Positions 1 through 64,000 of a stretch of 64,000 nt of DNA are shown piece after piece; positions within the stretch are counted from its first letter, which is position 1; every line of letters begins with the position of its first letter. The stretch comes from an uncultured Fibrobacterota bacterium (lineage in GTDB: Bacteria; Fibrobacterota; Chitinivibrionia; Chitinivibrionales; FEN-1185). The stretch covers positions 32,001-96,000 of the forward strand of contig CAVWBU010000021.1 of the NCBI GenBank assembly GCA_963753345.1, in the 5' to 3' direction. A program made the position numbers and the translations under genes. Below the pieces are notes generated by a model, which was not told the DNA's origin, searched no databases, and was given only the letters and a program-made list of their open reading frames with translations.

Positions 1-1528
1 ACCCTGACGAAGAGGACGACAGGACCTGGATGCTGGCTGTGTCGGTTCCGTTGCCCACGACCGCATACACATTCAGCCGCGGGTGGTTTCTCTGCATAAA
101 CCCGTTGATGTCTGCTCCCGGCCAGTAGGCCTGTGAAAGGGGCATGGTGATTGTTGAATCGATTTCCCTTTCACCCAATAAGGAGGACAGCATGTTCACG
201 TCGATTGTCGAATCCCAGGCTATAATCTGAGCCGCCGCATAAATCGACACCAGCTGCGGGCCCGCGGTGAGGATCAGCAGGTGCCGGAGCGATGCAACGT
301 CATTTTCAAAGAGGTCCAAGGCCGCTTGAACCGCTGCGTTGAATTCCTGCAACTCGGCTGCGGTGTCGATCGGGAGGTTCAATTGCTTGTAGCTGGAAGA
401 CAGCGGGGGATCAACCACTGCCTGGCTTTTAAGCGAATCGAGATATGCAAGCATACGGTTGAATTCGGGTCCGCCCTGTTTGTCAAAGTGAAATATGATC
501 GGGCTCTGCCCCTCTTTCGAAATGATGAGCGCAGCCCGTTTGTTCGTGGAATTGAGGGTAGAAAGGAATCTCGTGAGCACCGTGGACTGTTCCACGATCT
601 GGCGGGCGTACCGAGCAAGGATTTTCGGGTGGTTCCACCGCCACAGGACGACGTAATCCTCCTTGACAGACGACTGGGCCAGCGCCTCCTCGGCGGTCAT
701 GGTGGTGATATGGCACATCTCACCACCGAAGGACGGGGCGGAGAATGAACCGCTGTATATGGTCGACCCGTTGGACGCATTGGAAGGTATGGGAATTATA
801 TACGATATTTGTTGGCCGGCCGATGTGCCATACGCCTCAAAGGAATACACCGTATTGTCAAGTGTGACGGGCGTGGTATTGTCATATTGCTTTTTCGACC
901 GGGACGCCTCGACCAGGTATCCCGAAACCCCCTGCCCCTTCTTGATGTTAACAACCGGATTGGCCGTGAACGAGTAGGGATAGGCGATTTTATTGACCCC
1001 GTCGATGTCAAAGGCGGGAATCAAATATCTAATGCGGACGGTGCGGGTCGAGTCGAATGTCGCCGGGAAAATGGAGATGTAGTAGTTGTCGTCGCCCCAT
1101 CCGTATTCAAAAAGAACCGGGTCACAGGGAGGCGGTGGACACGCTGCGCTGCGGTCGACCACGCTATCGTACTGCTGCTTCGCGATTGAATCCGTCTTCA
1201 GTTTTGCCTTGAGGATTTTGCCCTTGTACCAAGTGATCAGGCTGACCACGGTGGAATGCGCATCGAGGTTGAGGTTTCCCACGATTTCCAGCGCGTTTCT
1301 GAAGGAATCGGGCGGGGTGCCGCCTACCTTGAAGACCCATTCAAGGTCGACATCGAGATAATCCGGATGCACCGTAATGTCGAATTTCTCCTGGATGATC
1401 GTCGCCGTTCCTTGCCACGCAGTCCCCTGAGTAGATTGGCTTCTGAAGACTCCGTGCTGCAGACCAATGGCATGAGACCCGGCAACGAAGAGCAAAACTC
1501 CTGATACCATACAATACAGCTTTTTCAT
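1..1528 (-). CDS. Secreted protein with VIT-like (vault/inter-alpha-trypsin) N-terminal domain; runs off the left edge
   Basis: Not in the ORF track. Hand translation from ATG 1528 (SD AAGGTGG): MKKLYCMVSGVLLFVAGSHAIG...LEIVGNLNLDAHSTVVSLITWYKGKILKAKLKTDSIAKQQYDSVVDR...DPVLFEY...ISIFP. The frame is also open at the window edge; the middle was not fully translated. Confidence 0.7.
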   Translation of the reverse strand, partial: MKKLYCMVSGVLLFVAGSHAIGLQHGVFRSQSTQGTAWQGTATIIQEKFDITVHPDYLDVDLEWVFKVGGTPPDSFRNALEIVGNLNLDAHSTVVSLITWYKGKILKAKLKTDSIAKQQYDSVVDRSAACPPPPCDPVLFEYGWGDDNYYISIFPATFDSTRTVRIRYLIPAFDIDGVNKIAYPYSFTANPVVNIKKGQGVSGYLVEASRSKKQYDNTTPVTLDNTVYSFEAYGTSAGQQISYIIPIPSNASNGSTIYSGSFSAPSFGGEMCHITTMTAEEALAQSSVKEDYVVLWRWNHPKILARYARQIVEQSTVLTRFLSTLNSTNKRAALIISKEGQSPIIFHFDKQGGPEFNRMLAYLDSLKSQAVVDPPLSSSYKQLNLPIDTAAELQEFNAAVQAALDLFENDVASLRHLLILTAGPQLVSIYAAAQIIAWDSTIDVNMLSSLLGEREIDSTITMPLSQAYWPGADINGFMQRNHPRLNVYAVVGNGTDTASIQVLSSSSSG

Positions 1529-1757
1529 GGTAACCACCTTTGGGTAAAAGGACGAAAGCCTTGGATCGTGGCTTTGATTGCGTCATGAAGAAAACGCGGC
1601 AAAATTGATGCTCTGCAACAATTGTCGGTGAAACATTGCTCTTGGTTCAAACAAAGTTTGAGCTTTGCATTAGGCAATCTTGAGAACAAGCACATATGGA
1701 CGTGGGGTTTTTCCTACCCTTTACACAGTCCACAACCCCGTGACGCCCAATTGACTT

Positions 1758-2020
1758 GTGCCATATCTATGGGATGACCTATTGGGTCTCGCCAAACAAG
1801 CGCACTACGTTCACCAGTACAATCAACAGGGTTTCATCACGGTAGGCGAGCTATGCAAACGTCTCGGGATCGGGCAGACGACTTATTATCGTTATGAGGG
1901 TGTGCTTTATGGGGCTGCAAAACGAAAGGGCAAGATACGGGTTTTTCCGATGAGGATTTCCAGAGAATACGCGAGGCCTTGATCCGGGTTCCAAGACTCA
2001 AAGTAGCCGGTGCTACCTAG
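1758..2020 (+). pseudogene. MerR-type HTH DNA-binding protein, apparently frameshifted
   Basis: ITVGELCKRLGIGQTTYYRYE HTH. Adding one T to the T5 run near 1942-1946 gives RVFSDEDFQRIREAL...TAG 2020, the usual MerR wing/helix pattern. Confidence 0.45.
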
Positions 2021-2187
2021 GCAGGAGAAAAAGCAGCACCCTGCGACTCCGGGTCCGGGGTTTCCCACCATTATTCGGCTGACCATCAGCCCACCGCAGC
2101 CAACCCGAAGCTGAACCAAGTAGATATTCCGTATCCGTTCTGTAAACGCATCAACACTGAGAGTGCACCGGAATCTTCCATTCGCGA

Positions 2188-3864
2188 CTACATCCGAAAA
2201 AGTTCGCCCATTTTCTTTCCGAGGATCTTCCCCGCGATGAGCATGCTTGCGGCTAGAAGGATCATGATGAAAACGCCGAGAGTGGAGGCGAGCGGAAAAC
2301 CGTCCCGGATCCGGTTGACAAGAGCATAAATTGCCTTAGTGATCGGGTAATAGTTCTCCTTCATGGCGAGAATCAGGCTGTCGCTCACTTCGAGCATGGC
2401 GAATGAGAAGACCAGGATTGCTCCCGCGATTACGCTCGAAGCAATGAGTGGAAGGGTAATCTTCGTAAGAGTTGCGGTGTGCCCTGCGCCCAAGTTCAGG
2501 GAGGCCTCCTCCATGGACGGATGCACCTGTGAGAGCCCTGCGTCAACCGCCCGCACCATAAAGGGCAGACGTTGGATTGCGTAGGCCGCAATGAGGAGCG
2601 GGAATGGATTGACTCGTGGATCCAGGTGTGTTCCAGCGAACGTGCCTACATAGCCGAACGACAAGATCAGACCGGGTAGCGCGAGCGGCAGCATCACCGA
2701 AAAGTCGAACAGACCGCGGCCTACGAACTTGAAGCGGCTAATCAAGTACGCCGCCGCTATGCCGATTAGGATATCCACCACCGTCGTGATGCCGCTTAGA
2801 AAAAGGCTGTTCCTTACGCTGAGAACCGTGAGCGGATGTTTGAACCCATCAACAAAATAGTGGAATGTAAATCGTTCGGGCAGAACCGTCATGAACCACT
2901 TTTCGGAGCAGGCGGAGAGCACGACCATTAGGTGGGGCACGATAGACACCAAGCCAATTGTGAGAAAAAGTAGCGTCGCGCATACTGCCATTGCGGGCGA
3001 AGGTGACGGTTTGACAGCTAGGCGCACGGCCTTGTTTGTCATGGCAACAGGGCCCGAGGCAAAAAACTTCTTTGCGGCATAATAAATGAGCCCAATCCAC
3101 ACCAGTACGAAAACGACAAGAGCGTAGCCCATGGGGTTTTCGTAGATGTCATTCACCATGCCGTAAATCTGGTACGCCGCGACACCCCTGAAATCAAGAA
3201 TCAACGGCGTGCCGAGATCGGTCATGGACCATATGAACACTATAGCGGCGCCCGCGAAAATGCCCGGCGCAGCGAGCGGAGCCAGGATTTTCCGGACAAA
3301 GGACCATGTCGTGCTGCCGAGGTTCCAGGCCGCCTCTTCCATGGCCGGATCGATGTTGGCGAGTGTAGCGGTCAGGTTGAGGTACACGATTGGAAAGAGA
3401 TGCAGAATCTCGAGAATGACAACTCCCCAGAAGCCGGAACCAAGCCAGTCGATCGGCTGATGAATAATGCCCGCGTCCATGAGCACCACATTAAGCGTAC
3501 CGAAGCGAGCGAGAAACTGCTTCATTCCGATGGCACCCACAAAGGGCGGCAGGATCATCGGGAGCATTAAGAGACTGTTGAAAAACCACTGGCCTTTCAG
3601 AAGATATCGGGTGGCAAACCAGGCAAGAGGCAGGGAGACCAGAAGGCAACCTAGAGTAACTACAGTGCCTAGTGCAAAACTGGCTACCACGGCGTCTACC
3701 ATTACTTTATTCCGGAACAGGATACTGAAAAAAGCGAGCGAGAACCCCTTAACAGGGAAGAATGCTTTTTCGAGAATGAACAAAACAGGGTAGTAGAGGA
3801 ATACCCCGAGCAACCCAGTAATGATGACCGCGGTGACTATCCAGTATGCAGGTATTTTTTTCAT
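2188..3864 (-). CDS. Fe3+/thiamine-type ABC transporter permease (FbpB-like, two fused TM halves)
   Basis: Two EAA motifs (MEEAAWNLG, MEEASLNLGA), 558 aa, hydrophobic. Confidence 0.9.
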   Translation of the reverse strand: MKKIPAYWIVTAVIITGLLGVFLYYPVLFILEKAFFPVKGFSLAFFSILFRNKVMVDAVVASFALGTVVTLGCLLVSLPLAWFATRYLLKGQWFFNSLLMLPMILPPFVGAIGMKQFLARFGTLNVVLMDAGIIHQPIDWLGSGFWGVVILEILHLFPIVYLNLTATLANIDPAMEEAAWNLGSTTWSFVRKILAPLAAPGIFAGAAIVFIWSMTDLGTPLILDFRGVAAYQIYGMVNDIYENPMGYALVVFVLVWIGLIYYAAKKFFASGPVAMTNKAVRLAVKPSPSPAMAVCATLLFLTIGLVSIVPHLMVVLSACSEKWFMTVLPERFTFHYFVDGFKHPLTVLSVRNSLFLSGITTVVDILIGIAAAYLISRFKFVGRGLFDFSVMLPLALPGLILSFGYVGTFAGTHLDPRVNPFPLLIAAYAIQRLPFMVRAVDAGLSQVHPSMEEASLNLGAGHTATLTKITLPLIASSVIAGAILVFSFAMLEVSDSLILAMKENYYPITKAIYALVNRIRDGFPLASTLGVFIMILLAASMLIAGKILGKKMGELFRM

Positions 3865-3879
3865 GGTTTCAAGCAGGAG

Positions 3880-4935
3880 CTACCGGGTTAGAACTATGAT
3901 ATCGGTCGTATCCAGGCCGAAGGACATCTTGGTACCGGTTGAAATGGTTGTGGACGGTTCGACTGAGGCCCTGAACTCGAGCCCGTTGCACTCAAGGTAC
4001 ACATTTTCATGGCCGCCATTGAACATGCTCGCGACAACGCGGCCGGTGATCGCGTTTGCTGCCGCCGAGGATGGTTTCATGGACTCCGGACGGAAGAAAC
4101 AGAAAATCTTCTGGCCGAGTCCCGGTGGAGTTCCCGTTGCTAACGATGCTCGCAGTTCGCCTGCGAGCGTGTCCACCTGCGCTTCGTTTCCTTCGATTTC
4201 CTTTATGGTGCCTTCCACGATGTTCGCTGTTCCAAGGAACCGCGCCGCCGAAACGGATACCGGCTTGCCGTAGAGGTCGCGCGGCGTGCCGACCTGGACA
4301 ATTTCGCTTTTATCAAGAAAAGCGATCCGGTCGGCCAGGGAAAGGGCCTCCTCCTGATCGTGAGTTACGTAGATGGCGGTCACGCCCGTTTGCTGATGCA
4401 GCCGTTTGAGCTCCAGCCGCATTTCGGCGCGGAGACGCGCATCGAGATTGGAGAGCGGCTCGTCGAGTAGGAGGAGATCCGGACCCACCACGAGCGCCCG
4501 CGCGAGGGCGACTCGCTGTTGTTGCCCGCCCGACAATTGATTGGGCAGACGATTGTCGTACCCTTCCAGTTGCACGAGTTTGAGAACCTCGGCGATCTTT
4601 TCGCGGACTCCGGTGCCGGTATGCTTGCGGTTTTCGAGACCGAAGGCGACATTCTGAGAAACGGTGAGGTGTGGCCAGAGGGCATAGCTCTGGAACACCA
4701 TCGATGCGTTCCGTTTCTGCGGCGCAAGAGCGGTGACATCGCGGTCGTTGAAGAAAACAGAACCCCTGTCCGGTTGCTCAAACCCGGCAAGAATGCGGAG
4801 GAGCGTTGTTTTGCCGCATCCCGACGGCCCAAGGAGAAAAAAAAGCTCTCCTTCTGCGATCTCGAGGGAGATGTTCTTGAGGACTTCGGTCCTGTCGAAC
4901 GACTTGCTAAGCGATTTGATGGATATCTTGTACAT
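3880..4935 (-). CDS. ABC transporter ATP-binding protein (FbpC/PotA-like, C-terminal TOBE)
   Basis: GPSGCGKT, LSGGQQQR, LLLDEP, VTHDQEEA. Confidence 0.93.
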   Translation of the reverse strand: MYKISIKSLSKSFDRTEVLKNISLEIAEGELFFLLGPSGCGKTTLLRILAGFEQPDRGSVFFNDRDVTALAPQKRNASMVFQSYALWPHLTVSQNVAFGLENRKHTGTGVREKIAEVLKLVQLEGYDNRLPNQLSGGQQQRVALARALVVGPDLLLLDEPLSNLDARLRAEMRLELKRLHQQTGVTAIYVTHDQEEALSLADRIAFLDKSEIVQVGTPRDLYGKPVSVSAARFLGTANIVEGTIKEIEGNEAQVDTLAGELRASLATGTPPGLGQKIFCFFRPESMKPSSAAANAITGRVVASMFNGGHENVYLECNGLEFRASVEPSTTISTGTKMSFGLDTTDIIVLTR

Positions 4936-4950
4936 GGTTCCTCATCTTAA

Positions 4951-6321
4951 TTATGGTCTCTTCCCGGTTTCCAATTCACGATGTTCGAGTGCCAGAGCCT
5001 CATACTTCGTCTTAAAGAACTTCTGCCACCGGAGCATCTCGCGGTTCTTCTTCACCGGATCCTGCCAATCGTGCACGGCCAACCGCATGCACTCGTCCTC
5101 CGTAATCGGCATCAACGCCCATGCCGAGTCTCCGGCTGTCGCGTTGGGCTTCCACGCCGTTCGAAGTTCCTGGCCATGGTCGATGAGCGCTGCTCCGAGT
5201 AGATCGTTGAAAACAACCCAGCGCCGGGAGGCGAGCGCGTTGTCAAAGTGAAATCCGCTCGCCGTGGCAAAGGGGTTGCCGTGCACTGCGGTTTGGCCTG
5301 CGAATTTATCATAAAGGCCGGCCAGAATGGGCATGCGATCGAGCTCCTGGTGTACCGGACCACCCGGTGTTCCCTTGCGCAGGAACCAGAGTTTTTGTCC
5401 TTGCTCCGACAGTACGAACTCGATGAACCGCTTTGCCGCCGCCGGATGGGGCGCCCCGGTAAGCATGGCGATCGCGTCGGCGCTTGCAATAGTCAAGTTC
5501 GCCGGCAGCACAAATCCAACTTTGTCTTCGCCTGCCTCGGCGACGGCTGCCCAGCCGTACATGTCGATAGCCAATCCGAAGGCAAGGTCGCCCTTGGCAA
5601 CCATTGGTGGAATTTCGCTTGCGTTATTGGAGAACGTTTTGGCATTCCCGGCGATGCCGGTAAGAATGCGCCAGCCATAGTTCCAACCATAGGCTTGCAC
5701 GATGATCTCGAACATCAGGTGCATGGTTCCGCTGTTTCTCGGATCGGCGGCACCGACCCAGGAGAAGAGCGTAGGATCGGCAAGGTCCTTCCAGGCTGTC
5801 GGAACGGCAAACCCCAGTTTCCGGGCCACCCATTTGTTGTACGAAATACCGAAGCTAGACAGCACCGCGCCATACCAGCGATGATCGGGGTCGAACAGAT
5901 CTATGCCCCCGATTGACTGGGGAATGGGCCCTGTTATGGAGGAATCAAGGGTGAGTGTGGCCAGCATGCCGCCGTTCTTCATCAGGAGGAAGGGGTCGGT
6001 GCCGCCTCCGAAAAAGACGTCGATGCCGATTCCGGCCGGGCTTCGCTTGAATTCCGATAAAACGTACCGGACACAATCGCTCGTGCCGCCCGGATCAAGC
6101 CAATCAAGCGCGATAGTCCGGCCGGTTTCCCTCTTGTATAGTGAGGCGAACGCATCGCCGAATTCATTGCGGATGCCATCCCAATGAGGACTGATGATGA
6201 CGAGCTTTTCATCAGCCTTGCCAGCAAAGGTCGTCTTTCCAGGAAGCGGGATGTTTAGGCTGATCACCGAAACCAGCACTAGGGCGACGAGCAACAGGAA
6301 AAGTCTGAGGGTGCCGTTCAT
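4951..6321 (-). CDS. ABC transporter substrate-binding protein (Fe3+/thiamine family)
   Basis: N-terminal hydrophobic segment; IDVFFGGG, WKDLADP, DPRNSGT, AAAKRFIEFVLS. Confidence 0.88.
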   Translation of the reverse strand: MNGTLRLFLLLVALVLVSVISLNIPLPGKTTFAGKADEKLVIISPHWDGIRNEFGDAFASLYKRETGRTIALDWLDPGGTSDCVRYVLSEFKRSPAGIGIDVFFGGGTDPFLLMKNGGMLATLTLDSSITGPIPQSIGGIDLFDPDHRWYGAVLSSFGISYNKWVARKLGFAVPTAWKDLADPTLFSWVGAADPRNSGTMHLMFEIIVQAYGWNYGWRILTGIAGNAKTFSNNASEIPPMVAKGDLAFGLAIDMYGWAAVAEAGEDKVGFVLPANLTIASADAIAMLTGAPHPAAAKRFIEFVLSEQGQKLWFLRKGTPGGPVHQELDRMPILAGLYDKFAGQTAVHGNPFATASGFHFDNALASRRWVVFNDLLGAALIDHGQELRTAWKPNATAGDSAWALMPITEDECMRLAVHDWQDPVKKNREMLRWQKFFKTKYEALALEHRELETGKRP

Positions 6322-6528
6322 GTCATGTCTGTTGGTTCTCGGATCAAACGCCGGCTTTCGCGATCTTGATTCCCATCCTAAAATAGTTCCTGAGTTGCGA
6401 TTGCTCGACCGTAAAAGGGAATGCGCAACAATTCATTGGGCCGTACCCTATAGTCATTGAGCGCCCGCGAATGCACTTGGAGCCTATCCAAAAACCTCAA
6501 TTAACCACCGTCGCGCCAGTTGTAAAAA

Positions 6529-6544
6529 GGTTGATCCGTCAACC
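6529..6544 (+). promoter_or_regulatory. Putative MarR operator (autoregulatory)
   Basis: Perfect inverted repeat GGTTGA-TCCG-TCAACC upstream of marR; related copy at 7198-7213. Confidence 0.55.
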
Positions 6545-6556
6545 GCATGACGTATT

Positions 6557-6676
6557 TTGGATTCCATAGCGAGCGCATTCCTCGAAGCTTGCTTCGGGGT
6601 TAGCGGGCGACTACAAGTATGTTTTTTCTTCTATAGGAATGGAAGATTCTCCGCAGCTGGCTGCGGGGGTCTTCAA
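6557..6676 (+). mobile_element. Two-hairpin miniature element, copy 1 (in the marR leader)
   Basis: TTGGA...GCGAGCGCATTCCTCGAAGCTTGCTTCGGGGTTAGCG...CTCCGCAGCTGGCTGCGGGGG..TTCAA; aligns with four other copies. Confidence 0.85.
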
Positions 6677-6685
6677 TCCCTCGGC

Positions 6686-7174
6686 ATGGATGAACTCAAG
6701 CGTTATCAAAATCTGACAATATCAAGGCTCAGGCGGCTGGTGAGGCGCGTGACCGAACTCATCAACCGGCTCAGGGTTCTACGCGCATCCCCCCTTGCGT
6801 ACGAGCAGTTTCCATTGCTCAAAATCGCCATTCATCATGAAGGTTCCGCGATGCAGGAAATCGCCCGCCTGACAAACCAGGATAAGGCAGGCATCCTGCG
6901 CGGCCTTCGTTCTCTCGAAAGACGTGGCCTTATCAGGTTCAGGAAGGATCCCCACGATATGCGGAAGCGGCTCGTGTTCCCGACGAAGAAAGCCCGGGAG
7001 TTATCCGGAAGAATCGTGGAGGATGTAGAAGCATTTGAAAAGGAACTTCTTCGTGGAATTTCTCCGGGAGAGAGGCGTATTTTCTTAGATGTTGTGCGGC
7101 AATTAACCGACAGGTGCCTCGAATTAGACGAGATGAAAATCCAACGATACTGTCTCAAAGGAACCAAGCGCTAA
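6686..7174 (+). CDS. MarR family transcriptional regulator
   Basis: QEIARLTNQDKAGILRGLRSLERRGLIRFRKDPHDMRKRLVFPT. The longer N-terminus in the ORF track is the repeat element. Confidence 0.85.
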   Translation: MDELKRYQNLTISRLRRLVRRVTELINRLRVLRASPLAYEQFPLLKIAIHHEGSAMQEIARLTNQDKAGILRGLRSLERRGLIRFRKDPHDMRKRLVFPTKKARELSGRIVEDVEAFEKELLRGISPGERRIFLDVVRQLTDRCLELDEMKIQRYCLKGTKR

Positions 7175-7197
7175 CAGGCTTTTTATTTTGCAAAAGA

Positions 7198-7213
7198 AGT
7201 TGATGGGTCACCT
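7198..7213 (+). promoter_or_regulatory. Putative MarR operator upstream of the efflux pump
   Basis: AGTTGATGGGTCACCT resembles 6529-6544; both follow TTGYAAAA. Confidence 0.45.
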
Positions 7214-7329
7214 TAAATTGTTGAGTGCGGCAGGACGCCTGTGCGTGGCTTTATGGATTTCATGTTGCCCGTCTCTCATCTGCGGCAAGGATCCAGGGCC
7301 AATGGCTATTACTTTTGGAAGGCCGTCGT

Positions 7330-8919
7330 ATGCATGACCGTTTTGCCAAGTCCATTCCTTCCCTGCATCACGAGCACGAATCATACAAGTGGTGGGTGCT
7401 GGCAAACGTCATGATCGGCACGTTTGTAATCGTGCTCAACAATACGATCGTTAACACGGCACTGCCTAAGATGATGGCGTCTTTGGGCATCACGGTGGAC
7501 CAGGCAGAGTGGATCATCACGGTGTTCATGCTTGCGTTTGCGATTATGCTCCCCACGTCTGGATGGCTCGCGGACCGCTTCGGGTACAAGCGCACCTATG
7601 CGGCCGGGATGGCCGTCTTCACATTGTTTTCCTTCTTGTGCGCCCTGTCCAGGGACGAAAAGAGCCTCATTCTCATGCGCATTGGGCAAGGCCTTGGCGG
7701 TGGCCTCATTCAACCGCTCGGCATGGCTATTGTCATGCGCGAATTTCCTCCGCAGCAGCGCGGAATGGCAATGGGCTTCTGGACTATCTCCTCGGCCGCT
7801 TCGGTGTCTCTGGGACCGCTTCTCGGCGGGTATCTGTCTGACAACTTCGACTGGCATCTGATCTTCACGATCAATGTTCCGGTCGGAATCCTCTGTTTCT
7901 TCGCAACCTGGATCATTCAGCGCGAGTACAGGAAGCAGCAGGAGCACTCTTTCGACATAGTCGGCTTCGTGTCCATGGCGGCGTTCTTGGGGTTTCTCCT
8001 TGTAGCCCTCAGCAGCGGCAACGCCGGTTGGAACGCTGGCGGCTGGACCTCGGATTTCATGATGGTTTGCTACCTGTTCTCGGCCGTCGGCTTCGTGGTG
8101 TTCCTTATCACCGAGCTAAACGTGAAATATCCGTTTGTGAAGATACAGCTTCTAGGCACCTACAACTTTGGACTCTCGAATGTCGTAATGTTCATATTCG
8201 GCATTGGCATGTTCGGAAGCACGTTTCTCCTGCCGCTGTACCTGCAGAATGCGCTTGGCTATACTGCGTTTCAGTCCGGCATGGTGTTGCTGCCGGTGGG
8301 GATCATGCAGGCCTTCTTCGGAGCGTTTGCGGGATACATTTCCGACAGGATAAATCCGAAGATCCCCATCATTCTCGGAATTGCACTTTTTTCACTCAGC
8401 TTTTTCCTCAATTCGAACCTTTCCCTTTTCTCGGAGAATTTCCAGATCATGATGCCCATGTACCTGCGTGGAGTCGCCATGGGCATCCTATTCTCTCCCC
8501 TGAGCACACTGATCATAGCACACATTCCTCACAAGGACATGGCGCAGGCTTCCGGGCTCATGAATGCGGTGAGGCAGGTGGGAGGAAGTTTTGGTGTGGC
8601 GATCATGCAGACGCTGCTTACGCAGCGTATCACCTTTCACACGGCAATTTCGGGCACCAGGATCGATCCCTCGTCTCCGGTGTTCCAGAACACTATCAGG
8701 ATGTTGCGGACCCACGCCATTTACGATGCCGGATCGTGCTCGCATGATGCTGCTGCCCAGAGCACCGCGATATTCGCATCCCATTTCTTTCAGCAGATGT
8801 TCGTGTGGGGAATCAACGACGCGTTCCTGTTTTCTAGTATTTGTACGGCGCTTTGCATAATCCCAGTTCTCGTTTTGAAAGGAAAAAGGAATATTCGGGA
8901 ACCCCGCCCTGGAAGGTGA
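7330..8919 (+). CDS. DHA2 (EmrB/QacA) family MFS efflux permease
   Basis: LNNTIVNTALP, GWLADRFGYKR, GPLLGGYL..WHLIFTINVPVG, RQVGGSFG. Confidence 0.92.
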   Translation: MHDRFAKSIPSLHHEHESYKWWVLANVMIGTFVIVLNNTIVNTALPKMMASLGITVDQAEWIITVFMLAFAIMLPTSGWLADRFGYKRTYAAGMAVFTLFSFLCALSRDEKSLILMRIGQGLGGGLIQPLGMAIVMREFPPQQRGMAMGFWTISSAASVSLGPLLGGYLSDNFDWHLIFTINVPVGILCFFATWIIQREYRKQQEHSFDIVGFVSMAAFLGFLLVALSSGNAGWNAGGWTSDFMMVCYLFSAVGFVVFLITELNVKYPFVKIQLLGTYNFGLSNVVMFIFGIGMFGSTFLLPLYLQNALGYTAFQSGMVLLPVGIMQAFFGAFAGYISDRINPKIPIILGIALFSLSFFLNSNLSLFSENFQIMMPMYLRGVAMGILFSPLSTLIIAHIPHKDMAQASGLMNAVRQVGGSFGVAIMQTLLTQRITFHTAISGTRIDPSSPVFQNTIRMLRTHAIYDAGSCSHDAAAQSTAIFASHFFQQMFVWGINDAFLFSSICTALCIIPVLVLKGKRNIREPRPGR

Positions 8920-9110
8920 ATGGCGCTGTTGACGGACAGCACCATTGCAAAGATCCGAGCCGCCTGAAGAAGGTGTCGGACATTTACAACACGAGGAATG
9001 ATTTTGTAAAAGCCTGATGGTCTTGCTGCTACAGCGGCCCTAGGAGAGGACCCGGAAAATGCCGGAGTTGAGAATTTATTCTGGAACACCCTAGAAAAGG
9101 AGAATAGATT

Positions 9111-9851
9111 ATGCAGATTGCTGAGAACATCGACATGTTGGAGATCAGGGTGAACATGATGGGGAGGCCTTCCGAAATTTACCCGGTGCTGGTCAGGGAC
9201 AAAGACTCAACTGTTCTCATCGACACAGGGTTTCCTGGCACACTGCCACTGCTCCGTTGCGAGACGGAGAGGATTGCCGAGTTCCAACGTATAAACACCA
9301 TTATCCTCACCCATCAAGATATAGACCATATCGGAAACCTTTCAGCAATTATCAAGGAAGCCCCGGGGAAAGTGCAGGTACTATGTCATGAGGTTGAAAA
9401 ACCCTATATCCAAGGGGACAAAGAGCCGCACAAACTGGGGATATTCAAAACGCGGATGGAAACTATGCCGCCGGAGCAGAAAGAGATTTATGGCAAAATG
9501 ATCGCGGCTTTCAAAACCAGTGTCGCTAAGGTCGACCGGACGTTGACCGATGGCGAGACACTGCCGTTTTGCGGGGGCATGAAGGTCATTTATACTCCCG
9601 GTCACACCATCGGCCATATCTGTCTTTACTTCTTGCAAAGCAGGGTCCTTATTGCGGGCGACGCCCTGCATGCCGACAATGGCAGATTAGTCAAGCCCCC
9701 TTCGTCAAGCCAATATGATCAGTGCTTGTTTGAGAAATCCATTGGAAAGCTCGCTGAACTGGACATCGGAAAAATTGTTTGTTTTCATGGAGGTCTCGTC
9801 CTGAACAACGTCAACCAGAGGATTGGGGACTTGTCCTGTGGGAAAAGATAA
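9111..9851 (+). CDS. MBL-fold metallo-hydrolase
   Basis: LIDTG, THQDIDHIG, TPGHTIGH, AGDA, CFHG; SD AAGGAG. Confidence 0.9.
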   Translation: MQIAENIDMLEIRVNMMGRPSEIYPVLVRDKDSTVLIDTGFPGTLPLLRCETERIAEFQRINTIILTHQDIDHIGNLSAIIKEAPGKVQVLCHEVEKPYIQGDKEPHKLGIFKTRMETMPPEQKEIYGKMIAAFKTSVAKVDRTLTDGETLPFCGGMKVIYTPGHTIGHICLYFLQSRVLIAGDALHADNGRLVKPPSSSQYDQCLFEKSIGKLAELDIGKIVCFHGGLVLNNVNQRIGDLSCGKR

Positions 9852-9984
9852 CGATTCTGAAAGGAAGACAATGCTCCATGCCTGACTTCGACATGAATCC
9901 CGTCAGGCGGGTATTAATTTTGACCGTTGGCAGATTCCAAACCCGAGTTCGGAGAAATCCGGCACAAACAAGTGAGGCCTCATT

Positions 9985-10164
9985 ATGCTTTATAAAAAGC
10001 TTGGCAAAACAGGCGTTGATCTCTCTATTCTGGGGTTCGGGTGCATGCGGCTCCCAACCATTGGCAATAAGGCAGAGCACGTAGACTTTCCTCAGGCGAC
10101 CCAACTGCTTCATTATGCGATCGACCATGACGTTAGTTTTGTGGACATTGACGGATTGTTGTAA
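9985..10164 (+). pseudogene. Aldo/keto reductase N-terminal fragment
   Basis: MLYKKLGKTGVDLSILGFGCMRLP...HYAIDHDVSFVD, then a stop after 59 aa. Confidence 0.75.
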
Positions 10165-10293
10165 CACTTGAGTTGAAACAAATGTCGAATAATTGAATAA
10201 TGGGTGCACCAAAGGTAATAACTAACCAATCTTAAAATGTGGTAAGTCGTGTCAAAAAGATTAGTTTACTATTGATAATAGTGAGGGTTATTT

Positions 10294-10613
10294 TATGCAT
10301 ATCTTCATTTCTGTATTTGCAGCGGCTTGTTTGGTGTTTTTCGGTTATTTTGCGATCTGGAGTTCCACTCACTTCTTTCGGAAGGATTTTGTCCATAATT
10401 TTATTTGTATTAGCTGGGCTGGCTCTGATTTCTCCGGTTGCCGTCAGACATTTTCATAGAGGTCCCAGAATGAATGAAATGCAATTCCACAGACATCCCG
10501 GTTTCATGGGACGTCCACAGGGACCTTGGATGAATAGAATACAAATGCCCGGAGACAAGAACCGGCCGGAAACTGTACCTGAAGAAAAACCCGATATTCC
10601 AGCTTCCAAATAA
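10294..10613 (+). pseudogene. Small membrane protein, apparently frameshifted
   Basis: SD GAGG plus ATG gives hydrophobic MHIFISVFAAACLVFFGYFAIWSS. The second helix (SFGRILSIILFVLAGLAL) and the tail are in another frame. Confidence 0.35.
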
Positions 10614-10854
10614 AGGAAGGCTTTTTTCCTCTCGAAAACCTTCGAATACAACATCCCGTTCCATGGCGAGATGTTGATAATGAAACGTTACGAAAGTTTT
10701 GAAACAGCGCTCCAAGGAGAGGAACGCTGTTCTTTTTCCCTTATTTTGTTAAAGACTGTATCAGTATAGAATTCCTAGAATATTTCATGCTCTGGGCCGC
10801 CTTGAGCGACAGGCAATGTATGAAGAAAAACACCTTTCTGGAAAGAGGTTTGCT

Positions 10855-11490
10855 ATGAGATCACACAGGTACATTTGTTTCGCCTTGCTGCTAAGCTGCG
10901 CAATAATCCTGATGGCGGGCTGCTCGACTTCAGGGCTTGTCAAACAATGGAGCGACCCTTCCTATCATGGCCCGGCGCTGACCAAAATCCTGATCGTTGC
11001 CATCCGGAAAGACCCGACGAAGCGCCGCGTTTGGGAAGATGCCTTTTCTTCAGGACTTGCCAAGCTAGGCGTAAACGCCACACAGTCGTACCGGTTGTTT
11101 CCTGACGCAACACCGGACTCCAGCCATCTGGCCGAAGCAATGGCGGACAAGAATTTTGATGGAATCATCATCACCCGCTGGCTTCCCAAGGAAAGAATTG
11201 CCGAGTATGTGGCGCCCTCTGTCACCACGGAGCCTGAAACGAGATATAGTGCGCGTAAGCAGGAATTTGTAACATTCTATCGTGAAATTGAGAATCCGGG
11301 GTATGTTGACACGCAAGAAATAGCCAACCGCTCGATTGACGTGTGGATCGCCGGCAGCGACAGCCGGTTGATCTGGAGCGCAGTGAGTGAGACACCCGAG
11401 CCGGCCACGTCGGAAGCTGTGCACCGCGACATTGTAGGCCTCGTAACTTCTGATTTGACAAAAAGGGGCATTGTCGCGAAGGGCAAATAG
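10855..11490 (+). CDS. Hypothetical lipoprotein
   Basis: Lipobox LMAG-C, WSDPSY...KILIVAI...RRVWED, LIWSA; SD GAGG. Confidence 0.75.
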   Translation: MRSHRYICFALLLSCAIILMAGCSTSGLVKQWSDPSYHGPALTKILIVAIRKDPTKRRVWEDAFSSGLAKLGVNATQSYRLFPDATPDSSHLAEAMADKNFDGIIITRWLPKERIAEYVAPSVTTEPETRYSARKQEFVTFYREIENPGYVDTQEIANRSIDVWIAGSDSRLIWSAVSETPEPATSEAVHRDIVGLVTSDLTKRGIVAKGK

Positions 11491-11658
11491 GCAAGGTCAA
11501 TTGATCTAACTTGCGTTTGAAAATTCTGCTTTGAAATTATCACATGATTTTTAATCTTAAACCAGTAAAAAAAGGATGAGGGAAGCGCCTCTATTACCGT
11601 ATGGGGAGATATAACTTATATCACTTTTATCAATTCATCATTTCAAAGGAGGGTTTGT

Positions 11659-11847
11659 ATGGTAATCAAGCAAAAGACGACCGGAAAACTAGGCTCAACC
11701 ACCGGGCTCAACCAGTTCAAAGCTGAAATTGAGGCGCGGGCAAAGGAAATTTATCTCAAGCGTCAGGTTACCAAGACGCCTGGAGATGCACTGTCTGATT
11801 GGCTGATGGCGGAAAAAGAGATAAAGGCGAAATATAATATCGCCTGA
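11659..11847 (+). CDS. DUF2934-like small protein
   Basis: IEARAKEIYLKR...PGDALSDWLMAEKEI; strong SD AAAGGAGG. Confidence 0.75.
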   Translation: MVIKQKTTGKLGSTTGLNQFKAEIEARAKEIYLKRQVTKTPGDALSDWLMAEKEIKAKYNIA

Positions 11848-11854
11848 AAGCTCC

Positions 11855-12095
11855 GACAAGACCGGTCTTACACAGGTCGATATCGGGGTAGTCGCGGAGA
11901 GTCTTCTGGAAGCGATTTCCTCAACCTTGAAACAAGTCAAGAATATCCAAATCCGGGGGTTCGGCCGGTTCAAGCTTAGGGAAAGGAAAGCCCGTGAAGC
12001 AAGGGATCCCAAAAAAGGTGCGGCGATTCATATTGAAGGTGGAATAAAACCGATCTTCAAGTCATCGAGGAAATTGTATGCTCGCATTAAATATG
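11855..12095 (+). pseudogene. HU/IHF family DNA-binding protein lacking its N-terminus/start codon
   Basis: KTGLTQVDIGVVAESLLEAISSTLKQVKNIQIRGFGRFKLRERKAREARDPK...PIFKSS; in-frame TAA at 11822 and no ATG before the domain. Confidence 0.65.
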
Positions 12096-12165
12096 GCACA
12101 CGCAACGGTGGAATTTATGGCTCAGCTTGGTCGCCAAATAGAGCCATGAATCAATTCGGTTTCTG

Positions 12166-12879
12166 TCAATCTCCGTACAATGCTTTGAGTGCAGCTACTG
12201 TCGGATGCCCAGTGTAGAATTCTCCCTGAGGTCCTATGTATCCATTCTTGTGTTTCACCAGCCTTACCGGTGTAAATCCTCCCTTTGAAGTAGGAACATT
12301 GATTGTTGCCGTGTCACTTGATGCCGATTTCGGTAGTGCTGCAACTGGTTGTTCAACTGAAGGAGCCCCTGCTGGTGCTTCCTGGTCCTCAGATGGTGTA
12401 GCTGTTGGTGGCGGTACAACCATATAGCCATCCGAATAGGGCTGGAAATAAGATCCATCGCAATAATAATAGGGGCTTCCGTCGACATAAACTGTAGTGT
12501 AGTAGTCGGGAATGTAGTTAAAATAGGCACCCACAGACCAATAAGGCCCCCAACCGTAGTATCCGCGATAATGCCTGTGGTTGTAACCTGAATGATAATA
12601 ATTACTGCTTCCCCGATGCCCACTCCAACCAGAGGTGTTTCCCGTGGCTGCAGACTTGGCAAGACCTCCCCCATATCTGACACTGGGGGAACTTCCCCGA
12701 AACCCGCTCCTAGAAGAACCTCCCCAAGTTGTAGCCCTAGCGACACTACGAGATCCTGATGAGGAACTCCGAACAGATGCACTACTGGCACTAGATGAGC
12801 CTCTGGCAGATACATTAAATGCGGATAGTATGACCAGCAGGCTGAGGCCTAGGATTATCAGGGATGCTTTCTTCTTCAT
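12166..12879 (-). CDS. Secreted Gly/Ser/Tyr-rich hypothetical protein (DUF6515-like)
   Basis: Signal peptide, low-complexity S/G tract, YTTVYVDGSPYYYCDGSYF...YMVVPPP; SD AAGGGAG. Confidence 0.75.
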   Translation of the reverse strand: MKKKASLIILGLSLLVILSAFNVSARGSSSASSASVRSSSSGSRSVARATTWGGSSRSGFRGSSPSVRYGGGLAKSAATGNTSGWSGHRGSSNYYHSGYNHRHYRGYYGWGPYWSVGAYFNYIPDYYTTVYVDGSPYYYCDGSYFQPYSDGYMVVPPPTATPSEDQEAPAGAPSVEQPVAALPKSASSDTATINVPTSKGGFTPVRLVKHKNGYIGPQGEFYTGHPTVAALKALYGD

Positions 12880-13055
12880 ACCAGTCTCCCTTCTTTACCT
12901 ATATATTAGACAAATAGGAAATGGAAAAAGTTACAAGAAGAAAAGTGGCGCATCTTGAAGCAGGAGCCAGGCTTACAGCCTCGGCACAATACACATCTCC
13001 GCAAATATACTCTTCCAAATTCTTGAAGGGACATATTTTACCCGATTGTACAAAT

Positions 13056-13235
13056 ATGGCGAGAACCAAAATATCAATCCGCAAATATCTTTTGGCGAGG
13101 CTGTTTAAACACCATGCGCTGTTCATCACTCTGACATTTTTATCCACCACCCTCTTTGCCGGTCCACCGTACCAGACCGACGATCCTGAACCACCAGAAC
13201 CAGGGCATTGGGAACTATTCTTTGCGGCGTACGCC
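13056..13235 (+). pseudogene. N-terminal fragment of an exported/outer-membrane protein
   Basis: Signal peptide followed by AGPPYQTDDPEP..GHWELF, then runs into the antisense of the integrase. Confidence 0.55.
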
Positions 13236-13752
13236 TCTGCCGAGGCAGCTTTGGGGCGACGATTTCTTCGGTAGGGTTTTCGGAGCAGTAATTTTGCTTG
13301 ATCGCCCACTTGAAGAACTTGCGAAGCTGTCGCCGTTCCTCACGCCTGGTCTTGGCGGTCATGCCCTGCGCGACCCTCTTATCCATGAATTCCTGTGCCA
13401 TCTCTTTGTCGAACGCTCTGAATTGTTCGAGATGCCTTTCCCGGGCAAAGGCGATGAAGTTGTTCACCGTTGCCTGTTCCCTGCGGATCGAGCTCTGTTG
13501 CTTGTCGATACCGATGGTGCTGCGCGGTACGACCGTGTCCAGAAACCTGATCAAGGCCTGTTCCAGGTTGCTGTTGACAATCAGGACCGGTGCCTTATGC
13601 GTCCTGTTCAATTCCTTCGCCGAATATTCCCTTGCCAGATAATCAGCGTCGGTCTTGTTTGCGTCCTTGCAACAGGATTTTGTTTTCCATTTACCGCTTT
13701 CATCCTTATATCGAATGTACCAGATGTTGTTGCGTTTGAAGGCATGAGCCAT
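13235..13752 (-). pseudogene. Truncated tyrosine integrase (arm-binding and core-binding domains only)
   Basis: WYIRYKDESGKWKTKS, QLRKFFKWAIKQNYCSENP. No catalytic R..HxxR..Y domain. Lies just 3' of tRNA-Ser. Confidence 0.8.
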
Positions 13753-13921
13753 TGTGTCCCCCCGTTTGTTTGTTCTTTACAGGATAAGATAGGTCGACTG
13801 CGACAAAACTGCGACAAGACTGCCGCAAAAAAGGGGGGGGACCGCGGGGAAAAGCGGGAAGAAGCGCGAACCGAAGGTTCGCCCGGAAGTTTATGATTTT
13901 ACGGGCAAATACGAACAGAAA

Positions 13922-13952
13922 GGGGTTCCTTGCTTGTCAGGCAAGAAACCCC
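13922..13952 (-). terminator. Hairpin/terminator downstream of tRNA-Ser
   Basis: GGGGTTCCTTGC...GCAAGAAACCCC stem. Confidence 0.55.
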
Positions 13953-13962
13953 ATCCGCATAG

Positions 13963-14054
13963 TGGCGGAGAGGCAGGGATTCGAACCCTGGGCACCCACT
14001 GAAGGGCGCAACGGTTTTCGAGACCGCCCCTTTCAACCGCTCAGGCACCTCTCC
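13963..14054 (-). tRNA. tRNA-Ser (anticodon CGA)
   Basis: GGAGAGG acceptor, GCGGT-CTCGAAA-ACCGT anticodon arm, long variable arm, GGTTCGAATCC T-loop, encoded CCA. Confidence 0.96.
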
Positions 14055-14120
14055 GCGGATATCCTAAGCCGAGAATAATCAACCTGATTTATTGTGGCGC
14101 TCTCGAAAACTTTTTTTGAG

Positions 14121-14226
14121 TCGAGACCGCCCCGTTGTCACTTCGTTCCCTTGGGAGAGGCATGCGAGCCTGCGGCTCGTTGATACTTGAAGCCGTTTGC
14201 CCAATCAACCGCTCAGGCACCTCTCC
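14121..14226 (-). pseudogene. Second copy of the tRNA-Ser 5' half, with a ~69 bp structured insertion in the D-loop
   Basis: 14205-14226 is identical to 14033-14054 and 14121-14133 is identical to 14018-14030; the copy ends at the anticodon. Confidence 0.8.
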
Positions 14227-14616
14227 GAGGAAGGGAAAAAATATATCCTGAAAAAGTTTGAGCCAATGTAATAAGAAATAATGGCTGGGAAGATCATAGT
14301 AACCTGTTGATTGGTTTTACGGCCGGAGGCTTTTTCCGGAAGGGGCGCTCCATAGGCATGGCGTCTATTTCGAGTATCCGCGGCGAGGGTGGATTGATGG
14401 CGCATTGTTTCCCCTTCATCAAGCAGGCTCGAGTCCGCCCGACCTAAGGTTCTTTACGGAAGCAGAGAGCCTCCGCCAGAGGATAGCTTTGAGGAAAAAC
14501 ACCGTGACTGGTTTTTCCTTTCTTGACGACAACAACTGGAAATACCTATATTTTTTCGGTATTGGACAAAAGCTTTCAACAGAAAAACGGCCGATGGTAA
14601 AAATCAAGGAGTCCTT

Positions 14617-15420
14617 ATGAAGAAGAAAGCCGGAATGATGGCGGCCATGCTGACGTTGATGGTGTTCTCCTATGTGATGTCTGCGCCGGGATTGAAGGTG
14701 ACTATGACGGCCGTCGATCCTCCGGGAGGTTCATGGGAACCCAACTATGAGCTGGTCATGTGGATCAGAAATGCGGCCGGTTCCTTTGTTAAAACATTCG
14801 GGTCATGGGGCCAGGACCGTAGCAGCAACGACTTTCCTATCTGGTACGCAAACAGCGGCGGCGCGACTACTGTTGACGGGACAACCGGAGCGACGCTGAC
14901 CGCCGACACCACGCTGAATTCGACCTGGAACCTGACCGGCGCCAACAATGCAGCCGTGCCGAACGGCTCCTACTCCTACCGGATCGAGCTGAGCAACCAT
15001 CACACCCTGACTGCCTATGCCGCCTATTTTGTCGCAGGGACCATACAGATCGACAGCACCTCCAAAGTGAAGAACGGGGTAGACTCGAGCGTGAATAACG
15101 GATCGACCTACATAACGAATGTTATCGCGGAATACACCGCTCCCGCCAACGGCACAATCAACGCTGTTCCGGAAAATAGAACGGTAAATCCTCTCGCCTT
15201 CGTGACGCCGGCACATTTCGGCCGCGGCACGGTAACCATACGGCTATTCGCTTCCAACGGAAAAGTGGTGTGGCAGGAAACATACGCCACGTCGGCGGGA
15301 AACAGCATCGTGGTATCACACAACGATATTAAACAATCAATCCGGTTTTCGGGCGTTGGCATGCTGGTGGCAGACTACGGGACAGAGAAAATTATAAGGC
15401 GTTTCCTGCAAGTGAATTAG
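14617..15420 (+). CDS. Secreted DUF2271-like protein with C-terminal sorting-like domain
   Basis: Signal peptide; VMWIRNAAGSFVKT, VDGTTGAT, WNLT...VPNGSYSYRIE; TIRLFASNGKVV tail. Confidence 0.75.
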   Translation: MKKKAGMMAAMLTLMVFSYVMSAPGLKVTMTAVDPPGGSWEPNYELVMWIRNAAGSFVKTFGSWGQDRSSNDFPIWYANSGGATTVDGTTGATLTADTTLNSTWNLTGANNAAVPNGSYSYRIELSNHHTLTAYAAYFVAGTIQIDSTSKVKNGVDSSVNNGSTYITNVIAEYTAPANGTINAVPENRTVNPLAFVTPAHFGRGTVTIRLFASNGKVVWQETYATSAGNSIVVSHNDIKQSIRFSGVGMLVADYGTEKIIRRFLQVN

Positions 15421-15516
15421 CGTTTCTCTTTCCGCCCCTTGGAACGACTGGTGATGGGGAGGTGATCCGGCGCTGTCGGGGTGCCGCAAAATCACCCGCT
15501 GGGATGCAGGCAGTTC

Positions 15517-16401
15517 TTACTCGCTTATCTTCATCTTCAGCACATCCGGGTTAAACGCCTTTACCGATACGCTCACCCGATCTCCCGGCGCAAGTCCTGC
15601 GGCTTCTTCGTGGGAGAGCGCGATACGTGATATTTTCTCTCCTACCGCTATTGTTACCACATTGACCGCACCCTGTGTCCGGTTATCGAGCACCTGCCCC
15701 GACACTCTCAGACGGTCGCCGTGGCCGCCGAAAATTTCCTGCGGCGTTCCGGAAGCGGCCACCGATCCGTCGGCGATACGCATAACCCTCGTTGCCAGCC
15801 TGAAGATCTCGCCGCAATCGTGGCTCACCAGAAACGTCAACACCGGCATGGCGCGCCTGGCCGACGCAAGCGCTTCCTGGAGCGAGTTCCTCATCGCAGG
15901 GTCGAGCGCCGACAGCGGCTCGTCAAGGAGCAATACCGATGGGCTTGCCGCGAGCGTGCGTGCAAGCGCGACGCGTTGCTGCTGGCCGCCGGACAACATT
16001 GCAGGCAGGCTGCGGCGGAGCCCGGACAGCCCAAATGTTTCCAGAAGGGAATCGACAACACTCCCGTCGGTTCCCCGCGCGAGTCCGTATCGCACGTTCT
16101 GTTCGACGGTCATTTTGGAAAAAAGCGCGTACTCCTGAAACACGAGTCCCACGCGCCGATGCTGCGGAGGGACGTTGGTACGCGCCGCCGAGTCGAACAA
16201 AACCCGTTCTCCGAAAGTGATGCGCCCCTCATCAGGTTCCGTAAGGCCGGCGATCATGCGCAGCAGGGTGGTTTTTCCCGCCCCCGAAGGTCCGAACAGG
16301 GCGATGCATTCCGCACCGTCCGCATCAATGCGAAAATCAAGATTGAAGGTCGTGCCCCGGGCACAAAGCTTCTTGCACACCGTCATGGAAAACGCGGCCA
16401 T
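15517..16401 (-). CDS. modC: Molybdate ABC transporter ATP-binding protein
   Basis: ALFGPSGAGKTT, VFQEYALF, LSGGQQQR, C-terminal TOBE; follows modB. Confidence 0.88.
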   Translation of the reverse strand: MAAFSMTVCKKLCARGTTFNLDFRIDADGAECIALFGPSGAGKTTLLRMIAGLTEPDEGRITFGERVLFDSAARTNVPPQHRRVGLVFQEYALFSKMTVEQNVRYGLARGTDGSVVDSLLETFGLSGLRRSLPAMLSGGQQQRVALARTLAASPSVLLLDEPLSALDPAMRNSLQEALASARRAMPVLTFLVSHDCGEIFRLATRVMRIADGSVAASGTPQEIFGGHGDRLRVSGQVLDNRTQGAVNVVTIAVGEKISRIALSHEEAAGLAPGDRVSVSVKAFNPDVLKMKISE

Positions 16402-16402
16402 G

Positions 16403-17074
16403 TCACCAGGTCCTTGCGAATCGCTTGTTGACAAGGATGAGCAGGAACAGCACGGCGAACGAGACGACCACCAGTACCGCCGAATACAGGTGCGCCGCGG
16501 CGAAATGGAGCGATTCGACTTCGTCGTAGACGGCAATTGACGCAACGCGCGTCACGCCGGGGATTTTGCCGCCGATCATGAGCACCATGCCGAACTCGCC
16601 AATGGTGTGCGCGAACGTGAGGATAAGCCCCGTCAGTATGCTCGGCCGGATCGAGGGCAGCAGCACCCGCCAGAACGTTGTCCAGCGGCCCTTCCCCAGA
16701 ACAAAACTCGCTTCGCACAGCGACCGCGGCAGCGACTCCAGCCCCGACAGCACCGGATTGACCATGAACGGCACGTTGAACAGCACAGACCCGACTACGA
16801 GCCCCTCAAAGGTGAACACGAGGCGCAGGTGGAAAACGTGCTGCAAAAAGTGGCCAAGCGGCGCCGAGGGATTGAACAGGAGGAGGAGGTAAAACCCGAC
16901 GACCACCGGCGGGAGCACGAGCGGCAGGTTGACGAGCACCCGCGCCACGTATCCTGCGGGAGAGCGCGTGAAATACAGCCAGAGCACGAGCGGCAGGGAC
17001 AGCACGAACAGTATGACCGCCGCCACCGCGGCGAGCTTCAGGGAAAGGATCAGCGGCACGGGATCGAAGCTCAC
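16403..17074 (-). CDS. modB: Molybdate ABC transporter permease
   Basis: LPLVLPPVVVGFYLL, FAHTIGEFGMVLMIGGKIPGVTR. Confidence 0.93.
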   Translation of the reverse strand: MSFDPVPLILSLKLAAVAAVILFVLSLPLVLWLYFTRSPAGYVARVLVNLPLVLPPVVVGFYLLLLFNPSAPLGHFLQHVFHLRLVFTFEGLVVGSVLFNVPFMVNPVLSGLESLPRSLCEASFVLGKGRWTTFWRVLLPSIRPSILTGLILTFAHTIGEFGMVLMIGGKIPGVTRVASIAVYDEVESLHFAAAHLYSAVLVVVSFAVLFLLILVNKRFARTW

Positions 17075-17475
17075 CCGGCCTCCGGAGCGATCATCACTTC
17101 GGTGGATTTGACAAGCGCGAACACCTGCGTCCCGGCAGAAAGCCCCAGGTCCCGTGCGCTTTCGGACGTGATGAGCGCGGCAAGCGGTGTTCCGGAAAAG
17201 TCAAGATTCACGCGGCCGAGAACGCCGTCGTCCTCAACCGACTTCACGGTGCAGGGCAGCCTATTGCGTATGCTCAATTTTCCCTCGAACGTGCCAAGGG
17301 CAAGCGCTGTTTCGGACTCCTTGAAACAGACGGTCACCTGCGCGCCCTGCTCCGGGAGAAACGAAGGCTCCTCGAGCAGGACCGCAGTGACCGTTGCAGG
17401 ACCGAGATTCACCGTGATCTTTGCGATCGCGCCGCTGGATTCTCGCGAGACAAGCGTTCCGGCGAGGCGGTTCAC
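17071..17475 (-). CDS. Tandem TOBE (Mop/ModG-like) molybdate-binding protein
   Basis: GTG start overlapping the modA stop; LSIRNRLPC, ALITSESARDLGL...FALVKSTEV. Confidence 0.85.
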   Translation of the reverse strand: MNRLAGTLVSRESSGAIAKITVNLGPATVTAVLLEEPSFLPEQGAQVTVCFKESETALALGTFEGKLSIRNRLPCTVKSVEDDGVLGRVNLDFSGTPLAALITSESARDLGLSAGTQVFALVKSTEVMIAPEAG

Positions 17476-18224
17476 GGCAGCGAATACCCGAACTGTTTCA
17501 TGATGTTCCGCGCCTCGTCGCCAAGCAGAAAAGCCACGAATTTCTCCGCAACTTCGGGGTTGTTGTCGGCACCGTACCTGCACACCACAACGCCCTGGGC
17601 AATAACGCTGTAAAGAGTGCTGTCAACATCTGCCCACGTCCCTTTATCCTTGTTCTGCGGAGACAGAACGATCGATTTTGCGGTAAACCCGATGTTTGCC
17701 GCACCGGTGACAATATACTGCGCGGCCTGAGCGATATTGTCGCCATAAACGATGCGGGATGAAACACCGTCATAGATGCCGGCATTTTTCATGGCGCGCA
17801 CCGATTCCCTGCCATAGGGCGCGAGCCTTGGGTCTGCAATGGCGATTTTCTGGATGCCGGCGTCGGCAAGTCCAGCCACCCCCTTTTCGGCAAGACCGGG
17901 TTTGAGCGACCAGAGCACGAGCTTTCCGTAGGCATAGACTTTCGGTTTGTCAACGGCATATTTCCAGACGAAAAGGCTTTCGGGATAGTCCATGTCCGCG
18001 GATACGAACACGTCGAACGGTGCGCCGTTTTTTATCTGCGAAACGAATTTTCCCGAGGCGCCGTAGACTGGTCTGATCTGGCTGCCGGTTTTCTCATACG
18101 CGGTTTTGATTTCGTCCATGGCATACTGCATGTTCGCGGCGCAGGCGACCGTGGCCTGGGAAAAAACGCTTTTACAGACAAAGAGCGCTACAAGCACTCC
18201 AATATATGCAAATGATTTTCTCAT
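17472..18224 (-). CDS. modA: Molybdate ABC transporter substrate-binding protein
   Basis: ACAAN, GASGKF..QIKNGAPFDVFVSAD, IAIADP..APYG, GDNIAQA. Confidence 0.93.
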   Translation of the reverse strand: MRKSFAYIGVLVALFVCKSVFSQATVACAANMQYAMDEIKTAYEKTGSQIRPVYGASGKFVSQIKNGAPFDVFVSADMDYPESLFVWKYAVDKPKVYAYGKLVLWSLKPGLAEKGVAGLADAGIQKIAIADPRLAPYGRESVRAMKNAGIYDGVSSRIVYGDNIAQAAQYIVTGAANIGFTAKSIVLSPQNKDKGTWADVDSTLYSVIAQGVVVCRYGADNNPEVAEKFVAFLLGDEARNIMKQFGYSLP

Positions 18225-18279
18225 GGGGTTCCTCTACTTTTAAAATAGTAAACGGCTTGTTGGGTCCCGAACATTCCCT

Positions 18280-19605
18280 TCAAAATTGGACCTGGAAATT
18301 GATCGCAACCATATCGCCGCGCATGGTCACATTTCCGTTTGCGTCAGGCGGTGCACTCTCATAGAGGGATTTCGGCCTTCCGCCTTGCTTGATATAATGT
18401 GCTGCGATTTTAAATCTGTTTTTATTCAGATACCAGTTGAGCCCGGCATCTAAGATGTGGTCGACACCGTTGGGATCAACCACGCTTGCCGCATCGCCGT
18501 CAAATTCGGTGTACATGAGCGCCGGTTCGAGAAACTGGCCCTTGGGAAGCGGAATGTCGTACCCGCCCCTGATATGGTACACCCGGTCCTCAAAGTTTGC
18601 GGCCGGCGCTTTCACGAGACCGCCGTGGTAGGAAATGCCGTTGACGCTGCGGGACATGACATCGTATTCACCATCGACATTGAGCCCCATGAAATTCCCC
18701 ACAAAGTCTCCGCCGAAGCTTCCATTTTTCTGAAAACCGCCGACGTACTTTACAGCGCCGGAATACGTCTTTGTGGCGGCAGCATACTTTACTGCGCTCG
18801 TGTCCCACGTTTCGTCCGTTGCACCCTGATAGCTGTAATGACCGCCGAACGTTATTCCCCTGCGCTGCCCGAAAAAATTGATATCGGGAGAAAGACGGTA
18901 CGAAGGCATGTCCGCATCAAAAAGGCTCACCGCGAGCCGGCCGACCGCCAGCGGATGCCATTTCCGGGGCCCGCCATCCGTTCCGGCAATCAATCCCTGC
19001 GTCGGATCAAATCCTCCAATATTATACGCCACCCCGACAAATTTTGAACCGTAAAATCCGCCGACATTCACGCCGGTTTCACGTCCGCTTGTCCTGCCTG
19101 TTAAAAAGGACCGCAGGTACGTGCTCGTTAACCCTTTGTCAAGAGAATTGACTCCTGCGTCGGGAGCAATGTTCTCATGCCCGCTTTGGGGCCGGAAATA
19201 CCCGAAGGTGATGTTCGCAAACCTTGGTTCAACCGCGTAGGTCATGTACAGGTCGTAGAGCTGGAAGGTGGCGTTCGTGGTGGCCTGGCCGGTGCCCAGC
19301 GAACCCGTGAACTGGTCTTTGCCGAGGTTGTCAAAGGCAAAGATTGTGGAATAGGTCAGGTTCGGGATCGCCTGGCCCTGCACGCCGACCCTGCCTTGTT
19401 TTAGAAAAAGGTCGGCGCAGTTAGAGGTGGCAGGCACATCATTCACATTCCACGTGTATGCCCCCCACACTTGGTACGTTTGTATCAGTTCCAGGTCGGA
19501 TTTTCCGTCGTTGAAGGTAAGTTTTGGCCCTGCAAAGATGGAAGGGGCGGATACGGTAGCCATGATCAGAAAAACAGCTGCAGTACAGACGATACAAGGT
19601 TTCAT
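18280..19605 (-). CDS. Outer-membrane porin-like protein (OprO/OprP-like)
   Basis: Signal peptide, beta-strand pattern, GRETGVNVGG, GLNWYL, C-terminal INFQVQF. Confidence 0.7.
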   Translation of the reverse strand: MKPCIVCTAAVFLIMATVSAPSIFAGPKLTFNDGKSDLELIQTYQVWGAYTWNVNDVPATSNCADLFLKQGRVGVQGQAIPNLTYSTIFAFDNLGKDQFTGSLGTGQATTNATFQLYDLYMTYAVEPRFANITFGYFRPQSGHENIAPDAGVNSLDKGLTSTYLRSFLTGRTSGRETGVNVGGFYGSKFVGVAYNIGGFDPTQGLIAGTDGGPRKWHPLAVGRLAVSLFDADMPSYRLSPDINFFGQRRGITFGGHYSYQGATDETWDTSAVKYAAATKTYSGAVKYVGGFQKNGSFGGDFVGNFMGLNVDGEYDVMSRSVNGISYHGGLVKAPAANFEDRVYHIRGGYDIPLPKGQFLEPALMYTEFDGDAASVVDPNGVDHILDAGLNWYLNKNRFKIAAHYIKQGGRPKSLYESAPPDANGNVTMRGDMVAINFQVQF

Positions 19606-19633
19606 GGTGAGTCCTTTCAGGAAGTTTATGGTG

Positions 19634-20509
19634 TTATTTTTTCACTTTTTGCGGTGAGTTTTGTTTGACCGCCAGCGGTATGAATGACTGCCGGTGAAAT
19701 TTCTCTATGCCGAACTCGGCGATGTATTTCTGGACATCCGGTGAGGTCAGAAAGCCGATGAATTGCATTGCCGCAACGTAATTCACCTTCGGGAACTTAG
19801 CCGGATTTATCGCCATGACATCGTAGTTGGTGAAAAGCTTGGCCGTGTCTTCCACCAACGGCACCAAATCAACGGTCTCCTGCATCTGTGTAAACGACGC
19901 CCACTGGGAAATGAAGTACGCTCGTTTCTTTGCGGCCATGGTCAATGTTTCCGACGTTCCTAACTTTGTTACAATGTACCAGTCGCCCTCCGGTTTTATT
20001 TTTATCATTTTCCAGAGCCGCAACTCCAACATATGCGTGCCGGATGAATCCCCTCTTGAAAAGAAGGTCGCCTTTGCTTTGGCGATCGTTTTCAAGGCCT
20101 CAAGTGCGTCCTTCATGCCCTTGATCTTTGCCGGATCCTCTTTTGGGCCCACGAGCACGAAATCCGAATAGCACACCTGCCGGAAATTCACCGCATACCC
20201 GTCCTTGATGAGCTGCTCCTCTTGCTCCTGGTCATGCCCCATCATAACGTCAATGTCATCAACGTCACTCGTGCCTTGATTGGCCCTGATGAACTTTACG
20301 GCGTCCCCGGTGCAAAGCGAGAGCACCTTGACGGGTATCTTATACTCCGCTTCAAATTTCTTGGCAAGCCCATTTGCCAAGCCCGGCGAAACGCAGGTAA
20401 CGGGGAAGATGACTTTCAATTCCCTTGCAGGATTTTCCGCCGCCTTTAATCCAGGCGACAATGTGAGAAAAAGACTTAAAACTGGCAGGAGAAGAATTCT
20501 TGTGGTCAT
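19634..20509 (-). CDS. TupA-like oxyanion-binding protein with Cys-substituted binding motifs
   Basis: DFVLVGPKEDPAKI, FSRGDSSGTH..ELRLW, NYDVMAINP as in TupA; TTTS is replaced by PVTC. Confidence 0.8.
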   Translation of the reverse strand: MTTRILLLPVLSLFLTLSPGLKAAENPARELKVIFPVTCVSPGLANGLAKKFEAEYKIPVKVLSLCTGDAVKFIRANQGTSDVDDIDVMMGHDQEQEEQLIKDGYAVNFRQVCYSDFVLVGPKEDPAKIKGMKDALEALKTIAKAKATFFSRGDSSGTHMLELRLWKMIKIKPEGDWYIVTKLGTSETLTMAAKKRAYFISQWASFTQMQETVDLVPLVEDTAKLFTNYDVMAINPAKFPKVNYVAAMQFIGFLTSPDVQKYIAEFGIEKFHRQSFIPLAVKQNSPQKVKK

Positions 20510-20563
20510 TAAAACCCCCCTTGTATGAATTGTATGAAAACACGTCGCGACATACGATAGTAT

Positions 20564-20587
20564 CGTAATATAATAAATTATATAACT
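20564..20587. promoter_or_regulatory. ModE box
   Basis: CGTAATATA-N6-TATATAACT, ~55 bp upstream of the tupA-like/porin/modABC run. Confidence 0.8.
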
Positions 20588-20707
20588 GAGCCATAAAGAA
20601 AAATTTGGCCTGAGAAATGCGCTCGGCTCGGTTTTTGACTGCCAGAATGGATTTAAAACGGAATGCTTGGTTCCTTATTCATCTGCAGCATGGTGCTTAC
20701 AATAACA

Positions 20708-21358
20708 ATGCATACCAAACAACCACGCTATGATTTCTTGTATGAGTCAGCGATCCAGCAAGGCTGGTCCGGATGGGGTTGGGATGACCGGCTGGCGAAA
20801 GGCCCTGAACAAGTCGCACGCCTACTTGCTCAGCCGGATGTTCCTCCCAAAGGGAAAGTCCTTGAACTGGGCTGCGGTGAAGGACAACTTTGCAGGCTCC
20901 TTGCTCAACATGGGTATGATGTCACCGGCGTAGATATTTCGTCCGTGGCGATTTGCTGGGCGAAGGAAAAGAACGTTTTTCATCATACTGCTATTCGGTA
21001 TTTCCATGGGGATCTCAGTCGTGCCGACTTTCCGGTGCTGGAACAGTTTGATTTGATCGTTGATGGAAATTGTTTCCATTGCATTTTTGGTGATAGTCGT
21101 CCTGCCTTTCTGAAAAATGTGTATGCGAACCTATCAGATAGCGGGATCTTTTTTGTCAGTAGCTTATGCAGCCAAGATGCAGATAATCATATAATTCTAC
21201 GAGATGGCGAACCATATCGGCATGTTCCAACTTCCGACACTCTGAGAGATGAAGTCCAGCATGCGGGATTTGACGTATTAAATCTGCATATTTACAAGCA
21301 CAGCGAAAGGGATTATAACCATATAAATCTCTTTTGTAAAAAGCGGAACAAAGAGTAA
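20708..21358 (+). CDS. Class I SAM-dependent methyltransferase
   Basis: VLELGCGEG, VTGVDIS, FDLIVDGNCFHCI. Confidence 0.88.
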   Translation: MHTKQPRYDFLYESAIQQGWSGWGWDDRLAKGPEQVARLLAQPDVPPKGKVLELGCGEGQLCRLLAQHGYDVTGVDISSVAICWAKEKNVFHHTAIRYFHGDLSRADFPVLEQFDLIVDGNCFHCIFGDSRPAFLKNVYANLSDSGIFFVSSLCSQDADNHIILRDGEPYRHVPTSDTLRDEVQHAGFDVLNLHIYKHSERDYNHINLFCKKRNKE

Positions 21359-21425
21359 TGAAGCGGCCGGGCGAGCGCGACCCTCTGTTTTTGGCTGCGG
21401 TGCAAAAGCCAAGCAAATAACATAT

Positions 21426-22046
21426 CTATTTTTGAAAAACGATCCACGTTCCTGTTTCCCCGCCATCCACGCTCCCTTTTATCCCGAGCTCGTTTAGAAC
21501 CGCCTGGTAATATTCCGGGGAGAATTTCTGCACGCGTTCTTTTCTTCGCTTTTTCCATTCTTCGTTATCGGCGTTGAATTCTTCTACTTCACGCAACAAT
21601 TCGGCGGAACCGAAACCACCACCGATGTAGGCCCAGCCTTTGGGTTTTAAGACCCGCATCACCTCGGAAAGCCCCTTTTTATGGTCTTCCCAGAAGAAGA
21701 TCGATCCGCGGGATGCTACGAGGTCGATGGAGTTGTCGGCAAAAGGCAATTCCTCGGCCCTGCCCTGGCGGGCGCTCATTCTTTTCGCAAGTGATCGAGC
21801 CGCGATATTCTCCCTGGCCACATCAATGCACTCCTGCAGAAGGTCGCATACGGTAACCTGCAAATCCGACTGTTCGGTCAGCGCGATTCCGAGCATGCCG
21901 GGGCCGCCGCCCAAATCGATGCATATGCCTTGTGTAACGCCTGTGCGCTCGATAATCTGCTTCGCTACTAAAGGATAGACCTTTGTCATGGGACCGCGCA
22001 AAGCAGAATCATTATACCTGCGCGCATCCATGTGAAAACTATTCAC
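21426..22046 (-). CDS. Class I SAM-dependent methyltransferase
   Basis: IDLGGGPG, AEELPFADNSIDLVASRGSIFFW, RVLKPKG; GTGA overlap with the SBP gene. Confidence 0.9.
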   Translation of the reverse strand: MNSFHMDARRYNDSALRGPMTKVYPLVAKQIIERTGVTQGICIDLGGGPGMLGIALTEQSDLQVTVCDLLQECIDVARENIAARSLAKRMSARQGRAEELPFADNSIDLVASRGSIFFWEDHKKGLSEVMRVLKPKGWAYIGGGFGSAELLREVEEFNADNEEWKKRRKERVQKFSPEYYQAVLNELGIKGSVDGGETGTWIVFQK

Positions 22047-23089
22047 AGCGGCGGAAGATGTTGGAGGATTCTATCCGCGTCCTGATCCGTGATATTCTTC
22101 CTATATAATTCGGCATAAAATGTTTTCATTTCCTTTATCATGTCCCATTCCTTGAATACCTGAGGATGAAATAATTTCGCCAAATATATCATGAGCAGCA
22201 CGCCTTCGCTGCTCGCATGGTCCCAGGCATACACTCCCATCGGAAGGCGATACACTTTGCCGTCCTTGACGGCCTTCAAGGACGCCCATTGTGGATTTTT
22301 CTTCAGGAAATCCATGGAATCACATAATCCGCTCATAAGAATGATATCCGGATTCCATGATACTATTTGAGCAATGGTGGCTTTCGCATGATTGTCGGTA
22401 AGCGCCTGAGGCAGATACTTGCCGCCGGCAACTTCGGCATTCCAATGCATGACGCTCCCCATTCCTTGGCTGCCGAGCGGATCGTTATGCAAGCCTCCGT
22501 AATACACCGCCGGTCTGTCTTTTTTGTCAAATTTAGATGTAACGGCAAGAATTTGCTTGACCTTTTTTTCGAAATATTTATTGTATTTATCCGCCCGTGC
22601 TTTCGCGTCCGGACCCAGTAGATCACCGAATAAGGTAACCTGCCTTTCAAAATTGTTCATGTAGTCATCAAGGTTCATGGGCCTTTTTTCCGCCGAGAAG
22701 GCGCAAACGGTCTTTACGCCAACGGAATCATACTGCTCATGCTTGGTCATCCCCGGTGTATAGAGCACAAAATCGACCTTCATGTCGGCTACCTGCTTCG
22801 GTTTCATGTCCTTATTCGAGCGGGCGTTTCTAATTTCCGGGAAAAGCTTAAAAGCCCATGGGGACTGCTCCGGCATGAGACAAATGCTGCTTCCCTTGCC
22901 GAGTGTCATGATTTTTTCCGCGGAAACGCAATGCATGCAGGCGATCCGTTGAGGATTGGCCGGAACTTCGACTTTGTTGTCGCACATGTCGGTTATTGTT
23001 TTATATTCTCCTGCGTAAAGTGAAGGACTATGCACACCTATCACGCAGAATACGGCAGATAGAATAACAAGAATATTTCTCTTGTCCAT
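22043..23089 (-). CDS. Class III (FecB/BtuF-type) ABC substrate-binding protein with CxxC
   Basis: ITDMCDNKVEVPANPQRIACMHC, IVSWNPDIIL, WASLKAVKDGKVY; SD AAGGAGG. Confidence 0.85.
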   Translation of the reverse strand: MDKRNILVILSAVFCVIGVHSPSLYAGEYKTITDMCDNKVEVPANPQRIACMHCVSAEKIMTLGKGSSICLMPEQSPWAFKLFPEIRNARSNKDMKPKQVADMKVDFVLYTPGMTKHEQYDSVGVKTVCAFSAEKRPMNLDDYMNNFERQVTLFGDLLGPDAKARADKYNKYFEKKVKQILAVTSKFDKKDRPAVYYGGLHNDPLGSQGMGSVMHWNAEVAGGKYLPQALTDNHAKATIAQIVSWNPDIILMSGLCDSMDFLKKNPQWASLKAVKDGKVYRLPMGVYAWDHASSEGVLLMIYLAKLFHPQVFKEWDMIKEMKTFYAELYRKNITDQDADRILQHLPPL

Positions 23090-23130
23090 CGTAAGACCCT
23101 CCTTGTATTGTTTTATTTTTTGCAAATCTG

Positions 23131-23162
23131 AAAAGAAGCCCCCCGCTTCAAACGCAGGGGCT
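23131..23162 (-). terminator. Putative intrinsic terminator after the TonB-dependent receptor
   Basis: GC-rich stem AGCCCC...GGGGCT followed by TCTTTT on the minus strand. Confidence 0.5.
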
Positions 23163-23217
23163 GTATTCAGACCTGCAAAATCCATAAATCATTTACAAAG
23201 GTATTTGAGTATCAATT

Positions 23218-25404
23218 TCAATCAATATTGAAATTCGTATGGAGGTTGACAAAGAACGTGCGTCCTTCCTCCGGATATCCTGCTTCTAGACAGTAGTTCT
23301 TGTCAAAGGCATTCCTTAGCCCCCCCTCAAGTGATGCGTTTGCACCCAGAGGAACATTTAATGATGCATTCCAGAGAATGAACTCGGGCACTGTGGATCC
23401 CTGGCTTGTCGTATAGCGCCATGTATCGTATTCTACGCTTACGAGGGCATAGCATCCGGTGATCGGCGTATACTTGACATATCCGAGACCTTTTCCCCGA
23501 GGTATATCGGTAAATTTGATCGCTGGGTGAGAGAGGTTGTGTTTGTTGAGATAGCTGCCGTTTGCGCCAATCTCTAACGCTTTCGCCCACTCGAGATCGT
23601 GAAGAACCGTAGCATCAAGACTCAGCTCAAATCCCGGCATTTCAGCTTCACCGGTATTCTGCATCTGTGACCGTGCATTTGCATCAAGTACACCCGCTTT
23701 AATCACGCTGTCAACCGACTGTATCGCATCATATAAATGCGTGTAGAAAAGGCTGACATGGCCGGCTAATGACCATGTTCCCATATTCAATCCTGCATCA
23801 TAGGCCGCCTCACAATTAACGGCATCTTCAGGCTGAAGAGTGGGATTGGGAATCGCGGTGCCCAACTTGTAGGAATATCGGTCTTTGAGCGTCGGGAACC
23901 TTGTCTTACGCGCTATCGATATGCTCGCATTTTGTGAACTACCGATATCAACTGCCGCCTTGCCCTCCGCATTAAACGCTTGGGCGTTGTTGCTGGGGAA
24001 AGGAACTATCGAGTCAAAAACATTCTGAAATATTTTGCCGTTGTAGTGAGAATAGAAATTGTCCGCTTCAACGCTTGACCGGTAGTCGTAAGAAATGCCT
24101 CCTGTCAAGTTAAGAATCTTCAGAATAGTGCCTCCGTCCTCCAAACCAATGGAAAACGTGTTGTCCTTGAAATGCCTCAAAGGCTCCGCCTGATACGGTT
24201 CGCTGTTGGCTACCTTGGCGGTGTCATAGACATTATGTTCTTGATGATAGTCTCGTTTGCCATGAAGAGCGAGACTCATCTCGTTTCCCGGGATAATAGT
24301 AGTACCGAGTTCAACGGCGCCGCCCGCCGTCCAGTCATCATAAGAGCTCATAAAAGAAGACCTTTTCTTGAATGTCGAATAGGTCGAATCGTCACAAGCG
24401 AAAAGGCTGTTGCTCAGTTCGTTATAATAGACCGGAACCTTGAGAGAAAAATCATTTGAAAGCATGGTTTTTGAAGACAGATAGACACTCTGTTTGTCCC
24501 AATAGGGCCAATACCAGTAGCGCACCATACCCGTGGGATCATCGGTCGGCGGGACACCCTTTTCTCCATGTTGATTATCATAGGAGAGTACATATTCATC
24601 ACCTGGCGCGGGATCCCACCCGATTTTTGCACTCGCTTTTGCATCACGGCGATATGAATTTGTGCGTAACCCGCTGCTCTGAAGCGCAGTTGGAGTAAAT
24701 GCTTTCGACAATTCATAATTGCCTTTGTCAAGATCAGAAATCGAGCCCATCAGAAAGAAATTACCCAATCGAGACCCTACGCCTATGTTAATGAGACTGC
24801 CGTTAAAATGGGGCATAAGCGTTGAGTCGCGCTTCGTATCGACATACCCCACAGTGCCCAAATCAGCTTGCAGCTCGAACTTGTGCACCGGTTTCCGGGT
24901 AACCAGATTGATCGCGCCGCCGATAGCATTTGGGCCGTAGAGCACCGAAGAATATCCTTTTTCAACCTTTATTTCCGAATAATCGAATGTCGTGAACCGG
25001 CCCAGATCGACATACCCGTCGTACGGCACATAAATCGGAACGCCGTCTATGTAGAGCGGAACCGACCGCAGATCAAATCCTCGGACATACACCTGCGACT
25101 CGTTTCTTGGACCGATATCGGAGACGTTTACTCCGGGAAGAAGCGAAAGTGCGCGGGCAACATCCGTGCGGTCAAATTCCTTCATTTGTGCACTGGTGAC
25201 AACATCCTTATTCTGTTGTTTTTTTTCGCTGCCTGTGACGACAACGGTTCCAAGCGAAAAGACCGATGATGTATCCGGCTTGAGTGCGCTGTCCTGCGGA
25301 CTTGTACTGGTGCCGTCAGCAGCGCTCGATAGAAATGCATTTACTATAAGGAATAGAGAAAACGGGACTAAAGAGTGATTGATTTTTTGGTGTACACGCA
25401 ACAT
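23218..25404 (-). CDS. TonB-dependent receptor
   Basis: TonB box-like TVVVTG; plug motifs VYVRGFD, LYIDGVP, IKVEKG..SVLYGPNAIGGAINLVT; C-terminal NAFDKNY..GYPEEGRTF. Confidence 0.93.
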   Translation of the reverse strand: MLRVHQKINHSLVPFSLFLIVNAFLSSAADGTSTSPQDSALKPDTSSVFSLGTVVVTGSEKKQQNKDVVTSAQMKEFDRTDVARALSLLPGVNVSDIGPRNESQVYVRGFDLRSVPLYIDGVPIYVPYDGYVDLGRFTTFDYSEIKVEKGYSSVLYGPNAIGGAINLVTRKPVHKFELQADLGTVGYVDTKRDSTLMPHFNGSLINIGVGSRLGNFFLMGSISDLDKGNYELSKAFTPTALQSSGLRTNSYRRDAKASAKIGWDPAPGDEYVLSYDNQHGEKGVPPTDDPTGMVRYWYWPYWDKQSVYLSSKTMLSNDFSLKVPVYYNELSNSLFACDDSTYSTFKKRSSFMSSYDDWTAGGAVELGTTIIPGNEMSLALHGKRDYHQEHNVYDTAKVANSEPYQAEPLRHFKDNTFSIGLEDGGTILKILNLTGGISYDYRSSVEADNFYSHYNGKIFQNVFDSIVPFPSNNAQAFNAEGKAAVDIGSSQNASISIARKTRFPTLKDRYSYKLGTAIPNPTLQPEDAVNCEAAYDAGLNMGTWSLAGHVSLFYTHLYDAIQSVDSVIKAGVLDANARSQMQNTGEAEMPGFELSLDATVLHDLEWAKALEIGANGSYLNKHNLSHPAIKFTDIPRGKGLGYVKYTPITGCYALVSVEYDTWRYTTSQGSTVPEFILWNASLNVPLGANASLEGGLRNAFDKNYCLEAGYPEEGRTFFVNLHTNFNID

Positions 25405-25462
25405 AGGAATCCTTTCAGAAAAGAGTGGTTGAAAATCCCCAGGGTAGTTGCCTGACAAATAG

Positions 25463-25486
25463 CGTAATATGTTTTTTTATATTACG
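25463..25486. promoter_or_regulatory. ModE box
   Basis: CGTAATATG-N6-TATATTACG, ~60 bp upstream of the TonB receptor. Confidence 0.8.
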
Positions 25487-25606
25487 GTGGGTGACATATC
25501 CCTCCTTTGGATAGGTGTGACGAGGATAATTATTCAGAAACTTACAGGTTCACTTTCCGCAGTACGTGTCGTGAGTCCACGTATGGTTTGCGGCATCGCG
25601 CAACCT

Positions 25607-26389
25607 TTAAGACGTCTGCCGAGAATCGGCGCTTCCCGGACCCGCCCCGAGCATTTCAATACTGATTTTCTGCAACGCGCCTTGCGGAGCATGCATGATG
25701 CTGCCTCCACCCATCCCGAAATAGCGAAGGGTTTTTTGCACATCAATAATTCGTGAAGTGCCCAGCCGGTGCAGACCCAATTTGAACAAGACGGGTGTGA
25801 GCGGCACCGTTGGCCCCATGATGACACGGGTTGTTGCGTTAGGGGTCCTGCGAATTACCTCCCCGAACGTTCCGTTCACGAGCGTGAGCCCGGTCATGAA
25901 CACCAGTTTCGCACGGGAAAGCACGGCATGCGAATCGTCCCAATGAATGTCCCCCGGTCTGGGCAGAAGTTCCACAATGGATACCGGCCGCCCTTCATCG
26001 CGCCATATCTCGGCATCATGAAAATGGCCGATAAAACAGGAAGGGTGACTCTTGGTCTGCTCCGAAAACGGGTCTGTTGCCGAGCTTACGCTGAATTCGG
26101 TAACCAATGGGATCACGCATTTCAGGCAGGCCATGCCCACCGCAATCCGAAGAGCATCCGTCGAAGCAAGATGTTCTTCCGCGATTTCCGCTGCCTTCCG
26201 TCCTATCAGATCACCCAGCCAGGTGTCACGGGGGTTTTCGGTGAGTCCGGGAGTGGCTGAGAAGCAGGTTGACATTTCATAGCGCCCGGCTTTGATCACC
26301 ACCCAGTGATGGAATAGATGGATGTCTTCTATCAGAGCCGCATGATCCGTTATGGCGGGAATGAGCGTTTCACGTACAAGCGTTTCCAT
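25607..26389 (-). CDS. DUF364 (Rossmann-like) family protein
   Basis: IGHFH, IVELLPRPGD, FMTGLTLVNGT, IMGPTVPL. Confidence 0.8.
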   Translation of the reverse strand: METLVRETLIPAITDHAALIEDIHLFHHWVVIKAGRYEMSTCFSATPGLTENPRDTWLGDLIGRKAAEIAEEHLASTDALRIAVGMACLKCVIPLVTEFSVSSATDPFSEQTKSHPSCFIGHFHDAEIWRDEGRPVSIVELLPRPGDIHWDDSHAVLSRAKLVFMTGLTLVNGTFGEVIRRTPNATTRVIMGPTVPLTPVLFKLGLHRLGTSRIIDVQKTLRYFGMGGGSIMHAPQGALQKISIEMLGAGPGSADSRQTS

Positions 26390-26431
26390 GGAATTTCTTT
26401 TCCTACATGTCAAACAATGATGCAACTCTAT

Positions 26432-27247
26432 TCATCGGACATCGGCCGGATGCAGCTTCACCATGCGCGCGCCCTGTTTGAAAATGGACCTGTCCCCTCC
26501 CTGAGCCACATGTTGCCAGATTTTATCGGCATCGATAACCGTGGTGCCGGCCAGGGACGCGATTCCTTTGCCGAACCACATAGGGGTCAGCGGAACGCTC
26601 GGACCGACCAGGACCATGCGGGTATTGTGGCCCAGTTCCATGAGCCGTGGCAATGTCTTGTTGGTGAGCGTGACACCGGTCATGAACAGAAAATCCTGAT
26701 CTTCCAGGATGTATTCACAAGCAGGATCCGGGAAATCGCCATCTTGGGGATTCCGTTCCAGGATCGAAAGCCGGCACACGGCCGCTAATTCGTCAAGGTC
26801 CGGAAAGTGGCCCACCACCGTTGCCTTCTTGCCGGTAAGCTCGGGTTTCATGACGACAAAGACACTCTCGTTGACCTGCGACTCCAGTTGCGCCTTCCAT
26901 ATCTTTGTCATTGTAGAAGGCGCATTGACATAGGCGTTGATCGCAGCAACACCAAGGGCCGCCTCGTATGGGTGCCATGACTTGACAAAAGCCGCCAGAT
27001 CACGCAGCCTGCGGCCCTTGAACGCTCCGGCGCCCGAAATGGAGTGGGAACCATGCGGTGGCGTCATGGCGACGCCAACCCCTGCCGAACGCACAAGCGT
27101 CCAGTGAATGCCGACAAGCACGTCGTCGACCATCAGGTCGCCGGGGATCAGCGAAATCAGTTGGTCGTACAACTCCCACTTCGACGAAGCAATCCCTTCG
27201 CCTGACGGGGTGGTGCCAGACGAATGGCGGTCACCAGGGTTTTTCAT
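26432..27247 (-). CDS. DUF364/DUF4213 family protein
   Basis: EAALGVAAINAY, VVGHFP, ILERNP..GDFPD..CEYIL, TGVTLTNKTLPRL, LVGPS. Confidence 0.85.
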   Translation of the reverse strand: MKNPGDRHSSGTTPSGEGIASSKWELYDQLISLIPGDLMVDDVLVGIHWTLVRSAGVGVAMTPPHGSHSISGAGAFKGRRLRDLAAFVKSWHPYEAALGVAAINAYVNAPSTMTKIWKAQLESQVNESVFVVMKPELTGKKATVVGHFPDLDELAAVCRLSILERNPQDGDFPDPACEYILEDQDFLFMTGVTLTNKTLPRLMELGHNTRMVLVGPSVPLTPMWFGKGIASLAGTTVIDADKIWQHVAQGGDRSIFKQGARMVKLHPADVR

Positions 27248-28092
27248 TTCTTCTCCGATTTATCAGGTGTGATGGTTCCCTCCTCGTGCCACGGAAACCT
27301 GAAATGTTCTGGCGTACCTTTGTTGATGAGGAGAATTATCTGAGCCAATATTGCCAAGGCGATCTGCTCTGGAAGATTGTTGGCGATCTTCAAACCTACC
27401 GGCGAGTAAAGCCTGTTGTCAACGCGGACGTTGCGGGAACGGATATTGTTGACGATGACGCCGATTTTCTTCTGGCTGCCGATCATACCGATATAGGGGA
27501 CATCCTTGTTCCGAAGGAGTTGTTCCAGGCAGACTTCGTCGTGAACGTGGCCGTGAGTGAGAATAACACAATAGCTGGCTTGACTGAGCCGGATGGATTC
27601 CGAAAGTGTTTCGTATGGTTTGCACACGCGCTCAATGGCCGTGGGAAAACGTTCGGGAGAAGCGAATTCCGGTCGATTGTCAAAAACGCGGTATGGCATA
27701 TACAGGACTTCGCAAAGCTTGCCAAGCCTTTCGCCGATATGGCCGCCCCCGAATATGACCACCTCGTTCGGCGGGAGTATCGGCTCAATGAATACCGTGA
27801 CCTTTCCTCCGCATATCGACTGAATCGTCTTCTCCGGTGTAACCTGCCATTTGTCGCCCGCCAGGGAAAAATCCAGCGTCTTGCATTTGTCTTCCTTGAT
27901 GGCTGCGAGTGCCTCCTCGCGGCTGATATGTTCCACCGGACCGCCGCCCACCGAACCGGCAATCTCGTTCGCCACGCTTACCACCATCTTGGAGCCCACA
28001 CCCCGCGGCGCGGAACCTTCGGCTTTTATAATAGTTACAATCGCGCAGGCGATTCCCTTGTTCTTCCATTCATTCAAACTCTTGAGCCACAT
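27244..28092 (-). CDS. xdhC: XdhC/CoxI family Moco chaperone
   Basis: GSAPRGVGSKM, GSVGGG, ICGG.V.VFIE, IFGGGHI, THGH..D, YIGMIGS..K. Confidence 0.88.
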   Translation of the reverse strand: MWLKSLNEWKNKGIACAIVTIIKAEGSAPRGVGSKMVVSVANEIAGSVGGGPVEHISREEALAAIKEDKCKTLDFSLAGDKWQVTPEKTIQSICGGKVTVFIEPILPPNEVVIFGGGHIGERLGKLCEVLYMPYRVFDNRPEFASPERFPTAIERVCKPYETLSESIRLSQASYCVILTHGHVHDEVCLEQLLRNKDVPYIGMIGSQKKIGVIVNNIRSRNVRVDNRLYSPVGLKIANNLPEQIALAILAQIILLINKGTPEHFRFPWHEEGTITPDKSEKK

Positions 28093-28147
28093 GGTCGCTC
28101 CTTTCAAATCTGTGAGGATAGGACCGGCGTACGAGATACAGAGGCCC

Positions 28148-28813
28148 TTATTCCAGCCGATACTCCATCGGAAACTTCACCATGACCCGCACAGGTGGAC
28201 GTGGAAACGGGGCCGCCCGCCTGATCGTGGACACGGCATCCTTGTCGAGTATCGAAGCCCCCGATCCCTTGAGTATGTCAATATTCTCAACTCCGCCGTC
28301 TTCGCGCACACAGAACGAGAGATAGACCGTGCCGGAGATTTTCATTTCGAGCGCTATGGGCGGATAAACTGCTTTACGGTAGATGATGTCACGGATGTAT
28401 TCGAACTGCTCCTTAAAGTACCGTTGCCGCTCCTTCTCCCGGACTTGACCCGTGTCCTGTGGCATTCCTATGGGGCCGATCGAGGCAACCTGGACCGGCT
28501 GATCGTCCACTCCGCTTGACTCGGCATCCGCAAACTGCGCCGTTTCGGCAATGGTATCTTGGGCAGTCGTGTCGGGAAATGCCTCTTCTTCCTTTACCGG
28601 CGGAGGGGCGGGCCTTCTGGTGTGCCGGAGAGCCGGTTCCGGCAGGGAGACCGTCGATGCCGCCGTCGGTATCACCGGCGATTTCTCGATGCTGAAATCG
28701 ATCGTGAGCGTGCGCGCCGCCGGAACAGAAAACGCCGCAAGGCCGGTCACGGCGGTGATGAAAACCCCGTGGATCGCCAGGGACACAAGCGTTGCACGTT
28801 TCTCATACGTCAT
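28148..28813 (-). CDS. tonB: Energy transducer TonB
   Basis: N-terminal SxxxH TM helix, Pro-rich linker, YPPIA...GTVYLSF...LDKDAV..IRRAAPFP. Confidence 0.88.
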   Translation of the reverse strand: MTYEKRATLVSLAIHGVFITAVTGLAAFSVPAARTLTIDFSIEKSPVIPTAASTVSLPEPALRHTRRPAPPPVKEEEAFPDTTAQDTIAETAQFADAESSGVDDQPVQVASIGPIGMPQDTGQVREKERQRYFKEQFEYIRDIIYRKAVYPPIALEMKISGTVYLSFCVREDGGVENIDILKGSGASILDKDAVSTIRRAAPFPRPPVRVMVKFPMEYRLE

Positions 28814-29190
28814 CGCTTGGACTCCGTTTGCAGACTGACCCGGGTGAATCCATCGGTCTTAATAACATCGAGCACGTTCACGAACGTCTGAAGGGCAATG
28901 TTCCTGTCCGCGCGGATAAGGATCGGTGTGGACCGATCTATGTTCCTGAGCGCCTCAAACAGCGCCCGCTGACACACGGGAACGGCATTGTAGTAGATCG
29001 TGCCCGTGCGGTCGATTTCGACCGTCTGTATCCGCAGCAGGTCCTCCCGGTTCCTGGATGCCTGCGGCAACTGCAACGGGATGGATCCTGCCGCAACCAG
29101 CGTTGATGTGGTAAGTACGATGGTCAACAGCACCAGCATCACGTCAACGAACGGTATCACGTTTATATAGTCGAATTCTTTCTCATCCAT
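28810..29190 (-). CDS. exbD: Biopolymer transporter ExbD
   Basis: [26 protein letters not shown]. Confidence 0.92.
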
Positions 29191-29614
29191 GATGAATGTC
29201 CCATTCAAGGAGCAGTCTCTTGACTTTTCGCAATAGGAAATTATACAGTACCACGGACGGAATTGCGACAAGCAGGCCGACCGCGGTCGCCTTGAGCGCC
29301 AGGGCAAGGCCCACCATGATTCTGCCCGTATCCATGAATCCCTGGTTGCCCAGAGTGTAGAATGTCAACATGATGCCCAGCACCGTGCCCAGCAGGCCCA
29401 CATACGGCGCGCTGCTGCCGATGGTGGCGATTATGTGAACCCGGGACGTCAGCATGAGTTCCAATTCCTTCCTGTTGGTGAAGTCGCCGGGCCGGATGCG
29501 GCGGTACGTGAGCCACCGTTCGATCGCCACGCTCACCGAGACCACGCTGAGCAATACCAGAAGTCCGACGATTCCGTAGTCGATCGCGAATTTCAGCCAT
29601 TCCATAGTTTTCAT
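29183..29614 (-). CDS. exbB: TonB-system energizer ExbB (short type)
   Basis: [33 protein letters not shown]. Confidence 0.92.
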
Positions 29615-29635
29615 TCCTTCGCCCGCATAGGGCGT

Positions 29636-30718
29636 TCAATGCGCAAGCGCCCGGTCCAGCAGTTCCGCGCATTCCGTGTCGCTGAGCTTTTTGAAATAGA
29701 ACAGCTCGTAGAACCGCTTGGTTTCGGCGCGCATGTCAAGTTTCATCCGGTCCGGATAGAGCAGGTTGGTCAGCCACCGCAGACCGATGATGCGATTGAC
29801 GGACGGCGGCCTGTCGAACCAGCCGAAGGGCAGCGACGGTATCTCGTACACCTTCTTGTTCTTTACGGCATCAAGAATCTGCCACGCGGGGTCGGACATG
29901 ATTTTGGCGAAGTTTTCCGTGCCGTGAGCGAACCCATGATCAACCTGCACGATGATCGTCTCCGGTTTCCATAGCAGCAACTGCTCGAAGGAGACGGCGG
30001 CGCGGCCGTACCCGCGCACCATGGGTACATCGGCCACATTATCTCCGCCCACCATGTCAAGCACCTCGGCATGCATTGACCCCTTCGGGTCCGTTTCCAA
30101 CCCGTTGAGTCCTTCGGCGTAGTAAACCCGTATACGCTTCTGCGCCGGTACCGATGCGGCAACGGCGACGACCGTATCGAGGGTCTGCCGGCAATATCGG
30201 GCAAGGGTATCGGCGCGACGTTGTTCACCGATGAGGGCGCCAACAAAGCGGTACGATGTGTCAAGCGATGTCAGCCGGCCATCGACCATGATCACCGGCG
30301 TTCCAAGTTGCTTCTCCATGCGCTCCGCCGCGGAAATGTCGGTTTTGTCAAGATACCCCATCGACAGAACGATGTCGGGTTTCGCCTTGATGATCACTTC
30401 GGGGTTACCGGTGGTGCTTTTGCCGAACCACCCTCCGAGCAGCGGTTTTTTATTGTACTCCTCAACAAGGAATCGTCGTTCGTCCGCGTCCGGGTTCCAG
30501 GTTGTGCCGGTAATTTTCGCCGGCGCCAGCGTGTACATCATCACCTCGCCCATCGGCGACGTCGAGTAGACGGACCGGATGGTAGCGGGGACAGTGACAT
30601 GGCGGCCTGCCATGTCCACGATGGTTCGTCCTGAAGGAGACGCGGCCCAGCAGATGCCCGCCGAAAGCGCCGTGAAGACCAGCAGCGGAGTCATCATTCG
30701 CAAATTCCTGTTCGTCAC
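29636..30718 (-). CDS. Class III ABC substrate-binding protein
   Basis: IVDMAGRHVTVP, VSFEQLLLWKPE, AVKNKKVYEIP..PFGWFDRPP; SD GGAGG before GTG. Confidence 0.88.
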   Translation of the reverse strand: MTNRNLRMMTPLLVFTALSAGICWAASPSGRTIVDMAGRHVTVPATIRSVYSTSPMGEVMMYTLAPAKITGTTWNPDADERRFLVEEYNKKPLLGGWFGKSTTGNPEVIIKAKPDIVLSMGYLDKTDISAAERMEKQLGTPVIMVDGRLTSLDTSYRFVGALIGEQRRADTLARYCRQTLDTVVAVAASVPAQKRIRVYYAEGLNGLETDPKGSMHAEVLDMVGGDNVADVPMVRGYGRAAVSFEQLLLWKPETIIVQVDHGFAHGTENFAKIMSDPAWQILDAVKNKKVYEIPSLPFGWFDRPPSVNRIIGLRWLTNLLYPDRMKLDMRAETKRFYELFYFKKLSDTECAELLDRALAH

Positions 30719-31491
30719 ATCGCACCTCCTAGGGCCGGAACGCACAAAAAGCGGCCTTGTGCCACCGAAACAATGTCAACGTCAATCCCGTACATTCTTT
30801 TGAGCAGCGCGCAGGTCAGCACCTCCTTGGGCGGGCCGTCGGCCGCTACGCGGCCGTCCAACAGCGCGATCACCCGCGTGGCGCATGCGAATGCGTGGTC
30901 GGGGATGTGGGTTGTGATCATTACTCCCATGTTGCCGGTTGCGAGTTGCCGGATAAGGTTCAACGCCCGGATCTGATTGCCGAAATCAAGATGCAACGTG
31001 GGTTCGTCCATGATGAGAAATTGCGGCGACTGCGCCAGCGCGCGTGCAATCAGCACCAGTTGGCGTTCGCCCCCGCTTATCTGCGCGTAGTTGCGTTCGG
31101 CCAGATGGCCGATATGCAACAGGTCCATTACGCGCGCCGCTTCGAGCCTGTCGTGGTGCGAGGGAATGGAGAAGGCGCCGATAAAGGGCGTCCTTCCCAT
31201 GAGAACAACATCAATGGCGCTGAAGGGAAAAGGCGGGATGTGGATCTGGGGGACATAGGCCAGAGTCCGTGCTCGTTCCCTCGTCGTAAATGTTCGCGCC
31301 GGCCGCTCATCGAAGTGGATATCGCCGGACGAGGGAATGAGCCCGAGAATCGCCTTGAAAAGCGTGGTTTTGCCCGAGCCGTTGGGTCCCAGCAGGCAGA
31401 CGACCTCGCCCGAACACAACGATGCGTTGATTTCCGAAACAACCGTGCGCGAACCGTATCCCGCCGATATGTTGTGCATCGCCAATTTCAT
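30715..31491 (-). CDS. Type II ABC importer ATP-binding protein (FepC/MolC-like)
   Basis: GPNGSGKTT, ISGGERQL, IMDEPT.HLDFGNQ; ATGA overlap with the permease. Confidence 0.9.
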   Translation of the reverse strand: MKLAMHNISAGYGSRTVVSEINASLCSGEVVCLLGPNGSGKTTLFKAILGLIPSSGDIHFDERPARTFTTRERARTLAYVPQIHIPPFPFSAIDVVLMGRTPFIGAFSIPSHHDRLEAARVMDLLHIGHLAERNYAQISGGERQLVLIARALAQSPQFLIMDEPTLHLDFGNQIRALNLIRQLATGNMGVMITTHIPDHAFACATRVIALLDGRVAADGPPKEVLTCALLKRMYGIDVDIVSVAQGRFLCVPALGGAM

Positions 31492-32651
31492 ACCCACCCC
31501 CTGCGCCCCCGGGCGAGCAGAAATACGAAAAACGGCGCGCCGATGATCGCGGTCAGGATGCCGATGGGTATTTCGATGGGGAACGCGACGCGCGCTACGG
31601 TGTCGACGAGGAGCAGGAACGCACCTCCCAAAAGCAGCGATGCTGGGAGCAGCACCGGGAAAGAGGGGCCCACAAGCATGCGGGCCAGGTGCGGCACCAC
31701 CAACCCGATCCAGCCGATCATGCCGCTGATGGACACCGCCGCGGCGGTCATCAATGTTGAAGACACGATCGCGATAGCCCGAATCCGTCCCGCGTCCACT
31801 CCCATGGCCTTGGCTTCCTCGTCGCCGAAGGAGAGCACATTGATGCGCCACCGCACGAGCAGCAAAGGGATGGCGCCCGCCAGGGTCGCGATTGCGGCGA
31901 TGCGGGCGTCGGATATGTTGACAGATGCCAGGCTTCCCATAAGCCAATAGGTGATCGCTGGTAGCTTTGAGTAAGGATCGGCGACGTACTTGATAAGCGA
32001 CAGAAGGGCGGAAAACAGGGTACCGGTCACGATGCCGCACAGTACGAGCGTCAATGTCTTTTCGCCGCGCTTTCCGACAAACGCGGACAGCGTGACCGTG
32101 GCAAACACCGAAACAAGGCCGAAGGCGAAAGAAAAAAGCTGGATCCCGATCACCCCGACCGAAAGCAGTATCGCCAAGGCTGCGCCGAAAGCCGATCCCG
32201 CGGTGACGCCCAGCAGAGAAGGATCCACCATGGGGTTGCGGAATATACCTTGGTAGCACGCACCAGAACCCGACAGGGCCATGCCAACAAGAACGGCCGC
32301 ACACATTCGTGGCAGACGGACATTGAACAAAACGGTGTGGCTTGCACCAAACGCCATGGTGTCATGGTGCCGCAGGGCGTTCCACACTAGGCGCAGCAGT
32401 TCGCCGATACTGACGGGGTAACGTCCGACTGTCAGGGCGACCACGGAAATCACGCATAGTGCGATGGCCAGCCCCGCCAGGATCAGGGGTCCCTTCGCTC
32501 CCGGGGAATTGACCGACTGATTTGTCTTGTCGCCGCCGGTTGCTTCATGCATCTCTGCAGCTCGGGAAGTTGCCGATTGTGAATTCGCTGGGCCTGAGTC
32601 GTGCCGAGGATCAGTCTTGACAGCCGGATCATGTGTCAAATTCTGGGTCAT
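31488..32651 (-). CDS. FecCD/BtuC/MolB-type ABC permease
   Basis: VRLPR, FRNPMVDP..LGV, GMIGWIGLVVPH, EIPIGILTAIIGAPFF. Confidence 0.92.
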   Translation of the reverse strand: MTQNLTHDPAVKTDPRHDSGPANSQSATSRAAEMHEATGGDKTNQSVNSPGAKGPLILAGLAIALCVISVVALTVGRYPVSIGELLRLVWNALRHHDTMAFGASHTVLFNVRLPRMCAAVLVGMALSGSGACYQGIFRNPMVDPSLLGVTAGSAFGAALAILLSVGVIGIQLFSFAFGLVSVFATVTLSAFVGKRGEKTLTLVLCGIVTGTLFSALLSLIKYVADPYSKLPAITYWLMGSLASVNISDARIAAIATLAGAIPLLLVRWRINVLSFGDEEAKAMGVDAGRIRAIAIVSSTLMTAAAVSISGMIGWIGLVVPHLARMLVGPSFPVLLPASLLLGGAFLLLVDTVARVAFPIEIPIGILTAIIGAPFFVFLLARGRRGWV

Positions 32652-32665
32652 TTATTTTCGCCGTT

Positions 32666-33211
32666 TCAATTTACCGTGTAGTAGCTGCCCAACGAGCACG
32701 CCATGCATACCGGCCCTTTTTTTCCGATTGTGTCCTTGCCGTCGAACACCCTTTCTCCGCACACAACGCAGGTGACAACCCGCTTGGGCTTGCCGGGCAT
32801 CTCTTCGGGCCGCAGGTTGACCCTCACTTCCCGCCATGCGAGCATCTCCTCATCCGGGATGTAAAGCGCCTGCCGGACCGCGCTTTCGTCTTCATTGTTG
32901 ATCGTGCGCTCCATGGCGATGTTCAGACGCCAGGAATGGTTCGTGGTCACATTCATGAATGTCGCGGCCATCCTCCCATAGTCCTTGAGTTTGAAGCTCC
33001 GCCGTCCCAGGCGAGTACCGGTGACCGTCTGGATTGCGTCGGCGATGCAGCGGTCGTTCTCCACCACGACGATCAGGTCTTTGTAGGTGGCCGGCGCCGC
33101 CAGCGACAAACCCTTGACGGCAAGGCGCACGCCCAGCACCTGCCCCATGCACAGGTGACCATGATAAGCTATGCATTTGTCAAGCAGCTCTTCGAGTTTG
33201 GGGTCTTTCAT
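32666..33211 (-). CDS. FmdE/FwdE family protein with C-terminal Zn finger
   Basis: YHGHLCMG, ENDRCIADAIQ..TG, CVVCGE...CMAC. Confidence 0.9.
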   Translation of the reverse strand: MKDPKLEELLDKCIAYHGHLCMGQVLGVRLAVKGLSLAAPATYKDLIVVVENDRCIADAIQTVTGTRLGRRSFKLKDYGRMAATFMNVTTNHSWRLNIAMERTINNEDESAVRQALYIPDEEMLAWREVRVNLRPEEMPGKPKRVVTCVVCGERVFDGKDTIGKKGPVCMACSLGSYYTVN

Positions 33212-33293
33212 GCCATCTCCTTTTTCATCTGTTAAAGGCTTAAATATTGATATGTGATGAAAATCAATATAAGAAAAACAGGCCAAGGATTTT

Positions 33294-33317
33294 CGCTATA
33301 TAAACTAATATACAACG
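33294..33317. promoter_or_regulatory. ModE box between divergent fmdE and TSUP genes
   Basis: CGCTATATA-N6-TATACAACG, flanked by TTT/AAA. Confidence 0.8.
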
Positions 33318-33512
33318 AAAGGAAAACAAAGGCAAACTCCTCCATTCCGGAGATAGCGGTCTAAGAGTCAGTAAGCCGATAAAGGACAAAGACCCTTTAC
33401 CAGTGTATCGATCGGCGTCTCTTATCTTTGGCTGCTGCCTTTTTATTTTTTATCCCTTTTTCATTTCCTTTGCGTAAATTATTTATTACTTTTCCCGAAA
33501 GGACTCCGCAGC

Positions 33513-34250
33513 GTGGATGTTACTATCCTCTGGTTGACACTCCTGTTTTTGATCGTCGCATTTCTGTTCAGTTCCGTCGGTCAGGGGGGTGCCTCGGGCT
33601 ATCTCGCGGTCATGGCGCTTTTCAGCGTTCCCGTGATCGAGATGAGGCCGATTGCGCTCGTATTGAACATCATCGTGGCATCCATAGCCACCTACAAATA
33701 CGTGAAAGCGAAACGGTTTTCGTTAAGAACGTTTCTCATTTTTGTGCTGCTTTCCATTCCTTTCTCGTTTGTCGGCGGGGCCATACGATTGCCCGGCAGA
33801 CAGATAAAAATCGTCATCGGCATTGTCCTTATCCTGTCTTCCTTCCTCATGTTGATGCGGGTATATCTCAGAAGTGAGTATGAGGTAAAAAAGGTCCCTG
33901 TCCCGGTGGGGTTCATCTGCGGCAGCATCATCGGATTTTTTTCCGGATTGACCTCAATCGGCGGCGGCATTTTCCTCAGCCCACTGCTGGTGTTCTTCAA
34001 ATGGTCGAGTGTCTGGAACGCATCGGGGATCGCGGCAGCGTTCATACTTGTCAATTCAATTTCAGGACTGCTGGGACAGTTGAGCCAGGGGGTAATCGTT
34101 AATGCGAGAATCTGGCCGTTTGCGGCGGCGGTCGTGGTGGGCGGCTATTTGGGATCGGATATCGGCAGCAGGAAATTGAACAATCGTGCCATAATACTGA
34201 TACTGTTTGTCGTTCTAATTATCGCCGCAATAAAGATAATTATAACATAA
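33513..34250 (+). CDS. TSUP (TauE/SafE) family transporter
   Basis: SSVGQGGASGY, SGLTSIGGGIFLSPL, hydrophobic. Confidence 0.88.
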   Translation: MDVTILWLTLLFLIVAFLFSSVGQGGASGYLAVMALFSVPVIEMRPIALVLNIIVASIATYKYVKAKRFSLRTFLIFVLLSIPFSFVGGAIRLPGRQIKIVIGIVLILSSFLMLMRVYLRSEYEVKKVPVPVGFICGSIIGFFSGLTSIGGGIFLSPLLVFFKWSSVWNASGIAAAFILVNSISGLLGQLSQGVIVNARIWPFAAAVVVGGYLGSDIGSRKLNNRAIILILFVVLIIAAIKIIIT

Positions 34251-34287
34251 GCTCATCTTGATTTTTATTGCAAAACCAAAAAGAGCT

Positions 34288-34427
34288 GGGCGTTCCCCTG
34301 CTTCGCAGGGGCGGCCCTCCTTCCGGTCTCGGCCGCCGGCCTCGGGCTGCCACCGCCCTATGCCTGACGGCGGGGTCGGGGCAGCATCCCGCTATAGCGG
34401 GACCATTTTTCCAGTCCGGCCTAACGC
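34288..34427. repeat. GC-rich multi-hairpin REP/MITE-like element
   Basis: GGGCGTT..CCCCTGCTTCGCAGGGG...TCCCGCTATAGCGGGA...CCTAACGC between convergent genes; single copy in the window. Confidence 0.45.
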
Positions 34428-34635
34428 TTGGCATAAGTCAATTTCCATTCTTATTTTCTTCCGACACCATCGGTGCCACTATGCGCAACACAGGTTCCAA
34501 TAGCGCTTGGCAGTATTAGCCGGGGTGCAAGTGGAGAGCCCCACTAGACCCTCGCGGATCCGACTATTCAGCGATCAGATATTTTCATCATTTGTTGAAA
34601 AAGTGGAGTTTTTCCTTTAGTCAATGACCTATGCT

Positions 34636-35493
34636 TCAGCCACTCTTGCGGCGCTTTTCAATCTTGAACCCGAAATCCGCTGGCGGGCCGAAATAGACGC
34701 TTGAGGTCGCGATGACCTGCGCGCCGGAGCGTGCGTACGACTCGATATTGTCAAGGGTGATGCCGCCGGTTGCGATGATAAACGTACCCCGCGAATCCGC
34801 CGCGGCTTTTTTAACAATTTTTTTGATTTCACCGGGAGCCATTTTATCACATTGGACGCCGTCAACGCCGGCTTCAACCGCGCGCTCGGCGTCCCCCATA
34901 TTGTCAACTTCAACGACAAGCTTTTTCTCCGGACATTCGGCACGCAGCCGGGGAATAGCAGCAAGCAGCCGGGAAAATCCTCCGGACAAATCGTAATGTT
35001 CCCGGAAAAACAAAACGGTCTCCGCCAGGCCGAGCCGGTGGGGCATGGCGCCTCCCGCGTACACCGCCTTGACGGACAGGTCCCGCGTTCCGGGAATTGT
35101 TTTTCTGGTTGTGGTCAGCGAGATTGACGGATTGATGCGCCGCGCGGCATCGAGCAGCATCCTTGTTCTGGTCGCAATGCCGCTGCAAAAGCCGAGAATA
35201 CTCACCGATGTTTTCCATGCCGCATGCAGTATGCCTGCAGTACCTTCTGCCGTTAGGACGACGTGCCCTTTTTTCGCCTTTGTTCCATCCGTGAGACAGC
35301 CGTGAACCGACCCGCCCAGTTTGTGAATGATTCGTGATACTTCATCGGCCCCGCAGACAATGCAATCCTGGCGGGAGATGAAAGAGGCATGGGCGGGTGC
35401 ATCCTTTATATCCAGCAGCGCGGTGGTGAGGTCCCCGAAGCGAATGTCCTCGTCGAGAAAATTGTCAATGATTGAATCGCGGATGAAATACAT
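34636..35493 (-). CDS. modD: ModD (NadC-like) molybdenum-utilisation protein
   Basis: LDEDIRFGDLTT, SGIATRT, TTRKTIPG, HRLGLAETVLFF, VQCDK; downstream of modE. Confidence 0.9.
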   Translation of the reverse strand: MYFIRDSIIDNFLDEDIRFGDLTTALLDIKDAPAHASFISRQDCIVCGADEVSRIIHKLGGSVHGCLTDGTKAKKGHVVLTAEGTAGILHAAWKTSVSILGFCSGIATRTRMLLDAARRINPSISLTTTRKTIPGTRDLSVKAVYAGGAMPHRLGLAETVLFFREHYDLSGGFSRLLAAIPRLRAECPEKKLVVEVDNMGDAERAVEAGVDGVQCDKMAPGEIKKIVKKAAADSRGTFIIATGGITLDNIESYARSGAQVIATSSVYFGPPADFGFKIEKRRKSG

Positions 35494-35522
35494 ACTGCCT
35501 TCTTAACAAATGGTGACGGTTT

Positions 35523-36326
35523 TTACTCGGTTACCGCAAGAATAACCTGTGAGGCGTTGAACAACGCGCACACATCACTGCCTTTAGATAGTTTCATGTC
35601 TTCCGCGCTTTGTTTTGTTATGGTGGCGACGACGGTCTTGCCGCCGCTCAGCTTTATTTTTATCTCATCGTTCACCGCGCCCGTGACGATGCCGGATACT
35701 TTACCGCTCAGGCGGTTCATGGCGCTCGTTTTGGTTTTTTCATCATCAACCATGAGGATCACTGCCGGTGCCTTGATAAGCGCCATCGCTTTCCCGCCCT
35801 TCAGGAGATTAAGCTCCCTGGCGCTTTCATTGGTGATCACCGCGGTTATGGTGTCCTTCTCGCTGATGCGTAAAACGACTTCGGCCGACACCGGACCGTG
35901 AATGACTTTTTCAATGATGCCGGAGAACTGATTGCGCGCGCTGGTCTTCAAGATAAGGCTCCTAGTAAAATCGGTGAAAAAAGCAAAATCATTTTCTTTC
36001 CCGGACAAGGTTTTTGTGAAAACTTCGAATTGCCCCTTGTGGTGATCATACTCATCGAGGATCCTTTTGCCATAGTCGGACAGCCTGCATCCGCCGCCGT
36101 GCCTGCCACCGGTGCTGGCGACAACGAGCGGTTTCGACGAAAGGTTGTTGAGCCTGTCGATAAGGTCCCAGGCGGTCTTGTAGCTGATGCCGGTTTCCTT
36201 GGCCGCCGACGTTATTGATCCGAGTTTGTCAATGCTCTTAATGAGTTCGAGCGCGTTTTTTTCGAGCAGGTGGCGCCCGCCGAACAGGAGCCAGAGGGGG
36301 CCGGAATAGGGGGAATGGTCTGCCAT
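35523..36326 (-). CDS. modE: Molybdate-responsive regulator ModE (wHTH plus 2 TOBE)
   Basis: GSITSAAKETGISYKTAW, TGGRHGGG, KTSARNQF, TSAMNRL. Confidence 0.93.
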   Translation of the reverse strand: MADHSPYSGPLWLLFGGRHLLEKNALELIKSIDKLGSITSAAKETGISYKTAWDLIDRLNNLSSKPLVVASTGGRHGGGCRLSDYGKRILDEYDHHKGQFEVFTKTLSGKENDFAFFTDFTRSLILKTSARNQFSGIIEKVIHGPVSAEVVLRISEKDTITAVITNESARELNLLKGGKAMALIKAPAVILMVDDEKTKTSAMNRLSGKVSGIVTGAVNDEIKIKLSGGKTVVATITKQSAEDMKLSKGSDVCALFNASQVILAVTE

Positions 36327-36457
36327 GCTTTTAAACCTTTTGAAGAATCCAAATGTCCTTTTCAAAGAAAATAGTCTTGTCCACGTTTCGAAACAATATC
36401 CGCAATGACAAACCGGGAAAGTTTCATAACGAAGACATGCAAAAAATGACAGACAGG

Positions 36458-37384
36458 TCAGCGGGAAATGATTTTCGAGCAGCTCTCCCTTACCGGATAG
36501 TTCAATTCCGTCAGGCTGTATCCCGCTTTGCTAAAAAAAACGTGAACATAATAGGGGTCATTTTGTGAAACTTCCTTGATTTTCCCCAGTAAATCTATTT
36601 CTCCGCCTTTCACCAGCGTTCCCGCTAATTTTGCCGCCTTGATCCTGATCACATAGCCGTTTTTCAAATCCCCGTACCCCATGCATTCGATGATGAATTC
36701 CTTCATCTCCTTTTTCATTTTTTCACCGGGCCTATTATTTGTCAGCAGATAATTTTCGTACATGTCCAGCATGCCGTACCTGGAATCCTTCTCAAGCATG
36801 TCGACGACGGATTCTCTCCCCGGATACAGGCAGCAGAACTTGCTTTCTATGTCCTTGAGCCGTCTTAAAGAAAAAGAAGCTAGTTCCTCGTTCATTGGTA
36901 TCATTTTAAGCATGTCCGGGTAACCGCGAAGGTAGAGGAAGGACCTTGCCATTGTCCGCCTCGCCATCTTGCTGTCCGTTTTCCCAAGTATGTGGAAAAG
37001 GGGAATGTAAATCCTTATATCGTCCTCGTTCTCTTCCGACCCTTCCGGGTTGTACCATCCCAGCAATCTCGAATCAATTATGTCGGCCGCGCTTCCGACC
37101 ACTTTTTGGTCACCGGATAATTTGTCAAATATGAATTGCGATTTTCCGTCGTCCTTCTTCAGCCCTTCAAGCGTTTTCAACAGTATGATGCATCCGGCAT
37201 CCTGCACCAAAGGATCTTCCGAAAGCAGGTCCTTTTTGACGGTTTCGATAATCGTATTGGCGTCAGCATGTTTGTAGGTTTCCAGAAGCCATATCTCGTC
37301 CTGCATTTGTTGTTGGCCGCTTAATACGTTTTGCAGGAACATAACAATAAAGAATAAAATTGAGCGCATAATATTTTTTGACAT
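36458..37384 (-). CDS. Hypothetical exported protein
   Basis: 308 aa ORF with signal-like N-terminus and SD GAGG. Confidence 0.65.
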   Translation of the reverse strand: MSKNIMRSILFFIVMFLQNVLSGQQQMQDEIWLLETYKHADANTIIETVKKDLLSEDPLVQDAGCIILLKTLEGLKKDDGKSQFIFDKLSGDQKVVGSAADIIDSRLLGWYNPEGSEENEDDIRIYIPLFHILGKTDSKMARRTMARSFLYLRGYPDMLKMIPMNEELASFSLRRLKDIESKFCCLYPGRESVVDMLEKDSRYGMLDMYENYLLTNNRPGEKMKKEMKEFIIECMGYGDLKNGYVIRIKAAKLAGTLVKGGEIDLLGKIKEVSQNDPYYVHVFFSKAGYSLTELNYPVRESCSKIISR

Positions 37385-37629
37385 GCAATAGCCTCTTTGA
37401 TAAGTTTTATCCTAAACTTCGAGGTTCATAGTATATTAAAGCATGAGATGGATTAATCAATTTGGGGCAAAGAAAAATTCGCGAAATAAGAATAGGTGGA
37501 TTTGTGAAAACAGGAAGATTTCCCCTTATTTTTTGTTGCGCACTTTCTACGGATTTTTTGTTTTCAATCTGGATTCCGGCATTTGCTGAAAGTAATTCCC
37601 GATCGAAGAATCTGTATATAATAATCCTA

Positions 37630-38320
37630 AACAGCACACCAAGGAGAAGCTGGCTTCTGAATTAAGGAATATACATGATAGGTTTCAAACAGCTTTTGTT
37701 CACCTATCGCATAATTTTGAAGAGGTGGCACAGGTGGCGGACAGGGTCGCCCTTATGAAAACAGGTTCTGTTGAACAAATAGGCACCGTGAATGAAATAC
37801 TCAAGCATCCTGTCAGCAGGTATGCGGCTGAATTTACAAGGACAAAAAATATTTTTGAAGGGACATCTGATTTACTTGAAAATGGTCGAACAGCCATTTG
37901 CCTTGGGAACGGCATTTCATTGAATCCCACGCGAGCGCATTCCTCGAAGCTTGCTTCGGGGTTAGCGAGCGACTACAAAAATGTCTTATTCCATAGGGAT
38001 GGAAAGATTCCCCGCAGCTTGCTGCGGGCTCTTTCAATTCTTGCGTTGAATATACAGGCAAGGTTTTGGTCACCATTAGGCCCGAAGCAATATGCGTAAG
38101 CGACAAGCCCTATACGATGTCCGAAAACATGTTCAGGGGAAGAGTTTTGAAAACATGGAACATGGGAATCTTCACAAGGATAGATATTGACATCGGCATT
38201 GTGGTTTCCGCGTATATGCCAAATCATCCATGTAACGGAAATTTTGGAAAGAATGATGATATTGTTTATATACACATACCACCCGAATCGATAAATATGA
38301 TTAAATGCAGTCAGGGATGA
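37630..38320 (+). pseudogene. C-terminal remnant of a ModC/WtpC-like ABC ATPase, interrupted by the miniature element
   Basis: HLSHNFEEVAQVADRVALM...TKNIFEG, then in another frame VTIRPEAI...ENMFRGRV; Walker A/B region missing. Confidence 0.75.
37920..38037 (+). mobile_element. Two-hairpin miniature element, copy 2 (113 bp net, frameshifting)
   Basis: TTGAA...TTCAA ends; removal restores GISLNSCVEYTGKVLVTIRPE. Confidence 0.9.
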
Positions 38321-38411
38321 TTATTTTGTTTTTTGCGAATGCTTGAAAATAACTCTGCCGGAAATTATGTTTGGTCGCTATGCAAAGAAATTCCGCCTGC
38401 CGTTTTCAATC

Positions 38412-38675
38412 ATGCTGACCGAGCACGACGATCTTTCGCGACGATGCCCGATGCTGGGTCATGAAGTGCCTTTTTCATACTGCCGGCAGCCCGGTCAGGA
38501 AAATCCGTGCAGTAGGATGTTCGACTGCTGGTGGGAAGCGATTGACATCCGGACCTTCGTCGCGGATAACTACAGTGGAGATGTTCAGAACGCCATGATT
38601 CAGCCGCCCAAACCGAAAACGCTTTCAATTCTCGAACTCATCGAACAGGCGCGCAGAAGAAATTCGGAGCGCTAA
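38412..38675 (+). CDS. Small Cys-rich hypothetical protein
   Basis: RRCPMLGHEVPFSYCR...PCSRMFDCWW...PKPK..SILELIEQA. Confidence 0.65.
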   Translation: MLTEHDDLSRRCPMLGHEVPFSYCRQPGQENPCSRMFDCWWEAIDIRTFVADNYSGDVQNAMIQPPKPKTLSILELIEQARRRNSER

Positions 38676-38948
38676 GCGGTTTCGCGCGCATAGGCAACAA
38701 AATGTCGATGCCTTGTCGTGATCGCTTAATGGTACCCGTTGTGCTGGCATGCCTTGCTTGCATCAAGGACGGTAACGTTCTTTGCTTCATATTGTTTGAT
38801 CGCATGTCCCCCGCATCACTGAAGAATACTGCCGACCAAGCCTACGGAGGCAAGCCGGAATTTGCCAACAAGGTGATTACAATTATTGGAATTCATACAG
38901 CCGGAACATAATTTGATATTAGCATATGCCAGAAACTCAGGGAGCCCC

Positions 38949-39398
38949 ATGCCACGACCGTGCAAGGCAAGAAGAGTAATCTGCAACCCGCAGGCCAGCA
39001 GCTTTGGCCCGAGTGGGATTGCCAAACGGGAACTTGAATCGGTAACACTATCTCTGGACGAGTTTGAAGCAATACGCCTTGCAGATCATGAGAGGCTGTA
39101 CCAGGTGCAGGCGGCAAAGAAGATGAACGTTTCCCGCCAGACCTTCGGGAACATCGTTGCATCGGCGCACAGGAAAGTGGCGGACTTCCTCATCAATTCC
39201 AAGCGATTGTCCGTGGAGGGCGGGATTGTTGAAGTCGGAACATGCCGGTTCATCTGCGCAGCGTGCGGCCACGCGTGGTCGGTTGCGCGCGGCACGGGGA
39301 GACCGGACCGATGTCCGCAGTGTAAGGGAAAGGAGTTCTGTTGTGAGAAGAAAATCGGTAAAGGGAAAAATATTCAAACCTGCTGGAGGAGCCAATGA
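38949..39398 (+). CDS. DUF134 DNA-binding protein with C-terminal Zn ribbon
   Basis: MPRP.K.R, LDEFEAIRLAD...Q..AAKKMNVSRQTF, CAACG..CPQC. Confidence 0.88.
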   Translation: MPRPCKARRVICNPQASSFGPSGIAKRELESVTLSLDEFEAIRLADHERLYQVQAAKKMNVSRQTFGNIVASAHRKVADFLINSKRLSVEGGIVEVGTCRFICAACGHAWSVARGTGRPDRCPQCKGKEFCCEKKIGKGKNIQTCWRSQ

Positions 39399-39760
39399 AA
39401 ATCTGCATGCCGGTACTTGAGGACAAAGGGATGGAATCTGTCGTTTACGGTCATTTCGGCAGCGCGCCCTGCTTCGCACTGTACAATTCGGAAACGGGAA
39501 GCGTGATGTTTTCCACAAACAAGGAAAGCGAGCACGAGCATGGGAGCTGCATGCCTGTGAGCGCACTGAAAATCCTGGGTGCCGAAGCCGTGGTGTGCAG
39601 GGGCATGGGATTTAGGGCCGCGAACCATCTTGTGGCAGCCGGAATAAAGCCGTTTCTTGTAGAGGCGGAGACTGTTGCTCAAGCGATCGCCAAGTACGAC
39701 AGCGGGGACGTCAGGGTGCTTGACGAGAGCACCGCGTGCCATGTACATGACTGCCATTGA
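39395..39760 (+). CDS. NifB/NifX (FeMo-co binding domain) family protein
   Basis: MKICMP, GHFGSAPCF, HEHGSC, VCRGMG, CHVHDCH tail. Confidence 0.85.
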   Translation: MKICMPVLEDKGMESVVYGHFGSAPCFALYNSETGSVMFSTNKESEHEHGSCMPVSALKILGAEAVVCRGMGFRAANHLVAAGIKPFLVEAETVAQAIAKYDSGDVRVLDESTACHVHDCH

Positions 39761-39954
39761 CATAGACTGACAATCATTGAAAAAACGTACATTTGTGCCT
39801 CTCAGGTAAAACGACAGGGGAGGGGGAATGCGGTATTTACAAGATAAAACAGGGCCGCGGCTGAGGGAAAAAAACCGCACGAGCGGAGCGAAAAACCGAT
39901 ATTATGAACGGGCTATTTCTTGAAAGTTCTATCAACCTAAACGAGGGGGCGATC

Positions 39955-40962
39955 ATGTACGTTTGCAGTTATTTCGGGAAGGTGGCGATTGCCGTAGGTG
40001 TTGCTGTCTGTGGAATGGGTTTTTGGGGAGCCGCGAGCGCGCAGGATACGGTGCAGGTCAACATCAAGTCCTTACTCAATGCCCGCTCCGTAACAACCTT
40101 TTCGAACGGTAAATTGTATACATGGACTCGAGGTATAGATAACAATGGGTATGGCGACGGATACGGGACACACTCCGCAGCCATGCATCTTACACCGCAG
40201 TATACCGGGCACACCCTGCCGGACAGTGCGCGGTATCCGGCCAATTTCAATCATCCATTGATGATATTGAATTTTTCCAATTCGGACAGCACAGGTTTCC
40301 AAACGCATTTCCTTTCCGGTTCGGATTCAGTCACAATTCCGGTATCTCAGGGAAATTACTCGGCGCTCTACTTTGCCTTAATGAGTTCGGAAGGTTCGAC
40401 AGCAATCAAGGTTGTACTCAACTATTCGGATGGTCCGGTGACTTCCACCTTCACGCTGAATGATTATGATCAACCTCTCGCTGCAGGTGTTTTTCATGTG
40501 GACTCCAACATGCAAAAGTGGAGCACTACGAATGTTCCGGTTGACAACTACGGTCATAATCTCGATGGTTTTTGCGTCCCGACGAATTCATTAAAGACTC
40601 TTGACAGCGTCAAGCTTGTAAAAACTACAGCGGGAAGCTACGTCACCCTCTGGGGCGTCACCGGCGTGGGCAGCAATATAACCACATCCGTATCGCAACC
40701 GGCCGTAAGAGCCTCATCTGACGAGGTTCACTTCCTTGGCGGCCGCGACGGCAGGATTCAATTCTCAAATGTTAAGGCGGGTGCGGAACTGTCGGTGTAC
40801 TCGCTGAGCGGCACAAGGGTCGCGCGTGCTGTGTGCTCCGGCCGAGGAACGTTCACTCTCGGCGACCATGGCTCCGACGCCAGGGTGTGTCCCGGCGTGT
40901 ATATCTGCGAATTGCGGCAGGGGCAACACATGCAATGGATGCAGGTCGTGGTGCCTCGCTAG
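39955..40962 (+). CDS. Secreted protein with T9SS-like C-terminal domain
   Basis: Signal peptide (ASA-Q); LSVYSLSGTRV...PGVYICEL tail. Confidence 0.75.
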   Translation: MYVCSYFGKVAIAVGVAVCGMGFWGAASAQDTVQVNIKSLLNARSVTTFSNGKLYTWTRGIDNNGYGDGYGTHSAAMHLTPQYTGHTLPDSARYPANFNHPLMILNFSNSDSTGFQTHFLSGSDSVTIPVSQGNYSALYFALMSSEGSTAIKVVLNYSDGPVTSTFTLNDYDQPLAAGVFHVDSNMQKWSTTNVPVDNYGHNLDGFCVPTNSLKTLDSVKLVKTTAGSYVTLWGVTGVGSNITTSVSQPAVRASSDEVHFLGGRDGRIQFSNVKAGAELSVYSLSGTRVARAVCSGRGTFTLGDHGSDARVCPGVYICELRQGQHMQWMQVVVPR

Positions 40963-40998
40963 GCGTCTGATATCTTGAAATCTACCTTTTGTTAATTG

Positions 40999-41032
40999 GA
41001 GCCCGGATGACTCATTCGGGCTCTGTTATTTT
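40999..41032 (+). terminator. Putative intrinsic terminator
   Basis: GAGCCCGGATG..CATTCGGGCTC followed by TGTTATTTT. Confidence 0.55.
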
Positions 41033-41242
41033 CCTTCAATAGCAGCTATTTGCCAATAGATTTAAAAACTGCTTCACGATGATTGAGCAGAATCTCCGCC
41101 CGCCGGTCTTCGCAACTGATCTCTTGGCAAGTTGTACGGGGTTAGCATAATTCCGGCAGTAGGTGCTTATACCATATATACTGCTTTCAAGGTGGTCAAA
41201 TAGCGGATAAGGCAAAAGGGCGTTAGAACCCCAGAGCCGGGT

Positions 41243-41656
41243 TCATGATGCGGCCGATTTCATCACAGCGGCAATCTGGATAGCAGGCGGCGCGGCCAGG
41301 TGCTTTTTGACTGGGCAGGATTCGGCCGCCCTCACAACCGCCGCACGGTATTTTTCGGGAAAATCCAGCGGCAGGCCGATGTCGATCGTAATTTTGTCAA
41401 CCATATGGGTCGTATCGTTCCTGTAAATCGTTTCCGTGATTTTTATTGAATCGGTAGGGATAGAACGTGATGCGCAGAACTCGCTGACATAGAACCCGGC
41501 GCACGTGCCGATCGATGCGAGGAAAAGATCGAACGGGGAAGGAGCGCTGTTTTCCCCGCCAGCGGAAACGGGTTGATCGGTGCAAATCGTAAAGCCCTTT
41601 ACCTTTGCATCCACTTTCTTGCGGGAACCAAGCACAATTTCAAATTTCTTTTCCAC
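41243..41656 (-). CDS. OsmC family protein
   Basis: TDQP...GGE..APSPFDLFLASIGTC, SCPVKK. Confidence 0.88.
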   Translation of the reverse strand: MEKKFEIVLGSRKKVDAKVKGFTICTDQPVSAGGENSAPSPFDLFLASIGTCAGFYVSEFCASRSIPTDSIKITETIYRNDTTHMVDKITIDIGLPLDFPEKYRAAVVRAAESCPVKKHLAAPPAIQIAAVMKSAAS

Positions 41657-41697
41657 AACAGCCTCGCTGTCAAATGCTGGTTTGTCCGCGGTCCTTG

Positions 41698-42342
41698 TCA
41701 GAACCCAAAGCCCAACATTCCCTTAAAGAAGATAAACCCTCCGAGCGCCACGAGGATCACCCCGCTCACGATATTCACAACAACCGGGAATTTCCCGATC
41801 TTCCTGAACCGCGTTCTGAAGAAATGCGATGCATAGCCTGCAACGAGCATGGGAAGGGCGAACCCGAGAGAATACACAAACAGCAGAAAGATGCCCGTTG
41901 CGACTTTGCCCTGGACGGCCACCATGGCGAGAACGCTTGACAAGATAGGACCAACGCATGGGATCCAGACCACGCCGAGGACAAGGCCGAGAAGAAACCC
42001 GCCGAACCTGCCCCCGTTCTTTCCGGCCAGGTTCGACACAAAGCTCAGGTGCTCGAAAAGGTTGACATTGAACATGAGCAACAGCCCCATCAATGCGATA
42101 ATGATTGCCGCGGTTTTTTCCACAACCACCGTTTTTCCTGCGAACACCGAGCCGAAGAGCGACGACACCACCCCCATGGCCATGAATGTTATGGCCAGCC
42201 CCGACACCACGAACACCGGCCGCATCCTGTGGTCGTCCGCCGATCCCGCCACGACGATCGGCACCACGGGCAGCACGCACGGCGACAGGACGCTGGCCAC
42301 GCCGGCGCCGAAAACGAGCGCGATGTTGAGGTTCCCGCTCAT
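41698..42342 (-). CDS. ccdA: CcdA/DsbD-type transmembrane electron transporter
   Basis: LSPCVLP, WIPCVGPIL, YSLGFALP. Confidence 0.88.
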   Translation of the reverse strand: MSGNLNIALVFGAGVASVLSPCVLPVVPIVVAGSADDHRMRPVFVVSGLAITFMAMGVVSSLFGSVFAGKTVVVEKTAAIIIALMGLLLMFNVNLFEHLSFVSNLAGKNGGRFGGFLLGLVLGVVWIPCVGPILSSVLAMVAVQGKVATGIFLLFVYSLGFALPMLVAGYASHFFRTRFRKIGKFPVVVNIVSGVILVALGGFIFFKGMLGFGF

Positions 42343-42773
42343 TTCGTCTTTCCGCTTAATGCCGCGAGAATGTTGTCAGCGCTCTGGATTCCCGGCGTGA
42401 ACCGTTTCAACTCTTTTCCGTCTTTGTCAACAATAATCAGGGAAGGCAGGCCGCGTATGCCGTACGTTTCAAAAGCGTCCTGGTCCTTTGGCTCGGTCGT
42501 TTTGATATAGGTTATCGTGGCAAGGGTTGCGAGTGAGTCCTTGATTTCTCCAAGAATCGCGTTCTGCATCTGGCAAGGATGGCCGTTTGGGTTCATAAAG
42601 AAAAGAATTTTTTTTGCAGGGAGTTGTTTTCCCGTTTTCGCCAGGGTGGTGGCATCCTTTTTGGTTTGATCATGATCCGTGCTTTTGTTTGCCGCTATAG
42701 CGCCCTGTTCGGCAAATACAAATAGACCTGCTGCCAGTATTGTAGCCAATGCGATTCTGAAATGTTTATTCAT
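42339..42773 (-). CDS. Exported thioredoxin-fold protein (single Cys, GHPC)
   Basis: Signal peptide, GHPCQMQ, YGIRGLPSLIIVDKDGKE..RF. Confidence 0.75.
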   Translation of the reverse strand: MNKHFRIALATILAAGLFVFAEQGAIAANKSTDHDQTKKDATTLAKTGKQLPAKKILFFMNPNGHPCQMQNAILGEIKDSLATLATITYIKTTEPKDQDAFETYGIRGLPSLIIVDKDGKELKRFTPGIQSADNILAALSGKTK

Positions 42774-42806
42774 GAAAATCCTCCCGAATAGTATTTGTAT
42801 TACAGT

Positions 42807-42989
42807 TCACTCGCCCCGGATCGCACCCATCGGGCATGTTTCTATGCATTTTCCGCACTCAATGCATTTGTCTTTGTCAACTACCGGTGCTTTGAAACCC
42901 TCCTGAACGAGCGCGCCCGTGGGACATACCCGAGCCGCCGGGCAGGGATGGTTTTGCGGGCATTGGCGCGAGACGACTGTTACGGACAT
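42807..42989 (-). CDS. Small 4Fe-4S protein
   Basis: CPQNHPCP...VCPTGA, CIECGKCIETCPMGA; SD GGAGG. Confidence 0.85.
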   Translation of the reverse strand: MSVTVVSRQCPQNHPCPAARVCPTGALVQEGFKAPVVDKDKCIECGKCIETCPMGAIRGE

Positions 42990-43006
42990 GCTTTGCCTCC
43001 CTGCAA

Positions 43007-43171
43007 CTAAGTGCCGAAACCGGAAAGCAATGCACCAATTATCGCGCCGTACAGCGTGCTTACAAAGCGGTTGCCCGTTATCGGGCACGTGCCTGAAGCG
43101 CACCCTATGAATCTATAATATGCGAAACCGAACGCCGCTCCAACAACTATTCCAATGACAAGTTTGATCAT
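43007..43171 (-). CDS. DUF6132-like membrane protein
   Basis: GFAYYRFIGCASGTCPIT. Confidence 0.8.
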   Translation of the reverse strand: MIKLVIGIVVGAAFGFAYYRFIGCASGTCPITGNRFVSTLYGAIIGALLSGFGT

Positions 43172-43253
43172 TTTCCTTCTCCGTAATGACAACCTTTTGA
43201 AAACCGATAGCGGATTCATGATTGTTGGTTCTCTCTTTGGTGACTTTTCCTTT

Positions 43254-43267
43254 GCGCCGACCGGCGC
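43254..43267 (-). promoter_or_regulatory. Putative bacterial SECIS apical hairpin
   Basis: GCGCC-GGTC-GGCGC; the loop begins 19 nt after the UGA. Confidence 0.6.
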
Positions 43268-43272
43268 TGCCA

Positions 43273-43455
43273 TTATGCCGCTCATGTGAACCCCGGCTTT
43301 CCGCATGAGGAACCCGAACTCGCGCATGCGGAGATCTTGCGTTCCACGTCGTGCGATCCGCACCAGGGACACGCAGGAGCCTCCTGCGCGGAAAGGGGCA
43401 CCAGTTCCTCGTACTCCTTACCGCACGTTCTGCATCTGTACTCGTACATCGGCAT
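43273..43455 (-). CDS. FmdB family Zn-ribbon protein, probable selenoprotein (ends at 43282 if UGA is a stop)
   Basis: MPMYEYRCRTCG...CPWCGS...SCGKPGFT-TGA-GCG-GCA-TAA; not in the ORF track. Confidence 0.8.
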
Positions 43456-43503
43456 GATCAATTCTTCCCTATAGGTTATGATATTTAGGTTCGGATTCCT
43501 GCA

Positions 43504-43540
43504 CTACCGGCGGGGCGCGGCCTATGCCGCGCCTGCGGTA
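43504..43540. repeat. REP-like GC hairpin
   Basis: TACCG..GGCGCGGC-CTAT-GCCGCGCC..CGGTA, intergenic within the operon. Confidence 0.4.
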
Positions 43541-43549
43541 TTATGGCAG

Positions 43550-43762
43550 TCAGTTTTTCGCCTGTCCTTTGTTGGTGGCAAGTCCGAACAGCGCATACAG
43601 CGCGCAAAAACCCACTGCGCCCGTAAGGAACACAATCCCCGCAACAGCTCCCACCGCGATTGCGGCTGCTCCGGTAACGATTTTGAGCGGTATCAACGCC
43701 GCGATTAGAAGCCCGAGAACGACCCTGATGATCCTGTCTGCTGCCGATTCGTTGGTTCTCAT
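43550..43762 (-). CDS. DUF2892 (YgaP-like) membrane protein
   Basis: NESAADRIIRVVLG, TGAVGFCALY.LFG..T. Confidence 0.85.
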   Translation of the reverse strand: MRTNESAADRIIRVVLGLLIAALIPLKIVTGAAAIAVGAVAGIVFLTGAVGFCALYALFGLATNKGQAKN

Positions 43763-43825
43763 TGTACCCTCCCTTGGTTGGTAATTGGTTAGGTTCTTCT
43801 TCTTTTCACTATTGTTCAATTCACT

Positions 43826-44140
43826 TCAAGTCACTTCAAGCGCACTAAGGTATACCGGTTCCTGCTGAACGCCCACGAGCATCTTGTCAACCGCGCCGCC
43901 CTTGAAAACAACCACCGTCGGTATGCCGGTTATTCCGTACAATCCCGCGGTCTGGGGATTCTCGTCCACGTTCAGCTTGTACACCTTTGCTTTTCCAATG
44001 GCCTTGATGCTCACCTGATCGATAATCGGACCGGCAATCTTGCAGGGGCCGCACCATGGTGCCCAGAAGTCGACAAGAACAGGGACCGTGGAATCCAGAA
44101 CATCCTGTTTGAAGTTCTGATCGGTTGTTTCAAGGGCCAT
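43826..44140 (-). CDS. trxA: Thioredoxin
   Basis: VDFWAPWCGPC, ITGIPT; SD AAGGAGG. Confidence 0.95.
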   Translation of the reverse strand: MALETTDQNFKQDVLDSTVPVLVDFWAPWCGPCKIAGPIIDQVSIKAIGKAKVYKLNVDENPQTAGLYGITGIPTVVVFKGGAVDKMLVGVQQEPVYLSALEVT

Positions 44141-44189
44141 TTGATCCTCCTTTATGTTCCTGCTTTAATTGGTTCCTGTCGAGAAGAAT

Positions 44190-44205
44190 TGCAACGTGCG
44201 TGCCA
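44190..44205 (-). promoter_or_regulatory. Sigma54 (-24/-12) promoter of the trxA operon
   Basis: Minus strand TGGCAC-GCACG-TTGCA, exact consensus, 50 bp upstream of trxA and divergent from a bEBP gene. Confidence 0.88.
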
Positions 44206-44408
44206 GTTTTGGAAAGGCATTATCAAAGTAAGTTTAATGATTCACAACATACTGATTATTAGTCAATTATGGGTTTCAATCAAGTAGCTCGCAAGATGTC
44301 CTTGACATTAATTATTGCCCGAAGCTACTTTCTTTTGTTGCAAACGTTTCAAGCCGACGTTGCGTGCAACGCTTGCAAGGCTTTCTGCAACAAAAGAAGG
44401 GAATTACC

Positions 44409-45803
44409 ATGGTCTGTTTTGACCCTGAAAAAGGTTTGGCCAAGGAATGTTTTGAAACCATTCTTCAAACCATCGCCGAAGGAATCTTTATAATTGACAC
44501 TTCGGGAGTCATCAAGTTTTGCAATCGGGGCCTCGAAAGCATGACGGGGCTGCCAGCCGAGACAATCACCGGCAAACGATGCCGCGACATCATGGTATGT
44601 GCCTGCGGGTCGATGAATGAGTGCAGTCTGCTCTCCGGCGCTTCTGCCAGCAATCTCGAATGTCAATTGATGCGCGCCGACGGGACAAGGGTGCCGGTGC
44701 TCAAGAACGGCAGGCCTATGAAATCGGCCCATGGCGATATCATCGGCGCTGTGGAGACCCTCACCGACATTTCGGCACTCAGGCAGGCCGAGCGAAAAAG
44801 CGCGGCGCTCGAGGAGACTATCGAACGAGAAGGAGGGAAGTTCCATCTGCTCGTGGGAAAGAGCAGGCCCATGCAGGACGTGTTCGAGCTTATCGAGCTT
44901 GCCGCCGCGTCAAGCGCGACCGTGCTTATCACCGGCGAAACCGGCACGGGCAAGGAGCTTGCCGCGCGCACCATCCACGAGCGCAGCGGCCGGAAAAACG
45001 GCCCACTGGTGAAGGTCAACTGCTCGGCCCTCACTGAATCGCTCCTCGAAAGCGAGCTGTTTGGCCACGCAAAAGGTGCCTTTACCGGTGCAATCCACGA
45101 TAAGATCGGCCGCTTCGAGCTCGCTGATGGAGGCTCCCTGTTCCTTGACGAGATCGGCGACGTGTCGCCGTACATCCAGGTCAAGCTCCTTCGGTTCCTG
45201 CAGGAGCGCGAATTCGAGCGGGTCGGGGAGAGTGAGGTGCGCAAGGCTGACGTGCGCATCATTGCCGCGACAAACAGGGATCTGCGCGACCTGGCGAGAA
45301 ACGGAGATTTTCGCGAAGACCTGTACTACCGGCTCAAGGTTTTTCCTGTGCACATGCCGCCGCTGCGCGACCGCAAGGAGGACATCGGGCTCCTTATTGA
45401 CCATTTTATTGACAAATTCAACAAACAAACCGGTAAAAAGATTGACGGCCTCTCCTCGGATGCCGCACTCACCATGATGGACTACTGTTGGCCGGGAAAT
45501 ATCCGGGAGCTTGAAAACGCCATTGAGCACGCCTTTGTCACCTGCCGCGAAAAGGAAATCGGCATTTTCGATCTGCCTTTGGAGATCCGTCACGTGGAAC
45601 TAAGGTCGACAATATGCCTTCCAAGGGAAATGCACGCTTCTCCAGAGGAATCGACGAAAGGCAAAAAAAGGGAAATCACAAAGGGTTTATTGGTTGAGGT
45701 ATTAGAAGAAAATAAAGGCAACCGGCTGGCAGTTTCCAGGGCGCTTGGCATTGACCGCACTACATTGTGGAGGTATATGAAACGCTGGGGAGTTAAAGGC
45801 TGA
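44409..45803 (+). CDS. Sigma54-dependent activator (PAS-AAA+-Fis HTH)
   Basis: GETGTGKE, ESELFGH..GAFTGA, FLDEIGD, WPGNIREL, LGIDRTTLWR. Confidence 0.95.
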   Translation: MVCFDPEKGLAKECFETILQTIAEGIFIIDTSGVIKFCNRGLESMTGLPAETITGKRCRDIMVCACGSMNECSLLSGASASNLECQLMRADGTRVPVLKNGRPMKSAHGDIIGAVETLTDISALRQAERKSAALEETIEREGGKFHLLVGKSRPMQDVFELIELAAASSATVLITGETGTGKELAARTIHERSGRKNGPLVKVNCSALTESLLESELFGHAKGAFTGAIHDKIGRFELADGGSLFLDEIGDVSPYIQVKLLRFLQEREFERVGESEVRKADVRIIAATNRDLRDLARNGDFREDLYYRLKVFPVHMPPLRDRKEDIGLLIDHFIDKFNKQTGKKIDGLSSDAALTMMDYCWPGNIRELENAIEHAFVTCREKEIGIFDLPLEIRHVELRSTICLPREMHASPEESTKGKKREITKGLLVEVLEENKGNRLAVSRALGIDRTTLWRYMKRWGVKG

Positions 45804-46045
45804 TACCCAAAAAAAGAAGCGGCAATCCACCATTTTGCTATATTATACTCATGATGAGAAACAAGATTACATCGGACCATATTGGTATCGCCGCGGTTGG
45901 AAAACCCGACGGCGGGTGTTGTAGAAGACGTGCACTCTGTTACCGCATCCTGTGCAGCCGGGGAAATAGCTGCAAATTGCATACGAAAAGAAGATTGATA
46001 AAGTGGAATTCATATTCATCGCACCTCAAAGAACGTGAGGGTCAC

Positions 46046-48115
46046 ATGAAAAAGTTCTTGGCATGGCTTGCGGTAGGCGGTGGTTTGCTGGTGTTATGTT
46101 CGCATACGGTAAGCGCTCAATGGGTGCAGACAAATGGACCGCAGGGTGGGAATATTCGCGCTCTTGCCGTGAGCGGCAGCAACATCTTTGCCGGGACTGA
46201 TGGCGGCGTTTTTCTCTCCACCAATAACGGGACAAGCTGGACTGCGGTCAATGCCGGCCTGCCTCTGAATCCCCAGATCCAATCTCTTGCCGTGAGCGGC
46301 GGCAGCATCTTTGCCGGGACTAGCGGCGGTGTTTATCTCTCCACCAATAGCGGGACAAGCTGGACTGCGATCGACTCCGGCCTCACGGTCACTCGTGTCT
46401 TAGCTTTTGCCGTGAGCGGCAGCAGCATCTTTGCCGGGACTGGTGGTGGTGTTTTTCTCTCCACCAATAGCGGGACAAGCTGGACTGCGGTCGACTCGGG
46501 CCTCACGGATATGCAAGTCCAGGCACTTGCCGTGAGCGGCAACAATATCTTTGCCGGGACTTCAACCGGTATTTTTCTCTCCACCAATAGCGGGACAACC
46601 TGGACTGCGGTCGACTCCGGCCTGCCTCAGAATTCTTTTGTCTATTCTCTTGCCGTGAGCGGCAGCAACATTTTCGCCGGGACCAATAATGGCGTCTTTC
46701 TGTCCATAAATAAAGGAGCAAGCTGGACTGCGGTCAGCTCCGGCCTGTCTGATTCTACTCTCCATTCTTTTGCCGTGAGCGGCAGCAACATCTTTGCCGG
46801 GACTCCAACCGGCATTTTTCTCTCCACCAATAACGGGACAAGCTGGACTGCGGTCAACTCCGGCCTCACGAGTACTGATGTCTTGTCTCTTGCCGTGAGC
46901 GGCAGCAGCATCTTTGCCGGCACTAATGGCAGGGGGGTTTTCCTCTCCGCCAATAGCGGGACAAGCTGGACCGCGGTCAACTCCGGCCTCACGAGTACTG
47001 ATGTCTTTTCTCTTGCCGTGAGCGGCAGCAGCATCTTTGCCGGGACTGATGAAGGGGGTGTTTTCCTCTCCGCCAACAGCGGGACAAGCTGGACTGCGGT
47101 CAACTCCGGCCTCACGAGTACCATGGTCATGGCTCTTTTCGTGAGCGGCGGCAGCATCTTTGCCGGGACTGATGGTGGTGTTTTTCTCTCCACAAACGGC
47201 GGGACAAGCTGGACTGCGGTCAACTCCGGCCTGCCTGCGAATACGGGGTTCAGTTGTCTTGCGGTGAACGGCAGCAACATATTTGCCGGGACTAATTATT
47301 ATGGTGTTTTTCTTTCCACCAACAGCGGGACAAGCTGGACTGCGGTCAACTCCGGCCTGCCTGAGAATACTAATGTCATGTCTCTTGCCGTGAGCGGCAG
47401 CAACATCTTTGCCGGAACTCCCTATGGTATTTTTCTCTCCGCCAATAACGGGACAAGCTGGACTGAGGTCGACTCCACGATTACCGATGTCATGTCTCTT
47501 GTTGTGAGCGGCAGCAGCATCTTTGCAGGGACCGGCGTTGGTGTTTTTCTCTCAACCAATAACGGAACAACCTGGACTGAGGTCGACTCCGGCCTCACGG
47601 ATCACTATACCCAGTGTCTTGCCGTAAGCGGCAGTAACATATTTAGCGGGAGTGATTATGGTGTTTTTCTCTCCACCAACAGCGGGACAACCTGGACTGA
47701 GGTCGACTCCGGCCTCATGATTACTGATGTCGCGTCTCTTGTCGTGAGCGGCGGCAACATCTTTGCCGGGACTTGGGGTGGCGGGGTTTGGAGCAGTCCT
47801 CTTTCAGAATTGATAGGAGCAATCAAGCCTTTTTTGCAGGGAGTGAAGGTATATCCAGTTAATTTTGACATCCGCTCCCCGAGCCGCACCAACCCTAACG
47901 CAACCATTGAATTCTCTCTTTCTCATTCAGATCAGGTGTCGGTGAAGGTTTATACTCTGTCCGGCCGTGAAATAGCTACGCTTGTCAATAGGAAACTTGG
48001 GGCCGGTTCGTACAGTTTGCCCTGGGATACCCGGAACATGGCCACAGGTTGTTATTTAGTGAGAATGCAAGCAGGATCGAATGCTTATATGAAGAGCATT
48101 CCGATTTTCCGATAA
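46046..48115 (+). CDS. Secreted 14-repeat beta-propeller protein with T9SS-like C-terminal domain
   Basis: Signal peptide (VSA-Q), 14 x [LAVSGSxIFAGTxxGVFLSTNxGTSWTxVxSGL], VKVYTLSGREIATLV...GCYLVRM. Confidence 0.9.
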   Translation: MKKFLAWLAVGGGLLVLCSHTVSAQWVQTNGPQGGNIRALAVSGSNIFAGTDGGVFLSTNNGTSWTAVNAGLPLNPQIQSLAVSGGSIFAGTSGGVYLSTNSGTSWTAIDSGLTVTRVLAFAVSGSSIFAGTGGGVFLSTNSGTSWTAVDSGLTDMQVQALAVSGNNIFAGTSTGIFLSTNSGTTWTAVDSGLPQNSFVYSLAVSGSNIFAGTNNGVFLSINKGASWTAVSSGLSDSTLHSFAVSGSNIFAGTPTGIFLSTNNGTSWTAVNSGLTSTDVLSLAVSGSSIFAGTNGRGVFLSANSGTSWTAVNSGLTSTDVFSLAVSGSSIFAGTDEGGVFLSANSGTSWTAVNSGLTSTMVMALFVSGGSIFAGTDGGVFLSTNGGTSWTAVNSGLPANTGFSCLAVNGSNIFAGTNYYGVFLSTNSGTSWTAVNSGLPENTNVMSLAVSGSNIFAGTPYGIFLSANNGTSWTEVDSTITDVMSLVVSGSSIFAGTGVGVFLSTNNGTTWTEVDSGLTDHYTQCLAVSGSNIFSGSDYGVFLSTNSGTTWTEVDSGLMITDVASLVVSGGNIFAGTWGGGVWSSPLSELIGAIKPFLQGVKVYPVNFDIRSPSRTNPNATIEFSLSHSDQVSVKVYTLSGREIATLVNRKLGAGSYSLPWDTRNMATGCYLVRMQAGSNAYMKSIPIFR
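46160..47790 (+). repeat. Intragenic tandem repeat, 14 units of ~120 bp
   Basis: Recurrent GCCGTGAGCGGCAGCA..ATCTTTGCCGGGAC and GGGACAAGCTGGACTGCGGTC.ACTCCGGCCT. Confidence 0.92.
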
Positions 48116-48364
48116 ATCGCTGTTCGCAGGATCCCCGGTAAAGAGCGGATGGAAAGACTTGGAAAATTGGGAACGGTTACACTTTTCGGCAGCTGTAAAC
48201 GTATTTTAAATTTGATTGACGAGCACAGGCTGATCGAGCAGATATTGTGCCTTGGTCTCGACCCACAAGGATCTATGCTTCTCCAGGGACGGTGCCCGGC
48301 AAAAGTGATTCCGCGGATGCAACACAAGGACAGAAACAACTCTAAAAAGTAAAGGATTCGCTCC

Positions 48365-49741
48365 ATGCCTAGCGCAAAATCGGAAATTTCGAAACTTTTT
48401 TCGTGCTGGCTGTCGCTCGTTGCGGCGGCGGTCTTCTTCACCCTCCAGCCTACTCCGGCCATTGCCAAGCTTCCCCAGCACGTTCTCCTCGTGGAGAACC
48501 ACAGCGAAGTTCTTGTGCCCTGGATCCAAACCGGAGTCAAAGGCGCGGTCGTGGTGAACGTGGACGCCCATCCCGACTGTACTCCGATCACACCGGAGCA
48601 GATCGGCAGGCTCAAGCGCCTCTTCGCAGCCGGCGATCTGTCTGCGATCAGGCGGGCGGATGGCGTCGCAGACTCGGGTCTGTACAACATAGCCGATTTC
48701 ATCACTGCTGCCTATGCCCTCGGCATCGCCCGTGAGGCAGTGTGGGCCGCGCCCCTGCCTGACGATCTGAGCAGAGTATTTACACACCTTCCGTTCCGGA
48801 CGTGGCCCATAGACTCTCTCTCCGCGCTCAGGCTCCAGGGACCTGTAATCCTCACTGTGGACGCGGACGTCGTGAACCATTTCGCCAACTACCGGTGCAT
48901 AAACCTGGTCGAGGCCGTGCGCCGGATCGCGGCAACCCTCCGGGCCCTGCCCTGGGACGTGGTGCATTTGAGCGTGACCTTCTCCTGCGACGGGGGATAT
49001 CTCCCCATAAATATCCGCTGGGTAGGGAATGCCATGGTGGAGGCGCTTGAGGGGAAGGACCTGTCCCGGCCGCAGGCGCCCTGGCTCACACTTGTCAAAG
49101 TGGAGGATTGGCGCCGCAGTCTCCTGCCAAGCGAAGTCGTCAAGCGGGTTCGGCCGCTGGTGCTCCGGCAACCGGCCAATCCATGGCTCCATGTCTACCT
49201 CAGCGAGGCCCTTTTCAGGGCCGGTGACGCACCCGGCGCCCTGGCTGAAGGCAAGAAGGCGGCGCGCCTCGACCTTGGCTGCTGCCGCATCCTGCCGGAG
49301 CTTGGCAGCCAACTGGCCAGCGCGGGCCGCCTTGACGAGGCGGAGCGTTTCCTCGCGGCGGCCCCCGCCGTGGTGAACTCCAGTGCCGAGTTCACTCTGG
49401 CCCAGTGCTTGGACCGGGCCGGAAACACGGCCAAGGCAATCGAGCACTACTCTCGGATCAGGAAGGAGGCGGCCAACTACAGCGCCGATCTGTTGATCGG
49501 ATACGGGTACGAGCGTCTCGGCGATACTGCCCGGGCGCGACAACATTACTTGAGCGCGGTCGTACTGCTCGCCAGACCCGTGAGCGAGATGGCCGGCTTC
49601 GCGGACCTTACCGAGCCTGTTGCAGCCGCCGAGCGTTTCTTTCGAACCACCGGGGACCTTGCGTCTGCGCAGGCTCTTCGCCGGGATTCCCGGCTCGTCA
49701 ACTATTTCGACAAAGACGCAGGGGGAGCCTCCGGTCGCTAG
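48365..49741 (+). CDS. Exported UPF0489/arginase-like domain plus TPR protein
   Basis: VENH, VNVDAHPD, LTVDAD metal-type motifs; C-terminal TPR-like helices. Confidence 0.65.
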   Translation: MPSAKSEISKLFSCWLSLVAAAVFFTLQPTPAIAKLPQHVLLVENHSEVLVPWIQTGVKGAVVVNVDAHPDCTPITPEQIGRLKRLFAAGDLSAIRRADGVADSGLYNIADFITAAYALGIAREAVWAAPLPDDLSRVFTHLPFRTWPIDSLSALRLQGPVILTVDADVVNHFANYRCINLVEAVRRIAATLRALPWDVVHLSVTFSCDGGYLPINIRWVGNAMVEALEGKDLSRPQAPWLTLVKVEDWRRSLLPSEVVKRVRPLVLRQPANPWLHVYLSEALFRAGDAPGALAEGKKAARLDLGCCRILPELGSQLASAGRLDEAERFLAAAPAVVNSSAEFTLAQCLDRAGNTAKAIEHYSRIRKEAANYSADLLIGYGYERLGDTARARQHYLSAVVLLARPVSEMAGFADLTEPVAAAERFFRTTGDLASAQALRRDSRLVNYFDKDAGGASGR

Positions 49742-49832
49742 GCAGGGGTATCATTGGGCCGGAATCCGGGTGCGGCGAGGAAAAAAATCCGCGGGGAAGG
49801 CCTGCAAGGGCCGGCCCCAAAGCTTGAAAGTC

Positions 49833-50450
49833 CTACCGGAAATATTCGTACACCAGCAGTCCTGCCAGAACCAGAAACCAGACGCTTACGGCAAGTGCTC
49901 CCCATCGTGCTATTGAGCGAAAAAGCTTCCGCTCGCCGAGCAATCCGAATGCAGCTATCGGCATCAGAAAGAGCGATGTGCCGACAAAGAATGCCGCAAA
50001 AAGCGTTGCGCCTGCAGCCGGTCCGGACCCTTGAAAGGCTTTTGTCAATGCCAGGAGAAAGGGAGGGCAAATATTGATGCCCGTAAGAATTCCCAGAACC
50101 AGCGGCCGGTCTATGATTCCCGCCCAACGGCCGACATGGCAATGCTGGTCGCGCCGGTACGTTCGAAAGGCAGTGACCAGCAGAAAAACGGAGAACAGGC
50201 AGTAGCCTGCTGCGGTGATGAGTCCTTTTCCTTCAAAGTGAACCTGCCTTCCCAGAAGCCCGGCGGCCGCGCCCACAGCAAGGTAAGAAAAAAACCTGCC
50301 GGCCGAAAGTTCAAGAATTGCGAGCAGACTTTTTAGCAAGGTCCGGTCGTATTGCATCAGGTAGGGCGCATAAACCGGTCCGCACGTGGCCAGGCAGGTA
50401 GTTCCGGTCGCAAGGCCGAGAAGAAAACCTTGAAGCAAGGTTGCGGTCAT
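49833..50450 (-). CDS. DsbD_2/TauE-like membrane protein
   Basis: GFLLGLATGTTCLATCGP, GRFFSY, GINICPP. Confidence 0.75.
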   Translation of the reverse strand: MTATLLQGFLLGLATGTTCLATCGPVYAPYLMQYDRTLLKSLLAILELSAGRFFSYLAVGAAAGLLGRQVHFEGKGLITAAGYCLFSVFLLVTAFRTYRRDQHCHVGRWAGIIDRPLVLGILTGINICPPFLLALTKAFQGSGPAAGATLFAAFFVGTSLFLMPIAAFGLLGERKLFRSIARWGALAVSVWFLVLAGLLVYEYFR

Positions 50451-50465
50451 GGCAGAAAAGCGCAG

Positions 50466-51209
50466 TTAGTTTCTATTTTTCACCAACCTGACCGGATACC
50501 CGCATGTCTTGAGCCAGTTGCGTTCGTACTTTATGAGATAATCAACGCAGAAGCCCAGTCCATAAACGGCTGCGATTGATTCTGTGACCTCGGTGGCGCT
50601 CCACCACGCAGCCCTGTGGCCAAGGGCCCAAAACATAGAAATAGAATGCCAGGTAATGGAATCCCGCGAGTCATAGCGGAAACCGGCGGCAAAGCCTGAA
50701 AAACCGCTTCTATTGTTGTCTTTCATATTATTTCCGGGCATGCCTTCGATGCCGAACGGTTTCCAACCGCTCCGGGCTGCCAGGGATTTTGCTATTCTGT
50801 TATCCCTTCTCTCGTTGTCCCAATTGTATCCATGTTTGATCAGGTAATTCTGCAATGTATCCCAATCATCATCCGTGGGGACATGCCATCCCGGCGGAGT
50901 AAATTTTTTCGAATCAACGCAGTACCAATTGTAAAGGGCCCCGAGTCTTTTGATAGTGTCGGCATTGTTCGTATTCCCATAGTAACAATAACCGGGCGTA
51001 GTAAGAGAATGCCACGCGACGCTATCGGGCACATGCGGAATGGGGGAGCCGTCGCTCCACTTTGTGGTCCGGAAATTCTCAACAGTCCAGATTTGTTTCC
51101 CGATTTTGACCGTATGGTATGTGTTTCCGTCTGCGTCGGTTACCGTATTCCGCGTACAAAACGAAAACAAGAGTAACAACATGCTGCCTGTCAACAGTAA
51201 TGGTTTCAT
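50466..51209 (-). CDS. Fibrobacter succinogenes major paralogous (FISUMP) domain protein
   Basis: DADGNTYHTVKIGKQIWTVEN, GALYNW, PPGWHVPT..DW..L, SGFSG..AG.R, WWSAT, GYPVRLVK. Confidence 0.9.
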   Translation of the reverse strand: MKPLLLTGSMLLLLFSFCTRNTVTDADGNTYHTVKIGKQIWTVENFRTTKWSDGSPIPHVPDSVAWHSLTTPGYCYYGNTNNADTIKRLGALYNWYCVDSKKFTPPGWHVPTDDDWDTLQNYLIKHGYNWDNERRDNRIAKSLAARSGWKPFGIEGMPGNNMKDNNRSGFSGFAAGFRYDSRDSITWHSISMFWALGHRAAWWSATEVTESIAAVYGLGFCVDYLIKYERNWLKTCGYPVRLVKNRN

Positions 51210-51495
51210 AAAATCCTTCAATCAGTTTAGAAATATTTTAGTCTGTGAGTGATTTGAAAATACAACCTGCCTTATGCTTCCTTAATCCAAAATCCAAATA
51301 CCATGCAGTTGTTTTGATGGGATCCCTTCCGATGCCTCAAATCGCGGACTCATCTTTGATATGTTTCTTATTAATATTGTAATCCGACAACCTGAAGAAA
51401 CCCCTATCATGGCAGTGTTTTCACTGCCTATCAGAGCCATAGGTGATTTGTCCGGTATCAAGACTTGCTCAAGATCGTAACTGGCTGTTTTATCA

Positions 51496-51523
51496 TACGT
51501 TATATAATTCTTTATATAACGTA
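51496..51523. promoter_or_regulatory. ModE box (perfect palindrome)
   Basis: TACGTTATATA-N6-TATATAACGTA. Confidence 0.82.
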
Positions 51524-51658
51524 AATATTAAAATAACTAGCATTTTTTTCCTATTAGTTATATATTGTATTGGAATCAAAATACCGAAGGACGGGTTTCG
51601 GCTATTATCTTAGTTTATTTTTTATTTAAACCATTAAATAATTGAAGGAGGGGGTCCA

Positions 51659-53074
51659 ATGAAAAAGTCCCGTATTTTTAAGTGGACCGGCTATGGTGTG
51701 CTCGCGGTACTGTTGCTGGGCGTTGCGATGTTTCTTTTTCTTAACAGAACCTCTTCATCAAAAATAGTTCTGGCTGATGAGGTTAAAGAGCATAGTATTA
51801 TGCTCCACAATGCGAACGGCGATCATGCGTGCGACTGTTTCCAGCCATGGATCTCGAAGGTTACGATTTCGAACATAACCTGTAATTCTATTGATGTCTC
51901 GTGGGCAAGCGGCACCTATGAAAACACGGCGGGTCCTGCAACCTATCAGGTGACATATGGTACAACTTCGGCCAAGGCCAGTATCTACCCGACTACACTG
52001 CCCACTACTGCGTATACCCAGTATACTGTTACCGTGCCAAACCTGACTGCCGGCACCCTCTATCACCTCGGAGTAAAAGGCTGTTGTTTGAGCAACTGTG
52101 ACAGAGGCGGCGGTCCTACCTACTGCAAAACAAGGGAGCAGAGTTCCGGCACGACTGATTGGACAGCCACCACCTTGGCGTCGTGCTCGGGCCATACCAT
52201 ATCAGGCATTGTCGGCACAACCGCATCCGGAAAACGCTTGGCAAAAACGGCCACGGGAATTACCGGGGTCCTCGTTACGTTGTCGGGCGGCGCTTCAAAA
52301 ACGATGACCACGGCGGCCGACGGGTCATACTCGTTTGCTGGTCTGGCACTGGGTACCTATACCGTTACCCCGACTAAAACCGGCATGATATTCACTCCTC
52401 CGAGCAAAACCTTTACCGCTTTGAATGCGGACTCGACCGGCAAGAACTTTATGGGAGTGGCGACAGCCGTACTGAACCCGGTATCGGAAACTGCCGTCAT
52501 GTCGGAAGTTGAAGCGGCGAAAATCACGGCATCAGACGTGACCGTCACCTGGAAGACGAACATACCCGCAGCCTCTTTGGTCGAATACGGTTTGACCAAG
52601 GACTATGGAATGAAAAGCGGAGTGAACGCAGAGCTGGTCTATAATCATTACATTCAATTGTTCGAACTCCAGAAAGGTGCCACGTATCATGCCCGGGCTG
52701 TTTCCTATGCGGAAGGCAATCCAACGGCAGTCTCGTACTCGTCGGATTTTACCTTCACCGTACCGTCAACCGAAAACAGAATATCGGATAGAACGCGCAT
52801 TTTGACTGAGCCCAATCCGGCTGCCCGCTGGACCATGTTCACGTACTATCTCTACCAGCCGGTCAAGAGCGTGAACATAGAAGTCCTTACGCTTTCGGGG
52901 AAACTTGTGGCGACCCTGGAAAGCCCTTCGAGCTCTCTGGCTGGAGGCTGGAACAAAGTAAGGTGGGACAACATCAATCTTTCAAATGGTCTGTATGTGT
53001 ACAGGATGGTATTTAAAACCCCCACCAATCTTCAAGAGCAATACAGCTTCTCCAACTTGAGGATAGAAAAATAA
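51659..53074 (+). CDS. Exported Cys-rich FN3 / prealbumin-like / FN3 protein with T9SS-like C-terminal domain
   Basis: N-terminal hydrophobic helix; NLTAGTLYH, ADGSYSFAGL..GTYTVTP, VTWKTN...VEYG, EPNP...LSNGLYVYR; SD GGAGG. Confidence 0.8.
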   Translation: MKKSRIFKWTGYGVLAVLLLGVAMFLFLNRTSSSKIVLADEVKEHSIMLHNANGDHACDCFQPWISKVTISNITCNSIDVSWASGTYENTAGPATYQVTYGTTSAKASIYPTTLPTTAYTQYTVTVPNLTAGTLYHLGVKGCCLSNCDRGGGPTYCKTREQSSGTTDWTATTLASCSGHTISGIVGTTASGKRLAKTATGITGVLVTLSGGASKTMTTAADGSYSFAGLALGTYTVTPTKTGMIFTPPSKTFTALNADSTGKNFMGVATAVLNPVSETAVMSEVEAAKITASDVTVTWKTNIPAASLVEYGLTKDYGMKSGVNAELVYNHYIQLFELQKGATYHARAVSYAEGNPTAVSYSSDFTFTVPSTENRISDRTRILTEPNPAARWTMFTYYLYQPVKSVNIEVLTLSGKLVATLESPSSSLAGGWNKVRWDNINLSNGLYVYRMVFKTPTNLQEQYSFSNLRIEK

Positions 53075-53107
53075 CCCGTGTAGGTTGCACAACAATACGC
53101 GTGCAGT

Positions 53108-53142
53108 TCCCCCTCGACTTCCTGTCGAGGGGGATTTTTTTT
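53108..53142 (+). terminator. Intrinsic terminator
   Basis: TCCCCCTCGAC-TTCCT-GTCGAGGGGGA followed by T8. Confidence 0.88.
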
Positions 53143-53186
53143 ACCGAAGTCGAAGCATGAAACGTCTGCTTTGACAGGGGCGAATA

Positions 53187-53588
53187 TCAAGCGGGGGAAT
53201 TGATGCGCTGGCGGATAAAATCGCTGATGAGGTCCTCGGCGCTGTTGTCGATAGTGACAAACGAGAGGCCGAACGTGACCGTGGTCGCCTTTGACGATGT
53301 CGCGCCGCGCAGGAAATAGGCGATGGTGGCGGTCGCGGCGATGGCCTTTGGGGTACCGGGAAGCTGGCACGAGAATTCGATGAGTATGTACTGGTCCACC
53401 AGCGTCTCAACCTGCGCCTCCGGCATCGGCGCGGTGACCTTCACGCCGCCCATGCTTAGATCGGCTGTGGAGCCGTTAATCCAGTCTGTTAGCGGTTTCG
53501 AAGTCTTTTCCTCGATCAATCGGAACCGGGCCGGTGCAACAACCTCTATCCTGAAGAACTTCCTGCGCTCTGCATTCGTCATCGCCAT
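53187..53588 (-). CDS. PilZ domain protein
   Basis: ERRKFFR and DLSMGG c-di-GMP motifs. Confidence 0.88.
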   Translation of the reverse strand: MAMTNAERRKFFRIEVVAPARFRLIEEKTSKPLTDWINGSTADLSMGGVKVTAPMPEAQVETLVDQYILIEFSCQLPGTPKAIAATATIAYFLRGATSSKATTVTFGLSFVTIDNSAEDLISDFIRQRINSPA

Positions 53589-53691
53589 AGGTGGTGCCCT
53601 TCTAAAATTGAAAAGCTACTGTTTCTTTGATTATATGAAAATGGGCTCGTGAAGTCAAGCCGATACCATTTACCACTTCTTTACCGCGCTA

Positions 53692-53809
53692 TTGAAGAAC
53701 CCCGCCCCAAGTGGCGGGGATTCTTCCATAGCTAAGGAAATAGAATAACAAATATTCGCCCGCTAACCGCGCGCCAAGTCGCGGGGAATGCGCGGGCTGT
53801 GCTATTCAA
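53692..53809 (-). mobile_element. Two-hairpin miniature element, copy 3 (diverged, opposite orientation, 113 bp net)
   Basis: TTGAAGAACCCCGCCCCAAGTGGCGGGGA...GCTAACCGCGCGCCAAGTCGCGGGGAATGCGC...TTCAA; overlaps the stop codon of the upstream gene. Confidence 0.8.
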
Positions 53810-54794
53810 ACAGTTCCTTCATTACATCGCCTTTTGCATACGGGGTAGGAATGTTGAAGAGAGTTCCCACGGTTCGACAGATATCGATAAGGGTTCTTTC
53901 TTTATTGGAAACGAAATTCTTCTTGATCCCAGGCCCGATTGCCAGGAGAAAAAGTTCCGTGCACCCCCGGCACTTGTCCCCATAGCCGTGGTAATCGTCG
54001 GTGTGCCTTCCGTGGACGCTCATTACCAGAAAAACCGTCTTGTCCTTATAGACGTCCACTTTCTGAATCCGGTCCCAGAGATCCCAGGTAATCTGATCCA
54101 TAAGGATTATCGACTCGTAGTAGGCATTCAGGCCAGCGGCACCGCCGCATGCATCCTTCTGACCCTTCAATGGGCATTCGGCAGCAAGTTCCTTCTCCGG
54201 TGTGAGCGTGCCGCCCCCGCCATTAAGGCTGAGATACACGAAAGCAGGGTGTTTTTCCATGATATGGGGCAGCGCCTTCTCATAGATCGCGTTTTCGTTT
54301 TCATCCTCCTTCTTGCTGGACTCAAATACCGGCGCATACTTTGCCCCGAACTCGGCGTGATCACTGCAGGTTAGAATTTCGAATGTAGACTTGCATGAGG
54401 CGAAATAACAGGGATTGCCGGGTTCCTTCTTGGCGCTGTTCCAGTATTCAAACAGGGTCGGGAAGGCGGGACGAATGGTTTCGCTGAACGGATTTTTAAA
54501 AACATGCCACACGCCGGTAAGAAGGCTCATCTGCGCCGGAATGGGCAGGGTGAGTTCGCGATTCTCGAACTTGGTGCAGATTGTCCCCAGAGGCCGGAGT
54601 TTGTTCCAGATATTGTCGATGTACAGGTGGTTCTTGTCGCCGAACGCATCGGAGTAGCGCGCGCCGTTCATCACGATGATGAACAGATTTTTGGCCTGGG
54701 ATTTCGCCGGAATGGACTGGTCGCCGGCGTTCGACGGCATGGCCGTTACAAGGAACGTCGCAATGAAAGGGAATAGTATTTTGGAGGGGATCAT
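53802..54794 (-). CDS. Exported alkaline-phosphatase-superfamily protein (degenerate motifs)
   Basis: NLFIIVMNGARYSD, SLLTG, PTLFEY, SVHGRH, LLAIGPGIK, IDICRT. Confidence 0.72.
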   Translation of the reverse strand: MIPSKILFPFIATFLVTAMPSNAGDQSIPAKSQAKNLFIIVMNGARYSDAFGDKNHLYIDNIWNKLRPLGTICTKFENRELTLPIPAQMSLLTGVWHVFKNPFSETIRPAFPTLFEYWNSAKKEPGNPCYFASCKSTFEILTCSDHAEFGAKYAPVFESSKKEDENENAIYEKALPHIMEKHPAFVYLSLNGGGGTLTPEKELAAECPLKGQKDACGGAAGLNAYYESIILMDQITWDLWDRIQKVDVYKDKTVFLVMSVHGRHTDDYHGYGDKCRGCTELFLLAIGPGIKKNFVSNKERTLIDICRTVGTLFNIPTPYAKGDVMKELFE

Positions 54795-54796
54795 AT

Positions 54797-55729
54797 TTAT
54801 TTGTTCTTGGTGAATATGGCCACTTCGGTTATTCTGTTTCTTCCGTCCTTTACTTTCAAGAGAATATCCTTGGTGAGAATGGGCTTTTCCAGGTCGAAGG
54901 TGATATGGTCGTCATGCCCGCTGTTTTCCACCTTGCCGGCCCATTGCAGCCTGTCGAACTGGTCGGTATACCCTAGTTCGCAATTGAACATAACGTTCTT
55001 CTTTTTCAAGCTGTCCGCCACGGTATACACTGTTACCCTGTAGATATCCTGCAGTTTCGGCAAGGTAATTTCAGCCATGAGCAGGGCGACCGGTTTCGTC
55101 GTCACATCTCGCTCAAATATCTCGCCGAAATAGGTGGTGTTGTCAGCGGTGTCGGCTTCTGTTTTCCCGTCAATAATCTGTTTTATGCGCAGCTTGTCTG
55201 TCCTGTTGGTGGTATTGACCGTAATACAGTCTGCACTTCTCATATTGTCACAGCAGAGGCAATGTCCTCCGACCACGTATTCACCCCACCCGGTGGCGCG
55301 GATTTTTTTGTCCGTCAAAACGATATTCGTCAACCCCTTCATATCAACGCCGGGGTTCGTTGGAGGTGATTCTTTTTGAACGACGGTTTTGTTTTTTGAG
55401 AGCGAATCCCCTTGAGCCGGCATGCCTTCCTTTGCAGTCGAATCGCTCGCGGCCATGAGTTTTATTTTCGAAAGCGAATCCTCCTGGGCCGCGACCCCTG
55501 CACAGAAAAACCAAAGGAACACGGCAAACGAGGCCGCCGCGAGCAATGAGACGGGTGCCGCGGGCTTAAGCGTGCAACCAACCTCCGGCGATTGAATCCC
55601 ACAGCGAGCGCATTCCCCGAAGGTTGCTTCGGGGTTAGCGAGCGAATACAAATATTTCTTCTTCCATAGGGATGGAAGGATTCCCCGCAGCTTGCTGAGG
55701 GGACCTTCAATAAGTGAAAATGTTTTCAC
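54797..55729 (-). CDS. Exported hypothetical protein with in-frame element in its N-terminus
   Basis: Signal peptide h-region follows the 38-aa element peptide; HCLCC motif; adjacent to neighbouring genes. Confidence 0.7.
   Translation of the reverse strand: MKTFSLIEGPLSKLRGILPSLWKKKYLYSLANPEATFGECARCGIQSPEVGCTLKPAAPVSLLAAASFAVFLWFFCAGVAAQEDSLSKIKLMAASDSTAKEGMPAQGDSLSKNKTVVQKESPPTNPGVDMKGLTNIVLTDKKIRATGWGEYVVGGHCLCCDNMRSADCITVNTTNRTDKLRIKQIIDGKTEADTADNTTYFGEIFERDVTTKPVALLMAEITLPKLQDIYRVTVYTVADSLKKKNVMFNCELGYTDQFDRLQWAGKVENSGHDDHITFDLEKPILTKDILLKVKDGRNRITEVAIFTKNK
55592..55710 (+). mobile_element. Two-hairpin miniature element, copy 4 (114 bp net, in frame)
   Basis: Encodes IEGPLSKLRGILPSLWKKKYLYSLANPEATFGECARCGIQ on the minus strand. 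Confidence 0.92.
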
Positions 55730-55731
55730 TA

Positions 55732-57195
55732 TTACAGTTCCTTTTTTTGAGATCCCCAGTCCTCCCAGGTCGCCCCATTATCCCTGCTTGTTTTTAAGAA
55801 TATCCTTGACCATTCGGTTTTGTCTTTCGGTACATCAAACCAGAATACATGCAATAATCCGGAAGCGGTCCTCGTTATGATGGGATTATTATGGCTTCCG
55901 ACATCCGAGGTAAGTTCCTTTTTTTCCTTGAGGACATTTCCTGCGGGATCGATCTCGCCGTAGGAGACAATCGACTCGCCTCCCAAAAAGCTTGCCCACG
56001 TAAAATGGAGATTGCCGTCTTTGTCAAACACCACCGACGGGCGTTTCGGGGACCTCTTCTCCAGAGGATAGAGGTTCCTCCCGGTGATGGGACATTTGTC
56101 CGTTGCGGGATCGAACCGGGCGTAAAAAATCTCGCCGAGCTGTATATTGCGCCTGTCAAGCCAGAAAAGGTAGGACAGGGAACCGTCCGAAAGCATTATG
56201 GGATTGTCAATTTCCTCTTTGGTTTCCTTGGCGACCTTGGTCTTCGATACAATCTGCTCGTCACCCCAGCTGCGGCCGTTGTCATTGCTCTTCCGAAGCA
56301 CAACGGAAGAAACCATATCCTCATTGCCCTTCCAGAGCCCGACCCCGTTCCACCCCAAACTCAGTCCCTTTTTATCCTCCTTGAAATCGGTCCACACCAC
56401 GACCAGTTCATTGCCGGTGCATGCAATGGCCGGCGGATAGCAATAGCATGAATGCTTGCCCACTTTTCCCAGAAGCATCTCTTTTTCCCAGGTTAAACCC
56501 CGGTCGCGGCTGGCCTTGAAATAAACCTTGTTTTCTACGTCCTGCCATATCAGATACACATTGTCTTCCTTGCAGGCAAGCAACGGATAACGCGCGCTGT
56601 TGGCATCGGTGATGAGGATGCGGTTCTTTTCCCATGTTGCTCCTCTGTCAAGACTTCGGGAGTAGTAGAGCTCCCCGTCCACCCTTTCGCCGTAATCCAC
56701 CCATGCCACGTGTACAATACCCGAATTCACTGCCATTGCAGGAGGATAACAATCCGCCTTTTCATTGCTTAACTTCCGGGCGCTTGTCCATTCTTTTCCC
56801 TCGTCGGCGCTCCGCCGGTAATAGATGCTTGCCGTCACTCCCTCCGTAACAACCCATGTCATGTGGATGTTATTTCCCTCCGAGACGACGGCGGGGTATC
56901 TGCAGTCTCCGGCCATGGAAATAAAGGCCGAGGCTGAGTCGGTTTTTTTCGCAGGTAGGGAGGCGGAGGCCGAATCGGCTCTTTTCATGGATGCCAAGGC
57001 TGAAGCGGAGTCTGCCGCCAGGCAGATGACGGCCAAGACCATGATCAGGAAACAGGTTTCAATCCCACAGCGAGCGGATTCCCCGAAGCTTGCTTCGGGG
57101 TTAGCGAGCGAATACAATTTATTCTTCTTCCCTAGGGATGGAAGGATTCCCCGCAGCTTGCTGCGGGGTCCTTCAATACAGGTCCGAAATCTCAT
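55732..57195 (-). CDS. Exported BNR/Asp-box (sialidase-like) repeat protein with in-frame element
   Basis: Five S-x-D-x-G-x-x-W boxes. Confidence 0.8.
   Translation of the reverse strand: MRFRTCIEGPRSKLRGILPSLGKKNKLYSLANPEASFGESARCGIETCFLIMVLAVICLAADSASALASMKRADSASASLPAKKTDSASAFISMAGDCRYPAVVSEGNNIHMTWVVTEGVTASIYYRRSADEGKEWTSARKLSNEKADCYPPAMAVNSGIVHVAWVDYGERVDGELYYSRSLDRGATWEKNRILITDANSARYPLLACKEDNVYLIWQDVENKVYFKASRDRGLTWEKEMLLGKVGKHSCYCYPPAIACTGNELVVVWTDFKEDKKGLSLGWNGVGLWKGNEDMVSSVVLRKSNDNGRSWGDEQIVSKTKVAKETKEEIDNPIMLSDGSLSYLFWLDRRNIQLGEIFYARFDPATDKCPITGRNLYPLEKRSPKRPSVVFDKDGNLHFTWASFLGGESIVSYGEIDPAGNVLKEKKELTSDVGSHNNPIITRTASGLLHVFWFDVPKDKTEWSRIFLKTSRDNGATWEDWGSQKKEL
57058..57176 (+). mobile_element. 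Two-hairpin miniature element, copy 5 (114 bp net, in frame)
   Basis: Encodes IEGPRSKLRGILPSLGKKNKLYSLANPEASFGESARCGIE; removal gives the signal peptide MRFRTCIETCFLIMVLAVICLAA. Confidence 0.92.
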
Positions 57196-58276
57196 TATTA
57201 ACCTCAGGCAATTTGCCGTTCTTATTAAGAAATCTTTCCAGCAACTCGTTCTCTCTCATGGTATACATACCATGCTCTTCGAATCGGAAGAAACGGGCCT
57301 TTTCCACGGATTTATATTTTTCGTGCAGGTCCTTGCGTATATTGTCGGCGCCTCGAATATAAATTATCTCCTGCTTTTCGTCGAACAGCTGGTAGACGCC
57401 ACTCACTTCGGGAACTTTTTTAATATTCTCTTCGGTTAATGCAAGGTCATCCTCCGGCGGCAGTATGACAGGCGCGAGCTTCAGTTCCGCTTTCTTTTTC
57501 CATGCCAGCCCTTTGTCCATCAGAGCGCCTGTAGGGCAAACTACAACGCAGGCGCCGCAGAACACGCACCCTGATTCCTTATGGGAAGGACCCAAAGTCC
57601 CCATAGCAAACTCGCCGTTATGAAAGGTGAAGCCAATGACCCGTTTTCCCTGCATCTTCTCGCACGCACGAACACAACGGGCGCATCCTATGCAGAGATT
57701 GCCGTTGTTGGAAAAAAAAGGTGTGTCCACGACAGGAACTTTCTTGAACACGTATTGCGAAACATCTTCTTTGATGGTAACATATTCACACACGCTCTGG
57801 AATTCACAATCATCGAATTTGGAACAGCATCGGCCTTGCATTTCTACGCCCATGGAGCACTCTTCCCGCTCACAGCCTTCCCTTTCTGCGCAAAGAAGAC
57901 ATGCATGAGGATGAAGAGAGAGTATTCGCTCCAGGTTATCTCTTCTTATTTCTTTTACCGCAGCGGTGTTTGAATAAATTACCATGCCATCTTCAACGAG
58001 CGTGGCGCAGGATGGAGAAGGACCTCTCCCCTTGATCTCGACGATGCAGATATTGCATCCATCATATGTTTGGTGATTTTCATTCCTGTCCGCGATGATT
58101 CCACCGTTCCGAAATACCCTGGCGTCGGCCTTTGTTCCCGGCCCTGGCGGTAAATCCGGATGATAACAAAGTCGGGGAATGTAGATCCCCGCTACATCTG
58201 CCGCCTCGATAATCGAAGCCCCCTCTTGGGTATGGACTTCATGATTATCAATTGATATGGTTATTTCTTTTCCCAC
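57173..58276 (-). CDS. BzdV-like 2Fe-2S/4Fe-4S electron-transfer protein without flavin domain
   Basis: IYIPRLCYH, CNIC, SCAT, HPHACLLC, CIGCARCVRAC, CVFCGACVVVCP, C-terminal PEVSGVYQL...MYTMRENELL. Confidence 0.75.
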   Translation of the reverse strand: MGKEITISIDNHEVHTQEGASIIEAADVAGIYIPRLCYHPDLPPGPGTKADARVFRNGGIIADRNENHQTYDGCNICIVEIKGRGPSPSCATLVEDGMVIYSNTAAVKEIRRDNLERILSLHPHACLLCAEREGCEREECSMGVEMQGRCCSKFDDCEFQSVCEYVTIKEDVSQYVFKKVPVVDTPFFSNNGNLCIGCARCVRACEKMQGKRVIGFTFHNGEFAMGTLGPSHKESGCVFCGACVVVCPTGALMDKGLAWKKKAELKLAPVILPPEDDLALTEENIKKVPEVSGVYQLFDEKQEIIYIRGADNIRKDLHEKYKSVEKARFFRFEEHGMYTMRENELLERFLNKNGKLPEVNNEISDLY

Positions 58277-58545
58277 GTGGCGACAATAGCCCCTTTTTTA
58301 CAGGATTGCGCACAATGGATTTCTTTCTTCTGGTGACAGGAGGCGCAGGTATATTGGATTTTCTTCCGATGCTCCTCATGGACCACGGCCACCTGCTTAT
58401 CCTCTATATCAATCATCACCGTATCGATTTTCAGCGCATTTTGAGGACATTTCTCAATACAGATTTTACACGCATCGCATTTTTCGGCGTCGATGCTTAC
58501 ATAATACTTGCCCGAACCGTCTTGATATCCGTAATGAATAATCAT
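58261..58545 (-). CDS. BzdM-like ferredoxin
   Basis: YGYQDGSGKYYVSID..KCDACKICIEKCP...YTCASC...C...C..GAI..TW. Confidence 0.8.
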   Translation of the reverse strand: MIIHYGYQDGSGKYYVSIDAEKCDACKICIEKCPQNALKIDTVMIDIEDKQVAVVHEEHRKKIQYTCASCHQKKEIHCAQSCKKGAIVATWEKK

Positions 58546-58566
58546 ACGAACTACGCTTCCCTTTTG

Positions 58567-60282
58567 TTATGCTTTCTGTTCTTTTTCGTACAGCGCCTTG
58601 GAAAAGAGGGCAGCCCCGATGGCGCCTGCCGACTGAGGATCCAATTCACGGCTCTTATTCGGCAGCGGGAGGCAATTGAAACCATTGAGCTTTTCTATCC
58701 TCTTTACAATCCCCACATTCTTGGATTGACCGCCGGTGATGACAAAATCCGGTTCGATACCTACCTTGTTCAGCAATTCATGCATTCTTTGAGACATGGC
58801 ATTACAATACGATGCCAGTACCATTTCCTTGGTCCATCCCTTTCGCAAAAGCGATACCGCCTCGGACTTGGCAAAGACGACGCAGGTCGAACTCACCGGA
58901 GGCGGATCTTTCTCGACCATCAAAGAGTGCGCACCAACTTCCTGGATAGGCACGGATAAAAGGTCTGCAATTACTTCCATTCCTCTTCCCGTACCTGCCG
59001 CGCATTTATCATTCATAAGAAACGAGGTTATCTTGCCCTTTTCGTCAATACGGATGGCTTTGATATCCTGGCCGCCCACATCCAATACGGTCTTCACCGA
59101 AGGTCCCCAGATATATGACGCACCCCTTCCATGGCAGGCGATTTCCGTGATCGCCTTTTTTGCCATGGGGACATTTACTCTTCCATACCCTGTTCCCACG
59201 ATATAGTGGATATCTTTTTCCGTAAGTCCGGTGCCCTCCAAAGCCCAGTTCAATACGTTCCTTGCACTGTCGGGGCTGTTTGAACCTGTCCGCATTACGC
59301 TCCAGGTATAGAGCTCTCCATCGAGCATGACCGCGGCCTTGGAACCCACCGAACCAACATCAATCCCTGCGGTGATCACCTTGGCCTTTTTGGGATCCAT
59401 TCCCTCTACGGTTTTTCTGTATTCCGGCCATCTCCAATATTCTTTTTTTACCCCTTTTCCATTGTCACCATCACCAAGCTCTACCTTGGGCAACGAAATA
59501 ACACGGTCTTCAATATGCTCCAAGGACGAGGAAAGCGCTGCCCCCAATGCCGAAGCAAACTCCGGTTCTTCCGGAATGAACAGGTCTACCCCTAATTTTT
59601 TCTTAAGAGAACTGACCAGGCCAACGTCTTTGGCTACTCCTCCCATGAGTACAACATCAGGATTTATGCCTAACCTTCTGACCATGGAAGAGATTCTATC
59701 GGACATGGCGTCGTAGACAGCCCTCGCAATATCTTCTTTTGCAGTTTTTTGATGAATCAAGGTTACAACCTCAGATTCACCGAAGATAACACACTGGGCA
59801 TTCATGGGGATCGCCTTGTCCGACTTGAGCGAGAGTGCACCCATTTCTTCCAGCTTAAGCTCAAGCGCCCTGGTCATGGCCTCGATGAATGCACCTGCGC
59901 CCGCCGCGCAGCGGTCATTTGCCACGAAATCCGCTATATTCCCTTTCTCATCGCACTTGACCGCTCTCGCATCCTCTGCGCCCACATCGATCACAGTTCT
60001 CGCCTTTGGGAATAAATAGGTGCCTGCCTTGGCCATGGCGCGCACCATGCTCACCTTTCCCGTGGCATGCGAGGTCATTTCGGCGTTGACGCCGGTGGCA
60101 ATGATTTGTTTTATATCGGATTCCGCCAGGCCGCCCTGCGCTATGGCCTTGCGTATCGCATCACTGGCGGAGACCGACGGATCGAACCCGGTGGGTACCA
60201 CGCTCTTGGCAACGATTTTTCCATCATTGACAATCACTACCTTTACGTTTCTTGCACCTACATCGATTCCCGTGCTGATCAT
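58567..60282 (-). CDS. Two-domain ASKHA ATP-dependent activator (BzdP-BzdQ-like fusion; BadF/BadG/BcrA/BcrD family)
   Basis: Two GIDVG; NDRCAAG/NAQC and NDKCAAG/SSTC; TGYGR; YWRWPE segment. Confidence 0.88.
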   Translation of the reverse strand: MISTGIDVGARNVKVVIVNDGKIVAKSVVPTGFDPSVSASDAIRKAIAQGGLAESDIKQIIATGVNAEMTSHATGKVSMVRAMAKAGTYLFPKARTVIDVGAEDARAVKCDEKGNIADFVANDRCAAGAGAFIEAMTRALELKLEEMGALSLKSDKAIPMNAQCVIFGESEVVTLIHQKTAKEDIARAVYDAMSDRISSMVRRLGINPDVVLMGGVAKDVGLVSSLKKKLGVDLFIPEEPEFASALGAALSSSLEHIEDRVISLPKVELGDGDNGKGVKKEYWRWPEYRKTVEGMDPKKAKVITAGIDVGSVGSKAAVMLDGELYTWSVMRTGSNSPDSARNVLNWALEGTGLTEKDIHYIVGTGYGRVNVPMAKKAITEIACHGRGASYIWGPSVKTVLDVGGQDIKAIRIDEKGKITSFLMNDKCAAGTGRGMEVIADLLSVPIQEVGAHSLMVEKDPPPVSSTCVVFAKSEAVSLLRKGWTKEMVLASYCNAMSQRMHELLNKVGIEPDFVITGGQSKNVGIVKRIEKLNGFNCLPLPNKSRELDPQSAGAIGAALFSKALYEKEQKA

Positions 60283-60303
60283 TGTAATCAATGCTCCTTT
60301 GGA

Positions 60304-61641
60304 TTAATAGAGGTCATCGGTTGAAGTTTTTGTCGCCAGCATCTCAAGAAAGGCCTCGATTCGGGTCTTCATCTGACCGCTGTCTTCGCGGCTGTATTCC
60401 GTATCGAGGTAGTATATCGGAATGTGCTCTTTTTCGAACAGACGCTTGAGGCGCAGATATTCCATGGCATACAGATGACAACCGCGTATGACATGATAGA
60501 TCACGCCGCTGATCTTGTAGTCCTTTACCAGGGTTTGCAGCTTGTCGATCCTGTCCTGGTTCCCGTCTTCCGAGGTGAAACAGGGGCAGGTGCACGGCAG
60601 AATATATCGTTCCGCAATTGCCTTCAGCATATCACCGGCTGACCCTTCATCAACCCCTACGGGATCGTAGAATATCCGGTCGCCGGAGCAGAATTCATCC
60701 GCAACAATCAAACCCTGCGGTTTTGATTCTTCAATCAGATTGGGAATTTTCCAGCAATCCGGCCAAATCATCGGAGAACCGGTGAGGAGAATCCTTGGTG
60801 TGTCCAGCGGAGCAACGTATGCCTTTTCGGCAGCTTTCTTTTCGAGTTCGTCACAAAGCTGGTTGGTCTTTTCCGTCCATCTCGCAAGATCGTCAAAATA
60901 GCTCATCTGGTCCACCAGCATCGCATCCCTTCCGGAAATGAGAGGAGCGCCTTTCCGTAAATCCAGTAATCGGCGAGATGCCGCTGTTGCCGCCAGGGTC
61001 GTTTTTATTGCAGTACGCATTGCTTTTCTGGTTATCGATTTGCCCGTGAGCTTTTCTATCTTTTCCTTTACCTCTTTTACCTGGTCCAGCCAATAGCGTT
61101 TCGCCTGCGGAGTATCCTTTACTCTGGGCACATTCATCTCCCATACGGGAAACGCATCGGTCAAAATCTCGCACACCTTTGTCTTTCCGTCGCACGTATT
61201 CGGGGAGATGATGACGTCACACATTTCAAGATAGGGATACAGATCCGCCATTGCCAGACCGATCATGGATCTGACGACGGGGCAGACCTCCACCGGAACG
61301 ATTCTATCGCCTATCTTGCTCGGCGTGTAGAATCCCGAATCAATGCGAACAGGAATGGCGCCTGCGGCCAGGATAAGTTCAACGGGCGCCAACATGCAGG
61401 CAAAGCCGATCACCTTGCCTCCCTGCGCTTTAAAATCACGGATTTCTTTTTCCCTTTGGCCGAAAAAATCCGCCGCCTGGTCGAAATATTCCATGGCTTT
61501 GGGCCGGTTCGGGACAAGTCTCATCTTCTCAATATTTTCAGCGACGGTCTTCTGAACACCGGCCTTGAATGCCTTTTGCAGCTCGTCCTTCTCTTCTGGG
61601 GCAAGCGTAGGAAGATATTTTGGATCGTTGTTGGTTTTCAC
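60304..61641 (-). CDS. 2-hydroxyacyl-CoA dehydratase family protein, double-cubane-cluster (DCCP/YjiM) type
   Basis: GFAC, VCP, TCDGK, EFCSG, CTCPCF, GCHLY Cys pattern; TEYS..D.GQ.KTRIEAFLE. Confidence 0.82.
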   Translation of the reverse strand: MKTNNDPKYLPTLAPEEKDELQKAFKAGVQKTVAENIEKMRLVPNRPKAMEYFDQAADFFGQREKEIRDFKAQGGKVIGFACMLAPVELILAAGAIPVRIDSGFYTPSKIGDRIVPVEVCPVVRSMIGLAMADLYPYLEMCDVIISPNTCDGKTKVCEILTDAFPVWEMNVPRVKDTPQAKRYWLDQVKEVKEKIEKLTGKSITRKAMRTAIKTTLAATAASRRLLDLRKGAPLISGRDAMLVDQMSYFDDLARWTEKTNQLCDELEKKAAEKAYVAPLDTPRILLTGSPMIWPDCWKIPNLIEESKPQGLIVADEFCSGDRIFYDPVGVDEGSAGDMLKAIAERYILPCTCPCFTSEDGNQDRIDKLQTLVKDYKISGVIYHVIRGCHLYAMEYLRLKRLFEKEHIPIYYLDTEYSREDSGQMKTRIEAFLEMLATKTSTDDLY

Positions 61642-62640
61642 CGAGACTTCTCCTTTTGCAATTTAGGTACTTTCACCGCACTTGACTGTAAAAATCTCTT
61701 GTATTTTGACCGAGCGATCGGAAACTTAAAGAGACCGACTTTCAATGCGTCTTTCTCCGGGCACATTTCAACACAGCGGAAACATAAGGTACAATCAGAG
61801 GAGGCTATCTTCTCTTTCTCTTTTTCTTCGTACACCTCCGTGACCTGTACGGGGCAGCTCCTTTGGCAAACACCGCACTTGGTACAGCGTTTCCCTTCCT
61901 TGCGCAGTGAAAGAAAAGAAAACCTGTTGAATAATCCGAGGACAGCCCCCATGGGACAAAGCCTGCACCACATCCTTCGTATAAAAGAGGTGGTGAGCAG
62001 ATAAAAAATAAAAACGCCAATTGCCAGGTAGGACATCACGGTGGACAAGGAACTGATGGTATCCACCGTCAACATTTCCTTGAATCTTCCTTCAACAAAA
62101 GGGGAAGATTTGCTTGCTCGGGCAGATTTGACAAAAAGGGGTAATGAGGTCGGCTTGATAGGCCTTTAAGAAAAAATGCGGAATACCAATGCCCACAGCG
62201 ATACAAACGAGGGCAATTACAAAGAACCATTTAACAAATACTGATGACAGTTTCAAATTATCCGATAAGTTGTAATAGCCTATTCTCAGATATTTTCGAA
62301 TGCGGATGAACAAATCCTGTACGAATCCCAACGGGCAGACCCAGGAGCACCATGCGCGCCCAAAGATCAAGCCGAGAATTATCAAGAGTAGTAAAGGGGC
62401 GAGCAAATCGATATAATGGGTCTTCCACCCTGCGGCAAACCCCTCCTGCAGGGAACGTAAAAAGCATTGGGCTATCCGGTGATTTGTATAGTAACAGCTC
62501 AACGTGGGAATTACCAGGGTGATGCTTTTCCACGCGATCTCTCTTACCCCCAAATAGCCAAGGTAAACAATAAGGAAGAAAAAGATTACCTGAGCAGCAA
62601 ATTTCAACCTTGTTATTTTAAGCATATCAGTTACCGCCAT
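61638..62640 (-). pseudogene. Membrane 4Fe-4S protein (NapH/MauN/FixG-like) split by a 1-nt frameshift
   Basis: GRAWCSWVCPLG, FCQICP in 62092..62640; WCRLCPMGA, CTKCGVCQRSCP, CTLCFRCVEMCP in 61638..62075; one extra T in CCCCTTTT. Confidence 0.78.
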
Positions 62641-63553
62641 TCAGGAAGAAATCATCTATCATTGTTGCATCCTTATCCACCCGCGGGGTGGGGAAGCCGA
62701 GAATCTTGCCCACCGTCGGGCAGACATTAATCTGTCGCCATTTGTTTTCCGTCGAATAATTTTTCTTGATATCGGGACCTAACGCCACTATAACCAGATA
62801 CCTTTTACATTCGTCATCACAATCCTGCTGCAAAAGAATATCGCCATGGTCATTGAGAAAGAAAAAATCCGTTTTATCCTTGTAGACCGGATCCGCCTGG
62901 ACCGCCATCCAGATTCTGTATATGTGATCATCCATCTCCTTGAGCTGCCTCCGATAGCGGACCATATCTTCCGGCACCTGCTTCTTGTTAAAGCTGTGTG
63001 CGCCGCCCAGAATGACAAAGACAAGCTGGGGATGGTTCGCTTTCATATATGCGGTGAGTTTGGTATAGAGTTCTTCATCATTGTTTTTTTCTTTTGTGAA
63101 TTCGGCGGTGGCGCCAAAATTTTCACCATACTCTTCACTGTTGCTGTACGTCAGGAAATTAAGCTCTTGCTTGCTGGTGATGAAATAGCATGATTTCTTG
63201 TCCTTCCCCAGGCCTTTACGAAAGTACTCAAATATAGTAGGTTGATCCGGAATGTCATCCTGGTTTGAACGCCGGAGATCTTTCCAGGAACCGGTGATTA
63301 TGGCCAGATGAACCAGGGCCATGTAGGAAGGATTCCCATAGAAGGTGACACAGCGACTGGCGTTCGGAACCATGTCGTTCCAGAGATGAGGCACATATTG
63401 GTGGGTCTTGTCGCCAAAGGATTCATCATGCCGGAATTGGTCGCCGACTACAATAAAAACATTCTTCGCTTTAAACTCGCCATATGCATAATTTCCATTT
63501 ATAAGAAGAAAAGGCAATAGTAAAAGTAAAAAGCGTTTGATCGTCACCCTCAT
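62627..63553 (-). CDS. Exported alkaline-phosphatase-superfamily protein
   Basis: NVFIVVGDQFR, AIITG, PTIFEY, LNDHG, ALGPDIK; paralog of 53802..54794. Confidence 0.72.
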   Translation of the reverse strand: MRVTIKRFLLLLLPFLLINGNYAYGEFKAKNVFIVVGDQFRHDESFGDKTHQYVPHLWNDMVPNASRCVTFYGNPSYMALVHLAIITGSWKDLRRSNQDDIPDQPTIFEYFRKGLGKDKKSCYFITSKQELNFLTYSNSEEYGENFGATAEFTKEKNNDEELYTKLTAYMKANHPQLVFVILGGAHSFNKKQVPEDMVRYRRQLKEMDDHIYRIWMAVQADPVYKDKTDFFFLNDHGDILLQQDCDDECKRYLVIVALGPDIKKNYSTENKWRQINVCPTVGKILGFPTPRVDKDATMIDDFFLNGGN

Positions 63554-64000
63554 TTCTTTCCCTTCTGCTGTTGATTGGTTTTTACTGCCAGCGGGATGAA
63601 TGCCGGTCTATGATATTTTTCTATGCCGAACTCGCCGATGTATTTCTGAACGTCGGGAGAAGTCAAAAAGCCGATGAACTGCATCGCCGTCACATAATTC
63701 GCTTTTGGGAATCTCTCAGGATTTATCGCCATGACGTCGTAATTCGTGAACAGTTTCGTGGTATCCTCCACCATGACCGCCAGATCGATCGTCTCCAGCA
63801 TCTCTTTGTAAGAAGCCCATTGGGAAATAGTGTAGGCCTTTTTCCTCGCAGCAATGTTCAATGTCTCCGAGGTCCCTACCTTGGTCTTGATATACCAGTC
63901 ACCCTCGGGGTTTATTTTGGCCATCTTCCACATCCTCATTTCCAAACCGTGGGTGCCGGATGAATCCGCCCGTGAACAAAAGTTTGATTTTGTTGCAGCG
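63550..64000 (-). CDS. TupA-like substrate-binding protein paralog (5' end outside the window)
   Basis: FCSRADSSGTHGLE, EDTTKLFTNYDVMAINP; close match to the C-terminal half of 19634..20509. Confidence 0.85.
   Translation of the reverse strand, partial: AATKSNFCSRADSSGTHGLEMRMWKMAKINPEGDWYIKTKVGTSETLNIAARKKAYTISQWASYKEMLETIDLAVMVEDTTKLFTNYDVMAINPERFPKANYVTAMQFIGFLTSPDVQKYIGEFGIEKYHRPAFIPLAVKTNQQQKGKK

Follow-up and report, generated by a model that had tools for sequence, protein, structure and literature searches.

Uptake of molybdate and tungstate through a type II ABC importer is described for MolBC-A of Haemophilus influenzae (HI1470/HI1471/HI1472), in which a FecCD-type permease works with an ATPase and a class III binding protein; it carries the free oxyanions, has low affinity, and is repressed by molybdate (PMC4031551). 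The cluster considered here lies in a 64,000-nucleotide stretch (the window) of the genome of an uncultured Fibrobacterota bacterium; it encodes an importer of the same composition, whose permease and ATPase have their best solved relatives in MolBC-A, and it is likewise predicted to be repressed by Mo or W. It differs from MolBC-A in that a TonB-dependent receptor (TBDR) of its own, ExbB-ExbD-TonB, and fmdE, xdhC-like and DUF364 genes accompany the importer; its binding protein SBP1 resembles MolA only weakly, and the TonB-coupled route suggests scavenging, unlike the low-affinity H. influenzae system.

As for regulation, the nearest counterpart is the ModE-ModABC regulon of Escherichia coli and other bacteria: ModE is full-length with two Mop domains, the adjacent modABC has its own box, and the operators are of the same type, whose consensus is CGnTATATA-N6-TATATAnCG. 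Here, however, the boxes also serve a TBDR-type importer and secreted uncharacterised proteins at two further sites, and a search of the genome yielded neither Moco nor nitrogenase genes. The combination of TBDR, class III binding protein and type II ABC importer is shared with BtuB-BtuFCD (cobalamin) and TonB-dependent siderophore systems, but those are controlled by a cobalamin riboswitch or Fur, whereas the present cluster would be under ModE. The opine metallophore systems CntOLMI and CntKLM-ABCDF-E also place a receptor, an importer, SAM-using enzymes and a possible exporter under one metal sensor; the cluster differs in having no nicotianamine-synthase-like or opine-dehydrogenase gene, no conserved exporter, and a regulator predicted to sense Mo/W rather than Zn.

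In the archaeon Methanococcus maripaludis, a DUF364 gene lies within the modABC operon (modA-modB-DUF364-modC) with fmdE adjoining, and this operon shows cofitness with nifH (bioRxiv 10.1101/2024.03.05.583561, PMC10390477), although that study did not tell a role of DUF364 apart from polar effects. Both families thus sit with a Mo importer, but one of type I (ModABC), in an organism with no outer membrane, TBDR or XdhC-like gene. Metal-transporter neighbours of the FmdE and DUF364 families were also noted in earlier structure papers (PMC2954201, PMC2954224). The two DUF364 proteins share their Pfam family with Orf5 of the bonnevillamide cluster, a Streptomyces secondary-metabolite enzyme and the sole characterised member of the family, which acts on 4''-methyl-SAM and cyclises a SAM derivative into an azetidine carboxylate (PMC12930334). 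Our literature search found no paper describing a Mo/W-regulated TonB-linked uptake cluster of the present kind.

Gene content and conservation

The gene content and order of the original prediction were confirmed: all 13 genes are present on the minus strand, in two operons, with intact reading frames and products 81-90% identical to their sister-genome counterparts. Adjacent genes of the first operon overlap or abut, the ATPase start overlapping the permease stop; in the second, the methyltransferase gene overlaps that of SBP2 by 4 nt. The features are as follows.

Regulator
35523-36365, minus: ModE, full-length, HTH and two Mop/TOBE domains
Operon 1
33294-33317: ModE box 1, operator of the fmdE operon, 15/16 consensus positions, CGCTATATA-N6-TATACAACG
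32666-33211, minus: FmdE-family protein, 181 aa (PF02663, E 8.5e-25)
31488-32651, minus: type II ABC permease, FecCD family, MolB-like (PF01032, E 2.6e-82)
30715-31491, minus: ABC ATPase, MolC-like (PF00005), start codon set
29636-30745, minus: SBP1, class III periplasmic binding protein with signal peptide (PF01497, Peripla_BP_2)
29183-29614, minus: ExbB, short form, 143 aa (PF01618, E 7.4e-29)
28810-29190, minus: ExbD (PF02472, E 8e-22), start codon set
28148-28813, minus: TonB (PF03544, E 4.7e-16)
27244-28107, minus: XdhC-like protein, XdhC_CoxI and XdhC Rossmann domains (PF13478, PF02625)
26432-27247, minus: DUF364 paralogue a, DUF4213 and DUF364 (PF04016, PF13938; 3l5o, E 1.2e-47)
25607-26425, minus: DUF364 paralogue b (PF04016, E 5e-27)
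Operon 2
25463-25486: ModE box 2, TBDR operon, 13/16 consensus positions, CGTAATAT-N8-ATATTACG
23218-25404, minus: TBDR, 728 aa, signal peptide, plug domain (PF07715)
22043-23185, minus: SBP2, second class III binding protein (PF01497, Peripla_BP_2)
21426-22046, minus: class I SAM methyltransferase (PF08241)
Neighbouring operon and further ModE-type palindromes
15517-20587, minus: tupA-like, 441-aa secreted protein, modA, mop, modB, modC
20564-20587: box 3, preceding the tupA-like/mod operon
51498-51521: further palindrome

The true start of FmdE is the ATG at 33211, with an AAGGAG ribosome-binding site. At the exbB position, the longest open reading frame (29241-29672) is an out-of-frame artefact overlapping the true gene.

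The neighbours of the cluster comprise full-length ModE, ModD, modABC, a Mop protein and a TupA-like protein; modA is retained in five of the six genomes of the genus. An adjacent porin/ModABC route had been proposed, of which modABC was found; the supposed porin, the 441-aa protein, has a signal peptide and matches no Pfam or NCBIfam family.

The co-occurrence analysis shows that TBDR, FmdE, FecCD permease, ATPase, SBP1, XdhC-like protein and at least one DUF364 protein are kept together beside modE in 7 of 296 genomes of the phylum, in at least five different gene orders. SBP2 and the methyltransferase were both absent when sought in the six other cluster-bearing genomes (L001, L012-L016); they are add-ons specific to this genome, and their proposed place in the pathway is not supported. 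Of 25 large metagenomic loci, 4 have relatives of the methyltransferase close to FecCD or SBP genes. A TauE-family exporter-like gene, divergent from fmdE across ModE box 1, recurs in L001 and L017-L019; it was not found in L012-L016, nor was any other exporter conserved.

ModE operators

Both operons are preceded by ModE-type palindromes, as predicted. Box 1 precedes the fmdE ATG by 83-106 nt, faces TauE, the divergent gene, as well, and contains a weak -10-like TATATT (33312-33307), a consensus match only; the relatives L001, L017 and L019 have a box in the corresponding place. Box 2 precedes the TBDR start codon by 59-82 nt, and a box also stands before the TBDR gene in L001, L012, L014, L015, L016, L018, L019 and L024. 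Palindromes with at least 13 of 16 consensus positions number nine in the whole 4.5 Mb genome, four of them inside the window. In a position weight matrix scan of the genome, five sites reached at least 29.9 bits, the next best scoring 16.9; four of the five lie in the window and belonged to the training set, whereas the fifth (C24:310913) did not. As there are only five strong sites in 4.5 Mb, four of them in the window, the boxes are not due to chance. The same matrix, derived solely from this genome, gave 14 matches of at least 18 bits in 780 kb of FmdE-centred metagenomic loci, against one in a single mononucleotide shuffle.

Among the seven cluster-bearing genomes of the phylum, a box stands upstream of the TBDR gene in six despite the differing gene order, and modE adjoins the cluster in all seven. 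These data support the proposal of one unit for TonB-dependent import under putative Mo/W (ModE) control, which apparently is switched on under Mo or W shortage and would be repressed when the metal is plentiful.

Importer, receptor and cargo

Regarding the transporter, the permease is much closer to MolB/HI1471 (246.9 bits) than to its next solved relative, the heme permease HmuU (173.6), or to FhuB (165) or BtuC (128), and the best solved relative of the ATPase is HI1470, with 133.7 bits versus 122.1 for the next. Because MolB belongs to a small-substrate molybdate/tungstate importer, the oxyanion is favoured over a bulky chelate or Moco, and we infer that the imported species is most likely the free oxyanion. 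The complexed cargo that had been proposed is thus not supported; an importer of MolB type corresponds to the outcome, free oxyanion as with Haemophilus MolA, that the original prediction had named as contrary to it.

SBP1, kept in every copy of the cluster, has its best PDB match in 4pag (4e-52); it also matches MolA (3psa) at 5.7e-12 and 48.5 bits, over the C-lobe only, a weak match that speaks against the free oxyanion. SBP2 matches 4ovk, and MolA at 1.6e-13. Among solved binding proteins to which a ligand can be assigned, MolA is the best match of both proteins. The TBDR falls outside every curated receptor subfamily, all NCBIfam matches being far under their cut-offs, and its PDB similarity is limited to the plug, with CntO among the weak matches; we know of no TBDR shown to import a free oxyanion.

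FmdE, DUF364 and XdhC-like proteins

FmdE carries the motifs HGHLCMGQ and ENDRCIADA and a C-terminal CxxC...CxxC zinc finger, its Cys/His residues being invariant across 47 sequences. The DUF364 paralogues are about 30% identical; an invariant Gly-x-Phe loop and Glu of the family are probably those typical of nucleotide/SAM-binding Rossmann folds. All biochemical roles given to FmdE, DUF364 and the XdhC-like protein are inferred. Of the 64 metagenomic loci that extend far enough downstream, 51 have DUF364 immediately 3' of FmdE. In the 25 loci that offer 4 kb or more on both sides, FmdE is accompanied by FecCD in 13, by an ECF-S-like membrane protein in 11, by both in none and by neither in one; in 10 of the 25, an S-component-like protein is the only companion of the FmdE-DUF364 cassette. 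Since the pair occurs with the ECF-S-like protein, and with ModABC in methanogens, it is not tied to TonB-imported cargo, and the idea that it unloads such cargo finds no support; FmdE and DUF364 would rather be accessory proteins that act with importers in general. The absence of biosynthetic genes cannot be asserted, because the sole characterised DUF364 enzyme is a biosynthetic SAM cyclase (PMC12930334).

The XdhC-like protein, which matches 2we7 and 3on5 in the PDB, scores below the curated NCBIfam thresholds for XdhC. Its proposed part in Moco maturation fails here, since the host genome (94.3% complete) yielded no Moco pathway (MoaA, MoaC, MoeA), no XDH-family enzyme and no nitrogenase; searches for PF00384, PF02730, PF02738, PF00174 and PF03473 were negative too, so that no tested Mo/W enzyme family was found, a result that speaks against a Mo/W uptake route. 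XDH-family enzymes are absent from all seven cluster genomes, MoeA from six, and no MoaA C-domain match exceeds the cut-off in any. The sister genome G062 (98% complete) gave no match for NifD/K, AOR, XDH-family enzymes, MoaA, MoaC or MoeA, and one partial PF00384 match only; the cluster-bearing genome G294 (about 330 contigs, 95% complete) encodes both an AOR-family and a PF00384 enzyme, but MoaA, MoaC and MoeA were not found.

Alternative explanations

It is possible, though rather doubtful, that Mo or W enters bound to a foreign chelator or organic matter, or as a thiometallate, with FmdE, DUF364 and XdhC stripping or recycling the carrier. Chelates are the usual cargo of TBDRs and class III binding proteins, binders of siderophores, heme and Ni chelates are among the solved structures nearest to the SBPs, the ModABC route is already next door, and one permease is served by two different SBPs in this genome; the closest named relative of the host is a fen MAG, and free molybdate should be scarce there. 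Against this stand the clearly MolB-like permease and the FmdE-DUF364 pairs that accompany ModABC or an ECF-S-like protein; in M. maripaludis, moreover, the mod operon with DUF364 is lower on tetrathiomolybdate rather than higher (PMC11484787). Less probable again is a self-made molybdophore of pseudopaline/staphylopine (Cnt) type, in which the DUF364 pair would make a small aminocarboxylate chelator from SAM, perhaps helped by the XdhC-like Rossmann protein or methyltransferases, for export by TauE in this genus and re-import by the TBDR and ABC importer. Formation of azetidine carboxylate from SAM is the same carbon chemistry as that of nicotianamine-type ligands, and both the Orf5 reaction and the putative SAM-binding residues of DUF364 agree with such a synthesis, as does the TauE gene across ModE box 1; the arrangement of receptor, synthase, exporter and metal sensor parallels cntOLMI, and CntO is among the receptor's weak matches. 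The missing exporter in L012-L016 argues the other way, together with five large loci (L066, L070, L087, L088, L089) that have FmdE, FecCD and ExbBD-TonB but lack DUF364, the cassettes paired only with an S-component-like protein, a permease suited to small substrates, and the methanogen DUF364 next to ModABC, a binder of free oxyanion.

XdhC-family proteins bind Moco, as established for Rhodobacter capsulatus XdhC, and the scarcity of MoeA and MoaA in the cluster genomes, as well as the Mo/W enzymes of G294 with no cofactor pathway found, would fit salvage of preformed molybdenum or tungsten cofactor or of a pterin precursor, the XdhC-like protein being its chaperone; this is nonetheless the least probable explanation of all, as the host has no cofactor-using enzyme family, XDH-family enzymes are missing throughout and the permease is MolB-like. 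Hardly more credible is an ordinary importer of iron, nickel or cobamide whose place beside mod genes would be incidental, or a decaying, functionless remnant: the automatic family names of the parts do point to iron, heme or B12, and the host has no known Mo/W user, but the boxes and modE stay with the cluster across rearranged loci, no riboswitch, cobalamin or other, was found in the window, all frames are intact and conserved in the sister genome, and modA is retained in the genus.

Proposed role

The explanation preferred here, to which we give about an even chance, is that the cluster is a second, energy-coupled route of Mo/W acquisition, repressed by ModE when metal is plentiful. That a TBDR exists alongside a seemingly ordinary ModABC route speaks for some other substrate or a bound one, and the low affinity of MolBC-A fits poorly with scavenging. 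Under Mo/W shortage, the TBDR, powered by its own ExbB-ExbD-TonB, would concentrate the scarce metal species into the periplasm, where SBP1 would capture it, and the MolBC-type importer would pass a small species, most likely free oxyanion, to the cytoplasm; there the FmdE-DUF364 pair and the XdhC-like protein may receive and handle the metal, possibly by carrying it on Cys/His residues or by a reaction that depends on SAM or a nucleotide.

Two ModE-preceded operons beside the molybdate genes

Regarding gene content, the original prediction listed two neighboring operons, each behind a ModE-type palindrome (ModE box); both the genes, all on the minus strand, and the boxes were confirmed.

Operons and ModE boxes in the window
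33211 to 25607, minus strand: operon 1, with fmdE, FecCD permease, ABC ATPase, binding protein SBP1, exbB, exbD, tonB, XdhC-like gene and two DUF364 genes (DUF364a and DUF364b)
25404 to 21426, minus strand: operon 2, with TonB-dependent receptor with signal peptide, binding protein SBP2 and class I methyltransferase
33294-33317: ModE box before operon 1
25463-25486: ModE box before operon 2
20564-20587: further ModE box (ModE box 3)
51498-51521: further ModE box

The genes of operon 1 abut or overlap, with the ATPase ATG (31491) lying over the permease stop and that of exbD (29190) over the exbB stop; fmdE starts at ATG 33211, preceded by an AAGGAG site, and the real ExbB is encoded at 29183-29614, the longest ORF at that position being an out-of-frame artefact. 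A full-length modE, modD, modABC and the genes for a Mop protein and a TupA-like protein adjoin the cluster. Between the tupA-like gene and modA lies the gene of a 441-aa secreted protein (18280-19605), the candidate porin of the original prediction, with no Pfam or NCBIfam match; its counterpart in the sister MAG is 86% identical and directly follows a ModE box.

Judged from these genes and their relatives, there is about an even chance that the cluster is a second uptake route for Mo/W, repressed by ModE, energized by TonB and provided with an inner-membrane part of the MolBC type.

Conservation of the cluster

The closest named relative, a fen Fibrobacteres MAG, has the cluster in identical order, with ModE boxes before fmdE, the receptor gene and the modA operon, and without SBP2 and the methyltransferase. 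A DUF364a scan of genome contigs returned one locus only, that of the sister MAG, and relatives of DUF364a occur in 7 of 296 Fibrobacterota genomes, the present one counted (the set includes G253, a genome flagged as unpublished and used for counts alone). The co-occurrence of receptor, DUF364, XdhC-like protein and FmdE with ModE, proposed as a check of the original prediction, held: all seven genomes encode the receptor, FmdE, the permease, the ATPase, SBP1, the XdhC-like protein and at least one DUF364 protein, all beside modE, and in six of them a ModE-type box precedes the receptor gene, the seventh (G284) having none at the threshold used. Gene order varies among the seven; since content stays constant despite this shuffling, there is good evidence that the cluster is one functional unit. 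An apparent FmdE-DUF364 fusion in G284 (a 452-aa open frame) was discarded, as the two genes do not share a frame and the long open stretch is an artefact of high GC content.

Affinities of the importer and the receptor

As for the permease, its best solved relative is MolB (HI1471, 2nq2_A) of the Haemophilus influenzae molybdate/tungstate importer, with 246.9 bits and an E value of 3.7e-72, ahead of a heme permease (173.6 bits), FhuB (165 bits) and BtuC (128 bits). The ATPase finds its best match in HI1470 (MolC, 2nq2_C), at 133.7 bits and with a small margin over the next (122.1 bits). The two binding proteins, both Peripla_BP_2, match MolA weakly and in the C-lobe only: SBP1 with 48.5 bits over residues 168-351 of the comparison with 3psa, and SBP2 with 53.8 bits. 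The best solved match of SBP1 is 4pag, a structure for which we know of no ligand. The receptor scored far under the cut-off of all curated NCBIfam subfamilies for B12, heme and siderophores (the best, TIGR01785, gave 95.9 against 316.85), and it resembles solved PDB receptors in the plug alone.

The Haemophilus system, according to PMC4031551, carries free molybdate and tungstate with low affinity and is repressed by molybdate. The cell had been predicted to import Mo/W in complexed form, and the permease speaks against it: being MolB-like, it makes a small oxyanion the more likely species to cross the inner membrane, over a siderophore-sized complex, a cobamide or Moco. Thiomolybdate was also considered as cargo and found no support, because the DUF364-bearing mod operon of Methanococcus maripaludis is lower on MoS4 (PMC11484787).

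FmdE, DUF364 and the XdhC-like protein

FmdE has the FHGHxC motif, a second Cys motif and a treble-clef zinc finger, matching the family as described in PMC2954224, which states that metal-ion transporter genes adjoin most members. DUF364a combines a DUF4213 enolase-N-like domain with the Rossmann-like DUF364 domain (3l5o, E 1.2e-47). For this family, the 2010 structure paper (PMC2954201) mentions W, Mo, V and Fe transport genes as neighbors and proposes the synthesis of a chelating compound, and the first enzymology, of 2026 (PMC12930334), describes a Streptomyces member that cyclizes 4''-methyl-SAM. In M. maripaludis, a modABC operon includes a DUF364 gene and is as a whole cofit with nifH, polar effects being possible (bioRxiv 10.1101/2024.03.05.583561), and fmdE has the next locus tag (PMC10390477).

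The pairing extends to metagenomes. A scan seeded by the FmdE alignment confirmed 114 loci, of which the best 80 were used and scored by tblastn against the window proteins (E 1e-8 or better, matches shorter than half of the query removed). Among these best 80 of 114, FmdE has DUF364 directly behind it in 51 of the 64 loci that extend 800 bp or more downstream, and a multi-pass membrane protein of ~205 aa in front of it in 32 of the 59 that extend as far upstream. In the 25 of these best 80 loci that have 4 kb or more on both sides, DUF364 occurs in 21, the FecCD permease in 13, SBP1 in 12, the TonB-dependent receptor in 10, the XdhC-like protein in 7 and the membrane protein in 11; the permease and the membrane protein are never found together (0/25), and all but one of the 25 encode one of the two. 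Many metagenomic loci are near-duplicates, so that all these counts overstate independence. No Pfam or NCBIfam family matches the membrane protein; in a protein atlas it falls among ECF S components, with a score of 0.94 and structural TM values of 0.71-0.73 to PF09819 clusters, and its assignment as an S component is a lead only. A conserved three-gene cassette, in which the membrane protein (with an HLPGPGAG motif) is followed by FmdE and then DUF364, was recorded at the following metagenomic loci:

Entries of the three-gene cassette
L029, 9182-9808
L034, 9169-9798
L043, 9175-9786
L055, 9154-9813
L062, 9142-9795

In L055, the cassette adjoins the gene of a regulator that combines an HTH with a PBP_like (PF12727) domain, and in another locus, L039, a PF00384 enzyme follows it.

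The original prediction also had FmdE and DUF364 releasing the cargo of TonB-dependent import. Since the pair occurs with three kinds of importer, it more likely acts on the metal after entry than in unloading a carrier specific to TonB import. Alternatively, the cluster could make its own Mo/W chelator, a model retained in view of the SAM chemistry described for the DUF364 family; we consider it improbable. As for the XdhC-like protein, it has the XdhC_CoxI domain (PF02625, E 8.5e-18) and the XdhC Rossmann domain (PF13478, E 9.7e-32), and it stays under the curated XdhC scores (TIGR02964, 117 against a cut-off of 161.6; NF045664, 200 against 350). The maturation of Moco, its predicted role, is contradicted by the absence of PF02738 from all seven cluster genomes and by MoaA, MoaC and MoeA not being found in the present genome; in the cluster genomes a role as Moco chaperone to an XDH-type enzyme is excluded.

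Mo/W users in the host and its relatives

The present genome (94.3% complete, 4.8% contamination) gave no profile match to NifD/K, Mo-bisPGD enzymes, tungsten AOR, the XDH/CODH family, the sulfite-oxidase family, MOSC, the MoaA C-domain, MoaC or MoeA. The same searches for Mo/W enzymes and Moco genes had 3 to 11 positives among 14 control genomes. Two PF00142 matches were set aside as short P-loop matches to a model that is positive in all 14 controls. Despite the lack of matches to these users, the genome keeps intact modE, modABC, mop, modD and the tupA-like gene. The MAG being incomplete, the users may lie on a missing contig; against this, G062, a sister genome of 98% completeness, likewise gives no match to NifD/K, AOR, the XDH family, MoaA, MoaC or MoeA, and has a single partial PF00384 match.

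Among the seven cluster genomes, XDH-family enzymes and the MoaA C-domain above cut-off are found in none, MoaC in none of the six searched (all but G039), strong PF00384 matches in two (G039 and G294) and AOR in one (G294). MoeA occurs in 1/7 against 60/296 in the phylum, which gives no association with Moco, and NifD/K in 4/7 against 103/296, related genomes not being independent, which gives no clear enrichment and hence no link to nitrogenase; by these tallies the cluster tracks neither. In G294 (95% complete, ~330 contigs), a gene of the tungsten-AOR type and one for a PF00384 enzyme occur with no match to MoaA, MoaC or MoeA: either the Moco genes are unassembled or the organism depends on an imported cofactor or precursor.

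Within the window, a Nitro_FeMo-Co protein of the NifX/NafY/orange-protein type (39395-39760, 75 bits) is encoded behind a DUF134 gene (38886-39398), with no ModE box nearby. It carries the only domain of the NifX/orange-protein type in the genome, 3 kb from modE, and, if the orange protein of Desulfovibrio is taken as an analogue, it is a possible Mo-cluster binder.

The host genus has neither MoeA nor NifD/K in any of its six genomes, while modA is kept in five, modE in three and the whole cluster intact in two. These tallies, the lack of detected Mo/W enzymes here and the position of the sole NifX/orange-protein-type domain led to a speculative reading, to which we give a small chance: in this genus, the Mo/W of the ModE regulon would serve a function without pterin cofactor or FeMo-co, for which the assembly or carrier line, dependent on SAM or a nucleotide, would consist of FmdE, both DUF364 proteins and the XdhC-like protein.

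Extent of the predicted ModE regulon and other features

A consensus scan of the 4.5 Mb assembly gave 9 matches at 13/16 or better, 4 of them inside the window. With a weight matrix, five sites reached at least 29.9 bits and the next one 16.9; four of the five strong sites belonged to the training set, the one on contig C24 being outside it. This fifth site (C24:310913-310936 of the present genome; 6914-6937 in the extracted locus L097) scores 29.9 bits and is followed by three genes, for proteins of 203 aa, 477 aa (FlgD_ig domain) and 181 aa, with no known Mo/W enzyme among them.

The best ModE box of the genome (16/16) is that at 51498-51521. On one side of it are a Fib_succ_major lipoprotein-type gene (50466-51221, minus strand), then genes for a DsbD_2 membrane protein and a 446-aa protein, and on the other the gene of a secreted fn3/SdrD_B/CarboxypepD_reg protein (51659-53074, plus strand); because of these flanking genes, surface or secreted proteins appear to belong to the predicted ModE regulon. 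Across ModE box 3, a second methyltransferase gene with TPMT/TehB-type matches (20663-21358, plus strand) diverges from the tupA-like operon. This box contains a -10-like TATAAT, a weak signal from a scan that was not above shuffles: promoters and terminators numbered 15 against 10.8 ± 2.6 and 13 against 15.0, respectively. An Rfam scan of the window found no riboswitch, its sole match being a tRNA.

This tRNA gene (13966-14054, minus strand) stands beside an ORF (13126-13752) with only a phage-integrase N-terminal SAM-like domain, and the two may be the trace of a former integration event at the border of the Mo island. At 57173-63553 there is a cluster of the 2-hydroxyacyl-CoA dehydratase/benzoyl-CoA-reductase type, with an HGD-D component, a BcrAD/BadFG activator ATPase and several ferredoxin-like proteins.

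Significance

Textbook uptake of Mo/W consists of diffusion through porins, then ModABC, TupABC or WtpABC. No account of a ModE-controlled, TonB-dependent system with DUF364 and FmdE was found in the mostly non-subscription literature covered, including that on molybdophores. A TonB-energized route would explain the Mo/W supply of anaerobes in peat and sediment, where the free oxyanion is very scarce. Structures of FmdE and DUF364 have been solved since 2010, and the cluster ties these families and the XdhC-like branch, all three long without a role, to one process. If Mo/W did serve without pterin or FeMo-co, this use would be an unrecognized Mo/W biochemistry; in hosts that keep the uptake regulon without a known Mo/W enzyme, the purpose of the metal becomes directly addressable.

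Follow-up and report, generated by a model that had tools for sequence, protein, structure and literature searches.

The double-cubane cluster protein (DCCP) of C. hydrogenoformans (PDB 6ENO, 7YYL; Jeoung and Dobbek) holds an [8Fe-9S] cluster with six cysteines, has a long N-terminal extension and is encoded next to its homodimeric ASKHA-type ATP-dependent reductase, DCCP-R. With ATP it reduces acetylene, azide and hydrazine (PMC7317905), and DCCP-R docks on its C-terminal helix and N111 (PMC9351452). PMC7317905 also describes six-Cys "class III" DCCPs of Firmicutes, which lack a seventh conserved Cys, keep the six ligands and combine DCCP and reductase in one polypeptide of about 550 aa. Class I benzoyl-CoA reductases of the Bzd/Mbd type (BzdNOPQ plus BzdM; PDB 8S02, 9GAI) have a P/Q-type ATPase pair with a dedicated ferredoxin encoded beside it. 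In BzdN, too, there is an [8Fe-9S] cluster, which serves as a relay, and descent of this subunit from a DCCP-like ancestor has been proposed (PMC11971306). Finally, Fer4_5 ferredoxins of the NapH/MauN/NosR type, such as E. coli NapH, have four helices, a C-terminal cytoplasmic 2x[4Fe-4S] domain, and the motifs C-x3-C-P after helix 2 and C-x2/3-C-P after helix 4.

Here we analyzed a window of 64,000 nucleotides from an uncultured Fibrobacterota bacterium, in which the ORF listing gives 11 minus-strand ORFs at 53802..64000. The original prediction of a tight minus-strand operon is borne out, with gene-to-gene junctions of -23 to +21 nt. Its gene inventory was right as to the minus-strand set, but the membrane Fe-S gene that it counted once is split into two ORFs here, and the operon is longer than proposed: it has 13 genes and continues about 2.9 kb past the window end with genes for 797-aa and 194-aa proteins. 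Families were assigned by Pfam and NCBIfam profile searches. From sequence and comparison, five to seven of the products appear to be exported or outer-membrane proteins. We propose, with a probability of roughly 0.55, that these genes specify an ATP-driven double-cubane reductase system that is docked on the membrane and serves a process outside the cytoplasm. Conserved in peat-dwelling bacteria, the operon offers a testable clue to the function of the DCCP enzyme family. Its features are as follows.

66828-67412 in window numbering, beyond the window end, minus strand: g01, 194-aa exported protein
64435-66828 in window numbering, beyond the window end, minus strand: g02, 797-aa putative outer-membrane protein
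63550..64000, full gene to window 64410, minus strand: g03, TupA-like periplasmic binding protein (PBP_like_2)
62627..63553, minus strand: g04 (AP1), exported protein of 308 aa with a sulfatase/alkaline-phosphatase fold (assigned by fold)
61638..62640, minus strand: g05+g06, one NapH-like integral membrane Fe-S protein (Fer4_5, 4Fe-4S dicluster)
60304..61641, minus strand: g07, six-Cys DCCP of 445 aa (HGD-D / double_cubane)
58567..60291, minus strand: g08, fused two-domain ATP-dependent electron activator or "archerase" (two BcrAD_BadFG halves)
58261..58545, minus strand: g09, small 2x[4Fe-4S] ferredoxin of 94 aa (Fer4 families)
57173..58276, minus strand: g10, soluble Fe-S "wire" protein (Fer2_4, NuoG/HoxU-like 4Fe-4S, DUF7508)
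55732..57195, minus strand: g11, exported BNR (sialidase-like) beta-propeller (BNR_2)
54797..55729, minus strand: g12, exported protein with an HCLCC motif and a CBM32/discoidin-like C-terminal domain (no family match)
53802..54794, minus strand: g13 (AP2), exported AP1 paralogue of 330 aa (likeness to AP1)
55592..55712 and 57058-57178, with a degenerate inverted copy at 53716-53809: 121-nt dispersed repeat

Judged by its sequence, g07 is a divergent six-Cys DCCP, as the original prediction had concluded from its Cys pattern. It scored 344.2 bits against NF040772 (double_cubane), just under the cut-off of 350, compared with 110.9 bits against the BzdN model (cut-off 454) and 99.2 bits against the HadC model (cut-off 700). 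Its best solved match is the C. hydrogenoformans DCCP (272 bits over residues 43-435; E 1e-79 for 6eno/7yyl against 3e-29 for BzdN). The six ligands C82, C120, C150, C318, C352 and C388 are invariant in 27/27 aligned relatives, and by homology the protein probably binds an [8Fe-9S] cluster. It retains the long N-terminal extension, which closes the CoA channel. Unlike the C. hydrogenoformans protein it has an Asp in place of the seventh Cys, which lies at the opening above the cluster and is lost throughout the P/Q-activator clade, as it is in class III DCCPs; in contrast to class III, the window DCCP is a separate protein and its two reductase subunits are fused instead. In a quick maximum-likelihood tree with SH-aLRT support, all 27 NapH-linked DCCPs fell on one side of a 98% branch, and on the other were 9 canonical Fibrobacterota DCCPs and E. 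coli YjiM, all without a NapH neighbor. By its model scores and solved matches the protein belongs with DCCPs and with neither dehydratase subunits nor BzdN/O.

The activator g08 likewise reads as a fusion of a P-like N-terminal half with a Q-like C-terminal half, a pseudo-heterodimer by comparison with the homodimeric DCCP-R. Two stretches match BcrAD_BadFG (312 bits). Residues 281-570 pass TIGR03192 (BzdQ) at 499 bits (cut-off 380), and residues 5-253 match the BcrD model at 229 bits. Scores against PDB entries were 217 for HadI, 193.5 for MbdQ, 139 for DCCP-R and 108 for MbdP (N-half), the best solved matches being MbdQ for the C-half and MbdP for the N-half, in agreement with the BzdP/Q-type activator originally proposed. 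Both halves retain the two cluster cysteines and the ATP motifs. P and Q are two separate genes in Bathyarchaeia and in L024, a locus of rearranged gene order, and a counterpart of the ferredoxin g09 follows the activator in the window-type loci, in L024 and in Bathyarchaeia. The wire protein matches Fer2_4 (52 bits), Fer4_Nqo3, DUF7508 (26.9 bits), HoxU (110 bits) and NuoG (95.8 bits), with no flavin or NAD(P)H domain found in it; it is 63-81% identical in the 8 loci listed and has a 35% identical homologue with DUF7508 in L024. We rejected DUF7508, at the C-terminus of the wire, as a marker of Bzd systems, since matches to it turn up in E. coli and in three further control genomes and it coincides in part with UvrC N-terminal models, and regard it as a GIY-YIG-like domain.

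Compared with Bzd/Mbd, the window system lacks a BzdO-type catalytic subunit, a second HGD-D gene anywhere in the genome and benzoyl-CoA pathway genes, its ATPase subunits are fused, and it has membrane and exported partners. The earlier idea that a DCCP had taken over a Bzd electron-delivery chain is weakened, as P/Q-type activators and the ferredoxin are common to the whole sister clade in Bathyarchaeia. Given this distribution and the proposed DCCP-like ancestry of BzdN, common descent explains the likeness as well as a takeover would, and the label of a hybrid with Bzd appears only partly right.

The NapH-like protein is the most conserved partner of the DCCP and its gene the most constant neighbor. 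It immediately precedes the DCCP gene in 31/35 related loci with at least 1 kb of upstream sequence, some of which are duplicates of one sequence, and is present somewhere in 32. Together with the model of the complex described below, this upholds the suspected functional tie between the membrane Fe-S protein and the DCCP. The C-terminal part scored 67.6 bits against the NapH/MauN model and an intact homologue 95.8 (cut-off 213). It shares with NapH the four helices, the Cys motifs after helices 2 and 4 and the C-terminal cytoplasmic 2x[4Fe-4S] domain. Each of its two outer loops has a conserved Cys pair: C44/C54 and P-F-C-x-I-C-P are conserved in 15/17 family members in an alignment inspected by eye. 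In contrast, E. coli NapH, 25% identical, lacks these pairs, has smaller outer loops and is partnered with NapG/NapC/NapA rather than a DCCP. In this assembly one extra T near 62094, seen in the alignment with relatives, splits the gene into two ORFs (62092-62640 and 61638-62075), whereas all relatives have a single ORF of ~330 aa. In a contig of run X1 one letter is missing at 62094, and the gene is intact there.

A model of the complex supports binding of the DCCP to the NapH-like protein. It reached an ipSAE of 0.73, compared with 0.00 for the best of 3 controls, by a mark that 116/157 solved complexes but 2/215 mismatched pairs reach; runs agreed in at least 89% of contacts, with partner pLDDT of at least 78. 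The modeled interface comprises both 4Fe-4S motifs (244-256, 283-289) and the cytoplasmic loop 111-122 of the NapH-like protein, and residues 326-349 and 362-370 of the DCCP, although one DCCP chain was used and the predicted surface may overlap the homodimer interface. This surface adjoins ligand Cys352 and is away from the docking site of the activator.

Among the exported proteins, AP1 and AP2 are paralogues (phmmer E 1e-40). AP1 has no Pfam match of its own, but 14/20 members of its family match PF00884 at E<=1, and its AF2 model (pLDDT 77.8, pTM 0.81) resembles LtaP/LtaS, sulfatases and MCR-1/EptC in Foldseek (E 1e-8 to 1e-6, TMq 0.5-0.59). AP2 scored 20.2 bits against Sulfatase, under the cut-off of 25, and in the alignment its first acidic metal ligand is replaced. 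The propeller g11 matches BNR_2 (55.8 bits) and BNR_4, and is conserved in the 9 loci listed; L024 has two copies, and L041 also has a second one. No Pfam or NCBIfam family matched g12, which has a D-S-L-S-K-rich linker and the motif H-C-L-C-C...D-C; G-G-H-C-L-C-C-D-N is invariant in an alignment of 7 sequences. Its ESM Atlas features reach 0.93 to F5_F8_type_C clusters, and a low-confidence model (pLDDT 54.9) gave VIA Z 8-9 to CBM32 modules. The genes g01 and g02 are conserved in L004, L016-L019 and L023, and g02 also in L024.

As the original prediction had asked of other genomes, the neighborhood recurs. The full gene set (two sulfatase-fold proteins, BNR propeller, CBM32-like protein, outer-membrane protein, and Fe-S wire with the GIY-YIG-like domain) was found in peat and sediment contigs, once in the rearranged order of L024. 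There the DCCP is 61% identical and its gene lies 7 kb from the AP1/NapH pair, with different flanks; L024 retains DCCP, P, Q, ferredoxin, wire with DUF7508, outer-membrane protein, AP1, NapH and two BNR genes. AP1 is directly upstream of the NapH-like gene in 13/13 loci holding both, L024 included. Because the loci were found by means of peptide patterns from the query, the sample is biased towards relatives; several window-type loci also have syntenic flanks and are therefore kin rather than independent. The core of NapH-like protein, DCCP and activator was also seen in Bathyarchaeia, Desulfovibrionales, Lentisphaerae and Methanobacteriota loci, in which the exported proteins are lineage-specific. 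Specific to the Fibrobacterota variant are the fused P/Q activator, the HoxU-like wire with DUF7508, the sulfatase-fold pair, BNR propeller, CBM32-like protein and outer-membrane protein, and it lacks a DsbD_2/CcdA-like gene. Relative to C. hydrogenoformans, the DCCP gene is coupled to NapH-like, ferredoxin, wire and exported-protein genes, in a comparison that takes the neighborhood from the window side only.

In the proposed system, ferredoxin and Fe-S wire would take electrons from cellular donors to a [4Fe-4S] cluster bridging the ATPase halves, and ATP hydrolysis would drive them into the double cubane of a DCCP docked on the cytoplasmic 2x[4Fe-4S] domain of the NapH-like protein. We tentatively prefer a role of the double cubane as a low-potential relay or store, by analogy with BzdN, the precedent (PMC11971306). 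It would then hand electrons on to the NapH-like protein, although this direction of flow is a proposal and may differ, and by way of its outer-loop Cys pairs reducing power would reach the exported sulfatase-fold, propeller and CBM32-like proteins, which bear Cys motifs. Against this reading, no exported protein of the operon has a recognizable redox cofactor site, with no CxxCH in the sequences read and no Tat-type Fe-S protein; the sulfatase, BNR and CBM32 folds are usual in the hydrolytic processing of glycans, for which a reductant is not required; and the C. hydrogenoformans DCCP is itself catalytic on small molecules.

It is possible, though we consider it doubtful, that the DCCP is instead the terminal catalyst, reducing a small membrane-permeant or locally released molecule that the exported proteins produce or capture outside, with the NapH-like protein anchoring it or feeding a first, higher-potential electron. 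The small-molecule activity of the C. hydrogenoformans DCCP and the six retained ligands agree with this, and the retained N-terminal extension suits an active site for small molecules better than a pure relay. A mixed electron supply is conceivable, since the first electron enters BzdNO above -450 mV, whereas far lower potentials are required for those that follow (PMC11971306). No inner-membrane importer or permease is encoded in the operon, which would be acceptable for an uncharged small molecule. However, the entire P/Q clade has lost the seventh Cys at the cluster opening, and a terminal catalyst leaves unexplained both the outer-face Cys pairs and the persistence of AP1 beside the NapH-like gene in L024. 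The Bathyarchaeia relatives are not known to use quinols, which weakens a role of the NapH-like protein as a quinol donor.

The original suggestion that the TupA-like binding protein captures an oxyanion or metal(loid) for reduction by the DCCP is unlikely. TupA is the only NCBIfam match of g03 (286 aa, its C-terminal 149 aa in the window; PBP_like_2 81 bits, with an SBP_bac_11 match), and a paralogue of 75% DNA identity stands first in a ModABC importer locus at 15517-20509, whose importer might also serve an orphan binding protein. But the TupA score is 131.9 bits against a cut-off of 400, and g03 is variable among relatives, which weakens the idea: L018 and L019 have it intact as the window does, L016 retains a remnant of 58 aa, and 4 distinct operons that cover its position (L004/L015, L017, L021, L023) lack it, as do L024 and all archaeal loci. 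A search of 16 loci gave no Moco or other riboswitch, and no obvious ModE-like palindrome was seen upstream of g01, where the original prediction had pointed beyond 64000.

The redox module and the exported proteins could also be unrelated neighbors, a polysaccharide-utilization-like set beside a DCCP cassette, given the resemblance of the sulfatase-fold, BNR, CBM32-like and outer-membrane proteins to a glycan-processing set and the close kinship and common flanking genes of most window-type loci. We regard this as improbable: L024 holds the same set with other flanks and order, L025 has an AP2-like gene beside DCCP, activator and DsbD_2, and the AP1 and NapH-like genes overlap by 14 nt and the NapH-like and DCCP genes by 4 nt. 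A benzoyl-CoA reductase or 2-hydroxyacyl-CoA dehydratase component, as relatives' source names ("BcrC/BadD/HgdB" or "2-hydroxyacyl-CoA dehydratase") and the BzdQ match would have it, is very improbable and is contradicted by the low BzdN and HadC scores, the complete double-cubane ligand set, the lack of CoA-pathway genes among the 31 window and flank ORFs scanned, and the finding of g07 as the only PF06050 gene of the genome (94% complete), hence with no N/O or alpha/beta pair and no bzdNO nearby.

The two window copies of the 121-nt repeat are 93% identical, the inverted arm is 72% complementary, and the repeat has 43 matches across the genome and matched no Rfam family. The apparent overlaps g10/g11 and g11/g12 are ORF extensions through this repeat, which leaves the true starts of those two genes uncertain; g11 probably starts near 57042, downstream of the repeat. 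In two runs, from two studies, RNA-library contigs with 90-95% likeness span 27/30 and 24/30 bins of 58500-63600, no more than a hint of transcription.

The constant core of this operon and its relatives consists of a NapH-like membrane protein, a double-cubane cluster protein (DCCP) and its activator, and around this core an envelope-facing shell varies from lineage to lineage. In the window, which is G000:C21:32001-96000 of the source genome, 11 ORFs lie on the minus strand at 53802-64000 with junctions of -23 to +21 nt. Flanking sequence fetched 17 kb past the window end (L003) revealed that the first of these ORFs covers only the C-terminal half of g03, a binding protein of 286 aa, that two more co-oriented genes lie upstream of it, and that a divergent gene beyond g01 marks the operon start. 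The genes, all on the minus strand, are as follows:

g01, in the flank beyond 64000: 194 aa, no family in Pfam and NCBIfam scans
g02, in the flank beyond 64000: 797 aa, no family in Pfam and NCBIfam scans
g03, across the window end: TupA-like binding protein (PBP_like_2)
g04, within 53802-64000, as are all that follow: AP1, alkaline-phosphatase/sulfatase fold
g05+g06: NapH-like membrane protein
g07: DCCP (HGD-D / double_cubane)
g08: activator with two BcrAD_BadFG halves
g09: 2x[4Fe-4S] ferredoxin
g10: Fer2_4, NuoG/HoxU-like clusters and DUF7508
g11: BNR protein
g12: no family
g13: AP2, alkaline-phosphatase/sulfatase fold

No RNA family or riboswitch was found in window 53000-64000 at E<=0.1, and among 16 related loci the only match at gathering score was one tRNA, with no riboswitch; in particular, L010 and L011 showed no cobalamin riboswitch. 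The region upstream of g01 has a single weak promoter-like site and a single hairpin, numbers that shuffled sequence would also give. A ModE box had been proposed as something to look for there; by inspection, no such palindrome was seen when the region was judged against what we take to be the ModE consensus.

The identification of g07 as a DCCP rests on its cluster ligands, its family scores and its closest structures. Six cysteines (C82, C120, C150, C318, C352 and C388) align to the ligand motifs of DCCPs and are invariant in 27 of 27 aligned relatives. On NF040772, the model for double-cubane reductases, g07 scores 344.2 bits, below the cut-off of 350; its clade mates score 331-343 bits and YjiM 531. 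The next best family is BzdN at 110.9 bits, followed by HadC (99.2) and BcrC (67.4). The closest solved structures are those of Carboxydothermus hydrogenoformans DCCP (6eno/7yyl; E 1e-79, residues 43-435), with BzdN (3e-29) and then HadC (1e-14) as further relatives. The DCCP-type identity given in the original prediction is thus supported. The possibility that g07 forms half of a BzdN/BzdO heterodimer was rejected: PF06050 has a single match across the whole genome, which is 94% complete, and therefore g07 has no N/O or alpha/beta partner; moreover, g07 reaches only 23.8 bits on the BzdO model against a cut-off of 449. Judged by sequence, g07 is a stand-alone DCCP and not a benzoyl-CoA reductase or dehydratase. 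At the column of the seventh conserved cysteine (Cys94 in C. hydrogenoformans DCCP), g07 carries Asp. This cysteine is lost in 20 of 20 members of the P/Q clade, to which g07 belongs, and kept in 5 of 7 other aligned NapH-linked DCCPs. The available text of PMC7317905 describes the seventh cysteine of the 7-Cys motif as a non-ligand at the opening above the cluster, and also describes DCCPs with six cysteines.

A NapH-like gene lies immediately upstream of the DCCP gene in 31 of the 35 loci with at least 1 kb of upstream sequence, and somewhere in 32, with duplicate loci counted; the activator lies immediately downstream in 28 of 33 loci. In the window the NapH-like gene is split into two ORFs by one extra T in a T-run (~62094, inside 61638-62640). 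The extra T is missing from the aligned loci L004, L017 and L019. In peat run X1, a contig of 2977 nt that covers 60336-63313 likewise has one letter fewer at 62094. The split is thus likely an assembly error or a strain variant, the X1 contig indicating that the gene is intact in a near-identical population. On TIGR02163, which has a cut-off of 213 bits, the unsplit homologue (L004:9018-10001) reaches 95.8 bits and the two window fragments reach 32.3 and 67.6 bits.

Based on alignments A3 and A6 and on hydropathy, the intact NapH-like protein has four predicted helices, with C-x3-C-P after helix 2, C-x2-C-P after helix 4 and two 4Fe-4S motifs at the C terminus. Because the Fe-S domain must be cytoplasmic, loops 1 and 3 should face outward. 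These loops carry two cysteine pairs, C44/C54 and C165/C168, the latter in P-F-C-x-I-C-P, and by inspection of alignment A3 the pairs are conserved in 15 of 17 family members. By contrast, Escherichia coli NapH, which is 25% identical, has neither outer-loop pair, and its third loop is short.

A structural model of one DCCP chain (not the DCCP dimer) with the NapH-like protein, built from alignments of 27 and 17 rows, respectively, gave an ipSAE of 0.73 (runs 0.73, 0.73 and 0.72), compared with 0.00 for the best of three controls. At least 89% of contacts agreed between runs, and partner pLDDT was at least 78. Among solved complexes, 116 of 157 reach the ipSAE mark, as do 2 of 215 mismatched pairs; with custom alignments these rates are only rough. 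The NapH-like protein contributes cytoplasmic loop 2 (111-122), both 4Fe-4S motifs (244-256 and 283-289) and the C-terminal tail (308-320) to the predicted interface, and the DCCP contributes 176-178, 209-223, 326-349 and 362-370, the stretch leading into ligand Cys352. The model thus supports binding of the DCCP to the cytoplasmic Fe-S domain of the NapH-like protein. In the solved complex with DCCP-R, the homodimeric ATP-dependent reductase of C. hydrogenoformans, the reductase is described as sitting on the twofold axis and touching the C-terminal helix and N111 (PMC9351452); the predicted NapH-like site is on a different surface, which may overlap the DCCP homodimer interface. Our literature search, which left supplements aside, found no published link between a DCCP and a NapH-like protein.

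The activator gene g08 starts 12 nt downstream of g07 and, unlike the homodimeric DCCP-R, encodes a fusion of two ASKHA ATPase units. By inspection, the G-I-D-V-G ATP motif and the pair of cysteines for the bridging [4Fe-4S] cluster are retained in both halves. The second cluster motif of the ferredoxin g09 contains an eight-residue insert, C-x2-C-x8-C-x3-C, which we take to be the pattern of Allochromatium-type low-potential ferredoxins. Since g10 has no flavin or nucleotide domain, it is best read as an Fe-S wire and not as an NAD(P)H oxidoreductase. The DUF7508 of g10 is a GIY-YIG-like domain, as it overlaps models of the UvrC N terminus and has matches in four control genomes, E. coli among them; no long proteins with this C-terminal domain were found at E<=0.001, in a search that is weak evidence.

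The original prediction likened the activator to that of bzd-type benzoyl-CoA reductase. This likeness is real: the C-terminal half of g08 (281-570) passes the TIGR03192 BzdQ equivalog at 499 bits against a cut-off of 380.2, and among solved chains it matches HadI (217 bits), MbdQ (193.5) and DCCP-R (139). The N-terminal half (5-253) scores 229 bits on the BcrD model, whose cut-off is 313, and matches MbdP (108 bits). However, the likeness is a trait of a whole clade of DCCPs, Bathyarchaeia included. In the Bathyarchaeia relatives and in locus L024 the P and Q units are separate adjacent genes, and a Bathyarchaeal Q-type unit (L005:6751-7659, from a Thermoproteota/Bathyarchaeia MAG) passes the BzdQ model at 384.8 bits. 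Because the activator of a Bathyarchaeia DCCP passes too, the BzdQ model is not specific to benzoyl-CoA reductase. The further proposal that a DCCP had taken over the Bzd electron-delivery chain was not borne out. BzdN holds an [8Fe-9S] cluster, and a descent of BzdNO from a DCCP-like ancestor has been proposed (PMC11971306, as far as its available text goes), so common descent accounts for the likeness at least as well.

We compared the 13 operon proteins with 10 loci from a scan of a genome collection and 37 from a metagenome scan. The full order g01-g02-(g03)-AP1-NapH-DCCP-activator-ferredoxin-wire-BNR-g12-AP2 recurs in a Fibrobacteres MAG (L004, identical to L015), L016, L017 and L019, and shorter contigs carry part of it (L014, L018, L021, L022, L023, L036, L040, L041 and L042). 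Recurrence of the gene order in other genomes, which the original prediction had proposed to check, is thus observed. DCCP identity among these window-type loci is 75-93%, and several have flanking genes in common, so they are kin and not independent samples. Independent support for conservation of the gene set comes from L024, whose DCCP is 61% identical and whose gene order and flanks differ from those of the window. This rearranged locus retains the DCCP, P, Q, the ferredoxin, the wire with DUF7508, a NapH-like gene, two BNR genes, a g02-like protein (33%) and AP1 (50%).

Within the phylum, 27 of 296 genomes had a DCCP-like match. The window type is confined to G000, G062 and G064 (86-93% identity), three of the six genomes of genus g1, and the proteins of the other 24 are 27-39% identical to the window DCCP. 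The nine of these whose loci were compared (L055-L063, from genomes G026, G027, G079, G080, G004, G073, G050, G295 and G049) combine a DCCP, 35-38% identical to that of the window, with one activator, and none of the nine has a NapH-like gene within ~1.3 kb upstream of the DCCP. Three of these DCCPs were scored on NF040772 and reach 462-469 bits. Fibrobacterota thus contains two types of DCCP. Several further DCCP matches of the phylum scan contain in-frame TGA.

The next relatives of the window DCCP are in Bathyarchaeia (57-61% identity). In a quick maximum-likelihood tree of 37 rows, a branch with 98% SH-aLRT support separates all 27 NapH-linked DCCPs from the canonical Fibrobacterota DCCPs and E. 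coli YjiM. The 20 six-Cys proteins of P/Q type group together (99%) and divide into the window type, L024/L025 and Bathyarchaeia. The patchy distribution of the window-type DCCP fits a lateral acquisition.

NapH-DCCP forms were found in Bathyarchaeia, Desulfovibrionales and Lentisphaerae loci, each with its own exported partners. Bathyarchaeia loci have DsbD_2 and CARDB surface proteins, those of Desulfovibrionales have DsbD_2 together with a TonB-dependent receptor and a signal-anchored protein, and those of Lentisphaerae have a propeller with an HZS-alpha middle domain. L011, from the complete genome of the cultured Lentisphaerae bacterium WC36, runs NapH-like gene, DCCP, activator, DsbD_2. 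The exported partner in Methanobacteriota is a PQQ_2 propeller. In a Methanobacteriota MAG, the gene that precedes the NapH-like gene (L009:8271-8969) codes for a membrane protein of 232 aa that has a His/Lys-rich loop and no Pfam match; this protein resembles a metal transporter and occupies the place of DsbD_2 in other lineages. The DsbD_2/CcdA-like genes of other lineages are weakly ArsG- or DsbD-like; BLAST and Pfam scans found no such gene in the window-type operon.

Among the exported proteins of the window type, AP1 is closely tied to the NapH-like gene, which it directly precedes in 13 of 13 loci that have both, L024 included. AP1 and AP2 are paralogues (E 1e-40). The AP1 model (pLDDT 77.8, pTM 0.81) has the alpha/beta core of the alkaline-phosphatase superfamily, and Foldseek returned 281 PDB matches at E<=0.001; at the top of those listed, with E 1e-8 to 1e-6, TMq 0.5-0.59 and 10-15% identity, stand phosphoethanolamine transferases, LtaP/LtaS and carbohydrate sulfatases. 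PF00884 matches 14 of 20 AP family members at E<=1, the best at 1.4e-11; at the gathering cut-off AP1 has no match, and AP2 scores 20.2 bits against 25. Inspection of alignment A1 shows two conserved columns, one Ser/Thr and one H-G, but no C/S-x-P-x-R formylglycine motif of true sulfatases; of the two paralogues, only AP1 retains the first acidic ligand. A cysteine pair seen by inspection after the H-G motif reads C-x3-C in AP1 and C-x2-C in AP2.

Of the other proteins, g11 is a BNR propeller according to Pfam. After a signal-like N terminus, g12 has a D-S-L-S-K-rich linker and the invariant motif G-W-G-E-Y-x-V-G-G-H-C-L-C-C-D-N...D-C; language-model features mark its C-terminal domain as CBM32/discoidin-like (0.93). 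Its structure model is poor (pLDDT 54.9, below 50 in the region of the Cys motif) and comparable only in the C-terminal beta-sandwich, where this low-confidence model aligns 108-115 residues with CBM32 modules (VIA Z 8-9, rmsd 2.7-3.5 A). The C-terminal residue of g02 is aromatic by inspection, as in outer-membrane barrels, and its ESM Atlas matches are unnamed clusters and one DUF6029 'TonB-dependent receptor-like beta-barrel' cluster (0.93), which we regard as a lead.

Taken together, these features suggest a mechanism in which the ferredoxin and the wire would feed electrons to the ATPase g08, ATP would drive them into the double cubane, and the double cubane would exchange them with the NapH-like protein. 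We favor an outward flow, to the exported proteins, with a probability of roughly 0.4. It is favored because no importer is encoded, the accessory genes are all extracytoplasmic, the NapH-like protein gained outer-face Cys sites and AP1 remains with the NapH-like gene when the order changes. In addition, the clade lost the cysteine at the cluster opening, and BzdN is a precedent for a double cubane that acts as a relay. The main rival, which we consider less likely, is that the DCCP is itself the terminal catalyst for a small molecule. It draws on the fact that C. hydrogenoformans DCCP is itself catalytic, and the exported folds are hydrolytic or binding folds with no known redox cofactors; both count against an outward relay. 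A further reading in which an oxyanion is delivered by the TupA-like g03, as the original prediction had put forward, is improbable, because the gene it depends on is variable: an intact g03 occurs only in the window and in L018 and L019, whereas g03 is reduced to a 58-aa remnant in L016 and is missing from the four distinct window-type operons that cover the position (L004/L015, L017, L021 and L023), from L024 and from all archaeal loci.

If electrons do flow outward, the ATP-charged double cubane, the NapH-like conduit with its outer-face cysteines and the exported AP-fold enzyme could together perform ultra-low-potential chemistry in the periplasm. We consider this specific outcome distinctly unlikely; if true, double-cubane electrons far below the normal biological window would be used in the periplasm, a compartment that lacks ATP. 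The AP fold and the peat habitat would fit an oxo-ester or oxyanion of phosphorus or sulfur as the target, which is pure conjecture.

The available text of PMC7317905, PMC9351452 and PMC11971306 describes DCCPs as nitrogenase-like reductases driven by ATP, with a natural substrate that has been unknown since 2018. Conserved, clade-specific partners provide a testable context for this question; they are a membrane Fe-S protein that is predicted to dock with the DCCP, AP1 tied to that membrane protein, and more exported proteins. A preprint, in the part available, links DCCPs to a selenoprotein locus and SelD (10.1101/2022.07.06.499078); our scans did not reveal such a locus here. The window operon adds a variant of the DCCP system. 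Source databases name DCCP relatives 'BcrC/BadD/HgdB'. DCCP genes come to be named as parts of benzoyl-CoA reductase or dehydratase because members of the P/Q clade narrowly miss the double-cubane cut-off but pass that of BzdQ, and such genes in peat and sediment metagenomes can be misread as anaerobic aromatic degradation.

Near-identical DNA is present in metagenome runs from peat, freshwater sediment and soil, six of which hold at least half of the sampled words. Two wetland runs, from two studies, have RNA-library contigs with 90-95% likeness, which cover 27 of 30 and 24 of 30 bins spanning the activator, the DCCP, the NapH-like gene and AP1, where uncovered parts do not mean silence. They give a hint, and only a hint, that relatives of the operon are transcribed, since the contigs show neither strand nor level and the libraries may contain DNA.

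Further observations concern the remainder of the window. The first gene of a ModABC-type importer at 15517-20509 is a paralogue of g03, with 75% DNA identity over 403 nt; in this cluster ModA (178 bits) and ModB (206 bits) are both above their cut-offs and a 441-aa gene of no family lies between; the orphan g03 might share its permease. Beside this cluster, 20663-25458 encodes a TonB-dependent receptor (Plug, 746 aa), a Peripla_BP_2 protein and two SAM-methyltransferases. A dispersed repeat of ~121 nt, with 43 matches on many contigs of the genome and none to an Rfam family, has two direct copies inside the operon (55592-55712 and 57058-57178, 93% identical) and a degenerate inverted copy just past its last gene (53716-53809). 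The ORFs of g11 and g12 run through the direct copies and have ~40 residues in common at their 5' ends, so these annotated 5' ends are probably not real protein. Convergent with the operon end, 51659-53074 on the plus strand encodes a protein of 471 aa that combines fn3, SdrD_B and purple-acid-phosphatase N-terminal domains and is syntenic in L004, L014, L016, L017 and L019 (46-74% identity).

Follow-up and report, generated by a model that had tools for sequence, protein, structure and literature searches.

A gene-less IS200/IS605-like element inserted in frame between start codon and hydrophobic core of two neighbouring genes

Two neighbouring minus-strand genes of an uncultured Fibrobacterota bacterium each carry, after codon 6, an in-frame and stop-free copy of a short repeated element, and residues 7-44 (38 residues) of both the 487-aa BNR-repeat protein and the 310-aa protein next to it are element-derived. 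Both copies lie in a 64,000-nt stretch of the source genome (G000), referred to here as the window. We consider it probable that a TnpA-type transposase inserted them in trans, that purifying selection acted on such insertions, and that copies survived where triplet length, an open frame and a tolerant host segment coincide. The 38 extra residues are likely tolerated rather than useful and the inserts are probably neutral; nothing here demonstrates a function.

Results

Empty alleles and upstream starts

The initial annotation had described two adjacent genes with a near-identical 38-aa insert, and comparison with orthologs, as it had proposed, confirmed a net insertion of 114 bp in each (Table 1). 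At the BNR site (57063) G005 has an empty allele and G004 a filled one, and the site at 55597 is empty in G004. Empty sites are clean at 57063, C32:176054 (against L147) and C41:153297, while that at 55597 is clean in length with two substitutions in its flanks. Natural empty alleles are also represented among proteins by P0002 (MRFRTCIETCFLIM...) and P0121 (VKTFSLFQSPKVGC...).

Table 1. Element copies, their parts and host genes. Positions without a contig name refer to the window.
Feature	Position	Strand	Remark
PATE-like copy 1, 114 bp	55597..55710	+	empty site in G004; active strand inferred to be +, antisense to the gene
Copy 1 left guide CATT	55611-55614	+	
Copy 1 left hairpin	55615-55634	+	
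Copy 1 right guide	55679-55682	+	
Copy 1 right hairpin	55683-55702	+	
Copy 1 right end TCAA	55707-55710	+	
Host target TGAA of copy 1	55593..55596	+	already in empty allele
PATE-like copy 2, 114 bp, retargeted variant	57063..57176	+	empty site in G005
Copy 2 left guide GATT	57077-57080	+	
Copy 2 right end TCAA	57173-57176	+	now provides TGA stop of upstream Fe-S gene
Host target TCAA of copy 2	57059..57062	+	already in empty allele; Ile-Glu of conserved IET motif on the other strand
BNR-repeat (sialidase-like) protein, 487 aa	55732..57195	-	Pfam BNR_2, E 5.8e-15
Exported protein, unnamed family, 310 aa	54797..55729	-	motif GWGEY-x-VGG-x-CLCCDN conserved; 78 homologs
2Fe-2S/4Fe-4S and DUF7508 protein	57173..58276	-	last 23 nt overlap BNR gene start
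113-bp copy, second subfamily	53692..53804	-	first three bases are TAG stop of 53802-54794
113-bp copy	37925..38037	+	frameshifts ABC-ATPase-like ORF
115-bp copy	6562..6676	+	5' leader of MarR-like ORF; in-frame ATG three codons downstream
In-frame copy after codon 3, polytopic membrane protein	C41:111293		ortholog start in G002
In-frame copy at codon 2-3, opposite orientation, exported protein	C41:153297		96%-identical empty allele in G001
In-frame copy in loop near C-terminus, radical SAM/DUF2344 protein	C49:207506		
In-frame 117-bp copy in the genome's only ispD match (L036, G000)	C26:213064-213180		1-nt frameshift 23 codons downstream
113-bp-subfamily copy shortened to 102 bp, in frame after codon 9 of a VOC-like gene (L035, G000)	C46:52109-52210		VOC-like by eye

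The start codons probably lie upstream of the element rather than downstream of it, being conserved in homologs with intact SD-like motifs. An MRFxTFI-type N-terminus opens 61 of 94 BNR homologs, just 13 of these 61 having a Met near the h-region, and the overlap with the Fe-S gene may in part impose this conservation. In homologs of the 310-aa protein the start is kept after the BNR stop, with n-regions that vary from about 5 to 45 aa. The h-region of the BNR protein follows the element residues, and signals of about 60 aa and about 81 aa were predicted by eye for the BNR and 310-aa proteins, respectively. Judging from sequence, conservation of the starts supports translation from upstream, and cleavage is predicted after the h-region of a signal with an extended n-region. 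The two window peptides are basic (7 and 6 K/R against 3 D/E), which suits an n-region. At 57180-57210 on the minus strand, in G000 as in G004, the BNR gene has its ATG and SD-like motif within a predicted 8-bp hairpin, and a hairpin hiding this motif would fit translational coupling.

Alternatively, translation might restart at a TTG in the unpaired central spacer, or at the Met of the h-region, with about 19 residues or none added and the open frame a by-product of a stop-free subfamily. In each frame used, the central spacer does contain a TTG or ATG that could serve as an internal start; in both copies the in-frame TTG is preceded by GGAAG, a strong hairpin begins about 21 nt after the ancestral start, and the C44/C46 and L187 copies lie in leaders with downstream ATGs. 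However, the upstream starts and SD-like motifs have remained intact, and with a start at the h-region Met, which is not conserved, the signal would shrink to about 10 aa. Moreover, the G004 copy at the BNR site has acquired an extra 42-bp nested insert before the TTG as well as a TGA>TAA change, yet the BNR gene stays in frame and the Fe-S gene keeps its stop. We therefore regard restart as rather unlikely.

It is also conceivable that the filled alleles arose recently, do not function or are badly exported, and have yet to be purged. The element peptide occurs in only 1 of 198 homologs, the window's own protein, two genes with in-frame copies, ispD and the VOC-like gene, are broken, and the sole RNA contigs found represent empty alleles. 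Against this, both filled ORFs are intact and full length in G000, and two genomes that are 84% identical in protein both have an intact, filled BNR site; we consider decaying alleles very unlikely.

The 310-aa protein has no Pfam match. In its family (78 homologs) GWGEY, CxCCD and further Cys are invariant, and these residues may form a metal site. The surrounding operon encodes a DCCP-like dehydratase, a BadF-type ATPase, ferredoxins and sulfatase-like proteins. Best matches of the 60304-61641 product are PDB 7yyl/6eno (E ~1e-79), which we take to be DCCP, and the DCCP label is plausible. In G004 (L016, ~7690-7765) a different hairpin insert of ~75 bp occupies the next gene junction of the same operon.

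Anatomy and distribution of the element

The 95 nhmmer matches in G000 yielded 74 complete copies of 45-202 bp, eight nhmmer clusters being incomplete when copies were delimited. The commonest lengths are 113 bp (14 copies) and 114 bp (12 copies). Triplet length was rejected as evidence of selection because 30 of the 74 copies, mostly intergenic, have it; by itself it is unremarkable, 114 bp being one of the two commonest lengths genome-wide.

On the plus strand, host TGAA is followed by 14 nt, guide CATT, a hairpin, a spacer, guide GATT, a second hairpin, 4 nt and the right end TCAA, after which comes T or A. None of the 74 copies contains a transposase ORF, and all are too short to encode one. 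The two subterminal hairpins are near-identical with 8-bp stems, there are no terminal inverted repeats, and DNA folding z-scores of copies range from -3.9 to -4.5. Empty sites already contain the left tetranucleotide; insertion takes place 3' of host TGAA or TCAA without target duplication. The target was TGAA in 71 of 77 metagenome copies, and T was preferred at position +1 (78/88). The boundaries proposed in the initial annotation, TT(G/C)AA...TTCAA, turned out to be neither inverted repeats nor a target duplication, one being the host target and the other the element end. A MITE model with terminal inverted repeats and target site duplication is likewise ruled out by the empty sites: of the features of MITEs and Rickettsia palindromic elements (RPE), both of these are absent and in-frame fusion into conserved host genes is present.

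Core-deleted forms of 45-46 bp and copies with inserts nested within hairpins were found. Recurring 27-66-bp modules nested inside hairpins and tandem right-end/left-end junctions were seen in many copies of G000, G004 and L161-L254. The element was present in all seven family-level relatives searched. Its exact left-end pattern was recovered from 22 genome records, all titled Fibrobacterota or Chitinivibrionales, and variants with other left-end spacers from 94 metagenome stretches. Rfam gave three sub-threshold matches within 53000-58000, none on the element.

The reading frame of the window peptides is usually closed by TAG, in place of which the subfamily used here has TAT. We rejected TAG>TAT as an adaptation after insertion because intergenic copies in G004 carry TAT too; the stop-free frame is accordingly a pre-adaptation, not post-insertion tuning. 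The non-triplet copies of the window had been assigned to a pseudogene, a stop codon and a leader, which was borne out in each case (Table 1), the ABC-like and MarR-like labels being assigned by eye from the translations.

Target choice follows the left guide

Across 106 pattern rows from seven genomes, with seven rows bearing A- or T-first guides set aside, the target was TCAA for 10 of 11 copies with a G-first guide versus 3 of 88 with a C-first guide. Two of these three exceptions are tandem junctions, and the one remaining G-guide copy sits at TGAA. The copy at 57063 combines guide GATT with target TCAA. A single-base difference in the left guide goes with the difference in target in the way expected from the IS608 pairing (G1:C2, G2:C1); for IS608 itself, PMC5934647 reports, in its available text, guide-target pairing A+16:T-3 and A+17:T-4 and a +1 base preference. 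The G-guide copies probably go back to one mutation and represent separate insertions.

A transposase partner was sought in several ways. G000 has no Y1_Tnp and no TnpB-family match, and none of 13 TnpA/RAYT loci of relatives has the ends of the element, other ends or repeats being found there. With two queries, no TnpA was detected up to 1.5 kb from any of 95 metagenome/viral loci and 22 genome loci. No tnpA/tnpB element sharing the ends was found in these limited searches of incomplete genomes, and mobility by TnpA is consequently inferred. One viral match was obtained in the search for an autonomous partner. G002 (L018, L022, L025-L030) contains a multi-copy IS200 element with a 144-aa tnpA, unrelated ends and one interrupted copy. 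The tandem right-end/left-end junctions in G001 and G004 resemble, by analogy, a circle junction.

In-frame copies concentrate at gene starts

Only 9 of the 74 copies were classed as coding by a simple hexamer-model gene caller, compared to ~53 of 74 expected by random placement on TGAA-T/A sites; the ortholog check left out the 65 copies not classed as coding. Five of the 74 keep the frame of an intact gene, two more are in frame but their genes carry a frameshift farther along, and two frameshift their own gene. Of the five, four fall within the first 7 codons and precede a hydrophobic segment, whereas the first 10 codons hold 7.5% of the coding target sites (binomial, 4 of 8, P = 0.0017; numbers are small and the two window copies are not independent). 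A random copy has a probability of 0.115 of being both triplet in length and open in a random frame. Insertion itself may be biased towards gene starts.

The 1-nt frameshift in ispD reflects either a broken gene or an assembly error. The VOC-like gene is frameshifted later and has an intact paralog upstream. Being in frame is, given these two frameshifted genes, no guarantee of function. C44:3240 and C46:15396 were removed from the N-terminal list since their orthologs start downstream, and C15:121543 was kept unclassified. The two removed copies lie in duplicate FG-GAP genes of G000 with a common insertion in the leader; in the C44 copy the downstream ATG is lost, and translation would have to begin within or ahead of the element.

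Among 77 parsed metagenome copies, those in L219 and L185 lie between start and h-region, that in L252 directly after the signal and that in L210 in a membrane-protein loop, with starts judged by SD-like motifs and 60-73% identical G000 orthologs. In G004, 34 parsed copies include a clear N-terminal fusion only at the shared BNR site, which counts against the generality of a safe harbour (the parse including G004 held 54 copies and left out 24 motif matches lacking a parsed left end). At L005 (G002:C37:6791 region) two tandem in-frame stop-free copies lie between a candidate GTG and a signal-like h-region and would add ~100 aa.

The signal n-region had been proposed as a safe harbour because a basic peptide placed there is cleaved off on export. 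The harbour itself is supported by the excess of N-terminal copies in exported and membrane proteins, four of five in-frame copies against the 7.5% null; the proposed reason is not. The other N-terminal copies use two other frames, and with three frames in use a basic, cleaved peptide is not required. Their peptides are near-neutral or slightly acidic, and one is in a polytopic membrane protein whose N-terminus may stay uncleaved. The common factor is thus a tolerant cytoplasm-facing N-terminus, not basicity or cleavage.

Sequencing runs and regulation

The locus is present in DNA runs X1 and X4, where contigs break at repeats; runs with a small share were left out. Contigs from RNA run X18 are empty at both sites and derive from a strain about 9% divergent (~90% identical), with DNA carry-over possible. 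Removal of the element from RNA was rejected as an explanation: the X18 contigs differ by that margin from the window and match natural empty alleles of a related strain, which argues against splicing. The sequencing runs gave no RNA evidence for filled alleles.

The copies might instead be kept for hairpin-mediated regulation of translation or mRNA stability in the distal operon genes, as the initial annotation had suggested, or for excision that toggles the alleles. Three copies with stable folds do occur at successive gene junctions of one operon, and effects of MITEs on mRNA are described in the available part of PMC2229807. However, the sites are patchily filled or empty among relatives, neither copy 1 nor copy 2 has an intrinsic-terminator match, and no joined form was seen in the DNA runs examined. 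Maintenance for either purpose is in our view most improbable.

Discussion

Taken together, these results favour a model in which a gene-less two-hairpin element would be moved from in trans by an IS200/IS605-type transposase through TnpA peel-and-paste. Purifying selection would clear most coding insertions, with those in n-regions and loops surviving. A 114-base stop-free copy between start codon and hydrophobic core would merely lengthen a tolerant, cytoplasm-facing part of the signal. Ribosomes would still initiate at the ancestral start, probably coupled, in the case of the BNR gene, to translation of the Fe-S gene that overlaps it; signal peptidase would trim off the extension. The retargeted copy at the BNR site restores the Fe-S stop through its own end.

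More tentatively, and with somewhat less than even confidence, n-regions may be a general prokaryotic sanctuary for IS200-type mini-elements, in which scar-free insertion meets an extension-tolerant signal and selfish DNA stacks up, and hence a route to extended signal peptides. On the same tentative reading, natural guide-programmed retargeting from TGAA to TCAA within one family opened a site where the element rebuilds one stop and keeps the overlapping frame. For annotators, the lesson is that an exported protein can owe a long, odd N-terminus to mobile DNA, with its true start possibly upstream all the same. The alleles let one ask, in a natural setting, how much extension a Sec n-region can take. 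They also provide a naturally occurring case of target switching directed by the guide, as known from engineered IS608. The ingredients, PATEs and in-frame palindromic inserts, are already known singly.

Comparison with known systems

REP/REPIN-RAYT systems also consist of hairpin repeats mobilized in trans by an HUH-type mechanism. The present element differs: it has no GTAG/CGTC tag, its tetranucleotide target is fixed and both its ends, left and right, are defined. RAYT-like loci of relatives carry other repeats. Naturally extended Sec signals exist in autotransporters. Within the openly readable literature, we found no paper on an n-region bias of such elements. PMC2775950 and PMC7002104 describe IS605 stem-loops at lipoprotein 3' ends and replacement of the bop N-terminus by a MITE; neither case, in the available text, is an in-frame n-region extension.

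The analogy to RPE drawn in the initial annotation holds for in-frame coding fusion and fails for the boundaries, the anatomy being that of IS200/IS605 (PATE) rather than of RPE or MITEs. Coding fusions are shared with RPE, ERIC/RU-1 and YPAL/RU-2, which the accessible portions of PMC2229807, PMC2759123 and PMC10969869 describe as TIR/MITE-like, unlike the HUH-type element here. Unlike in those families, an existing signal is split between start and h-region, and in-frame copies amount to only 7 of 74.

The element closely resembles the PATEs of Haloquadratum walsbyi and Natronomonas (PMC3119063). As in the available account of those elements, there is no ORF, terminal inverted repeat or target duplication; near-terminal palindromes are similar, core-deleted forms of ~50 bp and inserts nested in palindromes occur, and mobility does not depend on an intact transposase in the genome. 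The element thus has IS200/IS605 anatomy without a gene and shows the testable PATE features except a known parent. It differs in being bacterial and unrelated in sequence, with no parent IS found here, and in its in-frame coding copies and guide-switch variants, which are absent from that account of PATEs as far as available.

For IS608, the available text of PMC3201880 gives spacings of 19 nt between target and left hairpin and of 10 nt between right hairpin and TCAA, and places a guide 5' of each hairpin; the corresponding distances here are 18 nt from target to left foot and 8 nt from right foot to TCAA. Shared with IS608 and the IS200/IS605 family, as presented in the accessible parts of PMC3201880 and PMC5934647, are a tetranucleotide target 5' of the left end, the right end TCAA, guides 5' of the hairpin feet, a +1 preference and a target that follows the guide. 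Unlike IS608, the element carries no tnpA or tnpB, uses TGAA/TCAA rather than TTAC as target, has mostly T as third guide base, and shows retargeting as a natural polymorphism.
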